Shown: piece by piece, positions 1-64,000 of the stretch
Layout of the letters: each line of letters begins with the position of its first letter
Position numbering within the stretch: the first letter of the stretch is position 1
Source of the DNA: Fibrobacteria bacterium
GTDB lineage: Bacteria > Fibrobacterota > Chitinivibrionia > Chitinivibrionales > FEN-1185
Length of the DNA: 64,000 nt
Reading direction: 5' to 3'
Assembly: GCA_037447435.1 (NCBI GenBank)
Contig: JBBIGR010000011.1
Span: 1-64,000 of the forward strand
Position numbers and translations under genes: made by a program
Notes under the pieces: generated by a model
Seen by the model: only the letters and a program-made list of their open reading frames with translations
Database searches by the model: none
Told to the model about the DNA's origin: nothing

Positions 1-2925
1 TGTACCATGCCGGATCAAACGATAATGGGGTGCCGAATGGGCAAGAATAGGCACAAGATAGATACGGTGATATTCGGCGTATCGGACAATGGAAACCCCG
101 TCGCATCAAACACCTTGCTCGTTCCAATTGAAGTAAGGGCCAAAATTATGCCCCCGGACAGTGTAAAAAATATAATCGGCGTTTCTCGCATATCCGGCGA
201 ATTCAAATTCAAATGGAATACTGCAAAAAATACCGATAGATATTCGATTTACCGTTCTGCAGATACCGTATCGAGCAATTTCGTCGTTGTTGCGACGACG
301 TTCGATACTTTTTTTACAACAACGATAAAGGATTCTGCATTTAATTATTATGTCGTTGCGACGAATTCCAAGGGAAATTCCGTTCCTTCGCCTATAATTT
401 CCTCCACGAGCATTAACACTGCGCCGCAATGGAAGCACGTGGTCGTTAACGCGGAAGTTTTGGAAAACTCAACAATAACCATTAATTTTGCCGATTCCGT
501 ATCCGATAGTAATGGCGACAAGATTACCTATCAAATGATCGCTGGAAATCCCTTAAAGAATTCCCTGGTTTTTTCAACATGGACCAATACCGCTACCTAT
601 GAAGATTCCGGTTCTTATACGATCAAAATCCAGGCATCGGACGGAATCGCGCCCCCAAGCGTTATGACGATTCAATTACATGTTAAGAATGTGAACAGGG
701 CGCCGGCCTTTGTTGCAAACTTGCCGTTAGCTTCGTACAGTGTGGCGGAAAATTCTTTACTTGCCTTTCCAGTAAAAGCGATTGATCCGGACGGGGATAA
801 CTCTGTTATAACTATTCAAAGCGCTACGGTGAAACGTCCTGCCTCTATAACTATTGCCAATGATACTCTTAAATGGATGTCGAATTATGGTGATTCAGGA
901 AGTTATCAAATTGTTTTAAAAGCATCTGATTCCAGAGATTCCTCAATAAAAACAATTGCGATAATTGTTGGGAAGAGTTTACCTGTCCCTGCTGTACCGG
1001 GATTATTGGCCCCGTTAGATGGAGCCTCGGGCTTGACAACAGCACCGACTTTAATTTGGAATGCCGTGAACTTGGCAACATCTTATCATTATCAGATAGC
1101 ATTAAGCAATGCGTTTACGTCGATTGTTGTACAGGACTCAACGTTGACTGATACTGTTAAATCGCTTTCAGGACTTTCTAAGGGAGTGCAGTATTTCTGG
1201 AGAGTAGCGGCGAAAAATACAACGGGAAAAAGTGATTGGTCCGGAATAAAAAGTTTTACGACAATTAGACAATTTGCATTGACTTCAAACGCAACAAACG
1301 GCACTATTACTCAAACGCCGGGCAATTCCCCTTATGACTCCGGAAGCACGGTTGGTTTAAAAGCAATTCCGAGTACTGGTTACAAATTTGCTAACTGGAG
1401 CGGGGATGCAAGTGGAACAAACGATTCGACGACGGTAATAATGAACGCCGCAAAAAATATTATGGCGAATTTTGCGCTAAAGACTTTTACAATAACGATA
1501 AATACAGCATCAAACGGTTCTATTTCCGGGTCTGCAACGGTCAATTACAATTCGTCGCCGTCTTATTCGATAACTCCTGCAACGGGATATAAAGTTACCG
1601 ACGTTTTAGTTGATAATGTTTCGGTGGGGCCCGTGACGACTTATACGTTTTCAAACGTCGTAGCGAATCATACGATAAGCGCAACGTTTGCAATTAATAC
1701 TTTTTCAATTACTGCAACGGCAGGATCCAACGGTTCAATTTCTCCCTCCGGCGCAACTCCGGTCGCTTATGGTACGAATCAGACCTATACAATTACTCCG
1801 GCTGCTAATTACCATGTGGCGACATTGATCGTTGATAATAATTCCGTAACGGCTGCAACAAGCTATGTTTTTCAAAACGTAACATCCACTCATACAATAG
1901 CAGTCACTTTTGCGCTGAATACTTACACTTTGTCAATAATTGCAAATCACGGAACAGTTACTCAAAATCCAACTCCGACTGGTGGGAAATATGATTATGG
2001 TACACAGGTAACCTTGACACCAACTGCAAATGCGGGTTATTTGTTTAATGGCTGGTCCGGAGCAAATTTTTCTGATATTTCGAATGCCAATGCAATTCTT
2101 ATGAATGGAGACAAGGCGATCACGGCGAATTTTACTGTTGCTTATACTATAACTTTTAACCCGCAGGGCGGCTCAGCGGTTGCCCCAAAAGTTGTATTGG
2201 CAAATACTGCTTCTGGAACATTGCCTGTTTCAACATTTGCAGGATGTGACGCAGCTGGATGGATGGTGGATTCTACAGGCCAAGGGGCCGATTTTAATGC
2301 CTCGACAATCGTAACTCAGAATATTACCGTTTATGCAAAGTGGACTGTTCAGGATTTAGATAAAAATGTATACAAAACTGTCAGGATAGGAACCCAGACA
2401 TGGATGGCTGAGAATTTAAGAGCAACTCAATTTAGTGACCATACACCTATTCAGTCTGATAATGGCTCGTCTTGGTATTTGTTCACATCTCCAGCGTTTT
2501 GCTATTATAATGGAACTTCTAATTTAGACACAATAAAATATTTTGGAGCCTTATATAATGGATTCGCGGCTGTAAATTCGATCCCTTTTATTGCAGGATG
2601 GCATGTTCCAACAGATGCAGATTTTACTGCACTTGCTAATTCGCTAGGTGGTGCATCCGTAGCTGGAGTAAAACTAAAAGAAACGGGCGTCTCTCATTGG
2701 AATTCGCCAAATAGTGGCACAAATTCGTCTGGTTTCACAGCACTTCCAGTGGGATCTTGTGATGCACAATATGGCTATTTTACCGGATTTGGTAGCCAAG
2801 CAACATTTTGGTCCTCAATTACGGGATCTTTTTCTGTAATATATAATTCTGATAATGCTTTTTATATAGGTGACGCGCCTCCTTCGCAAAAAAAAGGGTG
2901 CTCAATAAGGCTAGTTAAAAACTGA
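1..2925 (+). CDS. Large surface/secreted protein, probably 5'-truncated by the window edge: cadherin/Ig-like and Fn3-like domains, InlB-B/Flg_new-like repeats, C-terminal FISUMP (Fib_succ_major) domain
   Basis: The frame is open from base 1 and no signal peptide is visible. Shows NxAP..DxDGD cadherin motifs, YFWRVAA Fn3, duplicated GSISPSG..YTITP..NVxxxHTI repeats and the C-terminal YKTVRIGTQTWMAENL..GALYN..GWHVPT..SIRLVKN FISUMP signature. Confidence 0.85.
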   Translation, partial: CTMPDQTIMGCRMGKNRHKIDTVIFGVSDNGNPVASNTLLVPIEVRAKIMPPDSVKNIIGVSRISGEFKFKWNTAKNTDRYSIYRSADTVSSNFVVVATTFDTFFTTTIKDSAFNYYVVATNSKGNSVPSPIISSTSINTAPQWKHVVVNAEVLENSTITINFADSVSDSNGDKITYQMIAGNPLKNSLVFSTWTNTATYEDSGSYTIKIQASDGIAPPSVMTIQLHVKNVNRAPAFVANLPLASYSVAENSLLAFPVKAIDPDGDNSVITIQSATVKRPASITIANDTLKWMSNYGDSGSYQIVLKASDSRDSSIKTIAIIVGKSLPVPAVPGLLAPLDGASGLTTAPTLIWNAVNLATSYHYQIALSNAFTSIVVQDSTLTDTVKSLSGLSKGVQYFWRVAAKNTTGKSDWSGIKSFTTIRQFALTSNATNGTITQTPGNSPYDSGSTVGLKAIPSTGYKFANWSGDASGTNDSTTVIMNAAKNIMANFALKTFTITINTASNGSISGSATVNYNSSPSYSITPATGYKVTDVLVDNVSVGPVTTYTFSNVVANHTISATFAINTFSITATAGSNGSISPSGATPVAYGTNQTYTITPAANYHVATLIVDNNSVTAATSYVFQNVTSTHTIAVTFALNTYTLSIIANHGTVTQNPTPTGGKYDYGTQVTLTPTANAGYLFNGWSGANFSDISNANAILMNGDKAITANFTVAYTITFNPQGGSAVAPKVVLANTASGTLPVSTFAGCDAAGWMVDSTGQGADFNASTIVTQNITVYAKWTVQDLDKNVYKTVRIGTQTWMAENLRATQFSDHTPIQSDNGSSWYLFTSPAFCYYNGTSNLDTIKYFGALYNGFAAVNSIPFIAGWHVPTDADFTALANSLGGASVAGVKLKETGVSHWNSPNSGTNSSGFTALPVGSCDAQYGYFTGFGSQATFWSSITGSFSVIYNSDNAFYIGDAPPSQKKGCSIRLVKN

Positions 2926-2958
2926 AATTATAAAACAGAATATATAAAATTAAGAATT

Positions 2959-3333
2959 TTAATGGCCAGGAAAATATTTCGTTTTTGCAAAGTCTTTGAA
3001 ATGTTCGTCTTGTGTCCAGATGGTTGCGTTATATGCCTGTGCAGTTGCTAAAATAATGCTATCGGCCATTGGTAATCGATAAGTGAGGCTTTTATTTGCG
3101 GCATCAATTGCCAGGCTTGGAGTCAAAAGGACAACGATTCCTTGTTGCATATGCGCCTGAGCAGTAATAGCAATTTCTTCCTGCTTTTCGCGTAATAAGA
3201 CTTTGCTCACTTCATACATGACTATAGTCGGAACTATCAGATGGGCTAAATTTGTGATTGGTTTTTCAAATTCAAGGGCATGTGCGGAATTTGCAAAGTA
3301 GGCCAACCAAGCTGAAGAATCTACTACGTTCAT
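2959..3333 (-). CDS. vapC: VapC-family PIN-domain toxin
   Basis: VVDSSAW, E in VMYEV, ADSIILATA and WTQDEHF PIN motifs; overlaps the antitoxin stop by 4 nt. Confidence 0.93.
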   Translation of the reverse strand: MNVVDSSAWLAYFANSAHALEFEKPITNLAHLIVPTIVMYEVSKVLLREKQEEIAITAQAHMQQGIVVLLTPSLAIDAANKSLTYRLPMADSIILATAQAYNATIWTQDEHFKDFAKTKYFPGH

Positions 3334-3536
3334 ACCCGATCTTCCTCTCGACTATATTTTATATTGATTCCTTCTGCCACTCCGCGCAATCGAGACATTT
3401 CAATTATTGGAACCAATTCTATACGGTTCCCATACTCCACGACTTGTACTTTTTGGCCCGGTTTTAAATGCATAGATTTTCGAATTTCACGGGGGATAAC
3501 CACTTGGAATTTTGGGGAAATAGTAACGGCATTCAT
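3330..3536 (-). CDS. vapB: AbrB/MazE/SpoVT-family antitoxin
   Basis: ISPKFQVVIPREIRKSMHLKPGQKV swapped-hairpin motif; GGAGG RBS; lies directly upstream of the PIN toxin. Confidence 0.92.
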   Translation of the reverse strand: MNAVTISPKFQVVIPREIRKSMHLKPGQKVQVVEYGNRIELVPIIEMSRLRGVAEGINIKYSREEDRV

Positions 3537-3545
3537 AAAACCTCC

Positions 3546-3598
3546 ATCGATAACATTGTCGTATTACGAATATACTATCGATCATTAGTTTTTCACAA
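3546..3598 (-). promoter_or_regulatory. Putative vapBC promoter with overlapping inverted-repeat operator
   Basis: Minus-strand TTGTGA (3598-3593), N18, TATATT (3574-3569). Imperfect dyad ATCGATA..TCGTA-T-TACGA..TATCGAT centred on 3564. Confidence 0.55.
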
Positions 3599-3701
3599 GA
3601 TTTATTCAGGTAAAATTAAAACATAAATTAAATAGAAATCTTATTAAGCTTGTTCCATGCTTTTATTTACCGTATTTTATTCTTAAAGGATATGATACTA
3701 T

Positions 3702-4703
3702 ATGTTAATACCACCGCCGATTCTCCCGGAATTTCTGGATGGCGTCGTATCGCAGGAGGCGTACGCCGCCTGGATAAAAGGACGTGCAAGGCAATTATTC
3801 CAGCGCGACAAGCAAAGAAAACAACCTTATGTAAAGACTGCGAACTGGTATTTGTATAGAGAGAAAATTCACGAAGCGGTAGTTATTTGCGGGACGTTCG
3901 ATAGGTATTCCGGAGACACGCTGCGCTGGGAACTGATTAATACCTGGAGCATTAATAAATCCAAAACCGACCCGGATATTTTTAGAAATTATGCTCTCAT
4001 GCCAACGGTCGATCATGTCGATCCGCAATCCCAAACCCTTGAATTGGAGATATGTTCCTGGGTCGTTAATCTTGTCAAAGGCTATTTGGCCCCGGAGCAA
4101 TTCGTCGCGCTATGCAGGAAAATTGTGGCTTATCGAGAAAAGTCGGCATTGCCGCCGATTGCCGCTTTGAGCAGTATCGATGTCGATACCTTAAAACCGG
4201 TTTCAGCCTGGCAGCGGTTTGTTTCAAACCTTTTGTGCCGGTTACAATTAGACAACCATGGCGAATATAAGCTGCCGCCTTTTTTAGAAGGAATCTGCTT
4301 GCAGAAAGTATACACAAAATGGCATCTGCGAAGGGCAATTTCATTATACCAACGAGATAAAAAAGCAAAACGAAATTGCGTTTTGTATAATACGATTTCG
4401 GATTACCGGCAGGCGATTTGCAATGCAGTTGCGCTCAGCAGCTTAAAGGACCCTTATACCGGTGATACCATGAGATGGGACCTTATAGGTACGTGGACCA
4501 GCACAAAGGGGAGTGACGGCTCCGATTCGTTCAAAAGAAACTATGCGCTTCTCCCGACGGTCGATCATGTCGATACGAAATCAAAAGTATTGGTATTTGA
4601 AATATGCTCGTGGCAGATTAATTCGTGTAGGAACGATCTTACTTCCGAGGAATTCGTGGATTTATGCAAAAAAATATCCGGCAAATCGCCGTTGAAAAAA
4701 TAA
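3702..4703 (+). CDS. Hypothetical protein with two tandem HNH-like (beta-beta-alpha-Me) domains
   Basis: Two homologous halves, each with YxGDTxRWxLIxTW..NYALxPTVDHVD..EICSWxxN..FVxLCxKI. Confidence 0.7.
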   Translation: MLIPPPILPEFLDGVVSQEAYAAWIKGRARQLFQRDKQRKQPYVKTANWYLYREKIHEAVVICGTFDRYSGDTLRWELINTWSINKSKTDPDIFRNYALMPTVDHVDPQSQTLELEICSWVVNLVKGYLAPEQFVALCRKIVAYREKSALPPIAALSSIDVDTLKPVSAWQRFVSNLLCRLQLDNHGEYKLPPFLEGICLQKVYTKWHLRRAISLYQRDKKAKRNCVLYNTISDYRQAICNAVALSSLKDPYTGDTMRWDLIGTWTSTKGSDGSDSFKRNYALLPTVDHVDTKSKVLVFEICSWQINSCRNDLTSEEFVDLCKKISGKSPLKK

Positions 4704-4735
4704 AAAGCGTCTGAATTAATCAGACGCTTTTTATT
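4699..4735. terminator. Bidirectional intrinsic terminator
   Basis: Perfect 16-bp inverted repeat AATAAAAAGCGTCTGA/TCAGACGCTTTTTATT between convergent genes. Confidence 0.9.
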
Positions 4736-4754
4736 GAATATTCAAGAGTAAAGC

Positions 4755-7229
4755 TTATTTATATGTTAAACCATACCCAAAGTTATAAAGAGGCGTACCG
4801 CCGGAACCGGTTGCATCACCGGTTATGCTCGTATGAATCGGATTCTGGGCGCTGCTTGCCGGCCAGGTAAATGCCAGTTTTCCGGTAAAATCATAATCTC
4901 CGAAAAGAACATCACTAACACCATTACCTTCGGTTCCCGGCAACCAAGCAGCGACGAGAGCGTTACTGTTGGTTGGAATTGTGCCAATTGCATTGGGACG
5001 GCCGGTAACAAGAATGGTGATGACCGGTCTTGTTCCTGCAGCACTTTTTACCGATTGTACGAGTGCGATTTGGTCTGACGGCATCTGGCCGGCTGTACCA
5101 GCCAAATGAATTCCATTTAAGCTGTTGAGTGTGATATCTGTAACATCACCATCGACTTCAGCATAGGTGGGTTCACCTACGATGACAACAATCACTGCTG
5201 CATCTGCAGGGATTCCAGTTGCATTAGCAGAACTTGTTGCTGTTGGACAGGCAGTTTGGATCCCCTTCCAAATGGTAGTAGCACCATTGATAGCATGTGC
5301 TGTTCCAGTACCTTGCCATCCTTCATCTGCTCCATTTAATGAGTTAGTGTTATCGGGAATCACTGCGCCGGTAGAAGACCATCCACCGCATTGATAGCCT
5401 ATATTATCTCCAACGGTTCCAGTTACCACGTGAATTTTTGCGGTTTTAGATAAGGGAAGCACTTTTGCATCGTTCTTTAAAAGAACAAGGGATTTGCGAA
5501 CGCATGCACGAGCGACATTACGATAGTCTTGTGAAGCAAGATAATTATTTAAAGCAAGATTAGGCCACGGATTTTCAAAAAGCCCCATTCTAAATTTAGT
5601 ACGTAGCAAACGGCGTACTGCATCATTAACGCGTGCAATAGGTACGGTGCTGATTTGGCTTGCGGCTTCGCCAGGACTAATTGTCATGAGTAAATCATTT
5701 CCCGCATTGACGCTTTGGGCTTCTCGACCCGCACTGGTCGCCCAGTCGGTAATAACATAGCCATCGAATTTCCAATTGGTTTTTAATGTGTCTGTGGTAA
5801 ATTCCTTGTTTATTGCCATACACGTGTTATGCACTGCAGGATATCCGGTCATTACACCCGCGGCACCCGCTTGAACACCCGCATAATAGGCAGGAAAATG
5901 AATTTTTGACAAAATAGCGGTTGAAGCTGAAATGTTCGGACAGCCACCCGAACTACCGGTTATTCCTTGGTCGACAGCACCGGCCGCAGCCCAATGCTTT
6001 AATGTCGCCATCATTGTATAACCGCTGGTAAGATCAGTACCTTGAATACCCCGAACTGCCGCCCTGACCTGGTGGCTTACTAAATCGGGGGATTCGCCAA
6101 AACTTTCGTAAACCCGGCCCGACCGATAGTCACGATGAACGTCGCAACACGGGGCATAGTTTTCGTTATTGTAAAGAGGTAAACAGCACATCGCACCGAC
6201 TCGGTAGGCAAGTTCGGTGAGCAAGGTGTCGTTGGCACAACCTAATCCAATATTGTGCGGAAAATAAACATGGCGCCCGCCATGAACGAAATCGTTACCG
6301 ATAATCATTGGAATTTTATATTTCAACGCAAGTGCGGCGGTCTGCTGTGCGGCATTTCCTTCACCTTTAAGAAACGAACCAATATAATATTTGTTAATTG
6401 AATCAACGCCCACACCTCCGCCATAGTTGGGCTGCATCATTTGTCCCATCTTAATAGCCAAACCATTTGGATCATTATTCAATAATGTCATTAAAGAATC
6501 TATTCTGCCCTCAATGTTAGCATCTTTAATAACGATGTTAGCAAGTTTGTCGCTATACGTCGTGATGGATACCGTTGTCCCGAAATAACCGGTTTTTCCG
6601 GCCCGGATGCCGTCGACAGCGGCCATTTTTGCAAGTGAAGGAAGCGATTGCAAAGCCACAATGTTCGATTTTTCGAAATATTTTGAGGCGTTCGAATTAC
6701 CGGTATTAATCATCCGCAAAGAGATATTGCTTTGTCCGTCGTTGAGGCGTACGACATACACTTGTTGCGGCAAAGCCTTTGAATTCCTTGTAAAAGGGCT
6801 AAAGGCATAATTTTGGCCGCCAACAATCATATTATCGAATAAGCGATATATTCGTTTGCCGGAAATATCATAAAGATCGGCTACGATTCTTTTAGAATCT
6901 TTTCCGCCATTGAAAACGATCATATTCCCATTTATTCGGGCATTTAAGGAGGATGACGCCTTCGATATATTTATTTCATGCGTCGAAGAAACAACGACTG
7001 GCTTATACATAGGAAGGTCATTCAGGCTCCACTCGGTAGGTGCTGGAATACTGAAATTCCCGTTGGCATCGGTGTAAACATAGATTAATCGGTTTGCGAT
7101 ATTTGTATAACAAACCATAGCATCGGCTACCGGTTTGTTTGTGCCGTCAACTACGGTTCCGGTAACGGCAGCATGCGACGTTAGGCTAAAACATGCAATA
7201 AAAAGAAGGAGACAAACGGACCTTTTCAT
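4755..7229 (-). CDS. Secreted glycoside hydrolase family 3 (beta-glucosidase/beta-glucan exohydrolase-like) with N-terminal accessory module
   Basis: Signal peptide; DFVHG, GRVYESFGE, LKHW, nucleophile motif ITDW, KSLVLLKN, GEPTYAE, AAWLPGTEG and FGYGL motifs. Confidence 0.92.
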   Translation of the reverse strand: MKRSVCLLLFIACFSLTSHAAVTGTVVDGTNKPVADAMVCYTNIANRLIYVYTDANGNFSIPAPTEWSLNDLPMYKPVVVSSTHEINISKASSSLNARINGNMIVFNGGKDSKRIVADLYDISGKRIYRLFDNMIVGGQNYAFSPFTRNSKALPQQVYVVRLNDGQSNISLRMINTGNSNASKYFEKSNIVALQSLPSLAKMAAVDGIRAGKTGYFGTTVSITTYSDKLANIVIKDANIEGRIDSLMTLLNNDPNGLAIKMGQMMQPNYGGGVGVDSINKYYIGSFLKGEGNAAQQTAALALKYKIPMIIGNDFVHGGRHVYFPHNIGLGCANDTLLTELAYRVGAMCCLPLYNNENYAPCCDVHRDYRSGRVYESFGESPDLVSHQVRAAVRGIQGTDLTSGYTMMATLKHWAAAGAVDQGITGSSGGCPNISASTAILSKIHFPAYYAGVQAGAAGVMTGYPAVHNTCMAINKEFTTDTLKTNWKFDGYVITDWATSAGREAQSVNAGNDLLMTISPGEAASQISTVPIARVNDAVRRLLRTKFRMGLFENPWPNLALNNYLASQDYRNVARACVRKSLVLLKNDAKVLPLSKTAKIHVVTGTVGDNIGYQCGGWSSTGAVIPDNTNSLNGADEGWQGTGTAHAINGATTIWKGIQTACPTATSSANATGIPADAAVIVVIVGEPTYAEVDGDVTDITLNSLNGIHLAGTAGQMPSDQIALVQSVKSAAGTRPVITILVTGRPNAIGTIPTNSNALVAAWLPGTEGNGVSDVLFGDYDFTGKLAFTWPASSAQNPIHTSITGDATGSGGTPLYNFGYGLTYK

Positions 7230-7343
7230 GAATTACCTCCAAATGGGGGGGATGATAAATATGCCTCATTTAACCAACATATAATGTACAAAAAACGCAA
7301 TTCGAAAGTAATAAAAATGATGTGAAATCCTTTTTTTTCGTAT

Positions 7344-7363
7344 CCTTTTCGTATACGAAAAGG
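7344..7363. promoter_or_regulatory. Perfect 20-bp palindrome, putative operator upstream of the GH3 gene
   Basis: CCTTTTCGTATACGAAAAGG, about 115 bp upstream of the GH3 start and downstream of the upstream operon's terminator. Confidence 0.5.
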
Positions 7364-7410
7364 GATGTATAAAATAATACTTTTTTAAATAGGTGTTGAA
7401 CTAAAACAAA

Positions 7411-7446
7411 AAAAATGCCGTCCTGAGCTTTCAGGACGGCATTTTT
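7411..7446 (-). terminator. Intrinsic terminator after the papain-like gene pair
   Basis: AAAAATGCCGTCCTGA-gctt-TCAGGACGGCATTTTT with a T-tract on the minus strand. Confidence 0.88.
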
Positions 7447-7468
7447 AATTAATAAAAAAAGAATAGAA

Positions 7469-9127
7469 TCAATTTTTTATAAATATCTTTGTAGAATATT
7501 GTTTCGAAATTCCATTTTTACTATGAACATCAACAGAGGCGATAAAGGCACCATTACAAACCTTTTTTCCTAAATTATCTATCATTTTCCATGATTCTGA
7601 ACCAGAAATTGATGAAAAGCAATTTGCTAGGGCTTTTAAATAAATGATTTTTCCGGAAAGAGTTTTAATGGAGAATTTTGCATTCAAAATATTTTCGGAT
7701 GGAAAACTGAATAATATGGAGCCGTTTTCTAATGTGGCCTGCAACGCATTTCCCGAATGAAAAGAAATTTGCTCTTGTTGAGGCACAGAATTCGAAACAA
7801 TGGAGCCATTCCAAGGTATAGACATGGTAATAGTTCCATTAATGGCTTTATTGGATTCAGAACAGGGGATTTCCTTCACCGTGGTACCCGAATAATCCAT
7901 GAGAGATAGACTGTTTACTTGACCTGTCCCGCCTTTTGAAAGAACCTTGAGGAAAAAGGTACCTTTTCCAGAGGCAACATCAGGAGAAAAATCCGTCAGG
8001 TCAAGACCAATATCAATCGTTGGTCCTCCTTTGCCGTTGCTGCTTTTGCCCAGCATAGGAATTGCTCCGCCGTCATAATTGAACGCACCTGCATAATCTT
8101 TTGTTTTTAAAGGCGATTTAGCGGTGTCAGTATTTGCAACGCCGGTCATTAGGCAAACTTGATTGCGCTGAGAATGGGTTAGTGAAATTTTAAAGGCAAA
8201 TTTCGGAGAATAATTCTTTTTAATTTTTACGAACATGACCGGCGTGCCGTAGGTGCTTGTCGCAAGCCCGGCACCCGAACGCAATAGTTTATAGGGGCAC
8301 CAGTAATCACCGTCACCCCATCCACTTAACACAAGGTAACTGCCGCCTTGAAATGAGTCGTCATAACCGACAATTGTTAAGGCATGGCCTCCGCCGGAAA
8401 GGTGCGTCAGCGTTCTTCTTCCGGAAATCGTGGTTGTCGGCATGTCGCCCGAATCCATTTGAAATGTCAGTAATCCGCCGGCAGGTGAGCCGTCCGCGTT
8501 ATCATAAATTATTTGCTTAATAAGTTCGTCGGCCGAAGCAACGCTAGCATCGATTTTATAATATTCATCCGCGCGGATTTTCATGGCCGTGTAATATTTG
8601 TCATACCCGGTGCACCACAATTGCAGGTTGTCGACATCGCCCCCGTTTCCGTCGGATCCGAAACCTCCCATATCGACGCTCGTCGGGCAACCGGTCTGCT
8701 TTACAATATCAAAAGCTTCAATAAACATCCAGCCGTCTCCTCCGGTGGCTTGGTTCCCGCTATTCAAAAAATGGTAAGTATAATTGTATGTGTAAAGTGG
8801 TTCGCTCGTCGATGTCGAAACGTTGGTAAGGCTCTGGACTGCGTAATCGTAGCAATATGATATCGCGCTTGCGTTCGCGCAGCTCCAGCCATCAATGCAC
8901 CAATTTAATGGGGGCATATATTTTTTCGTTGCTGCATCGGTCTCATGATTGACCGACGCGGGCAAGGGGTGCGCTGTTCTGTCTTTGTAAATGTCTGGCA
9001 GAACGAAATTCGGGATTGAATTAAATTTTGCTGTGGTCACTGTTCCAAATTGCTGCCGCACCGGCGTTTGCGCCTGTATCATCGAAACCGAAACACAGAG
9101 TATGAGAAATAAATCCAAAAATTTCAT
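7469..9127 (-). CDS. Secreted papain-fold (C1A-like) cysteine peptidase homologue with T9SS-CTD-like C-terminus (paralog 2)
   Basis: Signal peptide; LPASVN, GWSCANAS (catalytic Cys), GGHALTIVGYD (His), SGWG; tail WKMIDNLGKKVCNGAFI. Confidence 0.8.
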   Translation of the reverse strand: MKFLDLFLILCVSVSMIQAQTPVRQQFGTVTTAKFNSIPNFVLPDIYKDRTAHPLPASVNHETDAATKKYMPPLNWCIDGWSCANASAISYCYDYAVQSLTNVSTSTSEPLYTYNYTYHFLNSGNQATGGDGWMFIEAFDIVKQTGCPTSVDMGGFGSDGNGGDVDNLQLWCTGYDKYYTAMKIRADEYYKIDASVASADELIKQIIYDNADGSPAGGLLTFQMDSGDMPTTTISGRRTLTHLSGGGHALTIVGYDDSFQGGSYLVLSGWGDGDYWCPYKLLRSGAGLATSTYGTPVMFVKIKKNYSPKFAFKISLTHSQRNQVCLMTGVANTDTAKSPLKTKDYAGAFNYDGGAIPMLGKSSNGKGGPTIDIGLDLTDFSPDVASGKGTFFLKVLSKGGTGQVNSLSLMDYSGTTVKEIPCSESNKAINGTITMSIPWNGSIVSNSVPQQEQISFHSGNALQATLENGSILFSFPSENILNAKFSIKTLSGKIIYLKALANCFSSISGSESWKMIDNLGKKVCNGAFIASVDVHSKNGISKQYSTKIFIKN

Positions 9128-9138
9128 GATTGTTATTC

Positions 9139-10779
9139 CTAATCTTTAACTAAAATCTTAGTTGCCACAGTATGAGAAGATCCGTCCTTTTTCTCAATAT
9201 TTACAGATGCAATATACGCGCCGTTACCGACTTTTAGACCGAAATAATTTTTTAAGTCCCAGGAAACCGATTTGTCCGACTCGCATGCTCTGGAGAAAAC
9301 GGTTCGCCCGCTTAGGTCTTTTATCTGAAGCAAAGCCGATTTCATTGTGCCTCCCGAAAAACCAAAATCGAATTTCTTTACGTTTGCATTATATGCGGCG
9401 GTAAGTCCGTTTCCCTGATGCAGGATATTGCTTCGGGAATTTGCAACTTCAGTGATGGTTCCGTTCCATGGGACCGAAAGGATAGTCGTAGAATTTGAGG
9501 GGAGTGAAACGTTCGATTGTTTGCATGCTATTTCTTTTACGGTCCCCGAGGTATAATCCATCAAGGAAAGGCTGTTAACCGTACCGGATCCCGATTTTGT
9601 TATTACCTTTAAGAAAAATGTTCCCTGCCCTCCGGCAACATCAGCCTGAAAGTCCGTTAGGTCAAGTCCGATTTCTATAGTGGAGCTCTTGCCTGAACCG
9701 CACATCGGGACCGAACCGCCGGCATAATTGAATGCGCCTTGATAATCCTTGGTTTTGGTAGGAGCGGAGGCTGTGGCGCTGTTTGCCACGCCGGTCATAA
9801 TACAAACTTGATTACGTTGCGCATGTGTCAATGTGACTTTGAACGTTAATTTGGGGGTATAATTTTTCTTGATTCTGCAAAACATGACATATTTATTGCT
9901 TTCGCATCCGCCGCCCTGCGCATACCATGCTCCGCCTTTACGAAGCAATCCAAAGGGGCACCAATAATCCCCGTCGCCCCATCCGGATTGAATCAGCCAG
10001 CTGCCGCCGGCGTGGTTCATATCGTATCCGCAGATGGTCAACGCATGTCCGCCGCTGCCGCCCAAACTGGTGAAAGTTTTTCTCCCGTTTGTGGTTGTCG
10101 TAGGCATGGCATCACTATTTGCCTGAAATGATAAAAGCGCTCCTGCAGGAGATTGATCGCCATAATCATACACAATTTGTCTTACCAATTCATCGGCAGC
10201 AGTTGTGGCCATATCAATTTTATAATATTGATCAATCCGAATCTTCATTGCGGTATAATATTTGTCATACCCGGTCATCCAGGCATTAGTCTGATCAACG
10301 GAACCGTCAAATCCGCCGAAATCGGTACTGGTAGGGCAGCCGGTTTCTTTTAAAATGTCGAAAGCTTCCACATACATCCAGCCGTCTCCGCCTGTCGATT
10401 GATTAGCGCTATTTAAAAAATGATAGGTATAATTATATGTGTACATCGGATTGCTTCCGGATGTAGTAAGATTTAATCCGGATTGAACGGCATAATCATA
10501 GCTGTAGGAAACCGCGCTTGCATTCGCACAACTCCAACCGTCGATACACCAACCTGTAGGCGGCATATATTTCTTGTAATTTGCATCTGTTTCATGGTTT
10601 ACAACTGCGGGTAAGGGATGAGCATTTCTGTCGCTGTAAATAGCGGGCAACACAAAATCGGGTATTGCCGCAATTTTATTGGCGTCCATGGTTCCAAATT
10701 GCTTGCGAATGACTGTTTGTGCTTGAGAACCAAAATAACCCAAACTCACAGTCAAAAATAGTAGCACAAACCGTTTCAT
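9139..10779 (-). CDS. Secreted papain-fold (C1A-like) cysteine peptidase homologue with T9SS-CTD-like C-terminus (paralog 1)
   Basis: Same motifs as its neighbour (GWSCANAS, GGHALTICGYD, SGWG); tail IKDLSGRTV..WDLKNYFGLKVGNGAY..KILVKD. Confidence 0.8.
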   Translation of the reverse strand: MKRFVLLFLTVSLGYFGSQAQTVIRKQFGTMDANKIAAIPDFVLPAIYSDRNAHPLPAVVNHETDANYKKYMPPTGWCIDGWSCANASAVSYSYDYAVQSGLNLTTSGSNPMYTYNYTYHFLNSANQSTGGDGWMYVEAFDILKETGCPTSTDFGGFDGSVDQTNAWMTGYDKYYTAMKIRIDQYYKIDMATTAADELVRQIVYDYGDQSPAGALLSFQANSDAMPTTTTNGRKTFTSLGGSGGHALTICGYDMNHAGGSWLIQSGWGDGDYWCPFGLLRKGGAWYAQGGGCESNKYVMFCRIKKNYTPKLTFKVTLTHAQRNQVCIMTGVANSATASAPTKTKDYQGAFNYAGGSVPMCGSGKSSTIEIGLDLTDFQADVAGGQGTFFLKVITKSGSGTVNSLSLMDYTSGTVKEIACKQSNVSLPSNSTTILSVPWNGTITEVANSRSNILHQGNGLTAAYNANVKKFDFGFSGGTMKSALLQIKDLSGRTVFSRACESDKSVSWDLKNYFGLKVGNGAYIASVNIEKKDGSSHTVATKILVKD

Positions 10780-10980
10780 AAGAGCCCCCTCTTTAAAGAA
10801 TAGTTAAGCGATTAAAATTTATATATTTTGTTCCAAATCAAACTGTAACAATTTCAAATAATTAAAAAAACAAGTAAGTTATATGGTCTATCTATTTGAA
10901 ATATAACAGTATTTAAAAAAAAAGACGTAAAAAAATAGAAATAATATTAAAACATGTGAAATATTTATCATAATTAATAC

Positions 10981-12249
10981 CTATTTCAACCAACTTGGAT
11001 CCTCGCTAAATCCTGCAGGAACTTCAACCCAAAACCATGGCCAATAAAAACCGGAATTATCTTCTGGGATGCCGCTATATTTTATTGTATCGGGTCTAAG
11101 AATTTCCAAATAGGTTGAATCTTTAATATTCAAAACGTAAATACGTTCCTGGTATTGAGAGTGTTCATACCCAGAGTTGACCGAAAATACCCGATTAATA
11201 TTTATTGTCGCTGCTGCAAAATACGGATGGTTTGACCACTCGCAATGATGCCATTTCACACCTTGAAAGGACGGTGGTGTCGATTCTATCGAATAAGTAA
11301 ATTTGCCAGAATCGGGACATAAAAATCCTTTGACCAAGGCTCCGGAATAATTGCTGATAAGGACTGCTTGCCACATTGAATAAGGTTTACCAAATGGAGA
11401 AGTGCTATTGTCCCCAAAATTCAAATACATCATCGTATTTGAAAAAAGCCTGCTGGACGAAATTGAAGCATTGCATGATTGAATGTGATGCCATGATAAA
11501 ATGTTCGGCTGGGTCTTTGCAGTGTTGGAAAGGTCGAGCATGGCAACACTGTCTCCGCCGCCGCATAAATAGCGCGAATCCCAAGAAAGACCGCCGGTAT
11601 ATCCGCCGTAACCGCACAGTATTTGCGGTTGACCAACAATTGGAGATGTCCCGGAAATATCGACATCCACTTTCATGGTAGCACCGTGGCCTTCCCAGGC
11701 ACGGTTCGGTGCTTCCGTCGGATAAATAATTGTCAATTTTCCGGAAACGTTTTGCATGAAACGCGGTTCCCGAGCACTGTCTGCAGCGACGAGTATCGGT
11801 TGGGCTGTTTCTTCAAGCCTGCACACATATACCGAGCTTTTTGTGCCGGCAACCTGACCGGCTTCTATGCCTTCGACCGGTCCCGAGGCATAGGTGACCC
11901 AGTTTCCATCAGGAGAAATCACCGGCACTGCAGGATCTTTTGCCTGAGCAATGGTATGAATAATCGGCGGATTTGCATTTTCAGAAAAGTCAACATAGCA
12001 TAACGTTCTTGTCGACGATGTAAAGTCAACATACACGAGTTTTGCATGGGTTCCGCCATTGCCCGCAGCAATGAATTTCTTTACCGAATCGGCGGAGGTT
12101 GAAAACACGGGCTTGAAAATGCCGATTGATTGTACCGGTTGAGTCACGGATTTGGATGGACTGCAGGTTGATAAAAAGAAAAGTAGAAAAAATGCAAAAA
12201 TAGTGTATGTCTTTTTTAAAACCGTCTGGTTAAGCGCATTAATAGACAT
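10981..12249 (-). CDS. Lipoprotein with TolB/PD40-like propeller, resembling part of Fibrobacter TIGR02171 proteins
   Basis: Lipobox-like FLSTC; KLVYVD..LCYVDF..PVISPDGNWVTYAS; WHHCEWSNHP; C-terminal WPWFWV. Confidence 0.65.
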   Translation of the reverse strand: MSINALNQTVLKKTYTIFAFFLLFFLSTCSPSKSVTQPVQSIGIFKPVFSTSADSVKKFIAAGNGGTHAKLVYVDFTSSTRTLCYVDFSENANPPIIHTIAQAKDPAVPVISPDGNWVTYASGPVEGIEAGQVAGTKSSVYVCRLEETAQPILVAADSAREPRFMQNVSGKLTIIYPTEAPNRAWEGHGATMKVDVDISGTSPIVGQPQILCGYGGYTGGLSWDSRYLCGGGDSVAMLDLSNTAKTQPNILSWHHIQSCNASISSSRLFSNTMMYLNFGDNSTSPFGKPYSMWQAVLISNYSGALVKGFLCPDSGKFTYSIESTPPSFQGVKWHHCEWSNHPYFAAATININRVFSVNSGYEHSQYQERIYVLNIKDSTYLEILRPDTIKYSGIPEDNSGFYWPWFWVEVPAGFSEDPSWLK

Positions 12250-12347
12250 TTTGACTCTTTCTAAAAGCTGGTTTGATTTGTAGTGATCAAGGCCTTAATT
12301 GATTTAAGGTTATTTTCATTTAAGGCCTTTTTACAGTGTGGATTAAT

Positions 12348-12842
12348 TTAATTATGGAAGAAAAAGTATCCCGATTTTCTTGTTATTTGTTTAGGTGGGT
12401 AAGAAATTACCTCAGCCAGTATACCTTTATTTAAAAAATCGGTTTTGGTTAAATTGGCAAATGTTACGGGATTAACCTGGCTTGTGTCAAGACCTTTCCA
12501 TGCAATTTGATAGGTGCTGCCGTCTGTATTGGCCAGACTGACGGAGTCTTTCATTTTTATCCAGTTTTTTCCGGAATCCAAACTGAATTGCATAGTAAAA
12601 GATCGAAGCGCGGGAGTACCGATAGAGTCGGGATTTCCGATCCATTTTACGGTGATCAAAGAATCGAATTTGTAATTTTCCCCGCCAATTGGCGATACAA
12701 GTGTCATTGCTGTTGCAGGAGCCGGAGCAGGATTAGTTGAACTGTCGCATTGCATCATTGTAAAAGAAAACAATGATACTACCCCAACGGTTAAACACAC
12801 TTTTTTTAAAGTCATTTTCGCGAAACGGATTTTTGAAGACAT
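12348..12842 (-). CDS. Hypothetical lipoprotein (Ig-like domain)
   Basis: Hydrophobic N-terminus ending MMQC; LVSPIGGE..W..FSLDSGKNW motif; GAGG RBS before the ATG at 12842. Confidence 0.7.
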   Translation of the reverse strand: MSSKIRFAKMTLKKVCLTVGVVSLFSFTMMQCDSSTNPAPAPATAMTLVSPIGGENYKFDSLITVKWIGNPDSIGTPALRSFTMQFSLDSGKNWIKMKDSVSLANTDGSTYQIAWKGLDTSQVNPVTFANLTKTDFLNKGILAEVISYPPKQITRKSGYFFFHN

Positions 12843-12899
12843 TTGAAACACCTCTCAATTGATTTTTGTAAATATTTAAGAAAAAACAAATACAGCAAC

Positions 12900-13173
12900 T
12901 TCTTTAGAATTGCAAAAAACCACGGCTTAAAGCATACGAATCCTTGCTCTCTATTATTTCCACATTGTTGTCTTTCTGAAGCATAGGTTATTCTGCCATT
13001 AGCGCCTGTTTCATTATATCCCATACAACCGATTCCGTCAACACCGGAATTGTTAATCAAATTAGGCTACCAGTCCCAATTTGGCGCATTGGCACCCATG
13101 TAATCACCGGACTGGAGAAAACCAGGCATGTAAGCGTAATACAAGCTATTAAGAAAACTGTTTTAATATTCAT
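12900..13173 (-). pseudogene. Probable degraded secreted-protein gene (38-codon ORF 13057-13173 plus a frameshifted continuation)
   Basis: AAGGA RBS, then MNIKTVFLIACITLTCLVFSS-PVITWVP (signal-peptide-like) stopping at 13057. Protein-like NNSGVDGIGCMGYNETGANGRITYAS continues in another frame. The 3' limit is uncertain. Confidence 0.4.
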
Positions 13174-13222
13174 AAAGGATAAATCCTTAATAGTAATCGA
13201 TTAATAAAACGCTTTAATAAAA

Positions 13223-13332
13223 CCCCGGTCAAAATGTTGTGTTTAATGCTGCTGAATAATCCAGCAAGCTCTCCCCCGTCAATGTATTGCTCTTTGGGTG
13301 GGGGGGGAGGAGAGACAACACAATAACCGGGG
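13223..13332 (-). ncRNA. Candidate structured RNA element (multi-helix junction), family not recognised
   Basis: Nested complementary segments CCCCGGT/ACCGGGG, TTGTGTT/AACACAA, TGCTG/CAGCA and CTCTCC/GGAGAG; followed by TTTTATT on the minus strand. Confidence 0.45.
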
Positions 13333-13349
13333 GATTGCTGCCGGAAATT

Positions 13350-14612
13350 TTATGGAATTACATTTTTAATATCCATTCCGTTTAATGCTACATTGTCAAG
13401 CCATAATTCAACGGTGTCGCCCAAATTGTTTTCAGGAGCTTTTGCAATAAATGCAATGGAATAAATGGATTGTGCCGCCCTTGTCCATGCAATCCCGTTT
13501 TTAGACGCCGGTGATGGGATGATTAATGAATCAGTAGAGACAACCATTTTTGACCATGCTGCAGGAATTGAAATAATATATGAAAATTGGTTGTCCGAAT
13601 TCCCGGAAATCGAATCCAGTAATCGTGAATAAAAACGTACTTCGGTTTTGCCTTTGCCTTTAGCCATAAAAGACAAGCTTGTTAATTTTGACAAATCCAT
13701 TGAATTTGCAGGTGTGTTCCTGCCAAGGCTAAAACCGGCAATCGTCCATGCATCCCAAATGTAGTTTGAGCCCAACACCGACGATATAAAAAGAGAAGGG
13801 CCTGAAAATGATGAATCACTATTTATCACGCTCATATTGAGCGATGAATAACCGCCTTCATTGTTGTCGTTGACCGTATACCAGTTGCTTCCTCCAATGA
13901 GACGTCCCAGATCGGTTTGCATGAGACCAACAGTGAAATCATCTATGTGGATTTGATTTCCAGACGATAAAAGAGCATTATTGGATAAGGTCGAACCAGC
14001 ATTGAGGGACATACTGGAAATAAAAGTGGTTCGAATCCTGTTATCTATGTTGACGTCGGAGAAAACAGCATAGTCGCCCTCGGCGATGGCTTTTGAAGAA
14101 TAATCTGATCCTTCGGAAATTGGAATCGAATAGGTGGAACCCGACAAACGTAATTGTTGCGGATAACCGCTGTCGCACATGAGCGTACCGGAAACAGAAG
14201 CATATGGTTTGCATGAAAAAGAATAAACAGTGTCTTTTAATGAATCAATAAAGTGGTCGCAATTCCGAGTTAAAAGTCCTTCTGTTTTGCTATCAATCTG
14301 GATGTTCCAACTTGTTTCGCTTGGGCATTTAAAAAAGAAATTGCCTTTTGAATCCGATTTTGTACTATCAATAACAATATTTTGATTGTTTAAAATTCTT
14401 ATCAGCCAAGAGGCGTTGTGAACAAAATGAATTGTAGCACCCGCAATTGGCGCACCCGAACTACTGGTAACGATGCCGGCAATCGTTTTAGTGTTCGGGT
14501 AATCGGTTCCGCCAGAGCTTGCGACAGTGTTGCGCGAACATTGAAACAATGTTGCGGCAATCAAAATTGCAAAAACGATTATCCTGGATTGCCTGACAAA
14601 AAGCATAGTCAT
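13350..14612 (-). CDS. Lipoprotein: carboxypeptidase-regulatory-like N-domain plus C-terminal CBM11/CIA30-like galactose-binding fold
   Basis: LFQC lipobox, SGGTDYPN; IHIDDF, WYTVND, DLSKLTSLSFMAKGKG, LWLDNV. Confidence 0.7.
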   Translation of the reverse strand: MTMLFVRQSRIIVFAILIAATLFQCSRNTVASSGGTDYPNTKTIAGIVTSSSGAPIAGATIHFVHNASWLIRILNNQNIVIDSTKSDSKGNFFFKCPSETSWNIQIDSKTEGLLTRNCDHFIDSLKDTVYSFSCKPYASVSGTLMCDSGYPQQLRLSGSTYSIPISEGSDYSSKAIAEGDYAVFSDVNIDNRIRTTFISSMSLNAGSTLSNNALLSSGNQIHIDDFTVGLMQTDLGRLIGGSNWYTVNDNNEGGYSSLNMSVINSDSSFSGPSLFISSVLGSNYIWDAWTIAGFSLGRNTPANSMDLSKLTSLSFMAKGKGKTEVRFYSRLLDSISGNSDNQFSYIISIPAAWSKMVVSTDSLIIPSPASKNGIAWTRAAQSIYSIAFIAKAPENNLGDTVELWLDNVALNGMDIKNVIP

Positions 14613-15472
14613 TCCCCTTGATTACCAGAGGATCGGTTGATAGTTGCGATTGGAAACATCTGGATGTTAAGAGCTATGATTTTATCAACCTCGATTTTGT
14701 TGTCTTCATGCAGTAAAATTTCTTGTCGTAACGCATCGATTTTTTCACAAAATAATGCATATGTCTTTTCACTGATGCCTTTCAACGTCATGGAAATATG
14801 GCGTTGTTCCTTCGGCATTTCTTCCATTGCATGGATGGATGCTTCTATAAATGTCCGTTTGACATCATTGACAACCGAATGGGGCATATCCTGGTAGGAA
14901 ATCGAGTTGTTGCCCGCCGTACTGTATTCCCCAGTGCTTTCATTAAAAAAAACCATTTTCCATTTTACTAATTTGCAAAGCGCTTGGGCAACTTCTGCAG
15001 TGGAAAGCTTTAAATTTATAAGCGCGTTGGCTATTTCCTTCGGGGGGACTGGTGCATTTCTGCAAAGCAAATATTCCCGAATGACCGGATATCGCCATGA
15101 AGCAAAATATTCCATTGTTCTATTTTCAAGAATGGTCGATAGATTGACCTTACGAATTTTGGCCAATTTTTCGGAAATTGCGATTTTGTCTTCCGGTTTT
15201 TTTGTTTTTTCTTTGACGACTAAAAGAGTGAAATATTCTTGTTCATCACCTTTTAATTCTAACGCTTTAATGAATCCTGCAATATGTCGAGAGCCGATTT
15301 TTTTCCTTTTTGCCAATACGTCGGAAAGAAAAGCATTGGCATTTATCCCGGCGGCATTGAGAAAATCTCTTTGTGTAAATCCAAACCGCTTGGCATAATT
15401 GTACCATTCTTTGAGGAAGTCAACATGATCTTCAAAGACGAAAACAGGGGTACTTAAGCGGTTTTTCTTCAT
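14609..15472 (-). CDS. TIGR02147-family protein (N-terminal HTH, DUF4423-like)
   Basis: VFxFxDHxDFLKEWY..F..AGI...FL.DV...K; EYFxxLV; YFASWRYPVIRE; EQRHIS; LNIQMFP. Start taken at the ATG at 15472. Confidence 0.85.
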   Translation of the reverse strand: MKKNRLSTPVFVFEDHVDFLKEWYNYAKRFGFTQRDFLNAAGINANAFLSDVLAKRKKIGSRHIAGFIKALELKGDEQEYFTLLVVKEKTKKPEDKIAISEKLAKIRKVNLSTILENRTMEYFASWRYPVIREYLLCRNAPVPPKEIANALINLKLSTAEVAQALCKLVKWKMVFFNESTGEYSTAGNNSISYQDMPHSVVNDVKRTFIEASIHAMEEMPKEQRHISMTLKGISEKTYALFCEKIDALRQEILLHEDNKIEVDKIIALNIQMFPIATINRSSGNQGE

Positions 15473-15604
15473 TTGTAGATAATATAATACGAAAAAAATG
15501 AAAATACACAAAAAAATGTAACAACGTTCTTTAACTTATTGAAAAATATAATAAATTTATTTTATTTAATTCAAAAATGGGTATTTCTTCACTTGGTTTA
15601 AACA

Positions 15605-16492
15605 TTAATTTTTCAATAATACCAAAACCAATGCAACGATTATAAGCAATGACCCAATAAATCTTTTAAAAAAGATTTTTTTTCCGAGCATTCTTTCATT
15701 ATTTCCTAATAAATTTCCTAAAAACCAGGCTAAAGCTACGCTCCACATTCCTCGAGAGCTGAATACGATATTTATTTCGGTGGCTTTTTGGAATCTGCTT
15801 AAGGCAATTGCCATCAAAGTTGTTTGTAATCCAATACACAGGACGCTGATTGTCATTGGTATTAAAATCGACTTGCTAAGATTAAGTTTGTTTTTAAGGA
15901 ATAGCGGGAAAAAGCCTAAGGACAAAATGGTGACGAAAACGAATACGACGAAAACAAGATTGTCAGGACCATACTGCGGGGACCATTTTTGGAGGTAAAT
16001 ATCGCTTAATGCAAAACATAAAGCACAAAGCAGTGAAAATAGAACCGTCGGTAAAAAACTTTTTTCCCCATTACTATCGTTTCCGCGTAATAAAAAAAGT
16101 GCAAATATTGTCAAAATCGCCGCACACCACAAAAGCAATGGGACCGGTAAATGTAAAAGGATCACCGTAAAAAAAGCAACCATTAAAACCTTGGTTCCAA
16201 GCATTGGGGTTGCAACAGAAACATCGCCGTATTTTAGAGCGAGAAGCGAAAACGTTTGACCGGCAACAAATAAACCACCTATAATTGCTGGCGGCAATAA
16301 TGGTATTGCCGTTACCGACTTCTGGCCCCAAAAGTACAAAGGTACAACAAAAATAAAAGTTCCAAGATTTGACATGAAATTAAGAAACCAGATATTGAGC
16401 CCTTTTTCCAGCACATTTTTAAAAAGCATTGCTGCAAAGGTGTAAACAATTGCGCTAAGGAAGGGAAAAAGCAAAAATAAATGATTGTGCAT
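15605..16492 (-). CDS. DMT/EamA-family transporter
   Basis: About 10 hydrophobic segments; ALKYGDVSVATP motif. Start probably MHNHLF. Confidence 0.85.
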   Translation of the reverse strand: MHNHLFLLFPFLSAIVYTFAAMLFKNVLEKGLNIWFLNFMSNLGTFIFVVPLYFWGQKSVTAIPLLPPAIIGGLFVAGQTFSLLALKYGDVSVATPMLGTKVLMVAFFTVILLHLPVPLLLWCAAILTIFALFLLRGNDSNGEKSFLPTVLFSLLCALCFALSDIYLQKWSPQYGPDNLVFVVFVFVTILSLGFFPLFLKNKLNLSKSILIPMTISVLCIGLQTTLMAIALSRFQKATEINIVFSSRGMWSVALAWFLGNLLGNNERMLGKKIFFKRFIGSLLIIVALVLVLLKN

Positions 16493-16629
16493 GAGTCTAC
16501 TTTTGGTCTTGAAATACTTTGAAGTGCCATTTTCGCACATTGTTAAATTAATTGAGTAAATACGGATTAGGAAAAAAATGAATTTTCAAATATTGACTCT
16601 TTCTATTAATACAACATATTTTAAATAGA

Positions 16630-17334
16630 TTGTCTGGAATTCTCGATATTTCAAAAAAGGCTTCAAGGGATATGATCATTGCAATAGACGGACCTGCCGG
16701 TTCTGGGAAAAGTTCAACGGCAAAAATGGTTGCTTCCCGTCTAAAGATTGTTCATTTGGATACCGGAGCGATGTACAGAGCCATTACCTTGAAATGTTTA
16801 CGGAATAAAATCGATTTCCATGATCATGAGAAAATCGGAGCGTTGCTTGTCAATACGGAAATTCGGTTTACCGGTACCCCGCCGACGATGACGGTGTGGA
16901 TGGATGACGAGGACGTCAGTGTTGCTATCCGGAGCGATGAGGTTACAAAAAATGTTTCCGATTATTGCGCCGTGCCCGTTGTTCGAACTAATCTTGTGGG
17001 TTTGCAAAGGAAAATCGGTAACGCTCAATCTACCGTATGTGAAGGTCGCGACATCGGAACCGTTGTTTTTCCCCGCGCCGACATTAAATTTTTTATGGTT
17101 GCATCGGTAGAAGAACGTGCGAAACGCAGACAAAAGGATTTTGAAAAAATCGGGATTTCAAAAAGCATTTCTGAGCTGATGTCGGAAATCGCCGAACGCG
17201 ACAAAAAGGATTCTACCCGTTCCAATAGCCCGCTTATCAAGGCGGAAGATGCAGTTGAGTTGGATACTACTAATATGACTTTAGAGAATCAGGTCGATTA
17301 TATCGTTGAAAAAGTTGAGAAAATGTTTCGATAA
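16630..17334 (+). CDS. cmk: Cytidylate kinase
   Basis: IAIDGPAGSGKSS, LDTGAMYR, EGRDIGTVVFP, RDKKDSTR. Real start may be the ATG at 16672. Confidence 0.97.
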   Translation: MSGILDISKKASRDMIIAIDGPAGSGKSSTAKMVASRLKIVHLDTGAMYRAITLKCLRNKIDFHDHEKIGALLVNTEIRFTGTPPTMTVWMDDEDVSVAIRSDEVTKNVSDYCAVPVVRTNLVGLQRKIGNAQSTVCEGRDIGTVVFPRADIKFFMVASVEERAKRRQKDFEKIGISKSISELMSEIAERDKKDSTRSNSPLIKAEDAVELDTTNMTLENQVDYIVEKVEKMFR

Positions 17335-17390
17335 TTGTTACGTTTCTTTTTAATTTTATAAAACCTTAACCTAATTTGTCAGGAGTTCCT

Positions 17391-19175
17391 ATGTCAGCGT
17401 CTGCAGTAAAGGCGATTAAAGGACATTCGGCGGTTGATGCAAGTGGAAATAATGTCGATCTGTCCGACTTTGAGGAAAGTTATTACAAAGCCGATGAAGT
17501 GCAAACTACCCTGGAACAGTACAAGCAATCTTTGGAAGGCATCGAAGAGGGTAAAGTTGTCAAAGGCAAAATCCTCAAGATCACCGAAAAGGAAGTATTT
17601 GTAGATGTCAATTTTAAATCCGAAGGCATCATTCCGCTCGCAGAGTTTAAAGACGTTGCTTCATACAAAGTGGGGGATGAGATAGAGGTTTTTCTTGAAC
17701 AGGTCGAAGACAGCGAAGGACAACTCATTCTCTCGAAGTCCCGCGCCGATTTCCTCCGCGTTTGGGACAGAATTTATCTTGCATATGAGAATCAGGAAAC
17801 AGTTGAAGGCAAAATCCTTCGCCGGATTAAAGGCGGAGTTGTCGTTGATCTTTTTGGCGTCGATGCATTCTTGCCCGGATCACAAATCGACCTTCGACAA
17901 ATCCCAGATATGGATTCGCTGCTTGGAAAAACATTCAAATTCAGGGTTATTAAAGTCAATAAAGCTCGTCGCAATATTGTTGTTTCTCGTCGGGTTATTC
18001 TTGAAGAGGATCGCAATCAGCAGCGTGAAAAAATTCTTGCCGAACTTGAAAAAGCTCAAGTTCGCGAAGGAACTGTTAAAAACATCACCGATTTCGGTGC
18101 TTTCATTGATCTCGGCGGTGTCGATGGTCTCCTCCATATAACAGACATGTCCTGGGGACGGGTCAATCATCCTTCGGAAATTGTTGCACTCGGCGATAAA
18201 ATCAAAGTCAAGGTTCTCGATTTTAATGAAAACAAGGAACGTATTTCCCTCGGACTCAAACAGCTTTCCGAACATCCTTGGAAAGGTATTGAGGACAAAT
18301 TTCCGGAAGGAAATCGTGTTCGCGGTAAAATCGTTTCCATCACCGATTATGGTGCCTTCATGGAACTCGAAAAAGGAATCGAAGGACTTATCCATATTTC
18401 CGAAATGTCGTGGACACAACATATAAAACATCCGTCGAAAATCGTCGGAATTGGTGACATCGTTGAAGCAGTTGTTCTTAAAGTCGATAAAGAAAACCAG
18501 AAAATTTCCCTTGGTTTTAAGCAGTTAGAGCCTGATCCTTGGGGGAATGTGGTTGCGGAATTTCCAATCGGTTTGGTTGTTAAAGGCAAAGTCAGGAATA
18601 TTGCCGCATTCGGCGCGTTTGTCGAATTAAAGGAAGGCGTCGACGGACTTGTTCATATCTCCGATATGTCATGGACCAAGAAAGTCAACCATCCGGGCGA
18701 ATTGTTGCGCAAAGGCGACACTATTGATGTTAAAGTTCTTGATATCGATGTTGAAAAACGCAGGATTTCTCTTGGAGTCAAGCAACTTTCGGATGATCCG
18801 TGGGGCGAGCTTGCCGGGCAATATTCTGTCGGTACAGAAACGCAATGCCAGGTCGCTCGTATTCTCGATCGCGGAATGATCGTTAATTTATCCGAAACCG
18901 TCGAGGGGTTTATTCCTCTTAATCAATTAGGACAAAATCTCAATCATCCTTCCGAAGTTTACAAAGTAGACGACACCGTTCCAGCTGAAGTTGTGGAATT
19001 CGATATGGAAGGCCGAAAGATTATTCTGAGCATTTCCGAATATTTCAAAGGAAAAGAAGAAACTCTTTGGACCGAATACGAAGCATCACACAAACCGCAT
19101 AAAATTCCTAAGGCCGAAAAAACAGAAGCAAAGGCTGTTGAGGATATTGTTGAAGAAGAGGAAAAAGCAGAATAA
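17391..19175 (+). CDS. rpsA: 30S ribosomal protein S1
   Basis: Six S1 repeats (FGAFIDLGGVDGLLHITDMSW etc.); AGGAG RBS; cmk-rpsA synteny. Confidence 0.98.
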   Translation: MSASAVKAIKGHSAVDASGNNVDLSDFEESYYKADEVQTTLEQYKQSLEGIEEGKVVKGKILKITEKEVFVDVNFKSEGIIPLAEFKDVASYKVGDEIEVFLEQVEDSEGQLILSKSRADFLRVWDRIYLAYENQETVEGKILRRIKGGVVVDLFGVDAFLPGSQIDLRQIPDMDSLLGKTFKFRVIKVNKARRNIVVSRRVILEEDRNQQREKILAELEKAQVREGTVKNITDFGAFIDLGGVDGLLHITDMSWGRVNHPSEIVALGDKIKVKVLDFNENKERISLGLKQLSEHPWKGIEDKFPEGNRVRGKIVSITDYGAFMELEKGIEGLIHISEMSWTQHIKHPSKIVGIGDIVEAVVLKVDKENQKISLGFKQLEPDPWGNVVAEFPIGLVVKGKVRNIAAFGAFVELKEGVDGLVHISDMSWTKKVNHPGELLRKGDTIDVKVLDIDVEKRRISLGVKQLSDDPWGELAGQYSVGTETQCQVARILDRGMIVNLSETVEGFIPLNQLGQNLNHPSEVYKVDDTVPAEVVEFDMEGRKIILSISEYFKGKEETLWTEYEASHKPHKIPKAEKTEAKAVEDIVEEEEKAE

Positions 19176-19202
19176 TTTCATTCCTCATACGCCGTTATGT
19201 AC

Positions 19203-19238
19203 AAGAGGCAGTCGTGATTTTCACGATTGCCTCTTTTT
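19203..19238. terminator. Intrinsic terminator after rpsA
   Basis: AAGAGGCAGTCGTGA-ttt-TCACGATTGCCTCTT followed by a T-tract. Confidence 0.88.
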
Positions 19239-19251
19239 ATTGGAGTGCAAT

Positions 19252-20100
19252 TTAAAAACGAATGGGTAGTAAGCGGTCAAATGAAAGTGCAAGTAAACCT
19301 ATGAGCATTTCATATTTAATACATGAGGAAATTGTATCGGCGCACTCCCGAATATTGTATTTGTAAATCTTAAAATTCCAAAAAATATGCAATGGAACAA
19401 TACATGCAATGCATACGGTGGCATACAGTGCGCCGAAATGGCCGAGAATGAACGGCAGGAAAAGAATACCGATATAAACTGCACTGCATATCCCGATTAT
19501 TATTTTAAGAAATCTATTCGAAAGCGATGCCGATGTAATTATTCCCGCAACGGTGTCGCCTTTTTCGTCTTGAACGTCTTTTATTATTTCCCTGACAATA
19601 TTCAATAAAAATGCCAATGATGCCGGTATGTATAATTGAGATAATCCCTTGGACCCAATTCCTCCAAAAATAATGCCGTACGCAACGAGCAAACTGACCA
19701 ACACGTTTCCAACGAGCGGAGTTGCTTTAAGATATTTTGCATAAAGCCAAAGAAGGAACAAGGGAATGAGCGTCCCAAGGCCGTGTTGCAAAGAGGCTCT
19801 AAACCCTGCACATAGTCCAAGGAAAGCCAGGCAGATGGAAAAAACGACCGCATTTTCTACAGACAATGTGCCTGAGGGAAGAGGCCTTTGGGGATGGCTT
19901 ATTTTATCGGTTTCAATATCGTGAATATCATTCACAACATTGCCAAATCCCGCGCAACAAATTGAAGCCGCAACGAGTAAAACGAAGAAAAAAAATCCCT
20001 GGTGGTTATGGGATAGCCAAAAGCCGAGCAGAACGGCAAATGACAACAACAGCATATTTGAAATGCGAAGGATTTTAAAATAAGGGACAATGGTTGCCAT
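19252..20100 (-). CDS. UbiA-family prenyltransferase, DGGGP synthase (geranylgeranylglycerol-phosphate geranylgeranyltransferase)-like
   Basis: NVVNDIHDIETDKISHPQRPLPSG, LKATPLVGN and REIIKDVQDEKGD motifs; multiple TM helices. Confidence 0.85.
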   Translation of the reverse strand: MATIVPYFKILRISNMLLLSFAVLLGFWLSHNHQGFFFFVLLVAASICCAGFGNVVNDIHDIETDKISHPQRPLPSGTLSVENAVVFSICLAFLGLCAGFRASLQHGLGTLIPLFLLWLYAKYLKATPLVGNVLVSLLVAYGIIFGGIGSKGLSQLYIPASLAFLLNIVREIIKDVQDEKGDTVAGIITSASLSNRFLKIIIGICSAVYIGILFLPFILGHFGALYATVCIACIVPLHIFWNFKIYKYNIRECADTISSCIKYEMLIGLLALSFDRLLPIRF

Positions 20101-20187
20101 ACTGATACTTGCAAATTAAAGTTTATAAACTGATTCAATCAGTTATTTTTATTAACGTAAAGTGTAAAATAAAATCTGGAGGAACTG

Positions 20188-20745
20188 TTGAAGCTTAAAA
20201 TCGCGTCGAAGTGGTATTTGTTTTTGTTTATCACGGCAACAGGGTTTGCAATTGATTTTCTTTCGAAATATTGGGCTGTAACAAAATTACCGTTGGGTAT
20301 CCCTGTGAAGATACTCGGTGAAAACGTTCAATTCCTGTTTGTATATAATAAAGCAGCGGTTTTTGGAATAGACCCAAGGTATGTTATCCCTTCATTTCCT
20401 TTGAACGGGTTCTTTTTTGCCTTTAATACGATAGCCATCATTGTGATTGCGGTCTATTTTCAGGCGCTTAAAAAAGAAGAAAAATTGTTAAAATGGGGAA
20501 TTTCGCTTGTGATGCCGGGGGCAATAGGAAATTTGTTCGATAGAATCGTTCACCCGAATCTTGGAGTCGTTGATTTTATTCGTCTTGGTATTTCGGACAC
20601 CGTGTACTGGCCCATATTTAATTTTGCAGATGTTTACGTCTGCGCTGCGGTGTTTTTAATTTGCGTACATTTTATTCTTGAGGGTGAAAATAAAAAAACG
20701 CGGCAGCGGCAGGCAGGATCCCTCGAAAACGAAAAATTGTCATGA
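20188..20745 (+). CDS. lspA: Lipoprotein signal peptidase II
   Basis: DFLSK, GAIGNLFDR, VVDF, WPIFNFAD; GGAGG RBS before TTG. Confidence 0.95.
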   Translation: MKLKIASKWYLFLFITATGFAIDFLSKYWAVTKLPLGIPVKILGENVQFLFVYNKAAVFGIDPRYVIPSFPLNGFFFAFNTIAIIVIAVYFQALKKEEKLLKWGISLVMPGAIGNLFDRIVHPNLGVVDFIRLGISDTVYWPIFNFADVYVCAAVFLICVHFILEGENKKTRQRQAGSLENEKLS

Positions 20746-20751
20746 GGGACA

Positions 20752-21768
20752 ATGAATAATCATCATATAGATAAAGTCCTCCCAAATAATGCGATGTCCA
20801 AAGAACGACTGGATATTTATTTATCGCATAAATACCCTCAATTTTCCCGTTCCAAACTGCAAAACGTTATCGATAAGAATAAGGTATTTGTCAATGGCAA
20901 AGTCGCTACTAAAAAGACACTCGTTTCTTCTAATGATACGATACTTTTTGATCCCCAGTTCCTTGAATCACAGGTCGATAATTATTTGATTGCTCAGGAT
21001 ATATCACTGTCGATATTGTATGAAGACGAATATTTTATTGCAATAAATAAACCGGCAGGAATGGTTGTTCACCCTGGAAACGGCAATAAAGACGGTACGC
21101 TCGTGAATGCGCTGTTATTTCACGCGAAATTGCTTTCTCAAGGATCGGAACCTCTGAGGCCTGGAATCGTTCATCGGCTCGATAAGGACACTTCCGGTGT
21201 GATTTTAGTGGCCAAAAGCGATCTTGCGCATAATGCTTTTGCCGCCATGTTTGCCAATAGAGAAATTAAGAAAAAATATTTGGGAATTTGCATCGGGGGC
21301 AGGCCGCACGATGATGGCGAAATAAATTTTCCTCTTGGAAGAAGTGCACGGGACCCGGTAAAGCGATCCGTTCGCCATGATGGAACCGGGAAGATTGCAA
21401 AAACACATTACCGATTATTAGCGTTCGAAAACGCAATTTCCATCGTCGAATTTAGCCCATTAACCGGACGAACCCATCAAATTAGAGTTCATGCCAGCGC
21501 AAGCGGGTTTCCGGTTATTTGCGATCCAATGTATGGGAGTGCTAAAGATGTAATAGACAGAATGCCCGTACTGGAGCGGCCATTCGTGTATTCGATTTAC
21601 AAATGTTTTTCGCGACATGCCTTACATGCGTTGAGTCAATCATTTGTTCATCCGTTTACGGGGAAAAATATGGTGCTCCGTTCGCCGTTACCCGATGATT
21701 TTACAAAAGCAATTAAATTATTTAATGAGCAAAACAGGAAAAACGTGCAAAAGGCGATTAATTGTTGA
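20752..21768 (+). CDS. rluD: RluA/RluD-family pseudouridine synthase
   Basis: S4 domain, INKPAGMVVHPG, RPGIVHRLDKDTSG, TGRTHQIRVH; lspA-rluD synteny. Confidence 0.93.
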   Translation: MNNHHIDKVLPNNAMSKERLDIYLSHKYPQFSRSKLQNVIDKNKVFVNGKVATKKTLVSSNDTILFDPQFLESQVDNYLIAQDISLSILYEDEYFIAINKPAGMVVHPGNGNKDGTLVNALLFHAKLLSQGSEPLRPGIVHRLDKDTSGVILVAKSDLAHNAFAAMFANREIKKKYLGICIGGRPHDDGEINFPLGRSARDPVKRSVRHDGTGKIAKTHYRLLAFENAISIVEFSPLTGRTHQIRVHASASGFPVICDPMYGSAKDVIDRMPVLERPFVYSIYKCFSRHALHALSQSFVHPFTGKNMVLRSPLPDDFTKAIKLFNEQNRKNVQKAINC

Positions 21769-21964
21769 AAATCATTCCCAATGAAAATGCCAACATGAAA
21801 GCAAGCCAGAGATAAAGCAGAAGATTGTTGAGGATTTGTTCCGATACGGCCTGTTCGTTTTGTTTTTTTACTTTCCGCTCTTTCAGGTGTTTAAAAACAG
21901 ATCGAATAGTCCAGATCAGGAAAACGAGTCCAACGGTTTTTACAAGTATTGTTGAAATTGTCAT
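21758..21964 (-). CDS. Small two-TM hypothetical membrane protein
   Basis: Two hydrophobic helices separated by a basic loop; GAGGA RBS. Confidence 0.65.
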   Translation of the reverse strand: MTISTILVKTVGLVFLIWTIRSVFKHLKERKVKKQNEQAVSEQILNNLLLYLWLAFMLAFSLGMIFNN

Positions 21965-21994
21965 ATAAATCCTCGGTTTATTTTAATCTTTTTA

Positions 21995-22450
21995 TTAATG
22001 AATATCTGGCGGAACAACCGGGTTTTCCCCTGATTGCTGTTCCTGAAAATCAACTTTCACCGCTGCCAGCCTTCTGGAAAATACCTCAAATCCATCCCAT
22101 AATACGACAAATTCGTAAAAACCTTCTTCGGGAAGTGGAAGACCGTTGATATTTCCCCCAATTTCAATTACGGCACGGCGATTGTCGGTCGGTTCAACAT
22201 TCCAGGGAGGGAGCGTCATCGAAAATGAACCGCCTTCTTTCCTGAAAATCAGTTGCAATTCCCCGTTTTTTGCGACATCTGTCAATGCAATGTAAATAGC
22301 GCAATTTCCATGTTTAGATGGAAAACTGGGGCTGTTAATAGAGCTGAAAGTGCCTGCGAGTATACTTTTTCCGGTATGAACATCACGATAATAATAATCG
22401 CAAACAATCATTGCCAAAACAATAGGTTTCATAGGAAATAAGGCTTTCAT
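21995..22450 (-). CDS. DUF6941-like hypothetical protein
   Basis: AMIVCD..D..TGKSILAGTF..FP..; LPEEGFYEFVVLWDG. Confidence 0.7.
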   Translation of the reverse strand: MKALFPMKPIVLAMIVCDYYYRDVHTGKSILAGTFSSINSPSFPSKHGNCAIYIALTDVAKNGELQLIFRKEGGSFSMTLPPWNVEPTDNRRAVIEIGGNINGLPLPEEGFYEFVVLWDGFEVFSRRLAAVKVDFQEQQSGENPVVPPDIH

Positions 22451-22591
22451 ATTCGACCGATCGACAATTGCGATCGTGCCGAACGTAAGGGGAAAAATAT
22501 TCTAAAAACTAAATGATACACAAATAAAATAATATTTTCCACAGAGCAAAAAATTCATAAAACGGCGAACTACGGATTTATATTTTATACT

Positions 22592-23878
22592 ATGGTAAAA
22601 GTCAAAACAGCCGCAATGCTTTTAAGCTTCAATTTATTATTGTTCGGCCAGACTTTAGTAGAACCCCCGTATCTTCATTCGTACGGGATTAGAAAAGCGA
22701 CACCGGCCGCGTTATTTATGTTTTTTGGTCCGATAACCGCGTTTAGCGAACCCGAAGGAATCGCGACCGTTAAAATGAATTCGAGAAACGACCCGTTAAC
22801 CGAAAAGGACGATGACGAAGTCGTTGTTTACGGAGTAAATTCAGGCAAGAATCAATTGATATATAATACATCAATGTGGTCGTTGGCACTGTACGGCAAA
22901 GCAGGTGCGGGGCAAGGGTGTTTTTCGCATCCTACCGGAATCGCTATCGATGAAACTGGGAATGTGTTCGTGGCGGACAAGGGCAACAATAGAATCGTGC
23001 ATTTGTTCAACCCAAAACAAAAAGTACGCTGGGTATCGGCTTTTTCTGGAAAATCAAAAAACGATTCGGGTTTGAATGCGCCACAACAAGTAGGATTGGA
23101 TCTCGATGGACGCATTTATGTTTCGGATTTTAACAATCAAAGAATTGTGATTTTTAATAAACAAGAGGTGGTTGAAAAAACAATTTCGGGTGATGAAAAA
23201 ATAAAATTTGAAAATGGCCCGTCTATGCTTGCTGTTGCCGACGGTAATAATAATTGGAGCTATTTTAAAAACGAAAGGTGTTTTATTTGCGCCGATCGAT
23301 TTGGAACGAGATTATGGAAAATTAATTTCAATGGTACAGTGGAAAAACATATAATAATGCCATCGGGTTATGTGGCCGGTTATGGTGCTGTTGATTTCTA
23401 TCATAACCTTTGGATCACGGATAAATTACATAATTGCATATTAAAATTCGATCATACACTGCAGTTTTTGGATGTATTCGGGTCGTATGGAAATGGGAAG
23501 GATCAATTTATAGAACCAAGAGGTATTGCAATTTGGAAACGATATGGCCAAACGTTTATTGCTGAAAAAAATGGTGCACAATATTTTTGGATCGGAACCG
23601 ATTGTAAGGCAAAAAACTTGCGCAAAAACCCTGACAACACGTATACTCTATCGCTTAACGTTACTGAATATAGTTTTGTTTCCCTTTTTTCCGTTCAGCA
23701 AAAAGATACCGAATGGTTCCTTAACAGAACAATGATTTTACCCGGCAATCAAAAAGTTACATATAGTCAAAAAACAGGAATCGCAAAATTTTCAAATCAA
23801 TTTATAGTGCGGGTTGAACCCACATATTCATCATTTTCTTATACTAAACTGGAATTTCCTATTTCCATAGAAAAATAG
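22592..23878 (+). CDS. Secreted NHL-repeat beta-propeller protein
   Basis: Repeats FSHPTGIAID..VFVADKGNNRI, LNAPQQVGLD..IYVSDFNNQRI and FIEPRGIAI. Confidence 0.88.
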   Translation: MVKVKTAAMLLSFNLLLFGQTLVEPPYLHSYGIRKATPAALFMFFGPITAFSEPEGIATVKMNSRNDPLTEKDDDEVVVYGVNSGKNQLIYNTSMWSLALYGKAGAGQGCFSHPTGIAIDETGNVFVADKGNNRIVHLFNPKQKVRWVSAFSGKSKNDSGLNAPQQVGLDLDGRIYVSDFNNQRIVIFNKQEVVEKTISGDEKIKFENGPSMLAVADGNNNWSYFKNERCFICADRFGTRLWKINFNGTVEKHIIMPSGYVAGYGAVDFYHNLWITDKLHNCILKFDHTLQFLDVFGSYGNGKDQFIEPRGIAIWKRYGQTFIAEKNGAQYFWIGTDCKAKNLRKNPDNTYTLSLNVTEYSFVSLFSVQQKDTEWFLNRTMILPGNQKVTYSQKTGIAKFSNQFIVRVEPTYSSFSYTKLEFPISIEK

Positions 23879-23891
23879 AGAGGCAAATTCA

Positions 23892-24575
23892 ATGGCGCTT
23901 AAAAAGGAAGAAATTATGAGGAAGGTTTTGCATTTTATTTTCGGAACAATAATTCCAGTAGGTGCTTTATACATACCATGGTATGCACAAAAACAAGGAT
24001 GGGACTTTGTTCCTCCTTGGGCCTTGCCCCCAATAATTCTGGGTGTTTTCCTTGTTGGTTTCGTCCTTATGGAAACATTGCGTTTTAGAATTCCTGCAAT
24101 CGCCAATCTTGTCAATAAATTCGGCGGTAGTTTCATGCGTAAAGAAGAAGCAAAAACAACCACCGGCGCAACGTATATCAACGCTTCTGCATTGATTTGC
24201 ACTATTATTTTTAGAAATCACCCTTATATTTCATTTATGGTAATTTCAACGTTTATTTGGGGCGATGCGGTCGCTGCCTTGGTTGGACAAGCAATCGGAA
24301 AGATTAAAATCGGTAAGAAATCATTGGAAGGTTCCTTGGCTTGTTTAGTGCTCTGCCTGTTCTTTTATTTACTCGTGTTTCCGCATGTGCCATTGTTGCT
24401 GGATTCTTGGAATGGACGTGTTCCGCTTGCTATTGTGATCATTGCTTCACTGAGTGTTACCATTATGGAGCTTTTTCCTTTGAAATTTTCAAAAACTTTT
24501 GATATAAACGATAATTTAACGGTACCTGTCATTACCGGACTTATTATGGTGTGGGTTTATCCTTTTGTAAAGTAA
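23892..24575 (+). CDS. CTP-dependent phytol/dolichol/diacylglycerol kinase-family membrane protein
   Basis: EIMRKVLH, WGDAVAALVG..GKKSLEGS, NDNLTVP. Confidence 0.82.
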   Translation: MALKKEEIMRKVLHFIFGTIIPVGALYIPWYAQKQGWDFVPPWALPPIILGVFLVGFVLMETLRFRIPAIANLVNKFGGSFMRKEEAKTTTGATYINASALICTIIFRNHPYISFMVISTFIWGDAVAALVGQAIGKIKIGKKSLEGSLACLVLCLFFYLLVFPHVPLLLDSWNGRVPLAIVIIASLSVTIMELFPLKFSKTFDINDNLTVPVITGLIMVWVYPFVK

Positions 24576-24656
24576 ATGAGATTGGTTTCGTTGAATGGAA
24601 ATGGTACATACCCGGTGTTTTCGCCGATGATTCTCATGGAGCCTCGCAAATAATTT

Positions 24657-25484
24657 ATGCCATCCATACTGTCGACCATTCCTGGGTTTCAAAAACAAAT
24701 CCTTGATTATTATTATAGCCACGGCAGGCAAATGCCGTGGAGAGAAAATATAGACCCGTACCATATTTTTATTTCGGAAATTATGCTTCAACAGACCCAA
24801 GTCTCTAGGGTCGAAGAAAAATTCAAGCAATTCATTTTGAAATTTCCTTCTTTTGAAATGCTTAACAAAGCTTCCTTAGCTTCGGTATATTCTGTTTGGC
24901 AAGGATTAGGCTACAATCGACGGGCAATGTATTTAAAGAAGGCTGCTCAATGTATTGTCGAGGAATATAACGGAACGCTTCCCAACGGCGAAAATGAGCT
25001 GCTCAGCTTGCCGGGAATAGGAAAAGCAACAGCAGCGTCTATAAGGGCATTTGCATTCAATAGCCCTGTTGTTTTTATTGAAACAAATATTCGGACGGTT
25101 TTTATCCATTTTTTTTTCAAAAATAAAACAAAGGTTTCCGATGAAGAAATTTTACCTTTGGTAAAAAAGAGCCTTTACGTAATAAATCCTCGGATTTGGT
25201 ATTGGGCTTTAATGGATTACGGGACAATGCTTAAAAAAAATGGCTTGGATAAGAATGCCAAAAGTATACATTATATCAAACAATCTGCTTTTGAAGGGTC
25301 TTGGCGGCAAAAAAGAGGCGCAATTTTAAAGAAACTTGCACAAGTAAAAATCGCGACATCTGGATTTTTAGCTAAAGAATTAGGATATAATCAGGATGTT
25401 GTCGACGAAATCGTCAACGAACTTTTAAAAGAAGGCTTTTTAGAAAAAGCAAAAAGCAAACTTAAATTAAAAAGCACGGTCTAG
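24657..25484 (+). CDS. mutY: A/G-specific adenine glycosylase (short MutY without Fe-S cluster motif)
   Basis: MPWR, SEIMLQQTQV, WQGLGYNRRA, LPGIG, IETNIR, ALMDYG. Confidence 0.88.
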   Translation: MPSILSTIPGFQKQILDYYYSHGRQMPWRENIDPYHIFISEIMLQQTQVSRVEEKFKQFILKFPSFEMLNKASLASVYSVWQGLGYNRRAMYLKKAAQCIVEEYNGTLPNGENELLSLPGIGKATAASIRAFAFNSPVVFIETNIRTVFIHFFFKNKTKVSDEEILPLVKKSLYVINPRIWYWALMDYGTMLKKNGLDKNAKSIHYIKQSAFEGSWRQKRGAILKKLAQVKIATSGFLAKELGYNQDVVDEIVNELLKEGFLEKAKSKLKLKSTV

Positions 25485-25495
25485 AAAATTATGGA

Positions 25496-28400
25496 TTATC
25501 GGGATAGTAAATGCCCCGGCCTATTATAATCGGGCTGGTCGATGTATTCCCAGTTATCAAAGCTTAATCCGATACCAAGAGTAAATCGATCACCCCCAAG
25601 TTTGCCGGGTCTGTCGAATCCGCGGTCCCATTTGACCTTAATATCCAATGGTATATAGCTAAACGCAAAGGCTTCCAAACGGATTTCAAGGCCGGCCGAT
25701 GTGAGCCAATCTTCTTTTCGGAATTTTAAAGCCTCTGAAACATTGTTCCATCCCGCGCCGGCAGAAAAATTTACCGCGCCATATAACTTTGCTAAGTAAA
25801 TAAACCAAAAGTTTTTATCGATCAGCGGCTTCGGCCATAAAGGAAATCGATAGGATAAATTAATAAGGGATACGGCATTGCCGGATACCAAAACGGTATC
25901 AACAACAAGCGAATCTTTGGAACTGTCGGGATTTGCAATTTTATGTTCGTAATAATACGTATACCCCGGAATCCAGACGGCTTCTTTATAGTAGGACGGC
26001 ACATCTGTAACATGGCTATTATAGCCGTTAATTTGATTCAACAATTTTTGATGCGGGAGCATTGCAGCTGCATTTATTTCGGCATATAAATCATGTTGGT
26101 CGTACCATGGTGAAGCCATGCCGAATTTCAATCTTATTCCTGCTTCATGATAGTAAAAATCATCGAAGTTTTCTACAGGGTATCCTTTGTCAAATGTTAT
26201 TCCATTGTCTTCGCTTAATAATTGTTGCTTCCAAAAATAATAGTACGGTTTTACGTACAATCCTCTTGGAGAAATAGTTTGGCGGGAATCCATCTCCGGA
26301 GCAAGCATAGTTACAAAAGAGCCGATTCTGAAACCTTTTGCCAAAGTATAAGGAAAATCCGCACCAAAAAGTTCTTTTGTGTTCATGAATATGTCGTACC
26401 AATTATAGGAACCTAAAAGATTCAATTTTAAAGGTCCAACCGGATGGGTAAAATAGGCGTCCAAATTTTTTAATGTGGCTTCATAGGTGATAACTTTTCG
26501 TTCCGCATTGCCCTCGGAGTTATAGTTTGTAAATGAGTCGCTCGCAAAAATACCTCTTTGCAAATATTGACCGGTAAGCGAAAAAGGAAGCAGTTTTGTT
26601 GTGCCGAAAATACCAAGATCATAGTTTACATCTTTGCTGATAAATCCTTTGTCTAGATTAATAAATGAAAATAATTTTTGAGGTTCAAGTAAAAAATAGG
26701 CGCCTAAATCCGTTCCGCGACCCAAAAACGCCAATGGATCGGAAACCGAAACCATGCCGCCCATTTCCAATGTGGTATTGCCTTTAAAAACATCATCGCT
26801 TTTAGTCACAGCTTGTTCACCGATGATCATTGGAACAAAAGTGGCCTGGTTAGGATAATGCGAATAGGGATGCGGCGCGCCGGTGATTTTATTGGTCTTT
26901 TCTGTATATGCCGGACGGAGCATGAAGAGAGAATCCTGAAAGACCGTATCGAGAGCCTTGACCGCATCAATTAAATAAATTCCGAAACCGTCTTTGTCAT
27001 AATTTGCAAAAACGAGTTTGTTCCCTTTTTGAGAAGCATCAGGAGCAAATGCACCACCGGAAACATTGGTCAGTCGGGTGGTTGTTCTGTTTGCGAAATC
27101 ATAACGGTAAATGTTAAATATGCCAGTTCTGTCGGACGAAAAATACAAGCTTTTTCCATCAGCGCTATATCTCGGGTCTCTGTCGTCGTATCCTGTGTTT
27201 TTCATCGTCATGAAAGTATGTGATGTTGTGTCATAAATGCCGATTTTACGATGTCCCTCGTCTATATAACTGATTGCAATATGATTACCGTCGGAAGACC
27301 AGTCCATGGTATACAAATATTTGAAGGCCGTGCCGTCTTTCGGAAGGGGGTAGACAAATGAAATGTTTTTTCCATTTGTATCGGACAGTGCCAACATGAA
27401 TTTATCGGGACCGGTTCGAATCGATAAGGCAAGCTTATCGCCTTTGGGTGAAAATACGGCTGAGAAAGCGGATTTTTTTTCCGTTACCTGGCGTTCCGTC
27501 TTCTTCTTGAAAAGATTAAATTTTGGTTTGTCCGGCGGCAAAGTATCTATGAAAATATCGAATAATTTTTGACCGCCGCGGTCGGGGGCTGTTACGGATT
27601 TTTCGGATTTCATGCTTGAAAAGGCGATAAGCCCGGATTGTTTTTGAATGGAATAAAATCCCTTTATTCCTTTTTCGATTTTTATTTTATCATCATCTTT
27701 AACCGTATCGGAAAGGTTATACGAATACAGAAGACGAAAATAAAAAGAATAATCGTTTTTTCCGTTCGATAGGAAAAATATTTTTTTATCATCGGGTGAG
27801 AATTTCGGCCAATAATTGTCGAATCCGTCCTTATTTATTTTCTTTCCGAATTGTTGACGGCCTATTGCTTTAATCTGAGCGGTATACTTGGTTTGTAGAT
27901 AGTATTTCCAATCGGAATACAGTTGATCCATCGAAATGCCAAGCACCCGCTTTATTGCGTCTCTGTAGTCCAACCGGTAAATTGCGGAACTTTCCCTAAC
28001 AATTGAGACAATTTTTTCATACCCGTATTTTTCTGCGATATATTTGACAAGACCGAATCCGTGGCTATAACTTTTTTCAAAATCATCACCTTTTCCCGCG
28101 AAAACGCACATGTGTTCCGGCGTCAGCAAATTATTTGATAAAGTCAAAGACCGAATTATCATGTCTCGATGCGTGTCCCAGGAATCGGTTCCGTGCCTGC
28201 TATCTTCGTATTGCGCTATGCCTTCCGTCAGCCAAACAGGCAACACCTCACCGGGTAGAAGCTGCATGAGTTCGGTACGGTTTGCCTCATTGGGATGGCT
28301 GAAATACCCGAATTGAATATAGGGAATCCACGGAGGAAATTTCGAGCCGGTCGTTAATGAAAGGATATGTCCATATTCATGGGCGATAACGCCTTTAAGC

Positions 28401-28798
28401 CAATCGTGCGAGCCGCGAAGGTTGATATCAAAATCATGCGGCCATAAAATTATCATATTTGTATTAAAATACGCCAAACCGTTGGTTATTTCACCGTCGG
28501 CAATATACACAGTCGTTTTATTCGGAAGAACAATACTGTAGGTTTTTGAATAGGTATCGTACAGATTTTCAAAATAGTAGCCGGCTTCTCTTGCGACGTC
28601 TTCAAGACCTTCGTCGTAGCTAATAGTGAAATGAGGGCGTTCTAATGTAAAGGATTTTTGACCAAAGGCATTATAACGGGCCTCGTCCTCCTGAGCATAT
28701 ACGGTATTGCCAAGAAAAAAAACGGTAAAAATAAATAGGGTGACAACGACAAAATTATTTATACGGTACTTACAATGAAAAAGTGGATTTCTACTCAT
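25496..28798 (-). CDS. Peptidase MA (gluzincin) plus PD40/TolB propeller plus C-terminal outer-membrane beta-barrel-like protein
   Basis: Signal peptide; AHEYGH..WLTEGIAQY; FSPDD/FSPKG/WSSDG/YSADG repeats; amphipathic-strand C-terminus (SAGLEIRL..FTLGIGLSF). Confidence 0.8.
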   Translation of the reverse strand: MSRNPLFHCKYRINNFVVVTLFIFTVFFLGNTVYAQEDEARYNAFGQKSFTLERPHFTISYDEGLEDVAREAGYYFENLYDTYSKTYSIVLPNKTTVYIADGEITNGLAYFNTNMIILWPHDFDINLRGSHDWLKGVIAHEYGHILSLTTGSKFPPWIPYIQFGYFSHPNEANRTELMQLLPGEVLPVWLTEGIAQYEDSRHGTDSWDTHRDMIIRSLTLSNNLLTPEHMCVFAGKGDDFEKSYSHGFGLVKYIAEKYGYEKIVSIVRESSAIYRLDYRDAIKRVLGISMDQLYSDWKYYLQTKYTAQIKAIGRQQFGKKINKDGFDNYWPKFSPDDKKIFFLSNGKNDYSFYFRLLYSYNLSDTVKDDDKIKIEKGIKGFYSIQKQSGLIAFSSMKSEKSVTAPDRGGQKLFDIFIDTLPPDKPKFNLFKKKTERQVTEKKSAFSAVFSPKGDKLALSIRTGPDKFMLALSDTNGKNISFVYPLPKDGTAFKYLYTMDWSSDGNHIAISYIDEGHRKIGIYDTTSHTFMTMKNTGYDDRDPRYSADGKSLYFSSDRTGIFNIYRYDFANRTTTRLTNVSGGAFAPDASQKGNKLVFANYDKDGFGIYLIDAVKALDTVFQDSLFMLRPAYTEKTNKITGAPHPYSHYPNQATFVPMIIGEQAVTKSDDVFKGNTTLEMGGMVSVSDPLAFLGRGTDLGAYFLLEPQKLFSFINLDKGFISKDVNYDLGIFGTTKLLPFSLTGQYLQRGIFASDSFTNYNSEGNAERKVITYEATLKNLDAYFTHPVGPLKLNLLGSYNWYDIFMNTKELFGADFPYTLAKGFRIGSFVTMLAPEMDSRQTISPRGLYVKPYYYFWKQQLLSEDNGITFDKGYPVENFDDFYYHEAGIRLKFGMASPWYDQHDLYAEINAAAMLPHQKLLNQINGYNSHVTDVPSYYKEAVWIPGYTYYYEHKIANPDSSKDSLVVDTVLVSGNAVSLINLSYRFPLWPKPLIDKNFWFIYLAKLYGAVNFSAGAGWNNVSEALKFRKEDWLTSAGLEIRLEAFAFSYIPLDIKVKWDRGFDRPGKLGGDRFTLGIGLSFDNWEYIDQPDYNRPGHLLSR

Positions 28799-31700
28799 TT
28801 AATTACAGCCATTTTCCAGTACTGTACATATTTTTTCCCTGCAATATCGGCCGCAAGTCTGCACCGATAAACCCCGGGGCCAAAAGTAGCAAGGGATACC
28901 GGTGGTAGTTCGTTATAATCCGGATATGAGCCTGATAATCCTGTTTTAGAAAGGATATGCAGGCCGGAAAGAGAAAAAACATCGAGACGAACATTTGACG
29001 CCGGACCGTTAAATTTGTATTTGAACCAAACCCATTTTCCATCAAAACCTCGGCTATTGGTTGGGTTGGGGTAAGAGAAAAAGGTGATTGGCGCAGTTTC
29101 AGTTACTGTCATACCGGGCAAATCTTTCAAATATGCAAAAGGCCTTGATCCGTCGAATCCCGCTTCTTGCCAAATAACAGAATCCCCGATTACGCTTTTA
29201 TCCAATTTCCACCGGTAAATGAGCCCATTGTTTGAAACGGAAAACAAATCCAAATTGTTTGTGTTGTCGAAATCAACAACAAGGGGAGAGGTGCCGATTC
29301 CGCCGCCGACGCTTAAAGGCCAATCCGAAAACAGTTGATTTGAGCCGATTGTTTTTAAGGGGCGTTTTCCATTTTTATCTATTGCATCGACAAACCCACC
29401 CGGCAAAACCACCGGAGTGACAAGCGAGTCGCCAAATGCTAATGCGGAATCGATATACGATGAGGTTAATCCCGTTATCGTGTCTGTCGTACCGTCTTTG
29501 CGAACAAATGAAATCATGCCTTTTGATTTGTCATAGGAACGTATTTTATCTATTTCAAAAGTCTCATTCTCACCGGTTGGGGATTGATAAATAACAAGCG
29601 GGTCTTTGCCTTTTTTTAGGATCACGGGAGCGCATGTTACATTGCCGCGGAAAAATCTGTTGTCGAGCTGATACGGCCATCCCGTTAACGATACCCCTTT
29701 GTAATTGAGGGCGTAAACGCCCTGAACATCTCCGTAAATAATGTCTAAAAATCCGTCGCCGTTTATATCCGAAAGGGAGACTGGGACAAGGTTTATGGAC
29801 GATTTGCTCCGCACGGACGTGTCGGGAAATTCGGTCCAACCCGGAGCAATCGTTAAATCTTCTTTGTAAACTATTATGCCTTTTCTGCTGTCCGAAACGA
29901 TGATTTCCGGAGCGCTATCGCGATCGATGTCGCCCGACACAATGGAATAGGGGGGAAACCCGTTTTTAATTGAAACGGATCTGGTCGTTTTTAAATCGGG
30001 TATGCTGCAAATCGATAGACGGCCGTTCGATTGAATGCAAACCATACTCTCCGGCCTGCGCGGTAAAACAGCCAATGCATTGACCGGCGATCGTTGCGAT
30101 TCACCCGGTTGTAAATCGATGGACGAAGATACTGATTTGTAATCTCCGATGTTTCCAATGGCGATAAAGCCCGAATCGCAGCCGATAGCCCATTTATTGG
30201 TTGGGGACAGAAGTTTACATACGTTCGTGCTCGGTTGCTGCTTAAAAATCGCATTTGCGGTAGAATCAATCAAAATTGAATTATACCCCGTGCTTGATAT
30301 TGTAAACAATCTCTTGGTTTTGGAAGGAACGATCAGCGAGTCGTCGATCGTGGTGCCAAACGTGAAAACTCCGGGGATCGAATCGTAGCTAATGGGAATT
30401 TTCGAAATTGTGTCGGACGAAAAACTTGAATTGGTATATTTCCCCGGTACACGTGATGCTAAAAACGGATAAAATGAATCTTTGCTTTTAATACTTTTTA
30501 CGGTGCTGGTATCGGACGCAAACGCATAGAATCTTCCGGATGCGGAAAGAACGGAAAACTTCTTTGTGGAACTCGATCCGAATACGGAAGGCTCAAACAG
30601 AGGCTCAGGTAAGGCGTGTTTGGGCCAGCCCTTGGCCAAATAATTCCAATTCACGGCAATCGAAAAACTCTCATTTGAAAAATCCTGAACAAGATTGCCA
30701 TAAATTTTTGAGATTTCTATTTGCTTTGTCGAAGCATTCAAAGGCGAAAACTTTAGTTTTAAATATGTTTGGCCGCCGTCGTTGGCATGTGTTGAAGGCC
30801 TGGACCATTGGTCCATTGAATCTATTAATTTTGTTCCCGTATCGCTTATCGTACGATGCGGAAAAACATCCTCGGCTCCTCCAAAATCAAATACCGGCTG
30901 ATAAAACAGATCTCTTCCCATAATGCCAAGATCCATGATGCCGTCGGCTTCAACAAGGCTTACCGCTTTAAAATTGGAATCTGCATTGAGCAAATCGTTG
31001 TAAAGCCTGTCCCTGATGACATTTTCGTCTATATGCCATACCAAGATGCCGGACGCCGGAATGCCGACGTCGTAATTCGCTGCCGAAACGATGACGTTTG
31101 ATGGACCAACGACCGAATCAACGACTTTAGAGGATTTTAAATTGACCGGCAAGCCCGAACTTATTACCATCGTGTCATGCGATCCCCGTAAGGTGTCCCA
31201 ATTAAAAATAGAGGCATCGGCCGAAAGGTTTCTTTGTCGGTTTTCGATAAGATAATATTCATGGTCGTTCAAGGGAACCTGCAATATCGAGGTGTCGTTT
31301 TTGCCCGCGATGTTGATTGCTTTGACATTGGAAATATTTGATTGGCCGATCCCGATCATTTGTGGCGTGTCCCATCCCATAAATGCTCTTACCCATGCCG
31401 ACGGCCAGGGGGGGATAAATCCGTTAGCAGCGGAATACCCGTAAGGGTCCATGATACAGAATCCGCCGACAGCGGTCATACCGCTGGTGGTGGAATACAA
31501 ATCCGGGATACCAAGCTGGCGTGCAAGTTGATTAACCATAATCCCGTGGATACCGAAATTCAATCCGTCCTGGTTCGATGTTTCGCTGCTCATCATTATT
31601 TCATCAATAAGCAAGGAATCGGTACCGCTGGTGCTTACTTCTATTCCAGGAACCTTCAATCGTAATGTGTCTTTAAAGTAATTGAAAAATTGATTTGTAA

Positions 31701-32466
31701 CAAAAACGTCAATCATGTCAGACGGGGTATTTCTTGCTGCAGACCCTTGACTTCCCCCGTCGGTCAAAAAAGACGCGCCGGCATGTATAATCATGAAAAC
31801 GGTTTTGTGGCCTGCCGAATCGACAATGATACCGTTATTGTTTTTAAGGCCGTAGAACGGGCCGTTCTTGACATCAGCACTTTTTACGGCGTCTTTGACA
31901 AATCGCATTAAGCCGACGGTCTTCCTTGCATAATAATCGTCCCAGGATTCGGACGGCTCCTTATTGCCGGGGGAATAATAGCTCATCGGATTAGGAACAT
32001 TATACATGACATCATTGCCGAGGGGAGGGTACACCGTATATTCAATTTGCAAATTGCCGCGGGATACCGTTGAATAATAATTTTTTAAAAACCTGAGTTG
32101 ATTGGCAAAATAGGCATAGTCATGGGGAAGGCTGTCGAAATGGTAAACAGAATCTTTTAAATAGTATTTTTGCTCCTGTTGATCGTGCTTTACTCCAAAA
32201 AGTCCATCGCCGGTGGTATTGGGGTTATTATCTGCATGAGACGAGTCGAATTCCACTCGGATCGCGATAATATGAATAATATCCGGGCCTGAGGCTGTTC
32301 TTTTAAAAAGAAGGGAACCGTTATGATTTGAAGCATTGTCAACAAGATGCTTTTTGGAATATGACCCTTTTAATTTTGCAAGACCAAATAACGGAGAAGA
32401 AAAGGACGGCGGAGTCGAAAGAAAAATAAAAACCGAAGCGAGTAACAAAACATTGTTTGTTTTCAT
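28795..32466 (-). CDS. Immune inhibitor A (M6) peptidase-like domain lacking HExxH, FG-GAP repeats, T9SS CTD
   Basis: IIAIRVEF, IIHAG, NQLARQLGIPDLY, SAWVRAFMGW, EYYLIENRQ, GILVWHID; DIDRD/DINGDG/DFDNT repeats; FSYPNP..PGVY CTD. Confidence 0.8.
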   Translation of the reverse strand: MKTNNVLLLASVFIFLSTPPSFSSPLFGLAKLKGSYSKKHLVDNASNHNGSLLFKRTASGPDIIHIIAIRVEFDSSHADNNPNTTGDGLFGVKHDQQEQKYYLKDSVYHFDSLPHDYAYFANQLRFLKNYYSTVSRGNLQIEYTVYPPLGNDVMYNVPNPMSYYSPGNKEPSESWDDYYARKTVGLMRFVKDAVKSADVKNGPFYGLKNNNGIIVDSAGHKTVFMIIHAGASFLTDGGSQGSAARNTPSDMIDVFVTNQFFNYFKDTLRLKVPGIEVSTSGTDSLLIDEIMMSSETSNQDGLNFGIHGIMVNQLARQLGIPDLYSTTSGMTAVGGFCIMDPYGYSAANGFIPPWPSAWVRAFMGWDTPQMIGIGQSNISNVKAINIAGKNDTSILQVPLNDHEYYLIENRQRNLSADASIFNWDTLRGSHDTMVISSGLPVNLKSSKVVDSVVGPSNVIVSAANYDVGIPASGILVWHIDENVIRDRLYNDLLNADSNFKAVSLVEADGIMDLGIMGRDLFYQPVFDFGGAEDVFPHRTISDTGTKLIDSMDQWSRPSTHANDGGQTYLKLKFSPLNASTKQIEISKIYGNLVQDFSNESFSIAVNWNYLAKGWPKHALPEPLFEPSVFGSSSTKKFSVLSASGRFYAFASDTSTVKSIKSKDSFYPFLASRVPGKYTNSSFSSDTISKIPISYDSIPGVFTFGTTIDDSLIVPSKTKRLFTISSTGYNSILIDSTANAIFKQQPSTNVCKLLSPTNKWAIGCDSGFIAIGNIGDYKSVSSSIDLQPGESQRSPVNALAVLPRRPESMVCIQSNGRLSICSIPDLKTTRSVSIKNGFPPYSIVSGDIDRDSAPEIIVSDSRKGIIVYKEDLTIAPGWTEFPDTSVRSKSSINLVPVSLSDINGDGFLDIIYGDVQGVYALNYKGVSLTGWPYQLDNRFFRGNVTCAPVILKKGKDPLVIYQSPTGENETFEIDKIRSYDKSKGMISFVRKDGTTDTITGLTSSYIDSALAFGDSLVTPVVLPGGFVDAIDKNGKRPLKTIGSNQLFSDWPLSVGGGIGTSPLVVDFDNTNNLDLFSVSNNGLIYRWKLDKSVIGDSVIWQEAGFDGSRPFAYLKDLPGMTVTETAPITFFSYPNPTNSRGFDGKWVWFKYKFNGPASNVRLDVFSLSGLHILSKTGLSGSYPDYNELPPVSLATFGPGVYRCRLAADIAGKKYVQYWKMAVIK

Positions 32467-32580
32467 ATAAACAATTTAAACTATCCCGTCTGTTGTCAAT
32501 AAACTATTTGTCCGAAAGCCTCAAAATGTGTCCATATAAAATAAGCTGCGCGAAATGCTTAGATTTATATACAGCGACAA

Positions 32581-34965
32581 TTAGAATTTAAATAACATTG
32601 AGGCTCTCCATTGACCGTCGCGAGCTCCGCTGCTGCCGTCGGCAACTATGCCTTTCATAAATCCTTCGGGTGAATGAATAAAAGACCAGTCGAAATTTAA
32701 ATTTCCTATCTTGAAGCCGACGCCCAAGGTTAATTCGTACCGTTGCCCGGCTTTGTCGAACAAGTTTCCGATTCTGAGGGCAAGAAAATTTGCATACCAG
32801 AATTCAATACCTGAACAAACATTGACTTCTGCGAGTTTGTCGTGAAGGGAAGTTGAATTGTCGTTCAGTAATCCGGTAAATATGGCTTTGTAAAACGGAT
32901 CCGGCGGACGGTCATCTTGGTAGTTTTTAACGATTTCACGGTTAAAATCGACCAATAATTTAAGGTCGACAAACGATGTTTGAATTGCCCGGTAGGCAAA
33001 TCCCAGCTTTACGGTAAAAGGAATCGGATCTTGTGAGTTTTGGGAAATATAATAAATTGACGGCCCCATATTTTGCAGGTTTAAGCCGATGTCGAAGTTC
33101 TTTACGAACAGGTTACGTTTTAATAGTCCTGCGTCAATAGCAAATGTTCTTCCCGTACCTTCGTCGCCGCCGCCGATACCGGGGGCGAGTGCGCTGTTTG
33201 CATATTTTACATTGATTCCTGCCGACAAATCTTTGGCTAACGAAATACCGTAAGAAAGGCCAAAAACACCTTCCCAAGAACGGGCACGACCTTTTATTCT
33301 GCCTTCCTCATCGGTCAATTCATTGGTGCCGAAATTGATAAAATTAACTGTGAAGCCGATTGTTCCCCAATCTTCCGTTGGGAAAACGCCCGCGAGATAA
33401 CAGTGCCATAAATCCGGTATTTTAAAAGCAGGCAACAACGATTCATAAAATAAAAGGACTTGATTTTCAGCATAATTATATTGATTTACCGCTTCCGATG
33501 TCGCAAGCCATACATCACGGCCTTGCATGGCAATCCCATGTACATTGTCGCCTTTAATGGCATTTTTAGAATGGAAAACTTTCCATTCAGGAGCCATATA
33601 ATATGAATTTCCTTTTTGATCGGTTTTCAATTTTCCCTGTGTGTAACTAATGGCGCCGTTATTGGTGCCAAGCCAAATAGAACCAGAACTATGTTCGGCA
33701 ATCGACGACACCGTGCTTCCTGGAAATTTATATCTTTTCCAACTTGCCTCATCGTAAATAGCAACGCCGTTTTCTCCGCCGACCCAAACGCGATTTTTTG
33801 AATCGACGAACAAGGTTTTGACCGAGTTGCTCATCAAGCCGTTCGATGTATCAAAAAGGATTTCCGACGAGTCTTTAATTATTGTCAACCCTTTCGACGT
33901 ACCGATAAGAATGTCGTTGTTTTTGTTAAACGCAAGTGCGTTTATAGAAGCGGCCAAAGAGTCGGTTTTCATTTCGATTCTGTTCCATTTACCGTCGGCA
34001 TTTACAATTGCGCCTGCATCGGTTCCCACACCGATATCGCCTCGTTGACTGACGCTGAGGCATGTAATAGCGTTTGAGGGAAGGCCGTCAAGAACCGAAA
34101 AAGGCGTCCAAATCGTACCGTCATAACGGAAAAGGCCTTTTTTCGTACCAACCCATACTCGCTCAAGAGAATCAACAACCAGAGTAGTAACGCTCTCATG
34201 AACGGCAATTGAAAAAGGAATTTTTAATTCGACAAGCTCTTCAAACTCCAAATCTTTTTTTGTGAGTATCAAAGCGATATCATCCGACATTTTGTTTGCC
34301 TTGGAAGAATCTACGCGGCTCGCAATTTTACCGAAAATTTGCGTTGAATTTCTATCGGTTTTAGAAAGTGACATTATGTCGTTTGTCAACTTTTGAATGG
34401 AAGTTTTCTTGGTAGTTAAAAGCGAGTCGGATATTTCATTTTTTAAATAGTTTTCCAGGGATTTAGTTCTGATTTGTTCAATTTTATTAAATGATTTTAA
34501 TTGGGAAACTGCCTGTAAAATAAGGTCTTCATTGTCGGTTACCAAATATTTTTGGGCAATCGACGTTAAATTTTCCCCTTGATTTATCAGGTGTCGTTCA
34601 TAGGATTCCCATACTTTTCCATTGAACCTCACGATCCCGTGATCCGTGCCGGCCCAAATTTTATCACTTCCCCCAAAATCTTTTTTTCGTTTTGAAGCAA
34701 TCGAAGTTAAAATGCTTCCGGTTTGTGCGGAATAAATTTTCCATGAATTTGCCAAAGGATCTTGGCCGAGGCCTGCCGGATTGAAAAATGTTGCGTTGGC
34801 ATCATCTGCAACGGCGGTAAATGCTTCCCCGAGGCCGGTTGCCCGAGCTCCCGGAGGGAAAACAAGAGTGATAACCGCAGATTGGCCGACAGCAAAGGAA
34901 GAGGAATGAAAAAATGCTATGACGGCAAATGAAACGGTTAAAATCTTAAAAAAATTGAATCGCAT
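32581..34965 (-). CDS. PorV/PorQ-family outer-membrane protein with a large inserted two-component-regulator-type beta-propeller
   Basis: PPGARATGLGEAFTAVADDANATFFNPAGL N-terminal motif; WVGT/GLPSN/GLMSN repeats; barrel C-terminus ending in F. Start at the ATG at 34965 (GAGG RBS). Confidence 0.8.
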   Translation of the reverse strand: MRFNFFKILTVSFAVIAFFHSSSFAVGQSAVITLVFPPGARATGLGEAFTAVADDANATFFNPAGLGQDPLANSWKIYSAQTGSILTSIASKRKKDFGGSDKIWAGTDHGIVRFNGKVWESYERHLINQGENLTSIAQKYLVTDNEDLILQAVSQLKSFNKIEQIRTKSLENYLKNEISDSLLTTKKTSIQKLTNDIMSLSKTDRNSTQIFGKIASRVDSSKANKMSDDIALILTKKDLEFEELVELKIPFSIAVHESVTTLVVDSLERVWVGTKKGLFRYDGTIWTPFSVLDGLPSNAITCLSVSQRGDIGVGTDAGAIVNADGKWNRIEMKTDSLAASINALAFNKNNDILIGTSKGLTIIKDSSEILFDTSNGLMSNSVKTLFVDSKNRVWVGGENGVAIYDEASWKRYKFPGSTVSSIAEHSSGSIWLGTNNGAISYTQGKLKTDQKGNSYYMAPEWKVFHSKNAIKGDNVHGIAMQGRDVWLATSEAVNQYNYAENQVLLFYESLLPAFKIPDLWHCYLAGVFPTEDWGTIGFTVNFINFGTNELTDEEGRIKGRARSWEGVFGLSYGISLAKDLSAGINVKYANSALAPGIGGGDEGTGRTFAIDAGLLKRNLFVKNFDIGLNLQNMGPSIYYISQNSQDPIPFTVKLGFAYRAIQTSFVDLKLLVDFNREIVKNYQDDRPPDPFYKAIFTGLLNDNSTSLHDKLAEVNVCSGIEFWYANFLALRIGNLFDKAGQRYELTLGVGFKIGNLNFDWSFIHSPEGFMKGIVADGSSGARDGQWRASMLFKF

Positions 34966-35060
34966 GTCAAAAAACCTCTTTCGCAATGTCTTTTCGTTAT
35001 TTTTAAACCAAGACATTATTTTTAAAAATCCCCTGAACATTTGATAGGGTATAACACGAC

Positions 35061-35645
35061 TTAAACCGGTGTAATTTCCTTCCAATTTGGAAGAGAAACG
35101 AATTCGCCCGGACGCATAAGAGGAAGCATTCCGATTTCGGTTGTTTCGCGCAACTTGTCTTTACCTTGATATTTGCAAAGTTGACAACCGCAACCAAGAT
35201 GGAATGGAGGAATAAGTTTAGGATTTTCGAAAATCTGCTCACGCGTTACAAACCGTCCTTTTGAAATTATTTTTGCACAAACGGGATCATCCCACTTGAA
35301 GTTATAATAATAAAATTCGGTTCCTTCCTTATCTCCGGCTTCGACCTCATTAATATTCGCTTCCATTAAGGAATTCCATTTTGAAAGCAAATTATCTTGT
35401 TGGACACTCGACAAACTTTTAATATTTACGTTTTGATCGCTAAGATATTTCCGTATTTCTTCTTGCGACGGCTTGAAATCACAAATATTATCGCGAGGAC
35501 TTCTTCGTATAATGGAATATATGCCACTTCCGTGGATTATTTGAGAAGGTATATCATCTTCATTTTTAGCCTTATTCATACCGATTCGAACGGCAATAAG
35601 CATCGCTACCAGCAATAACGCAATTCCAACCAAAGCAAGAATCAT
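35061..35645 (-). CDS. Single-TM hypothetical protein with MuF-like C..PPxHxxCxC motif
   Basis: N-terminal TM; DDPVC and PPFHLGCGC; AAGGA RBS before the ATG at 35645. Confidence 0.6.
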   Translation of the reverse strand: MILALVGIALLLVAMLIAVRIGMNKAKNEDDIPSQIIHGSGIYSIIRRSPRDNICDFKPSQEEIRKYLSDQNVNIKSLSSVQQDNLLSKWNSLMEANINEVEAGDKEGTEFYYYNFKWDDPVCAKIISKGRFVTREQIFENPKLIPPFHLGCGCQLCKYQGKDKLRETTEIGMLPLMRPGEFVSLPNWKEITPV

Positions 35646-35734
35646 AGCAAAAATTCCTTTGCCAAATTTATCGCAGTACAATTTAATAAACTAATATGTA
35701 CCATTACGGCAATCAAACTACAAGAAATATGATC

Positions 35735-36940
35735 TTACATACAATTTACAATGACTTTACCAAATTCGGAACATGATACCGTCGTTGCATTTTCCATTAA
35801 CCGTGCAAAGTCGTAGGTCACCGATTTTTTTAAAATTGCTTGTTTTACACCTTTTATGACAAGATCTGCAGCCTCGGTCCATTTCATATATCGTAGCATC
35901 ATTTCGGCAGAAAGAATTAACGACGAAGGGTTCACCTTGTCCAAATTAGCATATTTGGGTGCAGTTCCGTGAGTCGCTTCAAAAATAGCATGCCCCGTGA
36001 CATAGTTGATATTTGCGCCGGGAGCAATGCCGATTCCGCCAACCTGAGCAGCCAAAGCATCGGAAATGTAATCGCCGTTAAGGTTCATGGTTGCAACCAC
36101 ATCAAATTCTTCCGCTCTGGTGAGAGCCTGTTGAAAGAATATGTCCGCAATGCAATCTTTAATAAGGATTTTTCCTTGTTCAGGCTTACCTTTGCAGTCA
36201 TCCCATGAAACAGTTTGGTTGCCGAATTCTTCTTTTGCTATTTCGTAACCCCACTGGCGAAAAGCGCCTTCGGTAAATTTTTGTATGTTTCCTTTATGTA
36301 CAAGAGTAACGCTTTTACGGTTGTTTTCTATAGCGTATTTTATTGCGGCTCGTACTAACCGTTTTGAATTCGTAATGGAAATGGGCTTAATTCCAATTCC
36401 GGAGTCGGCGGCTATATTCCAAGAAAATTCCTGTTTTAAAAACGCCAACAATTTTTTCGTTCCTTCTTTTCCCTGTTCAAGCTCTTTTCCGCTGTAAACG
36501 TCTTCGGTATTCTCACGAAAAATTACCATATCTACTTTTTCAGGAGCTTTAACCGGGGAGGGAACCCCGGGGAAATATTGTACAGGCCGAAGACAAACAT
36601 ACAAATCGAGAATTTGACGTAATGCGACGTTGAGAGATCGGATTCCGGTGCCAACCGGAGTTGTGAGGGGGCCTTTCAACCCGATTAAATAAGTATTGAA
36701 ATTATCTAACGTTTCTTGGGGTAGCCAATTTTGTGTTTTATTGAATGCTTTTTCACCGGCTAATACTTCTTTCCAAATAATAGAACGGGACCCGTTATAC
36801 GCTTTTGAAACCGCTTGGTCGATGACGTGTTTGGTAGAATGCCAAATATCGGGACCGGTTCCGTCACCTTCAATAAAGGGAATGATGGGGTTATTTGGTA
36901 CGGTCAACTTTCCATTCTGCATAACGATTTTTTCATCCAT
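35735..36940 (-). CDS. icd: NADP-dependent isocitrate dehydrogenase (E. coli type)
   Basis: [52 protein letters not shown]. Confidence 0.97.
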
Positions 36941-37028
36941 GGAAGCGTTCCTTCAGCTTAGTGTATTTAGAAATATTTTTCAATCATAATCAGATAAAAC
37001 GGCGGAAGAAAAAAAATACCATATACCC

Positions 37029-37044
37029 GTATTGATATCAATAC
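37029..37044. promoter_or_regulatory. Perfect 16-bp palindrome in the icd/tRNA divergent region
   Basis: GTATTGATATCAATAC. Confidence 0.4.
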
Positions 37045-37090
37045 AAGATTATACTATCGGGGGATCATATGTTTAATTTCCCGGGAATTA

Positions 37091-37120
37091 TTGACAGGGC
37101 AACCGGAAAAAAAGTATCTT
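37091..37120 (+). promoter_or_regulatory. Sigma70-like promoter of tRNA-Gly
   Basis: TTGACA (37091-37096), N18, TATCTT (37115-37120), ending 13 nt before the tRNA. Confidence 0.65.
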
Positions 37121-37133
37121 AATGTTGGTAATT

Positions 37134-37205
37134 GCGGGAGTAACTCAATGGTAGAGTGTCACCTTCCCAAGGTGAAGGTTGCGAGTTCAACTCTCGTCTC
37201 CCGCT
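37134..37205 (+). tRNA. tRNA-Gly (CCC), CCA not encoded
   Basis: Acceptor stem GCGGGAG/CTCCCGC, discriminator T, anticodon arm TCACC-TTCCCAA-GGTGA, T arm GCGAG-TTCAACT-CTCGT. Confidence 0.97.
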
Positions 37206-37242
37206 AAAAAAAGGCCCCCCAAAACTGGGCGGGCCTTTTTTT
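37206..37242. terminator. Bidirectional terminator between tRNA-Gly and the DUF4340 gene
   Basis: A7-GGCCCCCC..GGGCGGGCC-T7. Confidence 0.88.
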
Positions 37243-37262
37243 ATTGTTGTTGATTGTTTGAG

Positions 37263-38354
37263 TTATTTTTTCTTTCCTAAAGCTTTTTTCTTTACAAGAG
37301 TTGCGGGTTTTGTATCCGGTTTCTTTTCCTCGATGCCTTTTAGGTTGTTTATGCTTCTGTCAATGTTTTCAATGAGATATTTCGACAAAAGAAAAGTCGC
37401 GTTTTTATCCGGAGTCCTGACCCAACGCGTTCCGTCGGATGATTTCTGTTTGCCAAGCACAATCGTTTTTTTCGTGCCATTGTCCAAAGATGCCGTTACT
37501 ATGCAATAGGGTTTTGAAAATCCAAGGCTATCCTCAGAAAGGGAAGCGTTTGATTCAAAATCCATTGCATTTAAGTTCGACATTGCATTGAGGATTTTCT
37601 CGACTTCAGGTTCTTTCACACTGTCTTTTACAGGCGAAATGAGAGTCCATTTGGCTTTTGCGGCGCTATCGGTAGGAGAAGGCGCAGACAGTGCAAGCTC
37701 TATTGTCGTGTCTTTTTTTACAATAGAAACCGATTTTACTGCAGCTTTGTCAAACTTGGCGATAGTTTTATCTTTCCATCTGTTTTTCTCGGCGAAAAAG
37801 CTGTATTTGACACTACCGCTCACCAAATAAACATCATTCGATCCCTTCATCCGGACAAAATTCGAACTCCAATCGGCACCATTCTTTCCAATGTAAAATG
37901 TGGACGCAGGACCTTTGTCGGATACAAGGTCGACCCGAGTTCCCTTTACCGTATCAACTTCCAAATCCGCTTGCTTAGCTACATTTTGGGAAATGAGATC
38001 GTCCTTTTTCATGGACTTTATTTTTTCCAGAACGGTCTGCAACGATGCGCTGTCGGCAGGATATTCATCGGACGATTTGTTCCTTTGCGTAGTATCACTT
38101 GTTAATAACGGGGATTGCGCTGCATCCGCCTTTTTGCCGGAAGTTACAAACCATGCCGTACCATGCCTTACAAGGGTAACCGAGTCGTGTGAATCGCAAA
38201 TGCTTATAGAATTGCATTCGGCCTCGGAAAATTGCGGAAAAAAAGACAATGATTTTTCCGATGGCTGCTTATTGCTTAGTTGATTAGAAATAACAATAAT
38301 GCCCACTATGACAACGAGAATAATGGCCAATAAAGGTAGTTTTTTCATATTCAT
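37263..38354 (-). CDS. DUF4340-domain protein (accessory to the Gld-type ABC system)
   Basis: N-terminal TM; YPAD, FYIGK..FVR..VYLV..WKDK; duplicated domain; last gene of the ABC operon. Confidence 0.82.
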   Translation of the reverse strand: MNMKKLPLLAIILVVIVGIIVISNQLSNKQPSEKSLSFFPQFSEAECNSISICDSHDSVTLVRHGTAWFVTSGKKADAAQSPLLTSDTTQRNKSSDEYPADSASLQTVLEKIKSMKKDDLISQNVAKQADLEVDTVKGTRVDLVSDKGPASTFYIGKNGADWSSNFVRMKGSNDVYLVSGSVKYSFFAEKNRWKDKTIAKFDKAAVKSVSIVKKDTTIELALSAPSPTDSAAKAKWTLISPVKDSVKEPEVEKILNAMSNLNAMDFESNASLSEDSLGFSKPYCIVTASLDNGTKKTIVLGKQKSSDGTRWVRTPDKNATFLLSKYLIENIDRSINNLKGIEEKKPDTKPATLVKKKALGKKK

Positions 38355-40099
38355 GATGCTTTTTCCTCCGTTTTTTCCGTAACGACAGTCGATTGTTCGC
38401 GGCGCTTAAAGAAAATGAATAACCCGGTTAATACGACGAGAATCGGCATAAGGAGAATATTGGTAAATCTTACCACCGAATACTTGACTGACCCTTCCTT
38501 TAAATTATCCTTTGAAATAGTCCTGTCAATCATTGCGCGGGAACGGATCGAAATCAAGTTATCATCGGTCGATAACCAATCGACAACATTGAGAATAAAA
38601 GCGACGTTTCCGGGCATGGCGAATTGTGGAGTAAGAAAATCGGAATCACCGATAAGCACCAAATGCCGTCCTTTATTTTGCGCAACAACCGTTCTTGTTT
38701 GATCGGCAGGATTCAAAGCGATTTTGCTGAGAGAATCGGACGTTCCCGGTGTAACTTCTTTTACCGGAGGCACCGGCTTGCCGGCAAAATAACTGGTAAA
38801 ATTGCCGTGTAAATAAACCGCCAAATTACTTTGCTTAAATCCTTCGGCAGGCGCAGCCCATTTTTGTTGAGGATTCAAATCGAAATTTCCGCCGACGGTC
38901 CAACTCTTTTTCGATGATTTAATTAACGCCGTGGCTCTTACCGAACCATCATCCTTCACGTTTTTCTTTACTTCATTGTCAAGCGGAACCGTGAGCTTTA
39001 TAGGAGAAACCCAAGGTAATACTGCTTCGCCAAGCGATGAAACCGCAGGATTGTCGGAGTCTACATCTTCACGTAAAATTCTCAGAAAATAGGGGTAATT
39101 AACAGCGACATTCATTTGGAACGGACCTACTTTTTGGGGAATCTGGACTTGACCGCAGGCTGCGTCACAAACCAAATAATTTTCTAATTTTGCGCCGTAA
39201 TGTTCCATGAGCTTTAAAATGGCGGGATCTTGCGGAATTGCGTTTGCGCCATATTGATAGGAAATTTTGATCGCATCTGCGCAAACAATCAAATTCCCGC
39301 CTTTCATAAAATATTGATCTATTTCAAACAGAGTTCTGTTTGTAAATGTGGTGCCGCCCAAAATGACCAGTGATTTAAGGGTTGTGTCAATTTGTTTTCC
39401 ATCATTCACATCCACTGTTTCCACGGAATAGTTTTTACCCAAGCTCTCAAAAACCGGTTTGTATTTTTCATGTACTTCCTCGGGATTTGGTTGCATTTGC
39501 ATTCTCTGCCGGTACTCCGGAGGAATGTAGGGGAGCGTGTCGGTTTTAAGAATACCGACTCTCGGACTGTCTTTTCGTGCGACTTTTTGAATTGCCTGAG
39601 TCAAATCGTATTCGAGGTTTTTAAGATCCTGAACAACGGGCATGACTTCTTTTTTGTCGCCGTACAAAACCGCTATACCCATGAATCCGTTAATGACTTG
39701 TGCTTTATCCTTTTCATAGGTTTGCATTTGCAATTCAGGAATTCCCATTTGAACCGCTTTGCGTTTTTCTTCCTCATTTTTTGTGGGGTCCTCATAGGTA
39801 ATATGAAGGTTTTTTCCCGCATATGCTTTATATTCGGCAAGCATATCGCGAACGTCCGATTGGAGGGACTTCACATTTACCGGAAGGTTTTTAGAAAAGA
39901 AAACCTTGATATTGACTATATCATCAAGCTTTTTCAATATCTTTTTTGAAGCCGGTGAAATGCTGTAAATTTTCTTTTCCGTAAGGTCGACTCTAAAAAA
40001 AGCTTTTGTCGAAATGTAATTGATAACACCGACAAATCCGAGAATAATCAAAGCATAAATGATTAATTGAGAACTGTTCTTTATTTTTTTTGTTTCCAT
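38351..40099 (-). CDS. GldG-family ABC transporter auxiliary protein
   Basis: FRVDLTEKKIYSIS, LEYDLT, IDQYFMKGG, LIGDSDF, NVVDWL..LISIRSR, C-terminal TM. Start METKK. Confidence 0.9.
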   Translation of the reverse strand: METKKIKNSSQLIIYALIILGFVGVINYISTKAFFRVDLTEKKIYSISPASKKILKKLDDIVNIKVFFSKNLPVNVKSLQSDVRDMLAEYKAYAGKNLHITYEDPTKNEEEKRKAVQMGIPELQMQTYEKDKAQVINGFMGIAVLYGDKKEVMPVVQDLKNLEYDLTQAIQKVARKDSPRVGILKTDTLPYIPPEYRQRMQMQPNPEEVHEKYKPVFESLGKNYSVETVDVNDGKQIDTTLKSLVILGGTTFTNRTLFEIDQYFMKGGNLIVCADAIKISYQYGANAIPQDPAILKLMEHYGAKLENYLVCDAACGQVQIPQKVGPFQMNVAVNYPYFLRILREDVDSDNPAVSSLGEAVLPWVSPIKLTVPLDNEVKKNVKDDGSVRATALIKSSKKSWTVGGNFDLNPQQKWAAPAEGFKQSNLAVYLHGNFTSYFAGKPVPPVKEVTPGTSDSLSKIALNPADQTRTVVAQNKGRHLVLIGDSDFLTPQFAMPGNVAFILNVVDWLSTDDNLISIRSRAMIDRTISKDNLKEGSVKYSVVRFTNILLMPILVVLTGLFIFFKRREQSTVVTEKTEEKAS

Positions 40100-40103
40100 T
40101 TTA

Positions 40104-40787
40104 TTACTCCCATTTCCTGCTGCCCAAGGAACAGACATTTAAGAACAAAAAGAAGCCGATAACCGAAGCATAATAAATTAAATCTCTGGTATCTATTACA
40201 CCTCTGCTGATGCTTTCAAAATGATTTCCAAGCCCGAGATAAGAAAGAACGGGTACCAGAAAAGAAGGGCTTGCCATGGTAACAAACGGATTGCCAACGA
40301 TAAAAGCGACGATTTGGTTTTCCGTAAGGGATGAAACCCAAAGCCCGATTGCCAAATATGCACCGCCAAGCAAGAGTGCACCGATATACTGGCCGACAAT
40401 TTGTCCCATATCCGGATGCCCGAGTATGGCGATTGTCACAGGAATGGTAATTGACAATAAAACAACTATGGAAAGCAATGCAAAGCTGGCGAGGAATTTG
40501 CCGACAACGACTTCAAAGTCGCTGATGGGCCATGTTAAAAGCAATTCAAGGGTTTTAACTTTTTTCTCTTCGGCCCAAGTTCGCATTGTAATAGCAGGAA
40601 CAAAAAACAAAAATACCCAGGGCATTAAGTCGAAATAGCCGCGCATGTCAGCTTGGTTAATAAGAAAAAAACCCTGAAAAAACAAAAAAGTGGTCGTAAT
40701 CAAATAAACCGTAATAAAAATATAGGCGATAGGCGATAGGAAATACGCCTTGAATTCTTTTTTGAAAATAGCTGAGATATTTTGCAT
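40104..40787 (-). CDS. GldF-like ABC-2 permease
   Basis: FKKEFKAYFLSPIAY, PAITMRTWAEEKK, GKFLA, SSLTENQIVA, HFESISRGVID. Confidence 0.9.
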   Translation of the reverse strand: MQNISAIFKKEFKAYFLSPIAYIFITVYLITTTFLFFQGFFLINQADMRGYFDLMPWVFLFFVPAITMRTWAEEKKVKTLELLLTWPISDFEVVVGKFLASFALLSIVVLLSITIPVTIAILGHPDMGQIVGQYIGALLLGGAYLAIGLWVSSLTENQIVAFIVGNPFVTMASPSFLVPVLSYLGLGNHFESISRGVIDTRDLIYYASVIGFFLFLNVCSLGSRKWE

Positions 40788-40791
40788 TATA

Positions 40792-41736
40792 TCAACCCCT
40801 TGTCAGTTGTGTGAATACGTCTTCGAGGCTTGCCGAATGGTGCTTGAGTTCATTAAGTGTCCACCCATTTTCGTAAACGCATTTATATATCTTCTCGCCG
40901 ACATCCTCCCGAGCTCCGGTTGTGACCGATGCTTCAAGCCATTCTCCGCTTTCTTTAATGTCTACTCGAGTAATTCCCTCGATAGCCGATAATTTAGTAC
41001 GGAGTGTTTCTTTGTCGGCTTTGACCCGAATAAGATAGCCGTTGGATTTAGACATGCTTGAGGTAAGTTCGTCGGGTGTTCCTGAGGCGACAATCGCTCC
41101 TTCATTGATAATAAGGATTCGATTGCAGGTCGCAGCCACTTCGGGAAGAATATGTGAACAGTAAATAACGGTTTTTTCCTGTCCCATAGATCGAATAAGC
41201 TCGCGGATTTCGATGATCTGGTTAGGATCCAACCCGGACATAGGTTCGTCGAGAATGAGAAGGTCGGGATTGTGTAACATTGCTTGTGCTAGCCCCACGC
41301 GTTGACGATATCCTTTTGAAAGCTTGCCTGTCTGCCTGTTTGCCATTTTCGCAAGACCGCAAACCGCGTACATTTCGTCTATCCTGGATTTTAAGGTAGC
41401 ACCTTTTAATCCGCGAATTTCTCCGACAAAACGCAAATACTCGCTAACCTGCATGTCATTATATAAAGGATTATTTTCTGGAAGATAGCCTATTTTTTTC
41501 CGGACATCCAGGTCATTTACTTTATTATCGAGGCCATTGACTTTTACGGAACCGCTCGTTGGAGGAATAAAGCAGGTAATCATGCGCATTGTTGTTGTTT
41601 TTCCAGCGCCGTTTGGTCCTAAAAAACCGAGGATTTCCCCTTTTTTGACTTCGAAATTCAGATTTTTTACTGCATGAAAATTACCGAACTTTTTATTAAG
41701 TTCCTTAACTTCAAGCATAATTGGATTATTGCTCAT
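40792..41736 (-). CDS. GldA-like ABC transporter ATP-binding protein
   Basis: GPNGAGKTT, LSKGYRQRVGLAQA, ILDEP, SLEDVF. Confidence 0.93.
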   Translation of the reverse strand: MSNNPIMLEVKELNKKFGNFHAVKNLNFEVKKGEILGFLGPNGAGKTTTMRMITCFIPPTSGSVKVNGLDNKVNDLDVRKKIGYLPENNPLYNDMQVSEYLRFVGEIRGLKGATLKSRIDEMYAVCGLAKMANRQTGKLSKGYRQRVGLAQAMLHNPDLLILDEPMSGLDPNQIIEIRELIRSMGQEKTVIYCSHILPEVAATCNRILIINEGAIVASGTPDELTSSMSKSNGYLIRVKADKETLRTKLSAIEGITRVDIKESGEWLEASVTTGAREDVGEKIYKCVYENGWTLNELKHHSASLEDVFTQLTRG

Positions 41737-41997
41737 ACGCTACCGCCCTGAAAAAGTGGAACCATGATACTCCCTTGTTTTGGTGAGATAGTATATAAAA
41801 ATGAAGATTGACCGTATTGAAAAAATTGCTTTACGACAATTTTCATGTGTCGGAACCGATATTGAAATAAATTGGGCGACTATGGAGCCTAAAAAATGAA
41901 TACTTGAACAGTGCATAGTCAAGTTGGGTTGCCATTTTTTAAAAATAATTGAATGAAAATTACGATTTTGTAATACATTTATTGATTTAAAAATTAA

Positions 41998-42042
41998 GCG
42001 ACAATAGCCGTTTCTAATTTTAAAAGTAGGCGCTATTGTCGC
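41998..42042 (-). terminator. Hairpin downstream of the Hc1-like gene, probable terminator
   Basis: GCGACAATAGC/GCTATTGTCGC 11-bp inverted repeat, followed by TTAATTTTT on the minus strand. Confidence 0.6.
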
Positions 42043-42117
42043 GAAATCAAAGGATGCACCAACAATTCCTAAATGGAATTTTATCGGTTGGTGATTTGTA
42101 ATAACGAGAAGGTATTT

Positions 42118-42291
42118 CTATTCTTCTTTTTTCTTTGCATCCTGGATTTGATTCCGAATATCCTGACATATTTTTTTAATATTTTGAAGGCTTTTTCTGG
42201 CTCGAGTGCCTGCGGATTTGTTGCCTCGTTCAAACTTTTCGAATTCCGCTTTGAGAATTTCAATCTCGTCCACAAGATTTTGAAGGCCCAT
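42118..42291 (-). CDS. Histone H1-like (Hc1-family) small basic protein, 57 aa, absent from the supplied ORF track
   Basis: AAGGAG RBS; translation MGLQNLVDEIEILKAEFEKFERGNKSAGTRARKSLQNIKKICQDIRNQIQDAKKKEE carries the GNKxAGTRARK signature. Confidence 0.88.
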   Translation of the reverse strand: MGLQNLVDEIEILKAEFEKFERGNKSAGTRARKSLQNIKKICQDIRNQIQDAKKKEE

Positions 42292-42382
42292 ATTTTGTTC
42301 TCCTTAATGTAAAGTTAAAGTATGATTTTTTTATTGTTTTGAATATAATAAATAATTCATGCCTGAATTTAGCAAAAAAAGA

Positions 42383-43267
42383 CTAAAACCCTCCATGAAA
42401 AAGAAAGTATGATCCGGCGGGTGATTGGGAATTTTTTAAAAAAGGAAATTTATTGACTAGCTCCCCGAATAGCAAAGACCGTAGGTATGATTCCTTTGGT
42501 TTCTTTTCTACGATAGCAGTTTTTTCAGGAAGGTTTAGAAACACTTTTAAATAGTCGGAAGCATCTTCATAACCGCCCAAAGTATCAATCAATCCGAGTT
42601 TTAAAGCTTGAGCGCCGGTAAATATCCGACCGTCGGCAATCGGCCGAATCGAATCGATATTAAGTGACCGGGCCAGACAAACGTCGGACAAAAATTGCTC
42701 ATAAATATCGCCGACTATACCCTGAAACAATTGTTTGTCTTTGGCCGTCATATCGCGTTGCGGGCTCCCAATATCTTTCATTTCCCCGGATTTTATAACC
42801 CGCATGGAAACACCGATTTTTTCCAATAGCTTATTGTATTGAGGAAATTCAACTATGGCTCCGATTGAACCGGTAATTGAGCTTGGGTTTGCAAATATTT
42901 TTGAAGCTGCACTCGCTATATAATAACCGCCGGAAGCGGCCATGTTTCCAACACTGACAAAAACCGGTTTTTTGCATTCCCGAAATTTATAAACCTCTTT
43001 GAAAATTTCTTGCGATGGTGCAGATGCGCCGCCTGGCGAATCGATACGAAGCAATACTCCTGCGATCGCATCGTCTTCACGAAAAGTGCGTAATTGTTTT
43101 ACATATGAATCAGATTCCGTAATAACGTCGGTGATTTGAACCAATCCTATTTTTTTTAAGGAAATTGGCGAATGAAAGCCGGTGTTGTCCGAAAGGATAA
43201 TCCACAATCCGATAAGGATAGGAGCGATACAGATTCCTAGAATGATAACTTTTTGCCTTTGTGTCAT
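42383..43267 (-). CDS. sppA: Signal peptide peptidase SppA (short type)
   Basis: IDSPGG, AASGGYY, TGSIG, KDIGSP, ADGRIFTG. Confidence 0.95.
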   Translation of the reverse strand: MTQRQKVIILGICIAPILIGLWIILSDNTGFHSPISLKKIGLVQITDVITESDSYVKQLRTFREDDAIAGVLLRIDSPGGASAPSQEIFKEVYKFRECKKPVFVSVGNMAASGGYYIASAASKIFANPSSITGSIGAIVEFPQYNKLLEKIGVSMRVIKSGEMKDIGSPQRDMTAKDKQLFQGIVGDIYEQFLSDVCLARSLNIDSIRPIADGRIFTGAQALKLGLIDTLGGYEDASDYLKVFLNLPEKTAIVEKKPKESYLRSLLFGELVNKFPFLKNSQSPAGSYFLFHGGF

Positions 43268-43292
43268 TAAATGCCGCCCCGGAATGATAATG

Positions 43293-45428
43293 TTATGAAT
43301 TACGTTTACTCATTGGAATTCTTATGACGGCGCCGACTCGGAGCGGGGAAAATGCCGAAAGATTATTAACCTGGATCAATTCATTGACGCTGACCGAAAA
43401 GGATTGGGCCAACGAATACAGGTTGTCTCCTTTGCAAACTCGGTATAAAACTGTGTCGATTTGCGCTTGAGTCAGCCCACGTTTCGGTTCGATGGAGTAG
43501 GAAATTTTTTCACCGGCCCTGATCACCGGATTTGTGTTGTCAAGGGAGTTCCACATGACAAGACCGGAGACCGATACTCCCAGTTTTTTTGCGATAGAAT
43601 ATAATGTTTCACCTTTTTGGACCTCGTACACATGATCGCCCATACGTTTTAGGATCGAAGACCCTGCTGCGGTAGGTATCGGCTGTTGCAAAGGCTGCTT
43701 GTTCGTTCTGTTTTTTGTTGAAATCAACAATATTTCTCCTGCTCTCAAGCTTTGATTAGCAGGGATATTGTTCAATGCGCAAATGCTTTTTGCGGTCGTA
43801 TGAAATAATTTTGCAAGTTCCCATACCGTTTCGCCTCTGCGAACCCGATATCTAATTTGACTGGTCTGGGCAGAAGATACCAATTGATGTTTGGGAGAAT
43901 CATGTAACATATCTTGGGTTATCATAGCCGCTTCGGCAGTTGACATATGTAACGGTATGGGTATCAAAACGGATTGTCCGGCCGAGACCTTTGCATTTGG
44001 TCCTAAAGCGTTAATTGATTTTATTGCTTCTAAAGGGACCTTGAAAAAACGGGCAATTGAAGCAAGTTTTTGTCCCGATTTTACTTCGTAGGAATACCAC
44101 GCGACGTTAAACGCGTCGGGATCGAGAGAATACAGGGCAACAAAACGATCCTTGGTGTTTTTAGGCAAATAGAGATGAATTTGCGTCGTAGTTGGTGGGG
44201 TACACCAGTGTAAAATGTGTGGATTTATCGACCGTAATGTTTTAGCGTCGATTCCCAGGCTATCGGCAATAGCCTGCATATTTAAGCATTTATCAATAAG
44301 AACGGTGTCCAGATCGAATGTGTCCATTTGACCCGGTGTAAAACCAAAACATTGCGGATTTTTCGCGACAACCAATGCCGCTATGTATTCGGGGACATAA
44401 TGCATGGTCTCTCTAGGTAATTTTAATTGCCAATAATTTGAAGATGATGCCTTGATGCAAGCTGCGGAAACACAGTTCTCGCCGCAATTGTATGATGCAA
44501 GCGCCGTATGCCAGTCCCCGAATTGATTGTATAATTTTTTCAAATATCGAGCAGCCGAAGCAGTTGATTTTATAGGATCTCGGCGTTCATCAAGCCAATA
44601 GTCCATTCTGAGACCGTACAGCATGCCGGTGGATGCGATAAATTGCCATATTCCGGCGGCTTTGGCTCTGGAATAAGCAATAGGATTGAATCCGCTTTCG
44701 ATGAGGGGGAGATATGCCAAATCCGAAGGTAACCCGCTGTCGGAAAACATGCGCTGCATAAAAGGAAGATAGTATGCGGCTCTGGTTAACCAACTGTCAA
44801 TTGGTCCTTTTCTCCCTTTGGCGAAAAAATAAAGCGGGCGATAGACACGATCGTTAAATATGATAGGCACATTGTATGAAACTCCTTTTTGACAGGTCAA
44901 ATTCTTTAAAATCGTGCTGTCCTCAGGGGTCAGTTTTAATGTGTCAAGAGAGGAGGATAATTGCCGTTGGAATACTAATAATGATATATCTTCCGGAATG
45001 CTATCTGAATATTCCTGAGGCATTAAATCGGTATAAATTCGGGCAATATCGTCGAGGTATGATTCTGCTCCTGTAAAATTTTCATCCTGCTCCGATTTTT
45101 CATTAATTTCTTCAATGGCTTTATGGAGAAGTGCGTGAGCCTCCGCGAAGCTGTCCGATTGACAGAATTCTTCAGCACTTGCGATAAGAAAATCAATGTC
45201 TGCGACATTAGAAGAATCCGGGGTGGATTTGTTGGTAAAATTTTCTCGGGCGTTCAATGAATCCTTGATCTTTTGAGCCGCAAGAATTGAATCGATAACA
45301 GCCGTTTTAGGCTGTTTTGAATTTTTAGTAAAGGAATGTAACGTTTTTGATGAGGCGCAGCTTGCGCATAGCGAAAGGAATACTATCGCAAAACCGAATA
45401 AAATGCCTTTGAAAAAGATTTTATACAT
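43293..45428 (-). CDS. mltD: MltD-like lytic murein transglycosylase lipoprotein with LysM repeats
   Basis: LPLIESGFNP, AAGIWQF, LDERRDP, ASYNCG, LPRET..YVP; multiple LysM domains. Confidence 0.92.
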   Translation of the reverse strand: MYKIFFKGILFGFAIVFLSLCASCASSKTLHSFTKNSKQPKTAVIDSILAAQKIKDSLNARENFTNKSTPDSSNVADIDFLIASAEEFCQSDSFAEAHALLHKAIEEINEKSEQDENFTGAESYLDDIARIYTDLMPQEYSDSIPEDISLLVFQRQLSSSLDTLKLTPEDSTILKNLTCQKGVSYNVPIIFNDRVYRPLYFFAKGRKGPIDSWLTRAAYYLPFMQRMFSDSGLPSDLAYLPLIESGFNPIAYSRAKAAGIWQFIASTGMLYGLRMDYWLDERRDPIKSTASAARYLKKLYNQFGDWHTALASYNCGENCVSAACIKASSSNYWQLKLPRETMHYVPEYIAALVVAKNPQCFGFTPGQMDTFDLDTVLIDKCLNMQAIADSLGIDAKTLRSINPHILHWCTPPTTTQIHLYLPKNTKDRFVALYSLDPDAFNVAWYSYEVKSGQKLASIARFFKVPLEAIKSINALGPNAKVSAGQSVLIPIPLHMSTAEAAMITQDMLHDSPKHQLVSSAQTSQIRYRVRRGETVWELAKLFHTTAKSICALNNIPANQSLRAGEILLISTKNRTNKQPLQQPIPTAAGSSILKRMGDHVYEVQKGETLYSIAKKLGVSVSGLVMWNSLDNTNPVIRAGEKISYSIEPKRGLTQAQIDTVLYRVCKGDNLYSLAQSFSVSVNELIQVNNLSAFSPLRVGAVIRIPMSKRNS

Positions 45429-45512
45429 GCCGTTTCAAATTAAAAGTGTTTTCATTAAAATAACACATTTTTAATTTGAAACGGCATAATAATGTCTAGC
45501 CGTAGGAATTGT

Positions 45513-45749
45513 TTAAGGTGCCGCATGAGAAATTGATAAGGTTTTTCGACTGCTTTTTTTTGGTGAGGTAGAAAAAATGACACTCGTAAGCATATATCCT
45601 CGTTTGGAACGACACTCGGTGATTGCGGCACGAATGTTTTTTTCGATTATTGACGATTTCGAACCGCAATAATTGACAAACATACGTGTTTTCTGGGAAC
45701 AGGTGTCGTACTGTGGACATTGCGAACAGGTGATTTTAAATAGCTGCAT
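45513..45749 (-). CDS. Small Cys-rich hypothetical protein
   Basis: AGGAG RBS; CSQCPQYDTC..NYC motif. Confidence 0.6.
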   Translation of the reverse strand: MQLFKITCSQCPQYDTCSQKTRMFVNYCGSKSSIIEKNIRAAITECRSKRGYMLTSVIFSTSPKKSSRKTLSISHAAP

Positions 45750-46290
45750 TCTGTTCTCCTGGTTAAAGAAACTGAACTATTCAACCATGATGGACGTTGT
45801 GCAGTTCTATTACAAGTATAACCAACTACCCGTAGTATGTCAAGAGTTAAATACGCACAATAGATAGCGTGATTGCTATCGGCTTAAAAGGCAAAGGGTT
45901 ACTGCAATGATCTTTTTTATATAATTTATTAAACGAAGCAAATTGAATGCTATCAGTAGTTTGAATCAGGTGGACGACTTAACTGTATGGGGGGGAAAAG
46001 AAATTAAATTAGAACCTATTTAATTCATTAAAAATTAATAGGATAGGAATTTATTTATTGAATTTAAATACATTGAAATTCCAAACCCATTGAAAGGTTG
46101 GGCCACGATTACAAAAAGGGGAGTATACTCTATTCTGCAGCCTAAAATGGGTTTAGTTATGGATTCAAAAACAGCGTTTGTATTTTATTGCACATACCAA
46201 TAACCTCTTTTATATTTAAAACTCATACTATATTTCGTCAGCGGTATCATATTTCTTGCTAACACTCAATTGGTTTACATCGGAGGTTAC

Positions 46291-48381
46291 ATGAAGAAGT
46301 ACGAGGCGAATGCTATCCGCAATGTTTGCTTGCTTTCACACGGCGGTGTGGGCAAAACTTCCCTTCTTGAAGCTTTGTGTTATACGACAAAAGGTACCAA
46401 CAAATTAAATAAAGTTGCCAACGGAACCAGCATATTCGACACACGTCCCGATGAAAAAGAACGTAAAATGTCGGTTTCTATGAAGCTGGGCTTTTGTGAA
46501 TGGAATAACGTTAAGATAAATATTCTCGACACACCCGGTTTTCTTGATTTGCAAGGTGATGCAAAGGCTGCTTTACGCGTCGTTGAATCCGCCGTTGTTT
46601 TAATAAGCGCTCTTGATGGAGTGCAAGTCGGTACCGAACTCATATCTCGTTTTATAGATGAATCAAAAACGCCCAAACTGTTTTTTGTAAACGGTACGGA
46701 CAGGGATAATGTCGATTTCGAGAAAACAATCGCAAATTTAAAAGAAATGTACGGCACCCAAATAGCGCCATTATCAATACCGATCGGCGCGGGACAATCT
46801 TTTAAGGGTATCGTAGATCTTGTTACAAAAGAGGCTTTCATCTATGAACGAGAAGGCCTTGGAATCGGTAAAAAATCGGATATTCCTTCGGACATTTCCA
46901 AAATGGTAGATAGTATCCGGGCGACGCTCATGGAATCTGTTGCTGAAACGGATGAAAGTCTCATGAACAAATATTTCGAAAATGGTGAATTGACCATAGA
47001 AGAAATAAAACTCGGATTGGCAAAAGGATTTGAAGCCGGATCAATATTCCCTGTTCTTTGTGGGAGTGCAACTCTCAACATTGGAACCGATATTTTATTG
47101 AACACAATTATTTCCCTATGCCCGTCACCATTATCGAGAAAAACCATTCCTGTGCTGCAGGATGACGAAATAAAAAATCTATCATTTACCGAATCCAGTC
47201 CGGCATCGGCATTTGTTTTTAAAACAATAGCTGAAGAACATATTGGCGATTTCAATTGTGTCCGGGTATTCGGCGGAAAAATTTCAACAGGTAAAGACAT
47301 TATTAATGTAACGAGAAACAGCACCGAGCGAATTGGAAATATGTATTTCATGCGGGGACACGAACGAATAGATACACAGGAAATCGGGTTCGGCGATATC
47401 GGTGCGCTTTTAAAAATGAAAGATACCCATACGAGTGATACTTTGGCTGAAAAAGGAGTGTTGTTCGCATTTCCAAAGATTAAATTCAATGAACCATTGG
47501 TTAATGTCGCAATTGTGTCCAAAAACAAGGGCGATGAAGATAAAATCGGTTTGGGAATAGCCAAACTTCATGAAGAAGATCCGACTTTTATTTATAAATA
47601 TCATGCCGATATTAAGCAATCGGTTTTGTCTGCAATGGGCGACATTCATATCGATTTAATACTCGAAAATTTAAAGCATCGCTTTAAAGTGGAAGTCGAA
47701 AAAAAACAAACGAGAATTTCTTACCGGGAAACAATCACCAAATCTGTCAAATATGTCGAATATACTCATAAAAAACAATCGGGCGGTGCCGGTCAATATG
47801 CAAAAGTGGCCATCGATTTGGAACCCCAACAACGAGGCAAGGGATACGAATTTGTCGATAAAATTGTGGGCGGCGTCATAGACCAGTCCTTGCGGCCAAG
47901 TGTCGACAAAGGGGTTCATTCGAAGCTTGAAGAGGGGATATTGGCAGGGTATCCGATTGTCGATTTAAAAGTGTACCTTGTCGATGGAAAAACCCATCCC
48001 GTGGATTCAAAAGACATTGCTTTTCAAATAGCCGGACGGGAAGTTTTTAAAATAGCCTTTGAGCAGGCGAGCCCAATACTATTGGAACCTATTTCCGACA
48101 TGCGAATTACGGTTCCCGATGAATATACAGGAGATGTTATGGGAGATCTATCTTCGCGTCGGGGAAAAATTGGCGGCATGGAACCGGAAGGAAAAGCACA
48201 AACCATCGTAGCGAAAGTTCCCGAAGCGGAAATACAAAACTATTCCCAGGCATTGCGTGCATTATCGCAAGGACGAGGATATTTCTCCAAGTCCTTTTCC
48301 CATTACGAACCTGTTCCAGGTGACGTTGCCAAGAAAATCATCGAATCATCTAAGCATTCGATGACAGAAGTTGATGAATGA
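46291..48381 (+). CDS. fusA: Elongation factor G paralog (EF-G2/FusA2 type)
   Basis: IRNV..HGGVGKT, LDTPG, KKQSGGAGQY, GYPIVD, HPVDS, LLEP, GDVMGDLSSRRG. G motifs are divergent and the gene is outside an str operon. Confidence 0.92.
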   Translation: MKKYEANAIRNVCLLSHGGVGKTSLLEALCYTTKGTNKLNKVANGTSIFDTRPDEKERKMSVSMKLGFCEWNNVKINILDTPGFLDLQGDAKAALRVVESAVVLISALDGVQVGTELISRFIDESKTPKLFFVNGTDRDNVDFEKTIANLKEMYGTQIAPLSIPIGAGQSFKGIVDLVTKEAFIYEREGLGIGKKSDIPSDISKMVDSIRATLMESVAETDESLMNKYFENGELTIEEIKLGLAKGFEAGSIFPVLCGSATLNIGTDILLNTIISLCPSPLSRKTIPVLQDDEIKNLSFTESSPASAFVFKTIAEEHIGDFNCVRVFGGKISTGKDIINVTRNSTERIGNMYFMRGHERIDTQEIGFGDIGALLKMKDTHTSDTLAEKGVLFAFPKIKFNEPLVNVAIVSKNKGDEDKIGLGIAKLHEEDPTFIYKYHADIKQSVLSAMGDIHIDLILENLKHRFKVEVEKKQTRISYRETITKSVKYVEYTHKKQSGGAGQYAKVAIDLEPQQRGKGYEFVDKIVGGVIDQSLRPSVDKGVHSKLEEGILAGYPIVDLKVYLVDGKTHPVDSKDIAFQIAGREVFKIAFEQASPILLEPISDMRITVPDEYTGDVMGDLSSRRGKIGGMEPEGKAQTIVAKVPEAEIQNYSQALRALSQGRGYFSKSFSHYEPVPGDVAKKIIESSKHSMTEVDE

Positions 48382-48405
48382 CCTTTTGCAAATGGTTGAA
48401 TCTTT

Positions 48406-48448
48406 GTCCCCTGCCGCTCAAAGGACCAGGGACTCTTTTTTTCTTTTT
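48406..48448 (+). terminator. Possible terminator or attenuator between fusA2 and mtnA
   Basis: Imperfect GTCCCCTG..CAGGGAC stem followed by a long T-tract. Confidence 0.4.
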
Positions 48449-48465
48449 AAGAGGTAGGTTTTAGC

Positions 48466-49509
48466 ATGTCAAGGCTTAAGACTATAGAATGGTTACACGA
48501 TAACGTTCGAATTATCGATCAAACATTGCTTCCCACAAAATTACAGTATACGGATATAAATACCATAGAAGAAATGTATGAGGCAATAAAAGTTTTGCGG
48601 GTCCGAGGTGCTCCCGCGATTGGCATAGCAGCGGCTTTTGGTTTGTTTCTTGGAATTCGAAACTGTTCCGATGATTTATCATGCCGGCAATTCGATGAAT
48701 TACTCTCTGTCAAAGCTTCATATTTAAACGAATCGCGTCCAACTGCCGTTAATTTATCTTGGGCATTAGCGAGAATGAAAGAAAAATCCGCAATTCTCGG
48801 AGATGTCTCAATTAAACTGAAAAAACAGGCACTATTGAATGAAGCGCAACTCATACTTGACGAAGACAGGAAAATGTGCAGGTCGATCGGTGAATTTGCC
48901 TATGATCTTGTAAAGGATTGTAAGGCAATTCTAACGCATTGCAACGCAGGAGGCTTAGCGACATCAGAATATGGTACAGCTTTATCATGCGTTTATATTG
49001 CAGCGGAAAAAGGGAAAAAAATCCCGGTTTACTCCGACGAAACGAGGCCATTATTGCAAGGATCGCGAATTACTGCTTTTGAACTTTCTGCGGCAGATAT
49101 TCCCGTTACCGTGATTTGCGATAATATGGCTGCAACGGTAATGGCGCGTGGTCTTGTCGATGCCGCAATTGTCGGTGCAGACAGGATAGCTGCAAATGGA
49201 GATACTGCCAATAAAATTGGAACATACGGTGTGGCTTTGTTTGCAAAAGCTCATAATATACCGTTTTATGTTGCTGCGCCATCTTCCACTTTTGATACTT
49301 CAATATCCGATGGCATCAAAATTCCGATTGAAGAAAGGGATCGCGAGGAAATTGTATGTGGATTTGGGAAACAAACCGCTCCTAAAAATGTGGCTGTTTT
49401 TAATCCTGCTTTTGATGTTACTCCGAACAATTTAATTACCGCGATCATAACTGAAAAGGGCGTTTTATATCCGCCGTATACAAAATCTATTTCATCGTTG
49501 ATCGGATAG
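48466..49509 (+). CDS. mtnA: S-methyl-5-thioribose-1-phosphate isomerase
   Basis: VRGAPAIG, SRPTAVNL, LTHCNAGGLAT, DETRPLLQG, NKIGTY, NPAFDVTP. Confidence 0.96.
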   Translation: MSRLKTIEWLHDNVRIIDQTLLPTKLQYTDINTIEEMYEAIKVLRVRGAPAIGIAAAFGLFLGIRNCSDDLSCRQFDELLSVKASYLNESRPTAVNLSWALARMKEKSAILGDVSIKLKKQALLNEAQLILDEDRKMCRSIGEFAYDLVKDCKAILTHCNAGGLATSEYGTALSCVYIAAEKGKKIPVYSDETRPLLQGSRITAFELSAADIPVTVICDNMAATVMARGLVDAAIVGADRIAANGDTANKIGTYGVALFAKAHNIPFYVAAPSSTFDTSISDGIKIPIEERDREEIVCGFGKQTAPKNVAVFNPAFDVTPNNLITAIITEKGVLYPPYTKSISSLIG

Positions 49510-49518
49510 AAAAACCAT

Positions 49519-49731
49519 ATGCCAAACGGTTCAGTAAAATGGTTTAGCGAGGGGCGCGGTCAGGGAATCATTTCAGCCGATTTAGACAAAAAAGAATTGT
49601 CGGTATCATTCAAGGATCTGATAGGACCCGGATTTAAAATGTTATTTCCAGGCCAGCGAGTTTCATTTGAGATAGTGGATACAGGCAAAGGGCTCAGCGC
49701 GATTCAGGTCATGCCAACAGATGATATTTAA
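49519..49731 (+). CDS. Cold-shock-domain protein (divergent)
   Basis: GSVKWF..G.G.I, GFKML..GQRVSFEI..GKG..A..V. Confidence 0.8.
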   Translation: MPNGSVKWFSEGRGQGIISADLDKKELSVSFKDLIGPGFKMLFPGQRVSFEIVDTGKGLSAIQVMPTDDI

Positions 49732-49758
49732 CAGGAATGTAGTGTAAAGTCATAAAAA

Positions 49759-50622
49759 TCAGTTGCCAATTTTATAGGTTGTTCGGAATTTCCAAAGAGG
49801 AGAACCTTTTGCAAAATGAGGCATGAGCCTGCCTCGAGCAAGGGTATGCGAAAAATAGGGTTGGCGAACTGCGCGTGCAATAATATCCTGAACCGAGTCA
49901 TATGAATATGCACCCCACAACGGTATGATATCGGCAAAATTTTTTCCTTTTAATACGTACGACGTTGCATGGGTATACCCAACTTTCTTCGCAGCATTCC
50001 AAACTCGTTCGTCAACCCGCCCGAACGGGAAAGATATGCTTGTCACTTCCTTTGCTATGATATCCTCAAGAATTCTTTTTGAATCACACAATTCTTTTAA
50101 TAATTCGGAATCCGAGAGTAACGTTAAATTTGCATGTGTCAATGTATGGCTTCCGATTTCATGCCCGAGCGAACTGATTTCAATAATTTGGCTTCTCGTT
50201 AAGTGGGTTTGCTTCGGCAATGCGTCCCATGATGATGTTTTGCCAAGAAAGCCGGCTACAGGGAATACAGTCGTTTTTATTCCATGACGCTCGCAGATGG
50301 GCAATGCTTTTGAATGAAACGTATCAAACCCGTCATCAAAAGTCATTACTATGGAATTTCGACGAGACAACGGAGGTAATGATGAAAAATGAGAAACCGT
50401 TACAAATCGAAACCCTTCACCACGAAGTCGGCAGAGAAGCGAGTCGAATTTGAATGAAGAATAATATGAACAATGCATTGCCGGAATATCAGAAATGGAA
50501 TGAAAAAGTAAACCGATGGGCCCGCTTGATCTTTTCTTTTTACCGAAAAATAAAACAGCGAGTATGCCGCATAAAAATGGAAAGGCAATAATGGAAAATA
50601 GTAATAAAAAAAGTATGTTCAT
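49759..50622 (-). CDS. Polysaccharide deacetylase (CE4/IcaB-like), membrane-anchored
   Basis: LLFHSI, MTFDDG, HEIGSHTLTH, SFPFG; N-terminal TM. Confidence 0.9.
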   Translation of the reverse strand: MNILFLLLFSIIAFPFLCGILAVLFFGKKKRSSGPIGLLFHSISDIPAMHCSYYSSFKFDSLLCRLRGEGFRFVTVSHFSSLPPLSRRNSIVMTFDDGFDTFHSKALPICERHGIKTTVFPVAGFLGKTSSWDALPKQTHLTRSQIIEISSLGHEIGSHTLTHANLTLLSDSELLKELCDSKRILEDIIAKEVTSISFPFGRVDERVWNAAKKVGYTHATSYVLKGKNFADIIPLWGAYSYDSVQDIIARAVRQPYFSHTLARGRLMPHFAKGSPLWKFRTTYKIGN

Positions 50623-50643
50623 TCGATGAAAATGACGGAAGAC

Positions 50644-51510
50644 TTAATGGTTTTGTTGACGGTTAAAAATTTTCGACAATAGATTGGAATCGTTCTTTTT
50701 CTTTGCGCCGGTAGCGCCTTGTCTTGCTTTGTTTTTAAGAAAATTTACCGATGTGTAATACAGATATTCGGTATTGCTTGGCGGCGGAACACTGCCTGTT
50801 TTTATGGGTGAGCCGCTATTTGAAATGCTTTTTTCAAGCTCTGATGTCGTAGTTGGAACCTGTTCCGAAACCTTGGCTGGAGTTTCTTGAATCGTAAATT
50901 TTTGGGTCGCGGGAGGGTTCGGATGTCCGGCGGCAATTTCATCGGGATTAACCAGATTTTTTTTCCCGATATTTTCCGTTTGCTGTGTCTGAGATTGCAA
51001 AGATGATTGTTGCTCGGGGTTAAAAAAGGAATCAATTCCTTTTTCAACATCATCATCTGACATGGTTAAAGAAGGCATTGCCACAGGGCCAGAAAGCATT
51101 GTTTCTATATTTTGTTTAATTGCAAATAGTGCCGCTTTCAGTTCCTCTATATGGCGAGCAACGCTTGAAGAAACAGCCGATAAGGAAATTTGGCGGTCAA
51201 ATATAGCTGCACAAATCGTGTCGTCGTCGACAAGCGTGATAAGAAGATTTTTTGTTTTTCCGCAGTGAGACATCATGCTGAATTCCTTTTCGCCAATAAG
51301 GCCAGCAATTCCCTGCGTGGAAGCGAAGCTTCCAACAATGAGGGCAGCAAGTGCGGACATGTCGAAAAGGGCCAACGTTCCCTGGCTGGCAAGAAGCCTT
51401 GTATCTTTATTAACAAGGATCGCCGACAGGATCTTCGTCTCAAAAACAAGACTTTGCAGAATCGAATTCAACCTGTCGATGTCTTCCTTGTAAAGGATGA
51501 CGTCGCTCAT
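50644..51510 (-). CDS. mglB: MglB-like Roadblock/LC7 protein with long C-terminal extension
   Basis: LVNKD..LAS.G...[23 protein letters not shown]; translationally coupled to mglA. Confidence 0.85.
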
Positions 51511-52853
51511 TGAGGTTTGTCTTTATTAAATATTTTGCCAAAGAAGCCGCTTTGCGGTTTTGTCTTCGGATTAACCGGCCTTTTTATTTTTTTTCTCTGA
51601 CGATCTGTGTTGACAGAGGTGAAATAGAGAGGCTGTTCCTCTTCGCCGGGCTGCAACGGCTCTTCGGAGTAATTCTGTTGCGGATATTGCGGAATTTGCT
51701 CCGCAGATTCCTCAGGCGGTTCATAGACGTTGTAACTCCCTTGTTGCGGAGGAGGATACGCTATTGGTTGTGTTTGTTGAGGGGAAGCCGGTTGTTGCAA
51801 CGGTTGGGGTTGCTGTGCCGATTGAAGGTTTCGTAATTTACGTTGTTTTTCTTCAATTTCTCTTTGATATTTTTCAATTTCCAAATCAAGTTCTGTTTTT
51901 TCGGCGGACGACGGTTTGAGTTCTTGACTGGAGTAACCAGATGTTTCAGGTTTTTGAAATGGTGATGATGCTTGAGCCGACATTGGTTCAAGGTTAATGG
52001 CGCCATAATCATAATAATCTGATGCCGGCGGTTGTTGCATAGGCGCTTTAGTAGGAGCCGGTTGAATCGGAGTAGGTTGCGGTACCGAAAAAATGTCTTG
52101 TTGCGGCATTGGTTGCGCAGCAAAAGGGCTCTGTTGGGCAATAGGTCGTTGCTGTTGTTGAACAAAAAACGGATCCTGAGCTGGAACAGGCTTGGGTTGT
52201 ATGCGTTGAGGAGCAGGCGAAGCTATTGGGGCGGCTTGAGGTGTCGGAGCCCCATAGGTTGGTCTGGCATATTTTTTATTCAAACTGTCGATAACAATTT
52301 TTCCAATTATTTTAAGCGATTCGAAAACGCCTTTGCCCTGGCTGGCAACGGCTTCATTCCATTGGTATCCTAATTTATTAACGGTTTTATCAATCGCTTC
52401 TACAGGGAGTGCATTCGGAAGATCTCTTTTATTGTATTGCAAAACAATCGGGACGCTTCCTGGTTGATAACCATATTCAGCAAGATTGTCATGAAGGTTT
52501 TGAAGGCTTTCAAGGTTTTCCTGCATTTTGTCTTGAGCAGAATCAACGACAAACACAACGCCATCAACGCCGCGCAAAACAAGTTTGCGGGTTGCATTAT
52601 AATAGACTTGCCCCGGAACCGTGTACAATTGAAACTTTGTCGAAAAACCTTTGATCTTGCCTAAGTCAAGCGGCAGAAAATCAAAAAACAAAGTTCTGTC
52701 GGTTTCAGTGGCCAACGAAACCATATCACTTCTATAATCAATGGGGATTTTCCGGTGAATAACCTGTAAATTTGTTGTTTTTCCGCTTAGCCCAGGACCA
52801 TAATAAACAATTTTTACACTAATTTCCCTTATTGCGTAATTAATGGAAGCCAT
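51507..52853 (-). CDS. mglA: MglA-family small GTPase with a P/Q-rich C-terminal extension of about 250 aa
   Basis: [56 protein letters not shown]. Confidence 0.93.
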
Positions 52854-53018
52854 TGATTAATCCCTCTGTTAAAGCAGATGGCAAAATGTAAAATCGCGGT
52901 GAATGGTTAAAACACCAAATTTTAATATATATAATTGAAATATAGTTCTGTATGAAGGAATACGCAAGCAAAGACACCCAACAATAATTATTAACTAAAA
53001 AAAATAAAATTAGCGCGT

Positions 53019-54071
53019 TTAATCCTTTTTACTTATATCGCATTGGGATAATAATCCTTCTTTAACGAGCGCTGTAACATCGGGAGCGTGGAAACCTTTC
53101 TCAAAATGAAACTGTATTAATGCAATTCGCCGTTTTTGGTCGAATCTGTCCTGGGAATATTTTTCTTTAATGGTCAAACATTGATCGACTCGATTTCTGA
53201 GAACCGTCTTTTGCAAAAAGAAAGAAGCCGCTGAAATGCCTGCAATTGCTGCAATGATCATAATAACGGTTGAAAGCGCATAAATTGAATTTTCCCATGA
53301 GGAGGTTTGTTCGCGAGCGGCAGGTTTTGCAAGTGGAGATTGCTTAACAGATGAAGGAGCGATTTCAGACTCCATCCATAGCCCGAAGATTATTTCATAC
53401 ATCCTGTAAGTAAAAAATACCGATTTTTCGCAAATCGAGCCGACGGAAGATGTCCCGTCTATCAATGAATGAACATAGCCGACGGGATCGTACAACGGTG
53501 ATCCAAGCGGAGATGTAGTCTTTTTTCTCGAACCGTTTGGAGAAATTGAAAAAACGGTTTCGTCGGAAATGTTACGATGCATTCTTTTCCACTCATCCGA
53601 TCTGCGCATAGCTTCCATGGTGATAGCATCGGCAGGAAACATGACGCCCGCAATAATGTATTCATCCATACTTTCTAATGAATCAAATCTGTATTGGCCG
53701 TCGTCCCATAAAAAAAGGCTGCACGCTAAGTCTTCAATGCTCATTTTTAAAAGCGAAATCAACTCCTCGCTTGTAAGGTAGTTTCTGCTCGTCAATTCCT
53801 GCGAAAACAATCGCATTTCACCTTGACATAAAATAAGAAGTTCGTTGAGTTCGGCTTCCGAATATCGTTTGGCGAGTATTAAATAGTTGAATAAGAATGT
53901 TTGTAAATTGCTGTCGGCGTTTCCTGCGGCAACAATTTTCCCCTGTGAAAAAATCACAAAACCTTCCTCTTGGCCGTACGAAAGTACCAGTTGTCCGGTT
54001 TTCCCGTCATGAGAAATCAATTGGAAAATATCCGCCAATTGAAATTCACGCAAGCTGCCCCTTAAAGCCAT
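53019..54071 (-). CDS. DUF4388 (PatA-N/PATAN) domain protein with C-terminal TM
   Basis: MALRGSLREFQLADIFQLI....KTGQL, LFLWDDGQYRF, MEAMRRSDEW. Confidence 0.88.
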   Translation of the reverse strand: MALRGSLREFQLADIFQLISHDGKTGQLVLSYGQEEGFVIFSQGKIVAAGNADSNLQTFLFNYLILAKRYSEAELNELLILCQGEMRLFSQELTSRNYLTSEELISLLKMSIEDLACSLFLWDDGQYRFDSLESMDEYIIAGVMFPADAITMEAMRRSDEWKRMHRNISDETVFSISPNGSRKKTTSPLGSPLYDPVGYVHSLIDGTSSVGSICEKSVFFTYRMYEIIFGLWMESEIAPSSVKQSPLAKPAAREQTSSWENSIYALSTVIMIIAAIAGISAASFFLQKTVLRNRVDQCLTIKEKYSQDRFDQKRRIALIQFHFEKGFHAPDVTALVKEGLLSQCDISKKD

Positions 54072-54072
54072 A

Positions 54073-56178
54073 TTATTCTCCCCGAATTTTCATTTCTTTA
54101 ACAAGCAAAGATGCTGCGCGCCCGATAAAAAACGCGTTATACAAAACGCACAAGACAAAAAACGGCAAAATAACTCCATGTAAAAGCCACGATGGAAAAA
54201 CAATGGCTGGGAAGAGAATGAATGAGTAAATTCCATAAACGATGCTTGTTAAAAGTAGGATGGGAATCGACAGCCACATCGTCGAATTTCTTTGGACCAT
54301 TCCTGCACCGGGAAAAACAACATCGAGGATCAGGGCCCGCAGAGAAGAAAGACGTACGCTTTTAAATTGGATCTTCGACATTATTCTTTGCCGGATGCTT
54401 TCGTTGCGGATATGTTGGGTCGAGTTAAAGCAATCCTGGCAAATTCCTCCTCGTTTGCATTTACGGCAAATAGGTGTCTGGCACAGCTTGCAAGAATAAA
54501 TTTTCTTGACAACATCGCGGGACCAAACGGTCATATCCGATACTATCAGGATGCAAAAAAGAATAAGTGAAAGTATTGCATAAATAAAGAAGGAAAAACC
54601 AAAAAAAGTGACGCCGAACCTTTTGTCAACGCCTTGCGAATGGTTTGCGGAATACGTGAAAATATGTTTCCAAAAGTAGCCCGGAGTATAATCGGGTGAT
54701 ATTAACTGCCTGGCGATGGGCCAATCTTTGGAAAAAAAATCATCGCTTATTTTAATATGGGAATTTATCAGGAGTGGATTTATCCTTGCTGCTTTGGAAA
54801 TATACTCCATACCTTTTGCTGTTTCCATTGCATTAAAAAAATATTGGCCGCAATTAAAATAGGCTGGCGCAAAATTAAAATTTGATTCGATGCATTCGAG
54901 ATAGGTGTTTTTCGCTTCATTCAGCTGGCCGGATTGGTACAAAACATTTCCGAGAACGGTGAGTACGACCGGGTCTGTTGGAGCCAATTGCTGCGCTTGT
55001 CTTATGTGAGATAACGCATTTTGGGTATCTTGCTTCCTTAAATATGAAACTGCCATGCCCGTATGAATCAAAAAATTCGACGAATTTGTTTGTGTTGACT
55101 TTTGTAAATATTCCTCAAATTCAGGATAATATCCTTCGTCGAGCGATTTTTTTAATAACATCGGTGCGCTTGCAGGGTCATTGCACATGTAAAACATATC
55201 GTCGACCTTTAAATTTAAAGGATATAGCATGAAAATTCCCAAGACTATACCTCCAAGGACCTTGTCGCGACCGTGCAAATGGCGCCAAAGGAGGAAAAAA
55301 GTGATCCAAATCCATGCGGTAAATCCAATAAATATCAAAGCGAAGAACAGTGCGCTCGATAATAAAACCCTGGTTTTAATGCTATATTTTTTGGGAAGCA
55401 ACTCCGAAACCGAATGCAATGATTGGGGGAGGTATTTTGCCAGCAAAGTACCAATAATTCCTACGACAAAAAATTCGAATACAATGGTAAGCCAGGTGTG
55501 TAATTGGTAAACAAGTTCCAATTGAATTTCCCATGAATTCAATACCTTTTCGTACAGATCCTTAATTTTTAAAAAAGCATTTTGGGGGTTTGGGTAGAGG
55601 TTCGATTTAATATCTAATATCAATGGCCATATGCAATTCCTGTCGAATATGCCTGCCCAAGATCTCTGGGAACCGTTTAATGAGCTTGTCGAGGAATAAA
55701 CATCGTTATACAAAAGGATTTGGCTAACTAATGGCGCCGATTGGATACCGCGCATCAAGGACAATAGCCTCAATTTTGTAAGACATTTTTCCTGCCACAA
55801 AGGTAAACCGCAGCGTTCAAATTCCAAAGATAATGCAAAAATCGATCCGGGATCCGATTTGGTTGCGGAAATGGCTTTCGAAAACCAAATAGAAGAAACA
55901 GATGCGGTATCATTGCTGTTTGCTAATCCGATGCAAAAACAATACCATACCGACATTGTGTCAAAAGTTAATGTATTTACGTTGATGGAAAACCCTGAAG
56001 CCGGATACAGGGATAATCGTGTTGAGTCTAAGCCGGTCAATTTAAATACGCTATCCCGGGTGGTAAGAGCGGAAATGAATTCGGATTCCCAAAGAATAGG
56101 CAATTCACGGGCTGTCGATCGAATGACCGACAACGAAATAATTATGAGAAGCGCACAGGAAATAAAACGATTTTTCAT
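54073..56178 (-). CDS. Multi-pass membrane protein with TPR repeats and a Cys-rich zinc-finger-like motif
   Basis: TM segments; TPRs (LGNVLYQSGQLNEA, AYFNCG); CKLC..ICRKC..CQDC; PGAG TM tail. Confidence 0.8.
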   Translation of the reverse strand: MKNRFISCALLIIISLSVIRSTARELPILWESEFISALTTRDSVFKLTGLDSTRLSLYPASGFSINVNTLTFDTMSVWYCFCIGLANSNDTASVSSIWFSKAISATKSDPGSIFALSLEFERCGLPLWQEKCLTKLRLLSLMRGIQSAPLVSQILLYNDVYSSTSSLNGSQRSWAGIFDRNCIWPLILDIKSNLYPNPQNAFLKIKDLYEKVLNSWEIQLELVYQLHTWLTIVFEFFVVGIIGTLLAKYLPQSLHSVSELLPKKYSIKTRVLLSSALFFALIFIGFTAWIWITFFLLWRHLHGRDKVLGGIVLGIFMLYPLNLKVDDMFYMCNDPASAPMLLKKSLDEGYYPEFEEYLQKSTQTNSSNFLIHTGMAVSYLRKQDTQNALSHIRQAQQLAPTDPVVLTVLGNVLYQSGQLNEAKNTYLECIESNFNFAPAYFNCGQYFFNAMETAKGMEYISKAARINPLLINSHIKISDDFFSKDWPIARQLISPDYTPGYFWKHIFTYSANHSQGVDKRFGVTFFGFSFFIYAILSLILFCILIVSDMTVWSRDVVKKIYSCKLCQTPICRKCKRGGICQDCFNSTQHIRNESIRQRIMSKIQFKSVRLSSLRALILDVVFPGAGMVQRNSTMWLSIPILLLTSIVYGIYSFILFPAIVFPSWLLHGVILPFFVLCVLYNAFFIGRAASLLVKEMKIRGE

Positions 56179-56447
56179 AAGGCTAAAAATGTATGTATTA
56201 AAATTTAAATATTCGGTTTCTTCACTTACAATTACGCTTTTTCCTTCAATGGTATTAAAGGAAAAGCGGTAATGATTTTGTTTAATTGTACAAACAAAAC
56301 ATAAAAAAAGGCAAAGTAAATTTAAAAAATATGAGGAGGATAATGAAAGCTAACCCGAAATGAATCGACGGAAATAATAATAGAAAAAAAACAAAAAAAA
56401 GTATGACGGATATTGAATGATTCGATAGTTTTTATCGGTATCGGAAA

Positions 56448-57689
56448 TTATTCCTCGCCTCGAATGAGATCCTCATACGTTTCGCGTTTTCTTATGACCG
56501 AATAAGTCTTGCCGTCAACTAAAACTTCGCATGGCTTAACGCGTGAGTTGTAATTGGATGACATCGTAAAACCATATGCCCCGGCGCTTTTCACCGCAAT
56601 GACCGATTTTTGAGGTAATAGCTCCATAGACCGGTCTTTTGCAAGAAAATCCGATGATTCGCAAATGGGGCCAACGACGTCGACGATAACGGTTTCAGAG
56701 TTTTCGGGTTTTACGACAGGAACTATTCCGTGATAAGAACCGTAAAGTGGCGGTCGAATAAGATCGTTCATCCCTGCATCGCAAATATAGAATAATTTTG
56801 TGTCGGTTTTCTTGATATAGGTAATGGATGTCAACAATACTGCTGAATTTCCGACGACAAATCGCCCCGGTTCTATGATGAGATTACATTTTAAAGAGTC
56901 CATAAACGGAGACATTATTCCCGCGAATTGAATCGGCGTAAACGGTGTCTCCGTATTGTAAACGATGCCGAGGCCTCCGCCGATATCGACGGTGTGAATT
57001 TTAATGCCGATAGAATTTAGCGCCGTAAAAAGGTCCGACAACATTCCTAATGCCTGACGATACGGGTCTAGCGTCAAAATTGGAGACCCTAAGTGCACAT
57101 CGATACCTATCGGGTTGATATTTGGCAAACCGTACGCTTTTTTATAAAAATCAACTGCGGCGGAAATGGGGACTCCGAATTTGTTTTCTTTTTTCGCTGT
57201 TGTGGTATACTGGTGAGTTTTACCGTCGATATCCGGATTAACCCGTAACGAAATAGGGGCGATCACATCCATCGATCTTGCGATTTCAGAAAGAGCAAAT
57301 AATTCCGACTCGGATTCAATATTGAACATTCCGATACCGCTTTTAAGAGCATAGCGAAGCTCAGTCTCTGTTTTTCCAACTCCGGAATAGACGATTTTTT
57401 TGGGATGTATTCCTGCTTTTAATGCTCGAAACAGTTCTCCGCCGGAAACGATATCGGCGCCGATATTTTTCGCAGCCATGAGTCGAAGTATAGATAAATT
57501 AGAATTTGACTTTACTGAAAAACAAATCTGTACATTTCGGGAACCGAAAGCTCCGGAAAGTAAATCTAAGTTATTGATTATGCTGGATTTTGAATAAACG
57601 TATGCCGGAGTGCCGACTTCGCGTGCAATTGAAGCGAGGGAGACGTTTTCACAGAACAATTCGTCTCCCACGTATTGAAAATTTACCAT
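56448..57689 (-). CDS. lysA: Diaminopimelate decarboxylase
   Basis: TPAYVY, SVKSN, DIVSGGEL, HLGS, EPGR, GPICESSD, GAYG..MSSNYNSR. Confidence 0.96.
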   Translation of the reverse strand: MVNFQYVGDELFCENVSLASIAREVGTPAYVYSKSSIINNLDLLSGAFGSRNVQICFSVKSNSNLSILRLMAAKNIGADIVSGGELFRALKAGIHPKKIVYSGVGKTETELRYALKSGIGMFNIESESELFALSEIARSMDVIAPISLRVNPDIDGKTHQYTTTAKKENKFGVPISAAVDFYKKAYGLPNINPIGIDVHLGSPILTLDPYRQALGMLSDLFTALNSIGIKIHTVDIGGGLGIVYNTETPFTPIQFAGIMSPFMDSLKCNLIIEPGRFVVGNSAVLLTSITYIKKTDTKLFYICDAGMNDLIRPPLYGSYHGIVPVVKPENSETVIVDVVGPICESSDFLAKDRSMELLPQKSVIAVKSAGAYGFTMSSNYNSRVKPCEVLVDGKTYSVIRKRETYEDLIRGEE

Positions 57690-57739
57690 CAATACCCTTT
57701 AAATCAAAATGGGGTTAAGGCTTGTTTAGAAAAAAAACA

Positions 57740-57997
57740 TTAGCCCTGAAGTTTATTTACATGAGCATAAAGACGAGATTTTTTATTCGATGCGTTGTTT
57801 TTATGGATAAGACCGCTACCAGCGCATTTGTCGATAAAAGAAACTGCTTGAGAAAGATGCGCTGATGCATTTTTTTTATCTTTAGCATCTAAAACGTGGC
57901 GGATTACAGTTCTCAATGTGGACTGATCGCTTCTGTTTTTAAGATTGGCTTTTTTGCTTTTACGAACATGTTTTTCACATGCTTTATGTTGCGGCAT
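57740..57997 (-). CDS. rpsT: 30S ribosomal protein S20
   Basis: MPQHK..K..R....N....S.LRT; IDK..G.IHKN.A..KKSRL; AAGGAG RBS. Confidence 0.93.
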   Translation of the reverse strand: MPQHKACEKHVRKSKKANLKNRSDQSTLRTVIRHVLDAKDKKNASAHLSQAVSFIDKCAGSGLIHKNNASNKKSRLYAHVNKLQG

Positions 57998-58337
57998 TGA
58001 CTGCACTCCTTAATTCATTCAGGTAAGACGGTAAATTATGAATAACGTAATACGCTAAAATATATTTAATCTTAAAGATAAGTCAAATATTGGGAACTTA
58101 AAAATTTCAAATATTTTTTACTCCGATAATCCGGAGCTTCGCAAGCGGATCGTTTTTGATGAGATTATATCTAAGCGAAGAGTCCCCTGTAAGTAACGGC
58201 CATGGTACCGAGTGGATAAAATTAATATAGATTCCAATCTTCAATAGCATATCGATTAAAAAATTAAGGTATTTTAAATTCCGCAATGATACATTCAAAA
58301 AAATGAATCGCTTAAAAGTGAAATTTCCGATACCAAA

Positions 58338-59417
58338 ATGAAAAACGGACCCGAAAAAGAATTTCCTTATACGGAGTTGTGCGGCGCGCTACATCTTCAT
58401 ACGACCTTTTCGGATGGAGGCGTGACGTTTCCGGAATTAATTGAAACCGCAAATGAAGTCGGATTACGTTACATTGTTGTTACCGACCATATGTCTCTTG
58501 CGGGAAAAGAAAAAGGATACGAGGGATTTCATGGGAATCTTTTCGTTTGTGTCGGCTATGAACACAACGATAAAAATAATAAAAACCATTATTTGGCTTT
58601 GGGAACCCAATCGGTAATTGCGCAGCAAAATTCCGTTCAGGACTATATAAACGAAATAAAAATTGACGGAGGAATTGGTTTTTGCGCTCACCCGGTTGAA
58701 AAAAGAAATTATTTGGAATCATACCCTCCTTATCCATGGACGCAATGGAATGCGACGGGGTATGATGGCTTTGAGCTCTGGAACCAAATGTCGGATTGGC
58801 TTGAAAATTTAAAAAGTAAATTCCATTTTTTTAAGCTATTGTATCCTCGCAGATTCCTTGTTGAAATCAGAAAAGAAATGCTTGCTATATGGGATGAATC
58901 GAACCGAACACGATTCGTGAGCGGGATCGGAGGGGTTGATGCGCACACGATGAAAATAAAAATCGGAATTTTCCCCCGTACCGTTTTCCCGATAAAAGTC
59001 GAATTAAAAGGGATACGAACCCATATATATTTGAAAGAACCGTTGCCCAAAAATGATCCCGGCTTGGCAAAAAAAAGAATTTTGGATTCATTAAAAAACG
59101 GACATGGATTCATCAGTAATTTTAGACGTCGGGACGCCGCAGGAACTTGCATATGTATGGAAACCGCAAACGGCTCGATTCTTTGCCCCGGTAATCACGA
59201 TGTGTCAATTGACTTGCCAGTAAAACTTCAAGTGAGTTTGCCAACCAGCGCCGATGTAAGGCTCGTAAAAAACGGCAAAGTGATCCAAACGATAAATGGG
59301 AAAAAGTTATCTTTCGACATTAAGGAAAAAGGTCTGTATAGGGTGGAAGCCTGGCTTCAAAACCATGCGTGGATATATTCAAATCCGTTTTGCGTTGGCG
59401 AATATCCTTTATGGTGA
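58338..59417 (+). CDS. PHP-domain (CehA/McbA-like) metallohydrolase
   Basis: HLHTTFSDG, TDH, AHP, ELWN, GGVDAH, YRVEA..WIYSNP. Confidence 0.87.
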   Translation: MKNGPEKEFPYTELCGALHLHTTFSDGGVTFPELIETANEVGLRYIVVTDHMSLAGKEKGYEGFHGNLFVCVGYEHNDKNNKNHYLALGTQSVIAQQNSVQDYINEIKIDGGIGFCAHPVEKRNYLESYPPYPWTQWNATGYDGFELWNQMSDWLENLKSKFHFFKLLYPRRFLVEIRKEMLAIWDESNRTRFVSGIGGVDAHTMKIKIGIFPRTVFPIKVELKGIRTHIYLKEPLPKNDPGLAKKRILDSLKNGHGFISNFRRRDAAGTCICMETANGSILCPGNHDVSIDLPVKLQVSLPTSADVRLVKNGKVIQTINGKKLSFDIKEKGLYRVEAWLQNHAWIYSNPFCVGEYPLW

Positions 59418-60379
59418 AAATAAACCGGTTTTCAATTTTATTTGATGCGATTTTTCTATGTAGACCCGTTTTATTAGTCCCGGTGTGGGTTTTTTGTCTG
59501 TTTGGATATTTTTCAGGGATAAATTCCCCGAAAGAATTTTCTATTTCGGCAATATGGCACATGTCAATTCGCGAGTGTTTTTGGATCTTTATATTTTCTT
59601 TATCCGTAGGCTCCGTTTATGTGTTAAACCAAATTAATGACAGAAAAGTAGATGCGCTCAATGGAGGCTTCGCGTTGCTTATTAAAGGAAAAATTCCCTT
59701 ATGGGTAGCATGGGCGACCACCTTTCTTCTTGCAGGAATTTCAATCGTTCTTCCCATGCTGTGGTGTCCGAGACTGGTTCTTTGGTCCTTATATTCCCTA
59801 ATTCTTGGCATTATTTATTGTATAAAGCCAATGTATTTTACCGGTAGGCCGATTTTGGATTTCACAACAAATGCTTTAGGCTACGGTGTAGTTTCGTTTG
59901 GCGTAGGCTGGTTGTTAGCTGGTCAAACTTTCGATATGAATTTTATTAAAGCGTGTTGCCCCTATTTTTTTATGATGTGTGCCGGCTCCATAAGTTCTAC
60001 TTTGCCGGATTGTAACGGAGATAAGCTGGCAGGCAAAAATACAACCGCCGCAAAAATTGGCCTTATGCCGGCGCATTTGTTGTCTATGGGGTTTCTTCTA
60101 ATTGCATCAATTGAAGCTTATTTATTTCACGATTGGATTGCCCAGGCTTGTATTCTGGGGAGTTTTCCATTTTATACATTTTTAGTTTTTCGTAAAAAAT
60201 CCCAAATAGCCATTGAGGCAACTTATAAAGGCGGATATATCGTTTGTATGCTGGTCTCATGCATAATTTTCCCTGCGATTGCTTTGGCAACCGGATTGGT
60301 TTTTGTATTAACCGTGTTGTATTTCAGGATCCGATATAATGTGTTATACCCTTCACTCGTTCCAATTAAACATGAATAA
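59411..60379 (+). CDS. UbiA-family prenyltransferase
   Basis: YVLNQINDRKVD and TLPDCNGDKLAGKNT Asp-rich motifs; multiple TMs. Start taken at the ATG at 59411, overlapping the PHP gene end. Confidence 0.85.
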   Translation: MVKINRFSILFDAIFLCRPVLLVPVWVFCLFGYFSGINSPKEFSISAIWHMSIRECFWIFIFSLSVGSVYVLNQINDRKVDALNGGFALLIKGKIPLWVAWATTFLLAGISIVLPMLWCPRLVLWSLYSLILGIIYCIKPMYFTGRPILDFTTNALGYGVVSFGVGWLLAGQTFDMNFIKACCPYFFMMCAGSISSTLPDCNGDKLAGKNTTAAKIGLMPAHLLSMGFLLIASIEAYLFHDWIAQACILGSFPFYTFLVFRKKSQIAIEATYKGGYIVCMLVSCIIFPAIALATGLVFVLTVLYFRIRYNVLYPSLVPIKHE

Positions 60380-61391
60380 ATTGCATTTATTTTCCCTGGC
60401 AATACTTTGCATGTTTGTTGGGCACGCTCTGTGTTTTGTACTTCAAAACACTCAAAAAGAGTACGTCGATTCTATTATGACAAATATAATGAATTGCAGA
60501 TTCGATTCGGCCGATAGCCAATGCGACCGATTAATTAGCAACGATACACAGGATCCTTTAGGATTAGTGATGCGAATGTCCTCATTTGCATTTTGGGATC
60601 TTGATTGTGATCATCCTGCCGATACAACACAATTTTTAGATTTGTATAAAAAAACCTCTTCTAAAATTATTGCATATGAATCCCGATATGGTGCGTCTTC
60701 CTATTCTAAAACGTTAAAAGGATTTTCAAAAGCCGTTCTTGCCTGCTATGATCTTTGGCATAAAAGCTATTTGTCGGGCCTTAATATCGGTTTTGGAGCT
60801 CTTGATGATTTAAAGGAAGCAAAAAGAATTGATGTGGAAAATACAGATGCCGACTTCTTTATCGGACTTTACAATTACACTCGTGCAGATATGAAAAAAA
60901 TGTTTTGGTGGGCTCTTTTCTGGTATTCCGGAGACAAAGAATCCGGAATTAAAAGTATACTGATGTGCAAAAAAAACGGGCAAATTATTAAACCGGTCGC
61001 TGCCTTGGTTCTTGCCGAGCTATGGATACGGGAAAAAAAATATTCTGAGGCGAAACACCTGATCAAAGAATTGGAAACAGCCTTTCCTAAAAGCAGGTTC
61101 GTAAAATGGACACATGCGAAGTATTTCGAGTCTCAAAACGATTTATCGTCAGCGGCGTCTTTATACGGCGAACTTGCGGATGAATATTCTAATTTGCCAA
61201 AAGCAATTAAAAATGAGCTTGCAGCCCGATTAAAAGAATCGGCACTGTTTTTTGAAGCAAATAATTTTGCTGGTTCGAAAGCTGCTGCAAGTAAAATTAT
61301 TTCTTATAAAAACAACGTTTCTGATCCGCTTATTAAACAAGCTGTTAGAGATGCAGAAAAAATAATAAGAAAAATTAATGCCAAATCCTAA
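60372..61391 (+). CDS. Exported TPR-like helical protein
   Basis: Signal peptide; DADFFIGLYNY..GDKESGI pattern; coupled to the UbiA gene. Confidence 0.75.
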   Translation: MNKLHLFSLAILCMFVGHALCFVLQNTQKEYVDSIMTNIMNCRFDSADSQCDRLISNDTQDPLGLVMRMSSFAFWDLDCDHPADTTQFLDLYKKTSSKIIAYESRYGASSYSKTLKGFSKAVLACYDLWHKSYLSGLNIGFGALDDLKEAKRIDVENTDADFFIGLYNYTRADMKKMFWWALFWYSGDKESGIKSILMCKKNGQIIKPVAALVLAELWIREKKYSEAKHLIKELETAFPKSRFVKWTHAKYFESQNDLSSAASLYGELADEYSNLPKAIKNELAARLKESALFFEANNFAGSKAAASKIISYKNNVSDPLIKQAVRDAEKIIRKINAKS

Positions 61392-61407
61392 AAAAAGGTG
61401 TTTTTTT

Positions 61408-61575
61408 ATGGTAAGCGTTTCTCAAAACAAGTGCGATGAGTGCGGTACGTGTATTGGCGTTTGCCCAAGTGATGCGCTTCTGTTGGATGATCGGTTACGT
61501 GTCAATGAACATCGATGTACCGGTTGCGGTGTTTGTGTGGAAATTTGCCCGTTTGGCGCCTTACAGCTTCAATAA
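61408..61575 (+). CDS. 2x[4Fe-4S] ferredoxin
   Basis: CDECGTCIGVCP and CTGCGVCVEICP. Confidence 0.93.
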   Translation: MVSVSQNKCDECGTCIGVCPSDALLLDDRLRVNEHRCTGCGVCVEICPFGALQLQ

Positions 61576-61608
61576 AACGATTTATTCTAAGACGAAAGAA
61601 CTTGTTTT

Positions 61609-62769
61609 ATGATGAAAAATAATAGCTTTGATATTGCGGTTATTGGTGGTGGCCCTGCAGGAATCATGGCTGCAACATATGCGGCAAAAAATGGCAGATC
61701 TGTATGCCTTATCGACAGAAAAAGCAAACCCGGGTTCCCAGTTAGATGCGGCGAGGCGACGAGTTTGGATGGTTTTTTAAATATTGCCGAGTTCCAAAAA
61801 GATTGGATCCTTTCAACCGTAACGTCGATGCAATTAATCGCTCCGTCGGGGACAGTAGTGACAGTTCCAAACGACTATGGCGCCTATATTATCGATCGCC
61901 ATAAAATGGAAACGGATTTAACGCAAGAAGCGATAAAATCAGGGGTTGCCTTTCTTCCGCATACGACCATCACTACTGTGGAAAAAGATAAAAATGAATA
62001 TATCTGTTCCTCGAAGAATGTACGTATTATTGCACAATGTCTGATTCTTGCCGAAGGCATAGAATCACGTCTTGCTCGTCAATTGGGATGGACGACTTTT
62101 CTTGAGCCTCACGATGTGCATTCATGTGCATTTGCAAGGGTGGAACATCCCGACGTTATTCAAAACACATGTGTATTTTATCTGGGAAAACAATATGCTC
62201 CTGCAGGATATGTTTGGGTTTTTCACAGGGGTGGATCAACTGCGAATGTTGGATTAGGGACTTTAGGTTCTTTTTGTAAACCCGGACTTTCAAAAGAATT
62301 GTTGTTAAATTTTATAGACTCAAAATTTCACGGAGCAAAGGTATCACAGTTGCATTGCGGAGGCGTTCCAATGGGGAAGTATATTTCCCCGTTGGTAAAA
62401 GAGGGTGTACTTCTTTGCGGCGATTCGGCTCGAATGGTGAATTGCATAAACGGCGCAGGAATTTCCTATTCATTGTTCGCAGGAAAAAACGCCGGTATCG
62501 TATCCGCTTTGGCATTCAAAGAGGGGAAATGCGATTATTCCTTACTTAAAAAATATGATAAAATATGGGGAAAGTCTTTCGGAAAACAACAATTGCGATC
62601 CTATTCGGTGAAAGAAATTATGGTTGGATTTTCCGACAAATTTATCGATGATATGGCTGCTATTGTTACAAAAAATAAAAACAGCAAACCGAGTATACTG
62701 AAAATATTTATCAGAGTATTCATCAGGTATCCGTTTCACCTATTTAAAGTGATCAAGCTGCTTAAATAA
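61609..62769 (+). CDS. Geranylgeranyl reductase (digeranylgeranylglycerophospholipid reductase-like) FAD enzyme
   Basis: GGGPAG, PVRCGE, PAGYVWVF, ANVGLG, GGVP, GDSAR..N...GAGI. Confidence 0.88.
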   Translation: MMKNNSFDIAVIGGGPAGIMAATYAAKNGRSVCLIDRKSKPGFPVRCGEATSLDGFLNIAEFQKDWILSTVTSMQLIAPSGTVVTVPNDYGAYIIDRHKMETDLTQEAIKSGVAFLPHTTITTVEKDKNEYICSSKNVRIIAQCLILAEGIESRLARQLGWTTFLEPHDVHSCAFARVEHPDVIQNTCVFYLGKQYAPAGYVWVFHRGGSTANVGLGTLGSFCKPGLSKELLLNFIDSKFHGAKVSQLHCGGVPMGKYISPLVKEGVLLCGDSARMVNCINGAGISYSLFAGKNAGIVSALAFKEGKCDYSLLKKYDKIWGKSFGKQQLRSYSVKEIMVGFSDKFIDDMAAIVTKNKNSKPSILKIFIRVFIRYPFHLFKVIKLLK

Positions 62770-62850
62770 ATAGCCCATTTCGTTGACTGGGTTTGCCATT
62801 GATGGTATAATAATTAGCATTATGACTACCATTTTTGAGAAAGCAACCCC

Positions 62851-63744
62851 ATGAATATCATTCAACGAATGTATGAAATTCATGAATTGCCTACTCTGCC
62901 CGAGGTAATTCTTAAAATTCAAGCCCTCATTAATTCCGATGAAGGAAGCGCAGGTTCACTTTCTCGAATTATTGCTCAGGATCCGTCTCTTACAACGAAA
63001 ATCCTGAAGGTTGCGAATTCATCCTATTTCGGCCAAACATATCAGCGGATTTCTTCGCTATCCCTTGCAATTGCACGAATTGGTTTCAATGAAGTGCGAA
63101 ACATAGTGACTGCAATTTCCTGTATAAAACAATTTTCAAAGCGCTCTTCGATCCTTGATTACAAATTATTCTGGCGCCACTCATTGACAGCTGCATATCT
63201 CACCAAAATAATTACAGATTCTTATCCGGACAAATTTTCCTCCGAAGATAAGCAATATTTGTTTTTGACGGGATTGTTGCATGATATCGGGATTTTGATT
63301 TTCGATCAATTTTTCCATGAAGATTTTGAAATCATATTGGATTATGCAATTAAAAATGAGGTTTCATATCTAGCTGCCGAACAAGCCGTGTTTGGAAAGG
63401 AGTCGCATCAAGTTGTTGGCAGTGCATTATTGGAATTCTGGAAATTGGATGCTGCGGTAATATCGGGTGTGAGGTTTCATCATTTCGGATTCGAAAAATC
63501 GTCGAGTCATCACAGATTGATTTCTATGGTAAGCTGTCTGGTAGAATATATCCTTTGCAATTGCAGTTTGGGTTCTTTTGAAGGATCCATTGCAGAACTT
63601 GACAAATCAATCGCCGATACCTTTAAAATAACTTCGGAAGGCATGGCCTTTTTATTCGCTGCCGCAGAAGCATATGTCGAAAAGTCGGATCTTGTTATTG
63701 CCATGGGGATGTCTGGGTCTTCAAATGAATTTAAAATGATTTAA
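62851..63744 (+). CDS. HDOD-domain protein
   Basis: LPTLP, QDPSLTTKILKVANS, FWRHS, GLLHDIG, H..VG..L..W.L, RFHH. Confidence 0.92.
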   Translation: MNIIQRMYEIHELPTLPEVILKIQALINSDEGSAGSLSRIIAQDPSLTTKILKVANSSYFGQTYQRISSLSLAIARIGFNEVRNIVTAISCIKQFSKRSSILDYKLFWRHSLTAAYLTKIITDSYPDKFSSEDKQYLFLTGLLHDIGILIFDQFFHEDFEIILDYAIKNEVSYLAAEQAVFGKESHQVVGSALLEFWKLDAAVISGVRFHHFGFEKSSSHHRLISMVSCLVEYILCNCSLGSFEGSIAELDKSIADTFKITSEGMAFLFAAAEAYVEKSDLVIAMGMSGSSNEFKMI

Positions 63745-63770
63745 CAATTTTAAAAAAGAGGCTATAAATC

Positions 63771-64000
63771 ATGAATGTTGCTTATATTAACCCTTTTATT
63801 TCTGCAACTATGAATTTTTTTAAAACAATGTTGCGTGTTGATGCAGCTCCTGGAAAACCCGGCTTGAAACAGGAACCGTTTCCTTCTCACGATATTTCGG
63901 CGGTAATTGGCTTATCGGGGGATGCACAAGGTTCTGTTGCATTGAGCTTTCCTAAAGTCGCTGCATTAAAAATCGTTTCCGCAATGTTGGGGGCCGAAAT
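63771..64000 (+). CDS. cheX: Chemotaxis phosphatase CheX (3'-truncated by the window edge)
   Basis: GAGG RBS; MNVAYINPFISAT..DISAVIGLSGDAQGSVALSFP..ALKIVSAMLG. Confidence 0.88.
   Translation, partial: MNVAYINPFISATMNFFKTMLRVDAAPGKPGLKQEPFPSHDISAVIGLSGDAQGSVALSFPKVAALKIVSAMLGAE

Follow-up and report, generated by a model that had tools for sequence, protein, structure and literature searches.

A C-terminal motif of a long-tailed MglA in the Chitinivibrionales is missing where type IVa pilus genes are not found

The mglAB locus

The minus strand of the window, by which we mean the whole 64,000-nucleotide stretch of DNA analysed, carries a gene pair encoding the Ras-like GTPase MglA and its Roadblock partner MglB (Table 1). 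The mglA stop codon and the mglB start codon overlap as ATGA. In Myxococcus the order is mglB-mglA; here it is reversed, with mglA first. Genes for a DUF4388 protein and a TPR membrane protein stand upstream of the pair, an arrangement shared by families f1-f5, and a polysaccharide deacetylase gene lies downstream. Hydropathy and the positive-inside rule for membrane topology suggest that the repeats of the TPR protein face the periplasm. A scan for promoters and terminators returned signals no better than shuffle level.

The source genome contains a single MglA and a single Roadblock match. It also contains pilMNOPQ-like, pilT-pilC and pilB genes, all of them away from mglAB. The closest named relatives of this MglB are 53-55% identical over the full length and come from records titled Fibrobacterota or Chitinivibrionales.

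Table 1. Genes and protein features at the mglAB locus, in window coordinates
Feature	Position	Strand	Description
mglA, 448 aa	51507..52853	-	group-1 MglA G domain; disordered, P/Q-rich tail of 253 aa containing six conserved islands
MglA G domain, residues 1-195	52269..52853	-	GPGLSGKTT, Arg53 beside Thr54, TVPGQ, NKRD; K181/K185 invariant
MglA tail island 1, residues 279-291, INLEP	51981..52019	-	resembles the INLLP start of the order's PilN
MglA tail island 2, residues 319-343	51825..51899	-	predicted helix; kept in 3/4 pilus-minus lineages
MglA tail island 3, residues 372-379, Y.VY	51717..51740	-	patchy conservation
MglA LYFTSVN, residues 409-415	51609..51629	-	first half of pilus-linked module
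MglA basic stretch and PVNP, residues 420-430	51564..51596	-	second half of pilus-linked module
MglA terminal helix, GFFGKIFNK	51522..51551	-	likely MinD-type membrane-targeting helix; kept in 9/9 pilus-minus MglAs
mglB, 288 aa	50644..51510	-	Roadblock domain, acidic C-terminal helix region, further tail of ~125 aa
MglB residues 150-163	51022..51063	-	equivalent of M. xanthus MglB Ct-helix
MglB residues 242-265	50716..50787	-	MglB-specific NTxYL..LKxK helix of families f1/f4/f5, interrupted by MglA-like YYTSVN (50743-50763)
MglB terminal LLSKIFNR	50659..50688	-	likely membrane-targeting helix; families f1 (7/8) and f4 (2/5) only
DUF4388 protein	53019..54071	-	one predicted membrane span (residues ~261-288); conserved upstream neighbour, presence not tied to pili
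Polytopic TPR membrane protein	54073..56178	-	conserved CxxC-CxxC-CxxC zinc finger; conserved upstream neighbour
Polysaccharide deacetylase	49759..50622	-	N-terminal membrane span; of the downstream neighbours the most constant (40 genomes)

Known domains followed by additional tails

The initial annotation had recognised an MglA with a P/Q-rich tail next to an MglB, and both names hold: catalytic motifs, Roadblock fold and structural matches agree, and MglA divides into a G domain of 195 residues and a tail of 253. The G domain matches T. thermophilus MglA (3t12) with an E-value of 1e-73 and contains GPGLSGKTT at residues 19-27, R53-T54, TVPGQ at 78-82 and NKRD at 141-144. These are the sequence marks that a survey of bacterial small GTPases gives for group-1 MglA: the G1 P-loop, an arginine beside the G2 threonine, TVPGQ in G3 and NKxD in G4 (PMC4316618; here and below, statements on cited papers concern the parts of each text that we drew on). 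The same group has a coupled mglB within four genes, which here overlaps the mglA stop codon, and a length of 150-240 residues, which this MglA at 448 residues exceeds (PMC4316618). Judged from its sequence, the protein is a tailed variant of group-1 MglA and not a standard member. The survey left out sequences longer than 240 aa (PMC4316618), and this filter may be why the tailed form has gone undescribed. In the literature searched, mostly open papers in their main texts, we found no description of a tailed MglA or of the tail motif discussed below; some of these proteins may appear in tables of PMC4316618 and PMC6785124.

MglB has the Roadblock/LC7 fold (PF03259, 27.4 bits against a cut-off of 23), aligns with M. 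xanthus MglB (6izw_B, E 8e-17) as far as residue 157, and is modelled by AlphaFold2 with pLDDT above 90 over most of residues 11-130. Its MSDDDVEK aligns to the MSDDDIDN of the acidic Ct-helix, and K181 and K185 of MglA are invariant; pairing of a D/E-rich Ct-helix with basic alpha-5 residues of MglA is described in PMC6785124. C-terminal extensions of MglB, either an acidic helix or proline-rich, are known (PMC6785124). The 150 extra residues first ascribed to this MglB are thus partly familiar: about 25 form the acidic helix region, and the remaining ~125, rich in S/Q/T/N/K, are a further tail by which the protein exceeds the MglBs of M. xanthus and T. thermophilus. MglB scores below the cut-off of NCBIfam NF052242 (50.7 bits against 200); the name of that family points to Thermus MglB, so the miss has no bearing on a GAP-like function.

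Group-1 motifs, a coupled Roadblock MglB, the acidic Ct-helix and the basic alpha-5 lysines are common to this pair and to the M. xanthus and T. thermophilus proteins (6izw, 6h5b, 3t12). The MglA chains in those structures, however, have 195-203 residues including tags, whereas the one described here adds the long tail, a terminal helix and a pilus-linked motif. AlphaFold2 gives confident structure within the MglA tail only at residues 321-344, as a helix, and models the motif as coil (pLDDT ~40). The similar motif of MglB is placed inside a helix (residues 248-271; pLDDT 86 at 251-260).

The end of the MglA tail resembles that of MinD. The order consensus KGFLSKLFNK and the E. coli MinD end KGFLKRLFGG are both short, basic, aromatic C-terminal helices, and by this likeness the MglA helix is likely to be an element that binds the inner membrane. 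Its hydrophobic moment is moderate, 0.64 (78th percentile of other ORF ends) compared with 0.70 (89th) in MglB; an 11-residue window for the moment gave no signal. Unlike in MinD, the helix here is joined through a long disordered tail to a Ras-like GTPase and, in one family, is found on the GAP as well.

Distribution of the tails

Of 296 genomes in the phylum, 55 have a match to the MglA tail end, and every one belongs to the same order, Chitinivibrionales as assigned by nearest named records (81 genomes). Across the order MglA is 313-829 aa long and its tail closes with FTSV...PVNP...GFxxKxF, FTSV-PVNP lying 10-25 residues from the terminal helix. Among 53 MglAs a loose FTSV is found in 48, PxNP in 47 and the terminal pattern (basic/aromatic, two hydrophobic pairs four residues apart) in 52. 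Left out of these counts were, for MglA, a frameshifted front piece, an orphan paralogue and two 3'-open rows and, for MglB, a second Roadblock gene, a 554-aa fusion and two 3'-open rows; the 3'-open MglA of G013, both of whose motif halves are readable, was restored for the tree analysis. Long MglA tails also occur in records titled Fibrobacteria, where the mid-tail helix (island 2) is similar and the end is different.

MglB tails are less uniform. An FTS motif is present in 6 of 55 MglBs, all from genus g1, in which FTS[MV]N sits inside the MglB-specific helix; the terminal helix is present in 9 of 55, in families f1 and f4 only. Families f1, f4 and f5 form one clade on the tree, and their MglB tails end in the NTxYL..LKxK helix; the MglBs of f2, f3, f8 and f9 are short proteins. 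The initial annotation had expected motif and helix to be conserved in orthologues of both proteins, and that expectation is borne out for MglA but not for MglB. A shared MglA/MglB module as a general design is not supported: on these sequences there is not one universal module across the order, and the motif is modelled as a helix in MglB and as a low-confidence coil in MglA.

A profile search of 1.84 billion representatives gave 75 matches: 28 with an MglA G domain, one MglB, one tail-only protein, 39 that look by eye like pieces of MglA tails, and 6 unrelated proteins matching in the helix only. No third protein family with the motif was found among these representatives. The MglB tail as query retrieved 2 relatives only. 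A PDB profile search gave chemokine matches only, which we judged to be chance, and the ESM Atlas search gave no usable match.

Loss of the MglA motif alongside pilus genes

A first hint came from a search of the PilT family: genomes whose MglA lacks FTSV-PVNP were also without the top-scoring PilT. We then looked in all 81 genomes of the order for pilM, for the pilB and pilT orthologues and, as a control, for flhA. A full MglA end is readable in 71 of them and ten are without one.

FTSV-PVNP is present in 61 of the 71 genomes. pilM was found in 60 of these, pilB in 58 and pilT in 57, with at least one in all 61: all three genes in 54, two in six, and pilM alone in G080, an assembly 84% complete. 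In the ten motif-less genomes none of the three (pilM, pilT orthologue, pilB orthologue) was found. These ten belong to four lineages in four families, namely genus g22 (7 genomes, 82-100% complete) and the single genomes G022, G010 and G014 (90-94%). The MglA ends of G014 and G063 were read after the loss of pilus genes was known, and both are without the motif. Remnants can be seen in two lineages: G010 has a trace YYFTT and no PVNP, and G014 has YYVSS. G022 contains a PilB-like and a PilT-like gene, 44% and 56% identical, compared with 69% and 72-73% in family relatives; by identity alone we call them paralogues.

On a five-gene tree of 55 genomes the motif and the pilus trait each change 4 times, and all four independent pairs agree. 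With four pairs the sign test can go no lower than p 0.125, short of significance; the chance of coincidence at genus level, 1/C(31,4)=3e-5, is a post hoc figure. The control behaves differently. flhA is present in 54 of the 61 motif genomes and in 5 of the 10 motif-less ones, it needs eight changes on the tree, and about 7 of 8 pairs show no change of motif. Since flhA does not follow the motif, we rejected a flagellar link.

What remains in the lineages without pilus genes? They retain the GTPase, MglB and the terminal helix. The helix is found in 46 of 47 pilus-plus and 9 of 9 pilus-minus MglAs, whereas FTSV and PVNP are found in none of the nine. The tail appears to split into a membrane leash that is independent of pili and a motif that depends on them. 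Island 1 (INLEP) is present in 32 of 47 pilus-plus and 1 of 9 pilus-minus MglAs; the exception is G022, which retains it without pilM. INLLP of PilN is the ligand of PilM, and FTSV-PVNP has no likeness to it. In MglBs of families f1/f4/f5, an acidic-aromatic motif is present in 24 of 33 pilus-plus genomes and the LKxK helix in 26 of 33, compared with 0 of 7 pilus-minus genomes for each; these patterns were tuned by eye and the seven genomes represent two lineages. The acidic-aromatic motif of family f5 MglBs has a weak likeness to island 3 of the MglA tail.

Two further genomes depart from the usual arrangement. G031 (98% complete) has pilM, pilT and pilB. At its mglAB locus stands a single acidic protein of 269 aa, P0076, which ends in the module; its neighbours, an upstream gene and the deacetylase, are those found in its two congeners. 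With three queries, neither a G domain nor mglB was found at this locus or elsewhere in the genome; this tail-only case is one assembly. In G048 (92%), mglA, mglB and all three pilus genes were not found.

The stretch shared by MglA and MglB

In the window, LYFTSVN (residues 409-415 of MglA) is followed after 31 residues by KIFNK, and LYYTSVN (residues 250-256 of MglB) after 30 residues by KIFNR. The initial annotation had the motifs right in quoting these ends and had dropped NDS from MglB and four residues from the very end of each protein. The six-of-seven match is by itself unremarkable, being seen in 51 of 3,000 shuffled tail pairs, and the strict form LY[FY]TSVN is local (3/53 MglAs, 1/55 MglBs). 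Within the genome, though, its two occurrences among 33,944 six-frame ORF pieces are precisely mglA and mglB. Scored with an HMM of 40 MglA tails taken from other families, this MglB end comes second, behind MglA, among 3,985 ORF ends (3,104 scored), at 19.0 bits; none of 5,000 shuffles reaches that score (4,864 scored, maximum 10.6). Six MglBs of genus g1 score 19-27 bits with the same HMM, and the next MglB scores 10.3. HHalign of MglB tails against MglA tails of other families gives 94.6% (E 7e-8). The shared YxTSVN-basic-KIFN stretch is real, as the initial annotation had it, at the protein level in genus g1. No other protein of the genome carries the module; the third-ranked ORF end is a secretin with an incidental PINP.

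The two copies do not share a recent DNA origin. Third codon positions of the mglA and mglB motifs coincide in 1 of 6 cases here and in 1-3 in congeners, so recent gene conversion or copying between the genes is ruled out. An AU test of f4+f5, comparing gain of the MglB insert in f1 with its loss in f4/f5, gave p 0.12.

Discussion

The absence of FTSV-PVNP from all four lineages in which core pilus genes were not found makes it likely that the motif docks MglA on the pilus machine. We propose, at a probability of about 0.45, that the MglA tail joins a likely membrane helix to a motif that docks on the type IVa pilus machine at one of its cytoplasmic parts. In this genus the motif and helix of MglB would bring the GAP to the same place. 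Four steps would be involved. MglA would cycle GTP under MglB control as in Myxococcus, given its motifs. The last helix, by its likeness to MinD, would hold the tail on the inner membrane with or without pili. FTSV-PVNP would then bind a partner present only where there is a type IVa pilus machine; here the co-loss is our guide. Core proteins of the machine in the cytoplasm are the simplest candidates. PilM would be the first guess, being a fixed membrane-side part (bipolar in M. xanthus, PMC7519303), followed by PilB and then by PilT or PilC. In the last and weakest step, MglB tails would bind the same machine, and in genus g1 the MglA-like copy might allow the GAP to use the site alongside MglA or to compete for it. 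That the two proteins use and compete for one site is the least certain element of the proposal.

Such a docking peptide would have precedents in layout. FtsZ likewise consists of a GTPase, a disordered linker and a terminal peptide, which binds FtsA (10.1101/2023.08.29.555414); this is an analogy with no sequence likeness. PilM is itself related to FtsA, as a weak ftsA match indicates. In GltJ of M. xanthus MglA is contacted by short motifs in disordered linkers, and two rival motifs share a single binding domain (PMC11135422). There the motif sits on the effector, whereas here it sits on the GTPase and its GAP.

The part of the proposal that concerns MglB faces the strongest alternative. The resemblance could be convergence or chance within an unrelated MglB helix, in which case MglA would dock, MglB would bind something else and there would be no competition. 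We regard this as a serious possibility, though somewhat improbable. The FTS motif is restricted to one genus, and close relatives of these MglBs read YVSMS, YVTSLH or YYTAVN; PVNP, which hardly varies in MglA, does not occur in MglB; the predicted structures differ, and the codon evidence leaves no room for a recent copy. Against this, motif, basic spacer, helix and spacing all match, as the HHalign result reflects, and all six g1 MglBs keep the motif while the linker diverges. An ancient duplication with later loss is also compatible with the AU test.

A second alternative grants the link to pili and makes it indirect: the motif would bind an adaptor or regulator, resembling SgmX, FrzS or a c-di-GMP effector, that was lost together with the pilus genes. 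Such an adaptor accounts for all of the co-loss data equally well; the co-loss is compatible to the same degree with direct and with indirect binding. There is also a precedent in M. xanthus, where the link runs through SgmX, FrzS and SopA and where direct contact of SgmX with PilB or PilM went undetected in the parts of PMC11580455 drawn on. MglA of M. xanthus acts on pili through SgmX, and two-hybrid tests with PilB, PilT and PilM were negative in the corresponding parts of PMC7519303. However, the conserved mglAB neighbourhood encodes no adaptor of this kind. We consider this alternative rather unlikely.

The other explanations look to the locus itself. The initial annotation had suggested that both tails bind an operon-encoded partner, the DUF4388 or the TPR/zinc-finger protein, or co-condense at the membrane. 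Both genes do stand upstream of mglAB in families f1-f5, and one GltJ zinc finger of M. xanthus can bind a linker motif or, alternatively, the C-terminal helix of MglB (PMC11135422), which sets a precedent for two ligands at one site. Yet full or near-full-length DUF4388 matches persist in the motif-less G010, G014, G022 and 5 of 7 g22 genomes (the other two give short, weak matches only), and no DUF4388 protein turned up in the 3 genomes of genus g16, where the motif is retained. The zinc finger is intact in G010, G022, G033 and G051, and the TPR repeats are suggested to be periplasmic. The persistence of these proteins where the motif is lost, together with the g16 genomes, makes them poor partner candidates, and this reading is very improbable. 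Least probable of all is a role within the switch, in which the motif would bend back onto the G domain or Roadblock dimer and, much as the MglB Ct-helix does, act in autoinhibition or allostery: the allosteric pocket of MglA does accept acidic helices of MglB or RomR (PMC6785124) and K181 and K185 are invariant here, but G031 keeps the motif where no G domain or MglB was found, which makes a fold-back on the switch unlikely, four lineages keep an Arg53/Gln82-type MglA and MglB without the motif (three checked; the G014 G domain is off the contig), and in the AlphaFold2 model of full-length MglA the motif is not confidently structured.

Our preferred reading, docking of the MglA tail on the pilus machine, can be set beside the MglA-SgmX-FrzS-SopA system of M. 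xanthus. Both tie MglA to pilus function; there a separate TPR effector makes the connection, here a candidate linear motif lies within MglA, and the tail would do the linking job of SgmX. In a bolder form of the idea, which we regard as doubtful, the Chitinivibrionales fused a self-sufficient, membrane-anchored pilus-docking peptide to MglA, which would place the GTPase directly on the base of the pilus motor with no need of an SgmX-type effector, the GAP of one genus mimics the peptide and competes with it, and the peptide survives alone after deletion of GTPase and GAP.

What is new here is the co-loss of MglA FTSV-PVNP with type IVa pilus genes. For M. xanthus, the parts of PMC11580455 drawn on state that it is unknown by what route MglA activates the type IVa pilus motor or PilB reaches the pilus machine. 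A motif of 30 residues that follows pilus genes over four independent losses is small enough to be synthesised as a probe, with which a regulatory site on PilM, PilB, PilT or PilC could be sought. The natural deletions show in addition that MglA and MglB have a second, pilus-independent job, with their membrane neighbours. The group has a cultured member, Chitinispirillum alkaliphilum, whose genome contains twitching genes (PMC4814513).

Conserved neighbours of mglAB

No gene accompanies mglB, which encodes the Roadblock GAP of MglA, more constantly than the gene for the membrane-anchored polysaccharide deacetylase (40 genomes), and the deacetylase gene is retained even where mglA and mglB have been deleted. 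Among the other conserved neighbours is a TPR membrane protein whose three-CxxC zinc finger is present in all 36 aligned orthologues, those from pilus-minus genomes (pilM, pilT and pilB orthologues not found) included. This protein is a candidate partner for a pilus-independent role of MglA and MglB. The elongation factor G-like gene adjoins a methylthioribose-1-phosphate isomerase-like gene, a neighbourhood that recurs in families f1, f4 and f5 of this order.

Coordinates of the features discussed
Feature	Location	Remark
Three large co-oriented genes	window 25496-35085
ABC transporter cluster	window 37263-41736	domains ABC_transp_aux, DUF7088, DUF4340
Elongation factor G-like gene	window 46270-48381	703 aa; strand opposite deacetylase, two genes away
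Polysaccharide deacetylase	window 49759-50622	40 genomes
MglA island 1	window 51981-52019	INLEP
TPR membrane protein	window 54073-56178	three-CxxC zinc finger
Tail-only protein P0076	L212:1222-2061	genome G031, contig C129
Roadblock genes, including the 554-aa protein	L117:2277-3959; L074:4447-5429	genome G020
DUF4388 proteins	C17:22796-24691; C2:230695-231153	window's genome
TPR-repeat protein	L136:3153-5747	865 aa
Short orphan MglA	L119:4611-5495; L210:1450-2151; L211:1462-2103	family f5

Variant forms of MglA, MglB and their tails

At the syntenic locus of G031, a tail-only protein of 269 residues stands in place of mglA and mglB, retaining an FTSV-like motif, PVNP and the terminal helix. 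Just past the deacetylase gene there lies a piece of an insertion-sequence-like ORF. Two Roadblock genes follow mglA in G020, which elsewhere encodes a 554-residue Roadblock protein with a membrane span and its own GLFRRL-type end. In several genomes of family f5 there is an additional, short orphan MglA of about 200-290 residues; no mglB adjoins it in the three loci read.

Island 1 of the MglA tail resembles INLLP at the start of this order's PilN, and it is gone from three of the four pilus-minus lineages, G022 being the one that retains it. In records titled Fibrobacterota or Fibrobacteria (L124-L133), the MglA tails are proline-rich and share the mid-tail acidic helix of the MglA described here, but end in a different conserved sequence, FLTPEEL...YPTRRMP; priA-like genes lie downstream of mglB.

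Other genes

Among the six genomes of the window's genus, four (G001, G002, G004 and G005) yielded no match to the flagellar gene flhA, though pilus genes are retained in all. The window's genome encodes two more DUF4388 proteins at other sites. The 865-residue protein has its TPR repeats N-terminally, and the second PilT/PilU-family gene lies two genes downstream; the protein may have an SgmX-like role. Within the window, the ABC transporter cluster is presumably GldA/F/G-like. The three large genes encode a WD40/peptidase MA-like protein of 1100 residues, a 1223-residue protein with zero Pfam matches at 1e-6, and an 834-residue propeller protein with a weak match to PorV.
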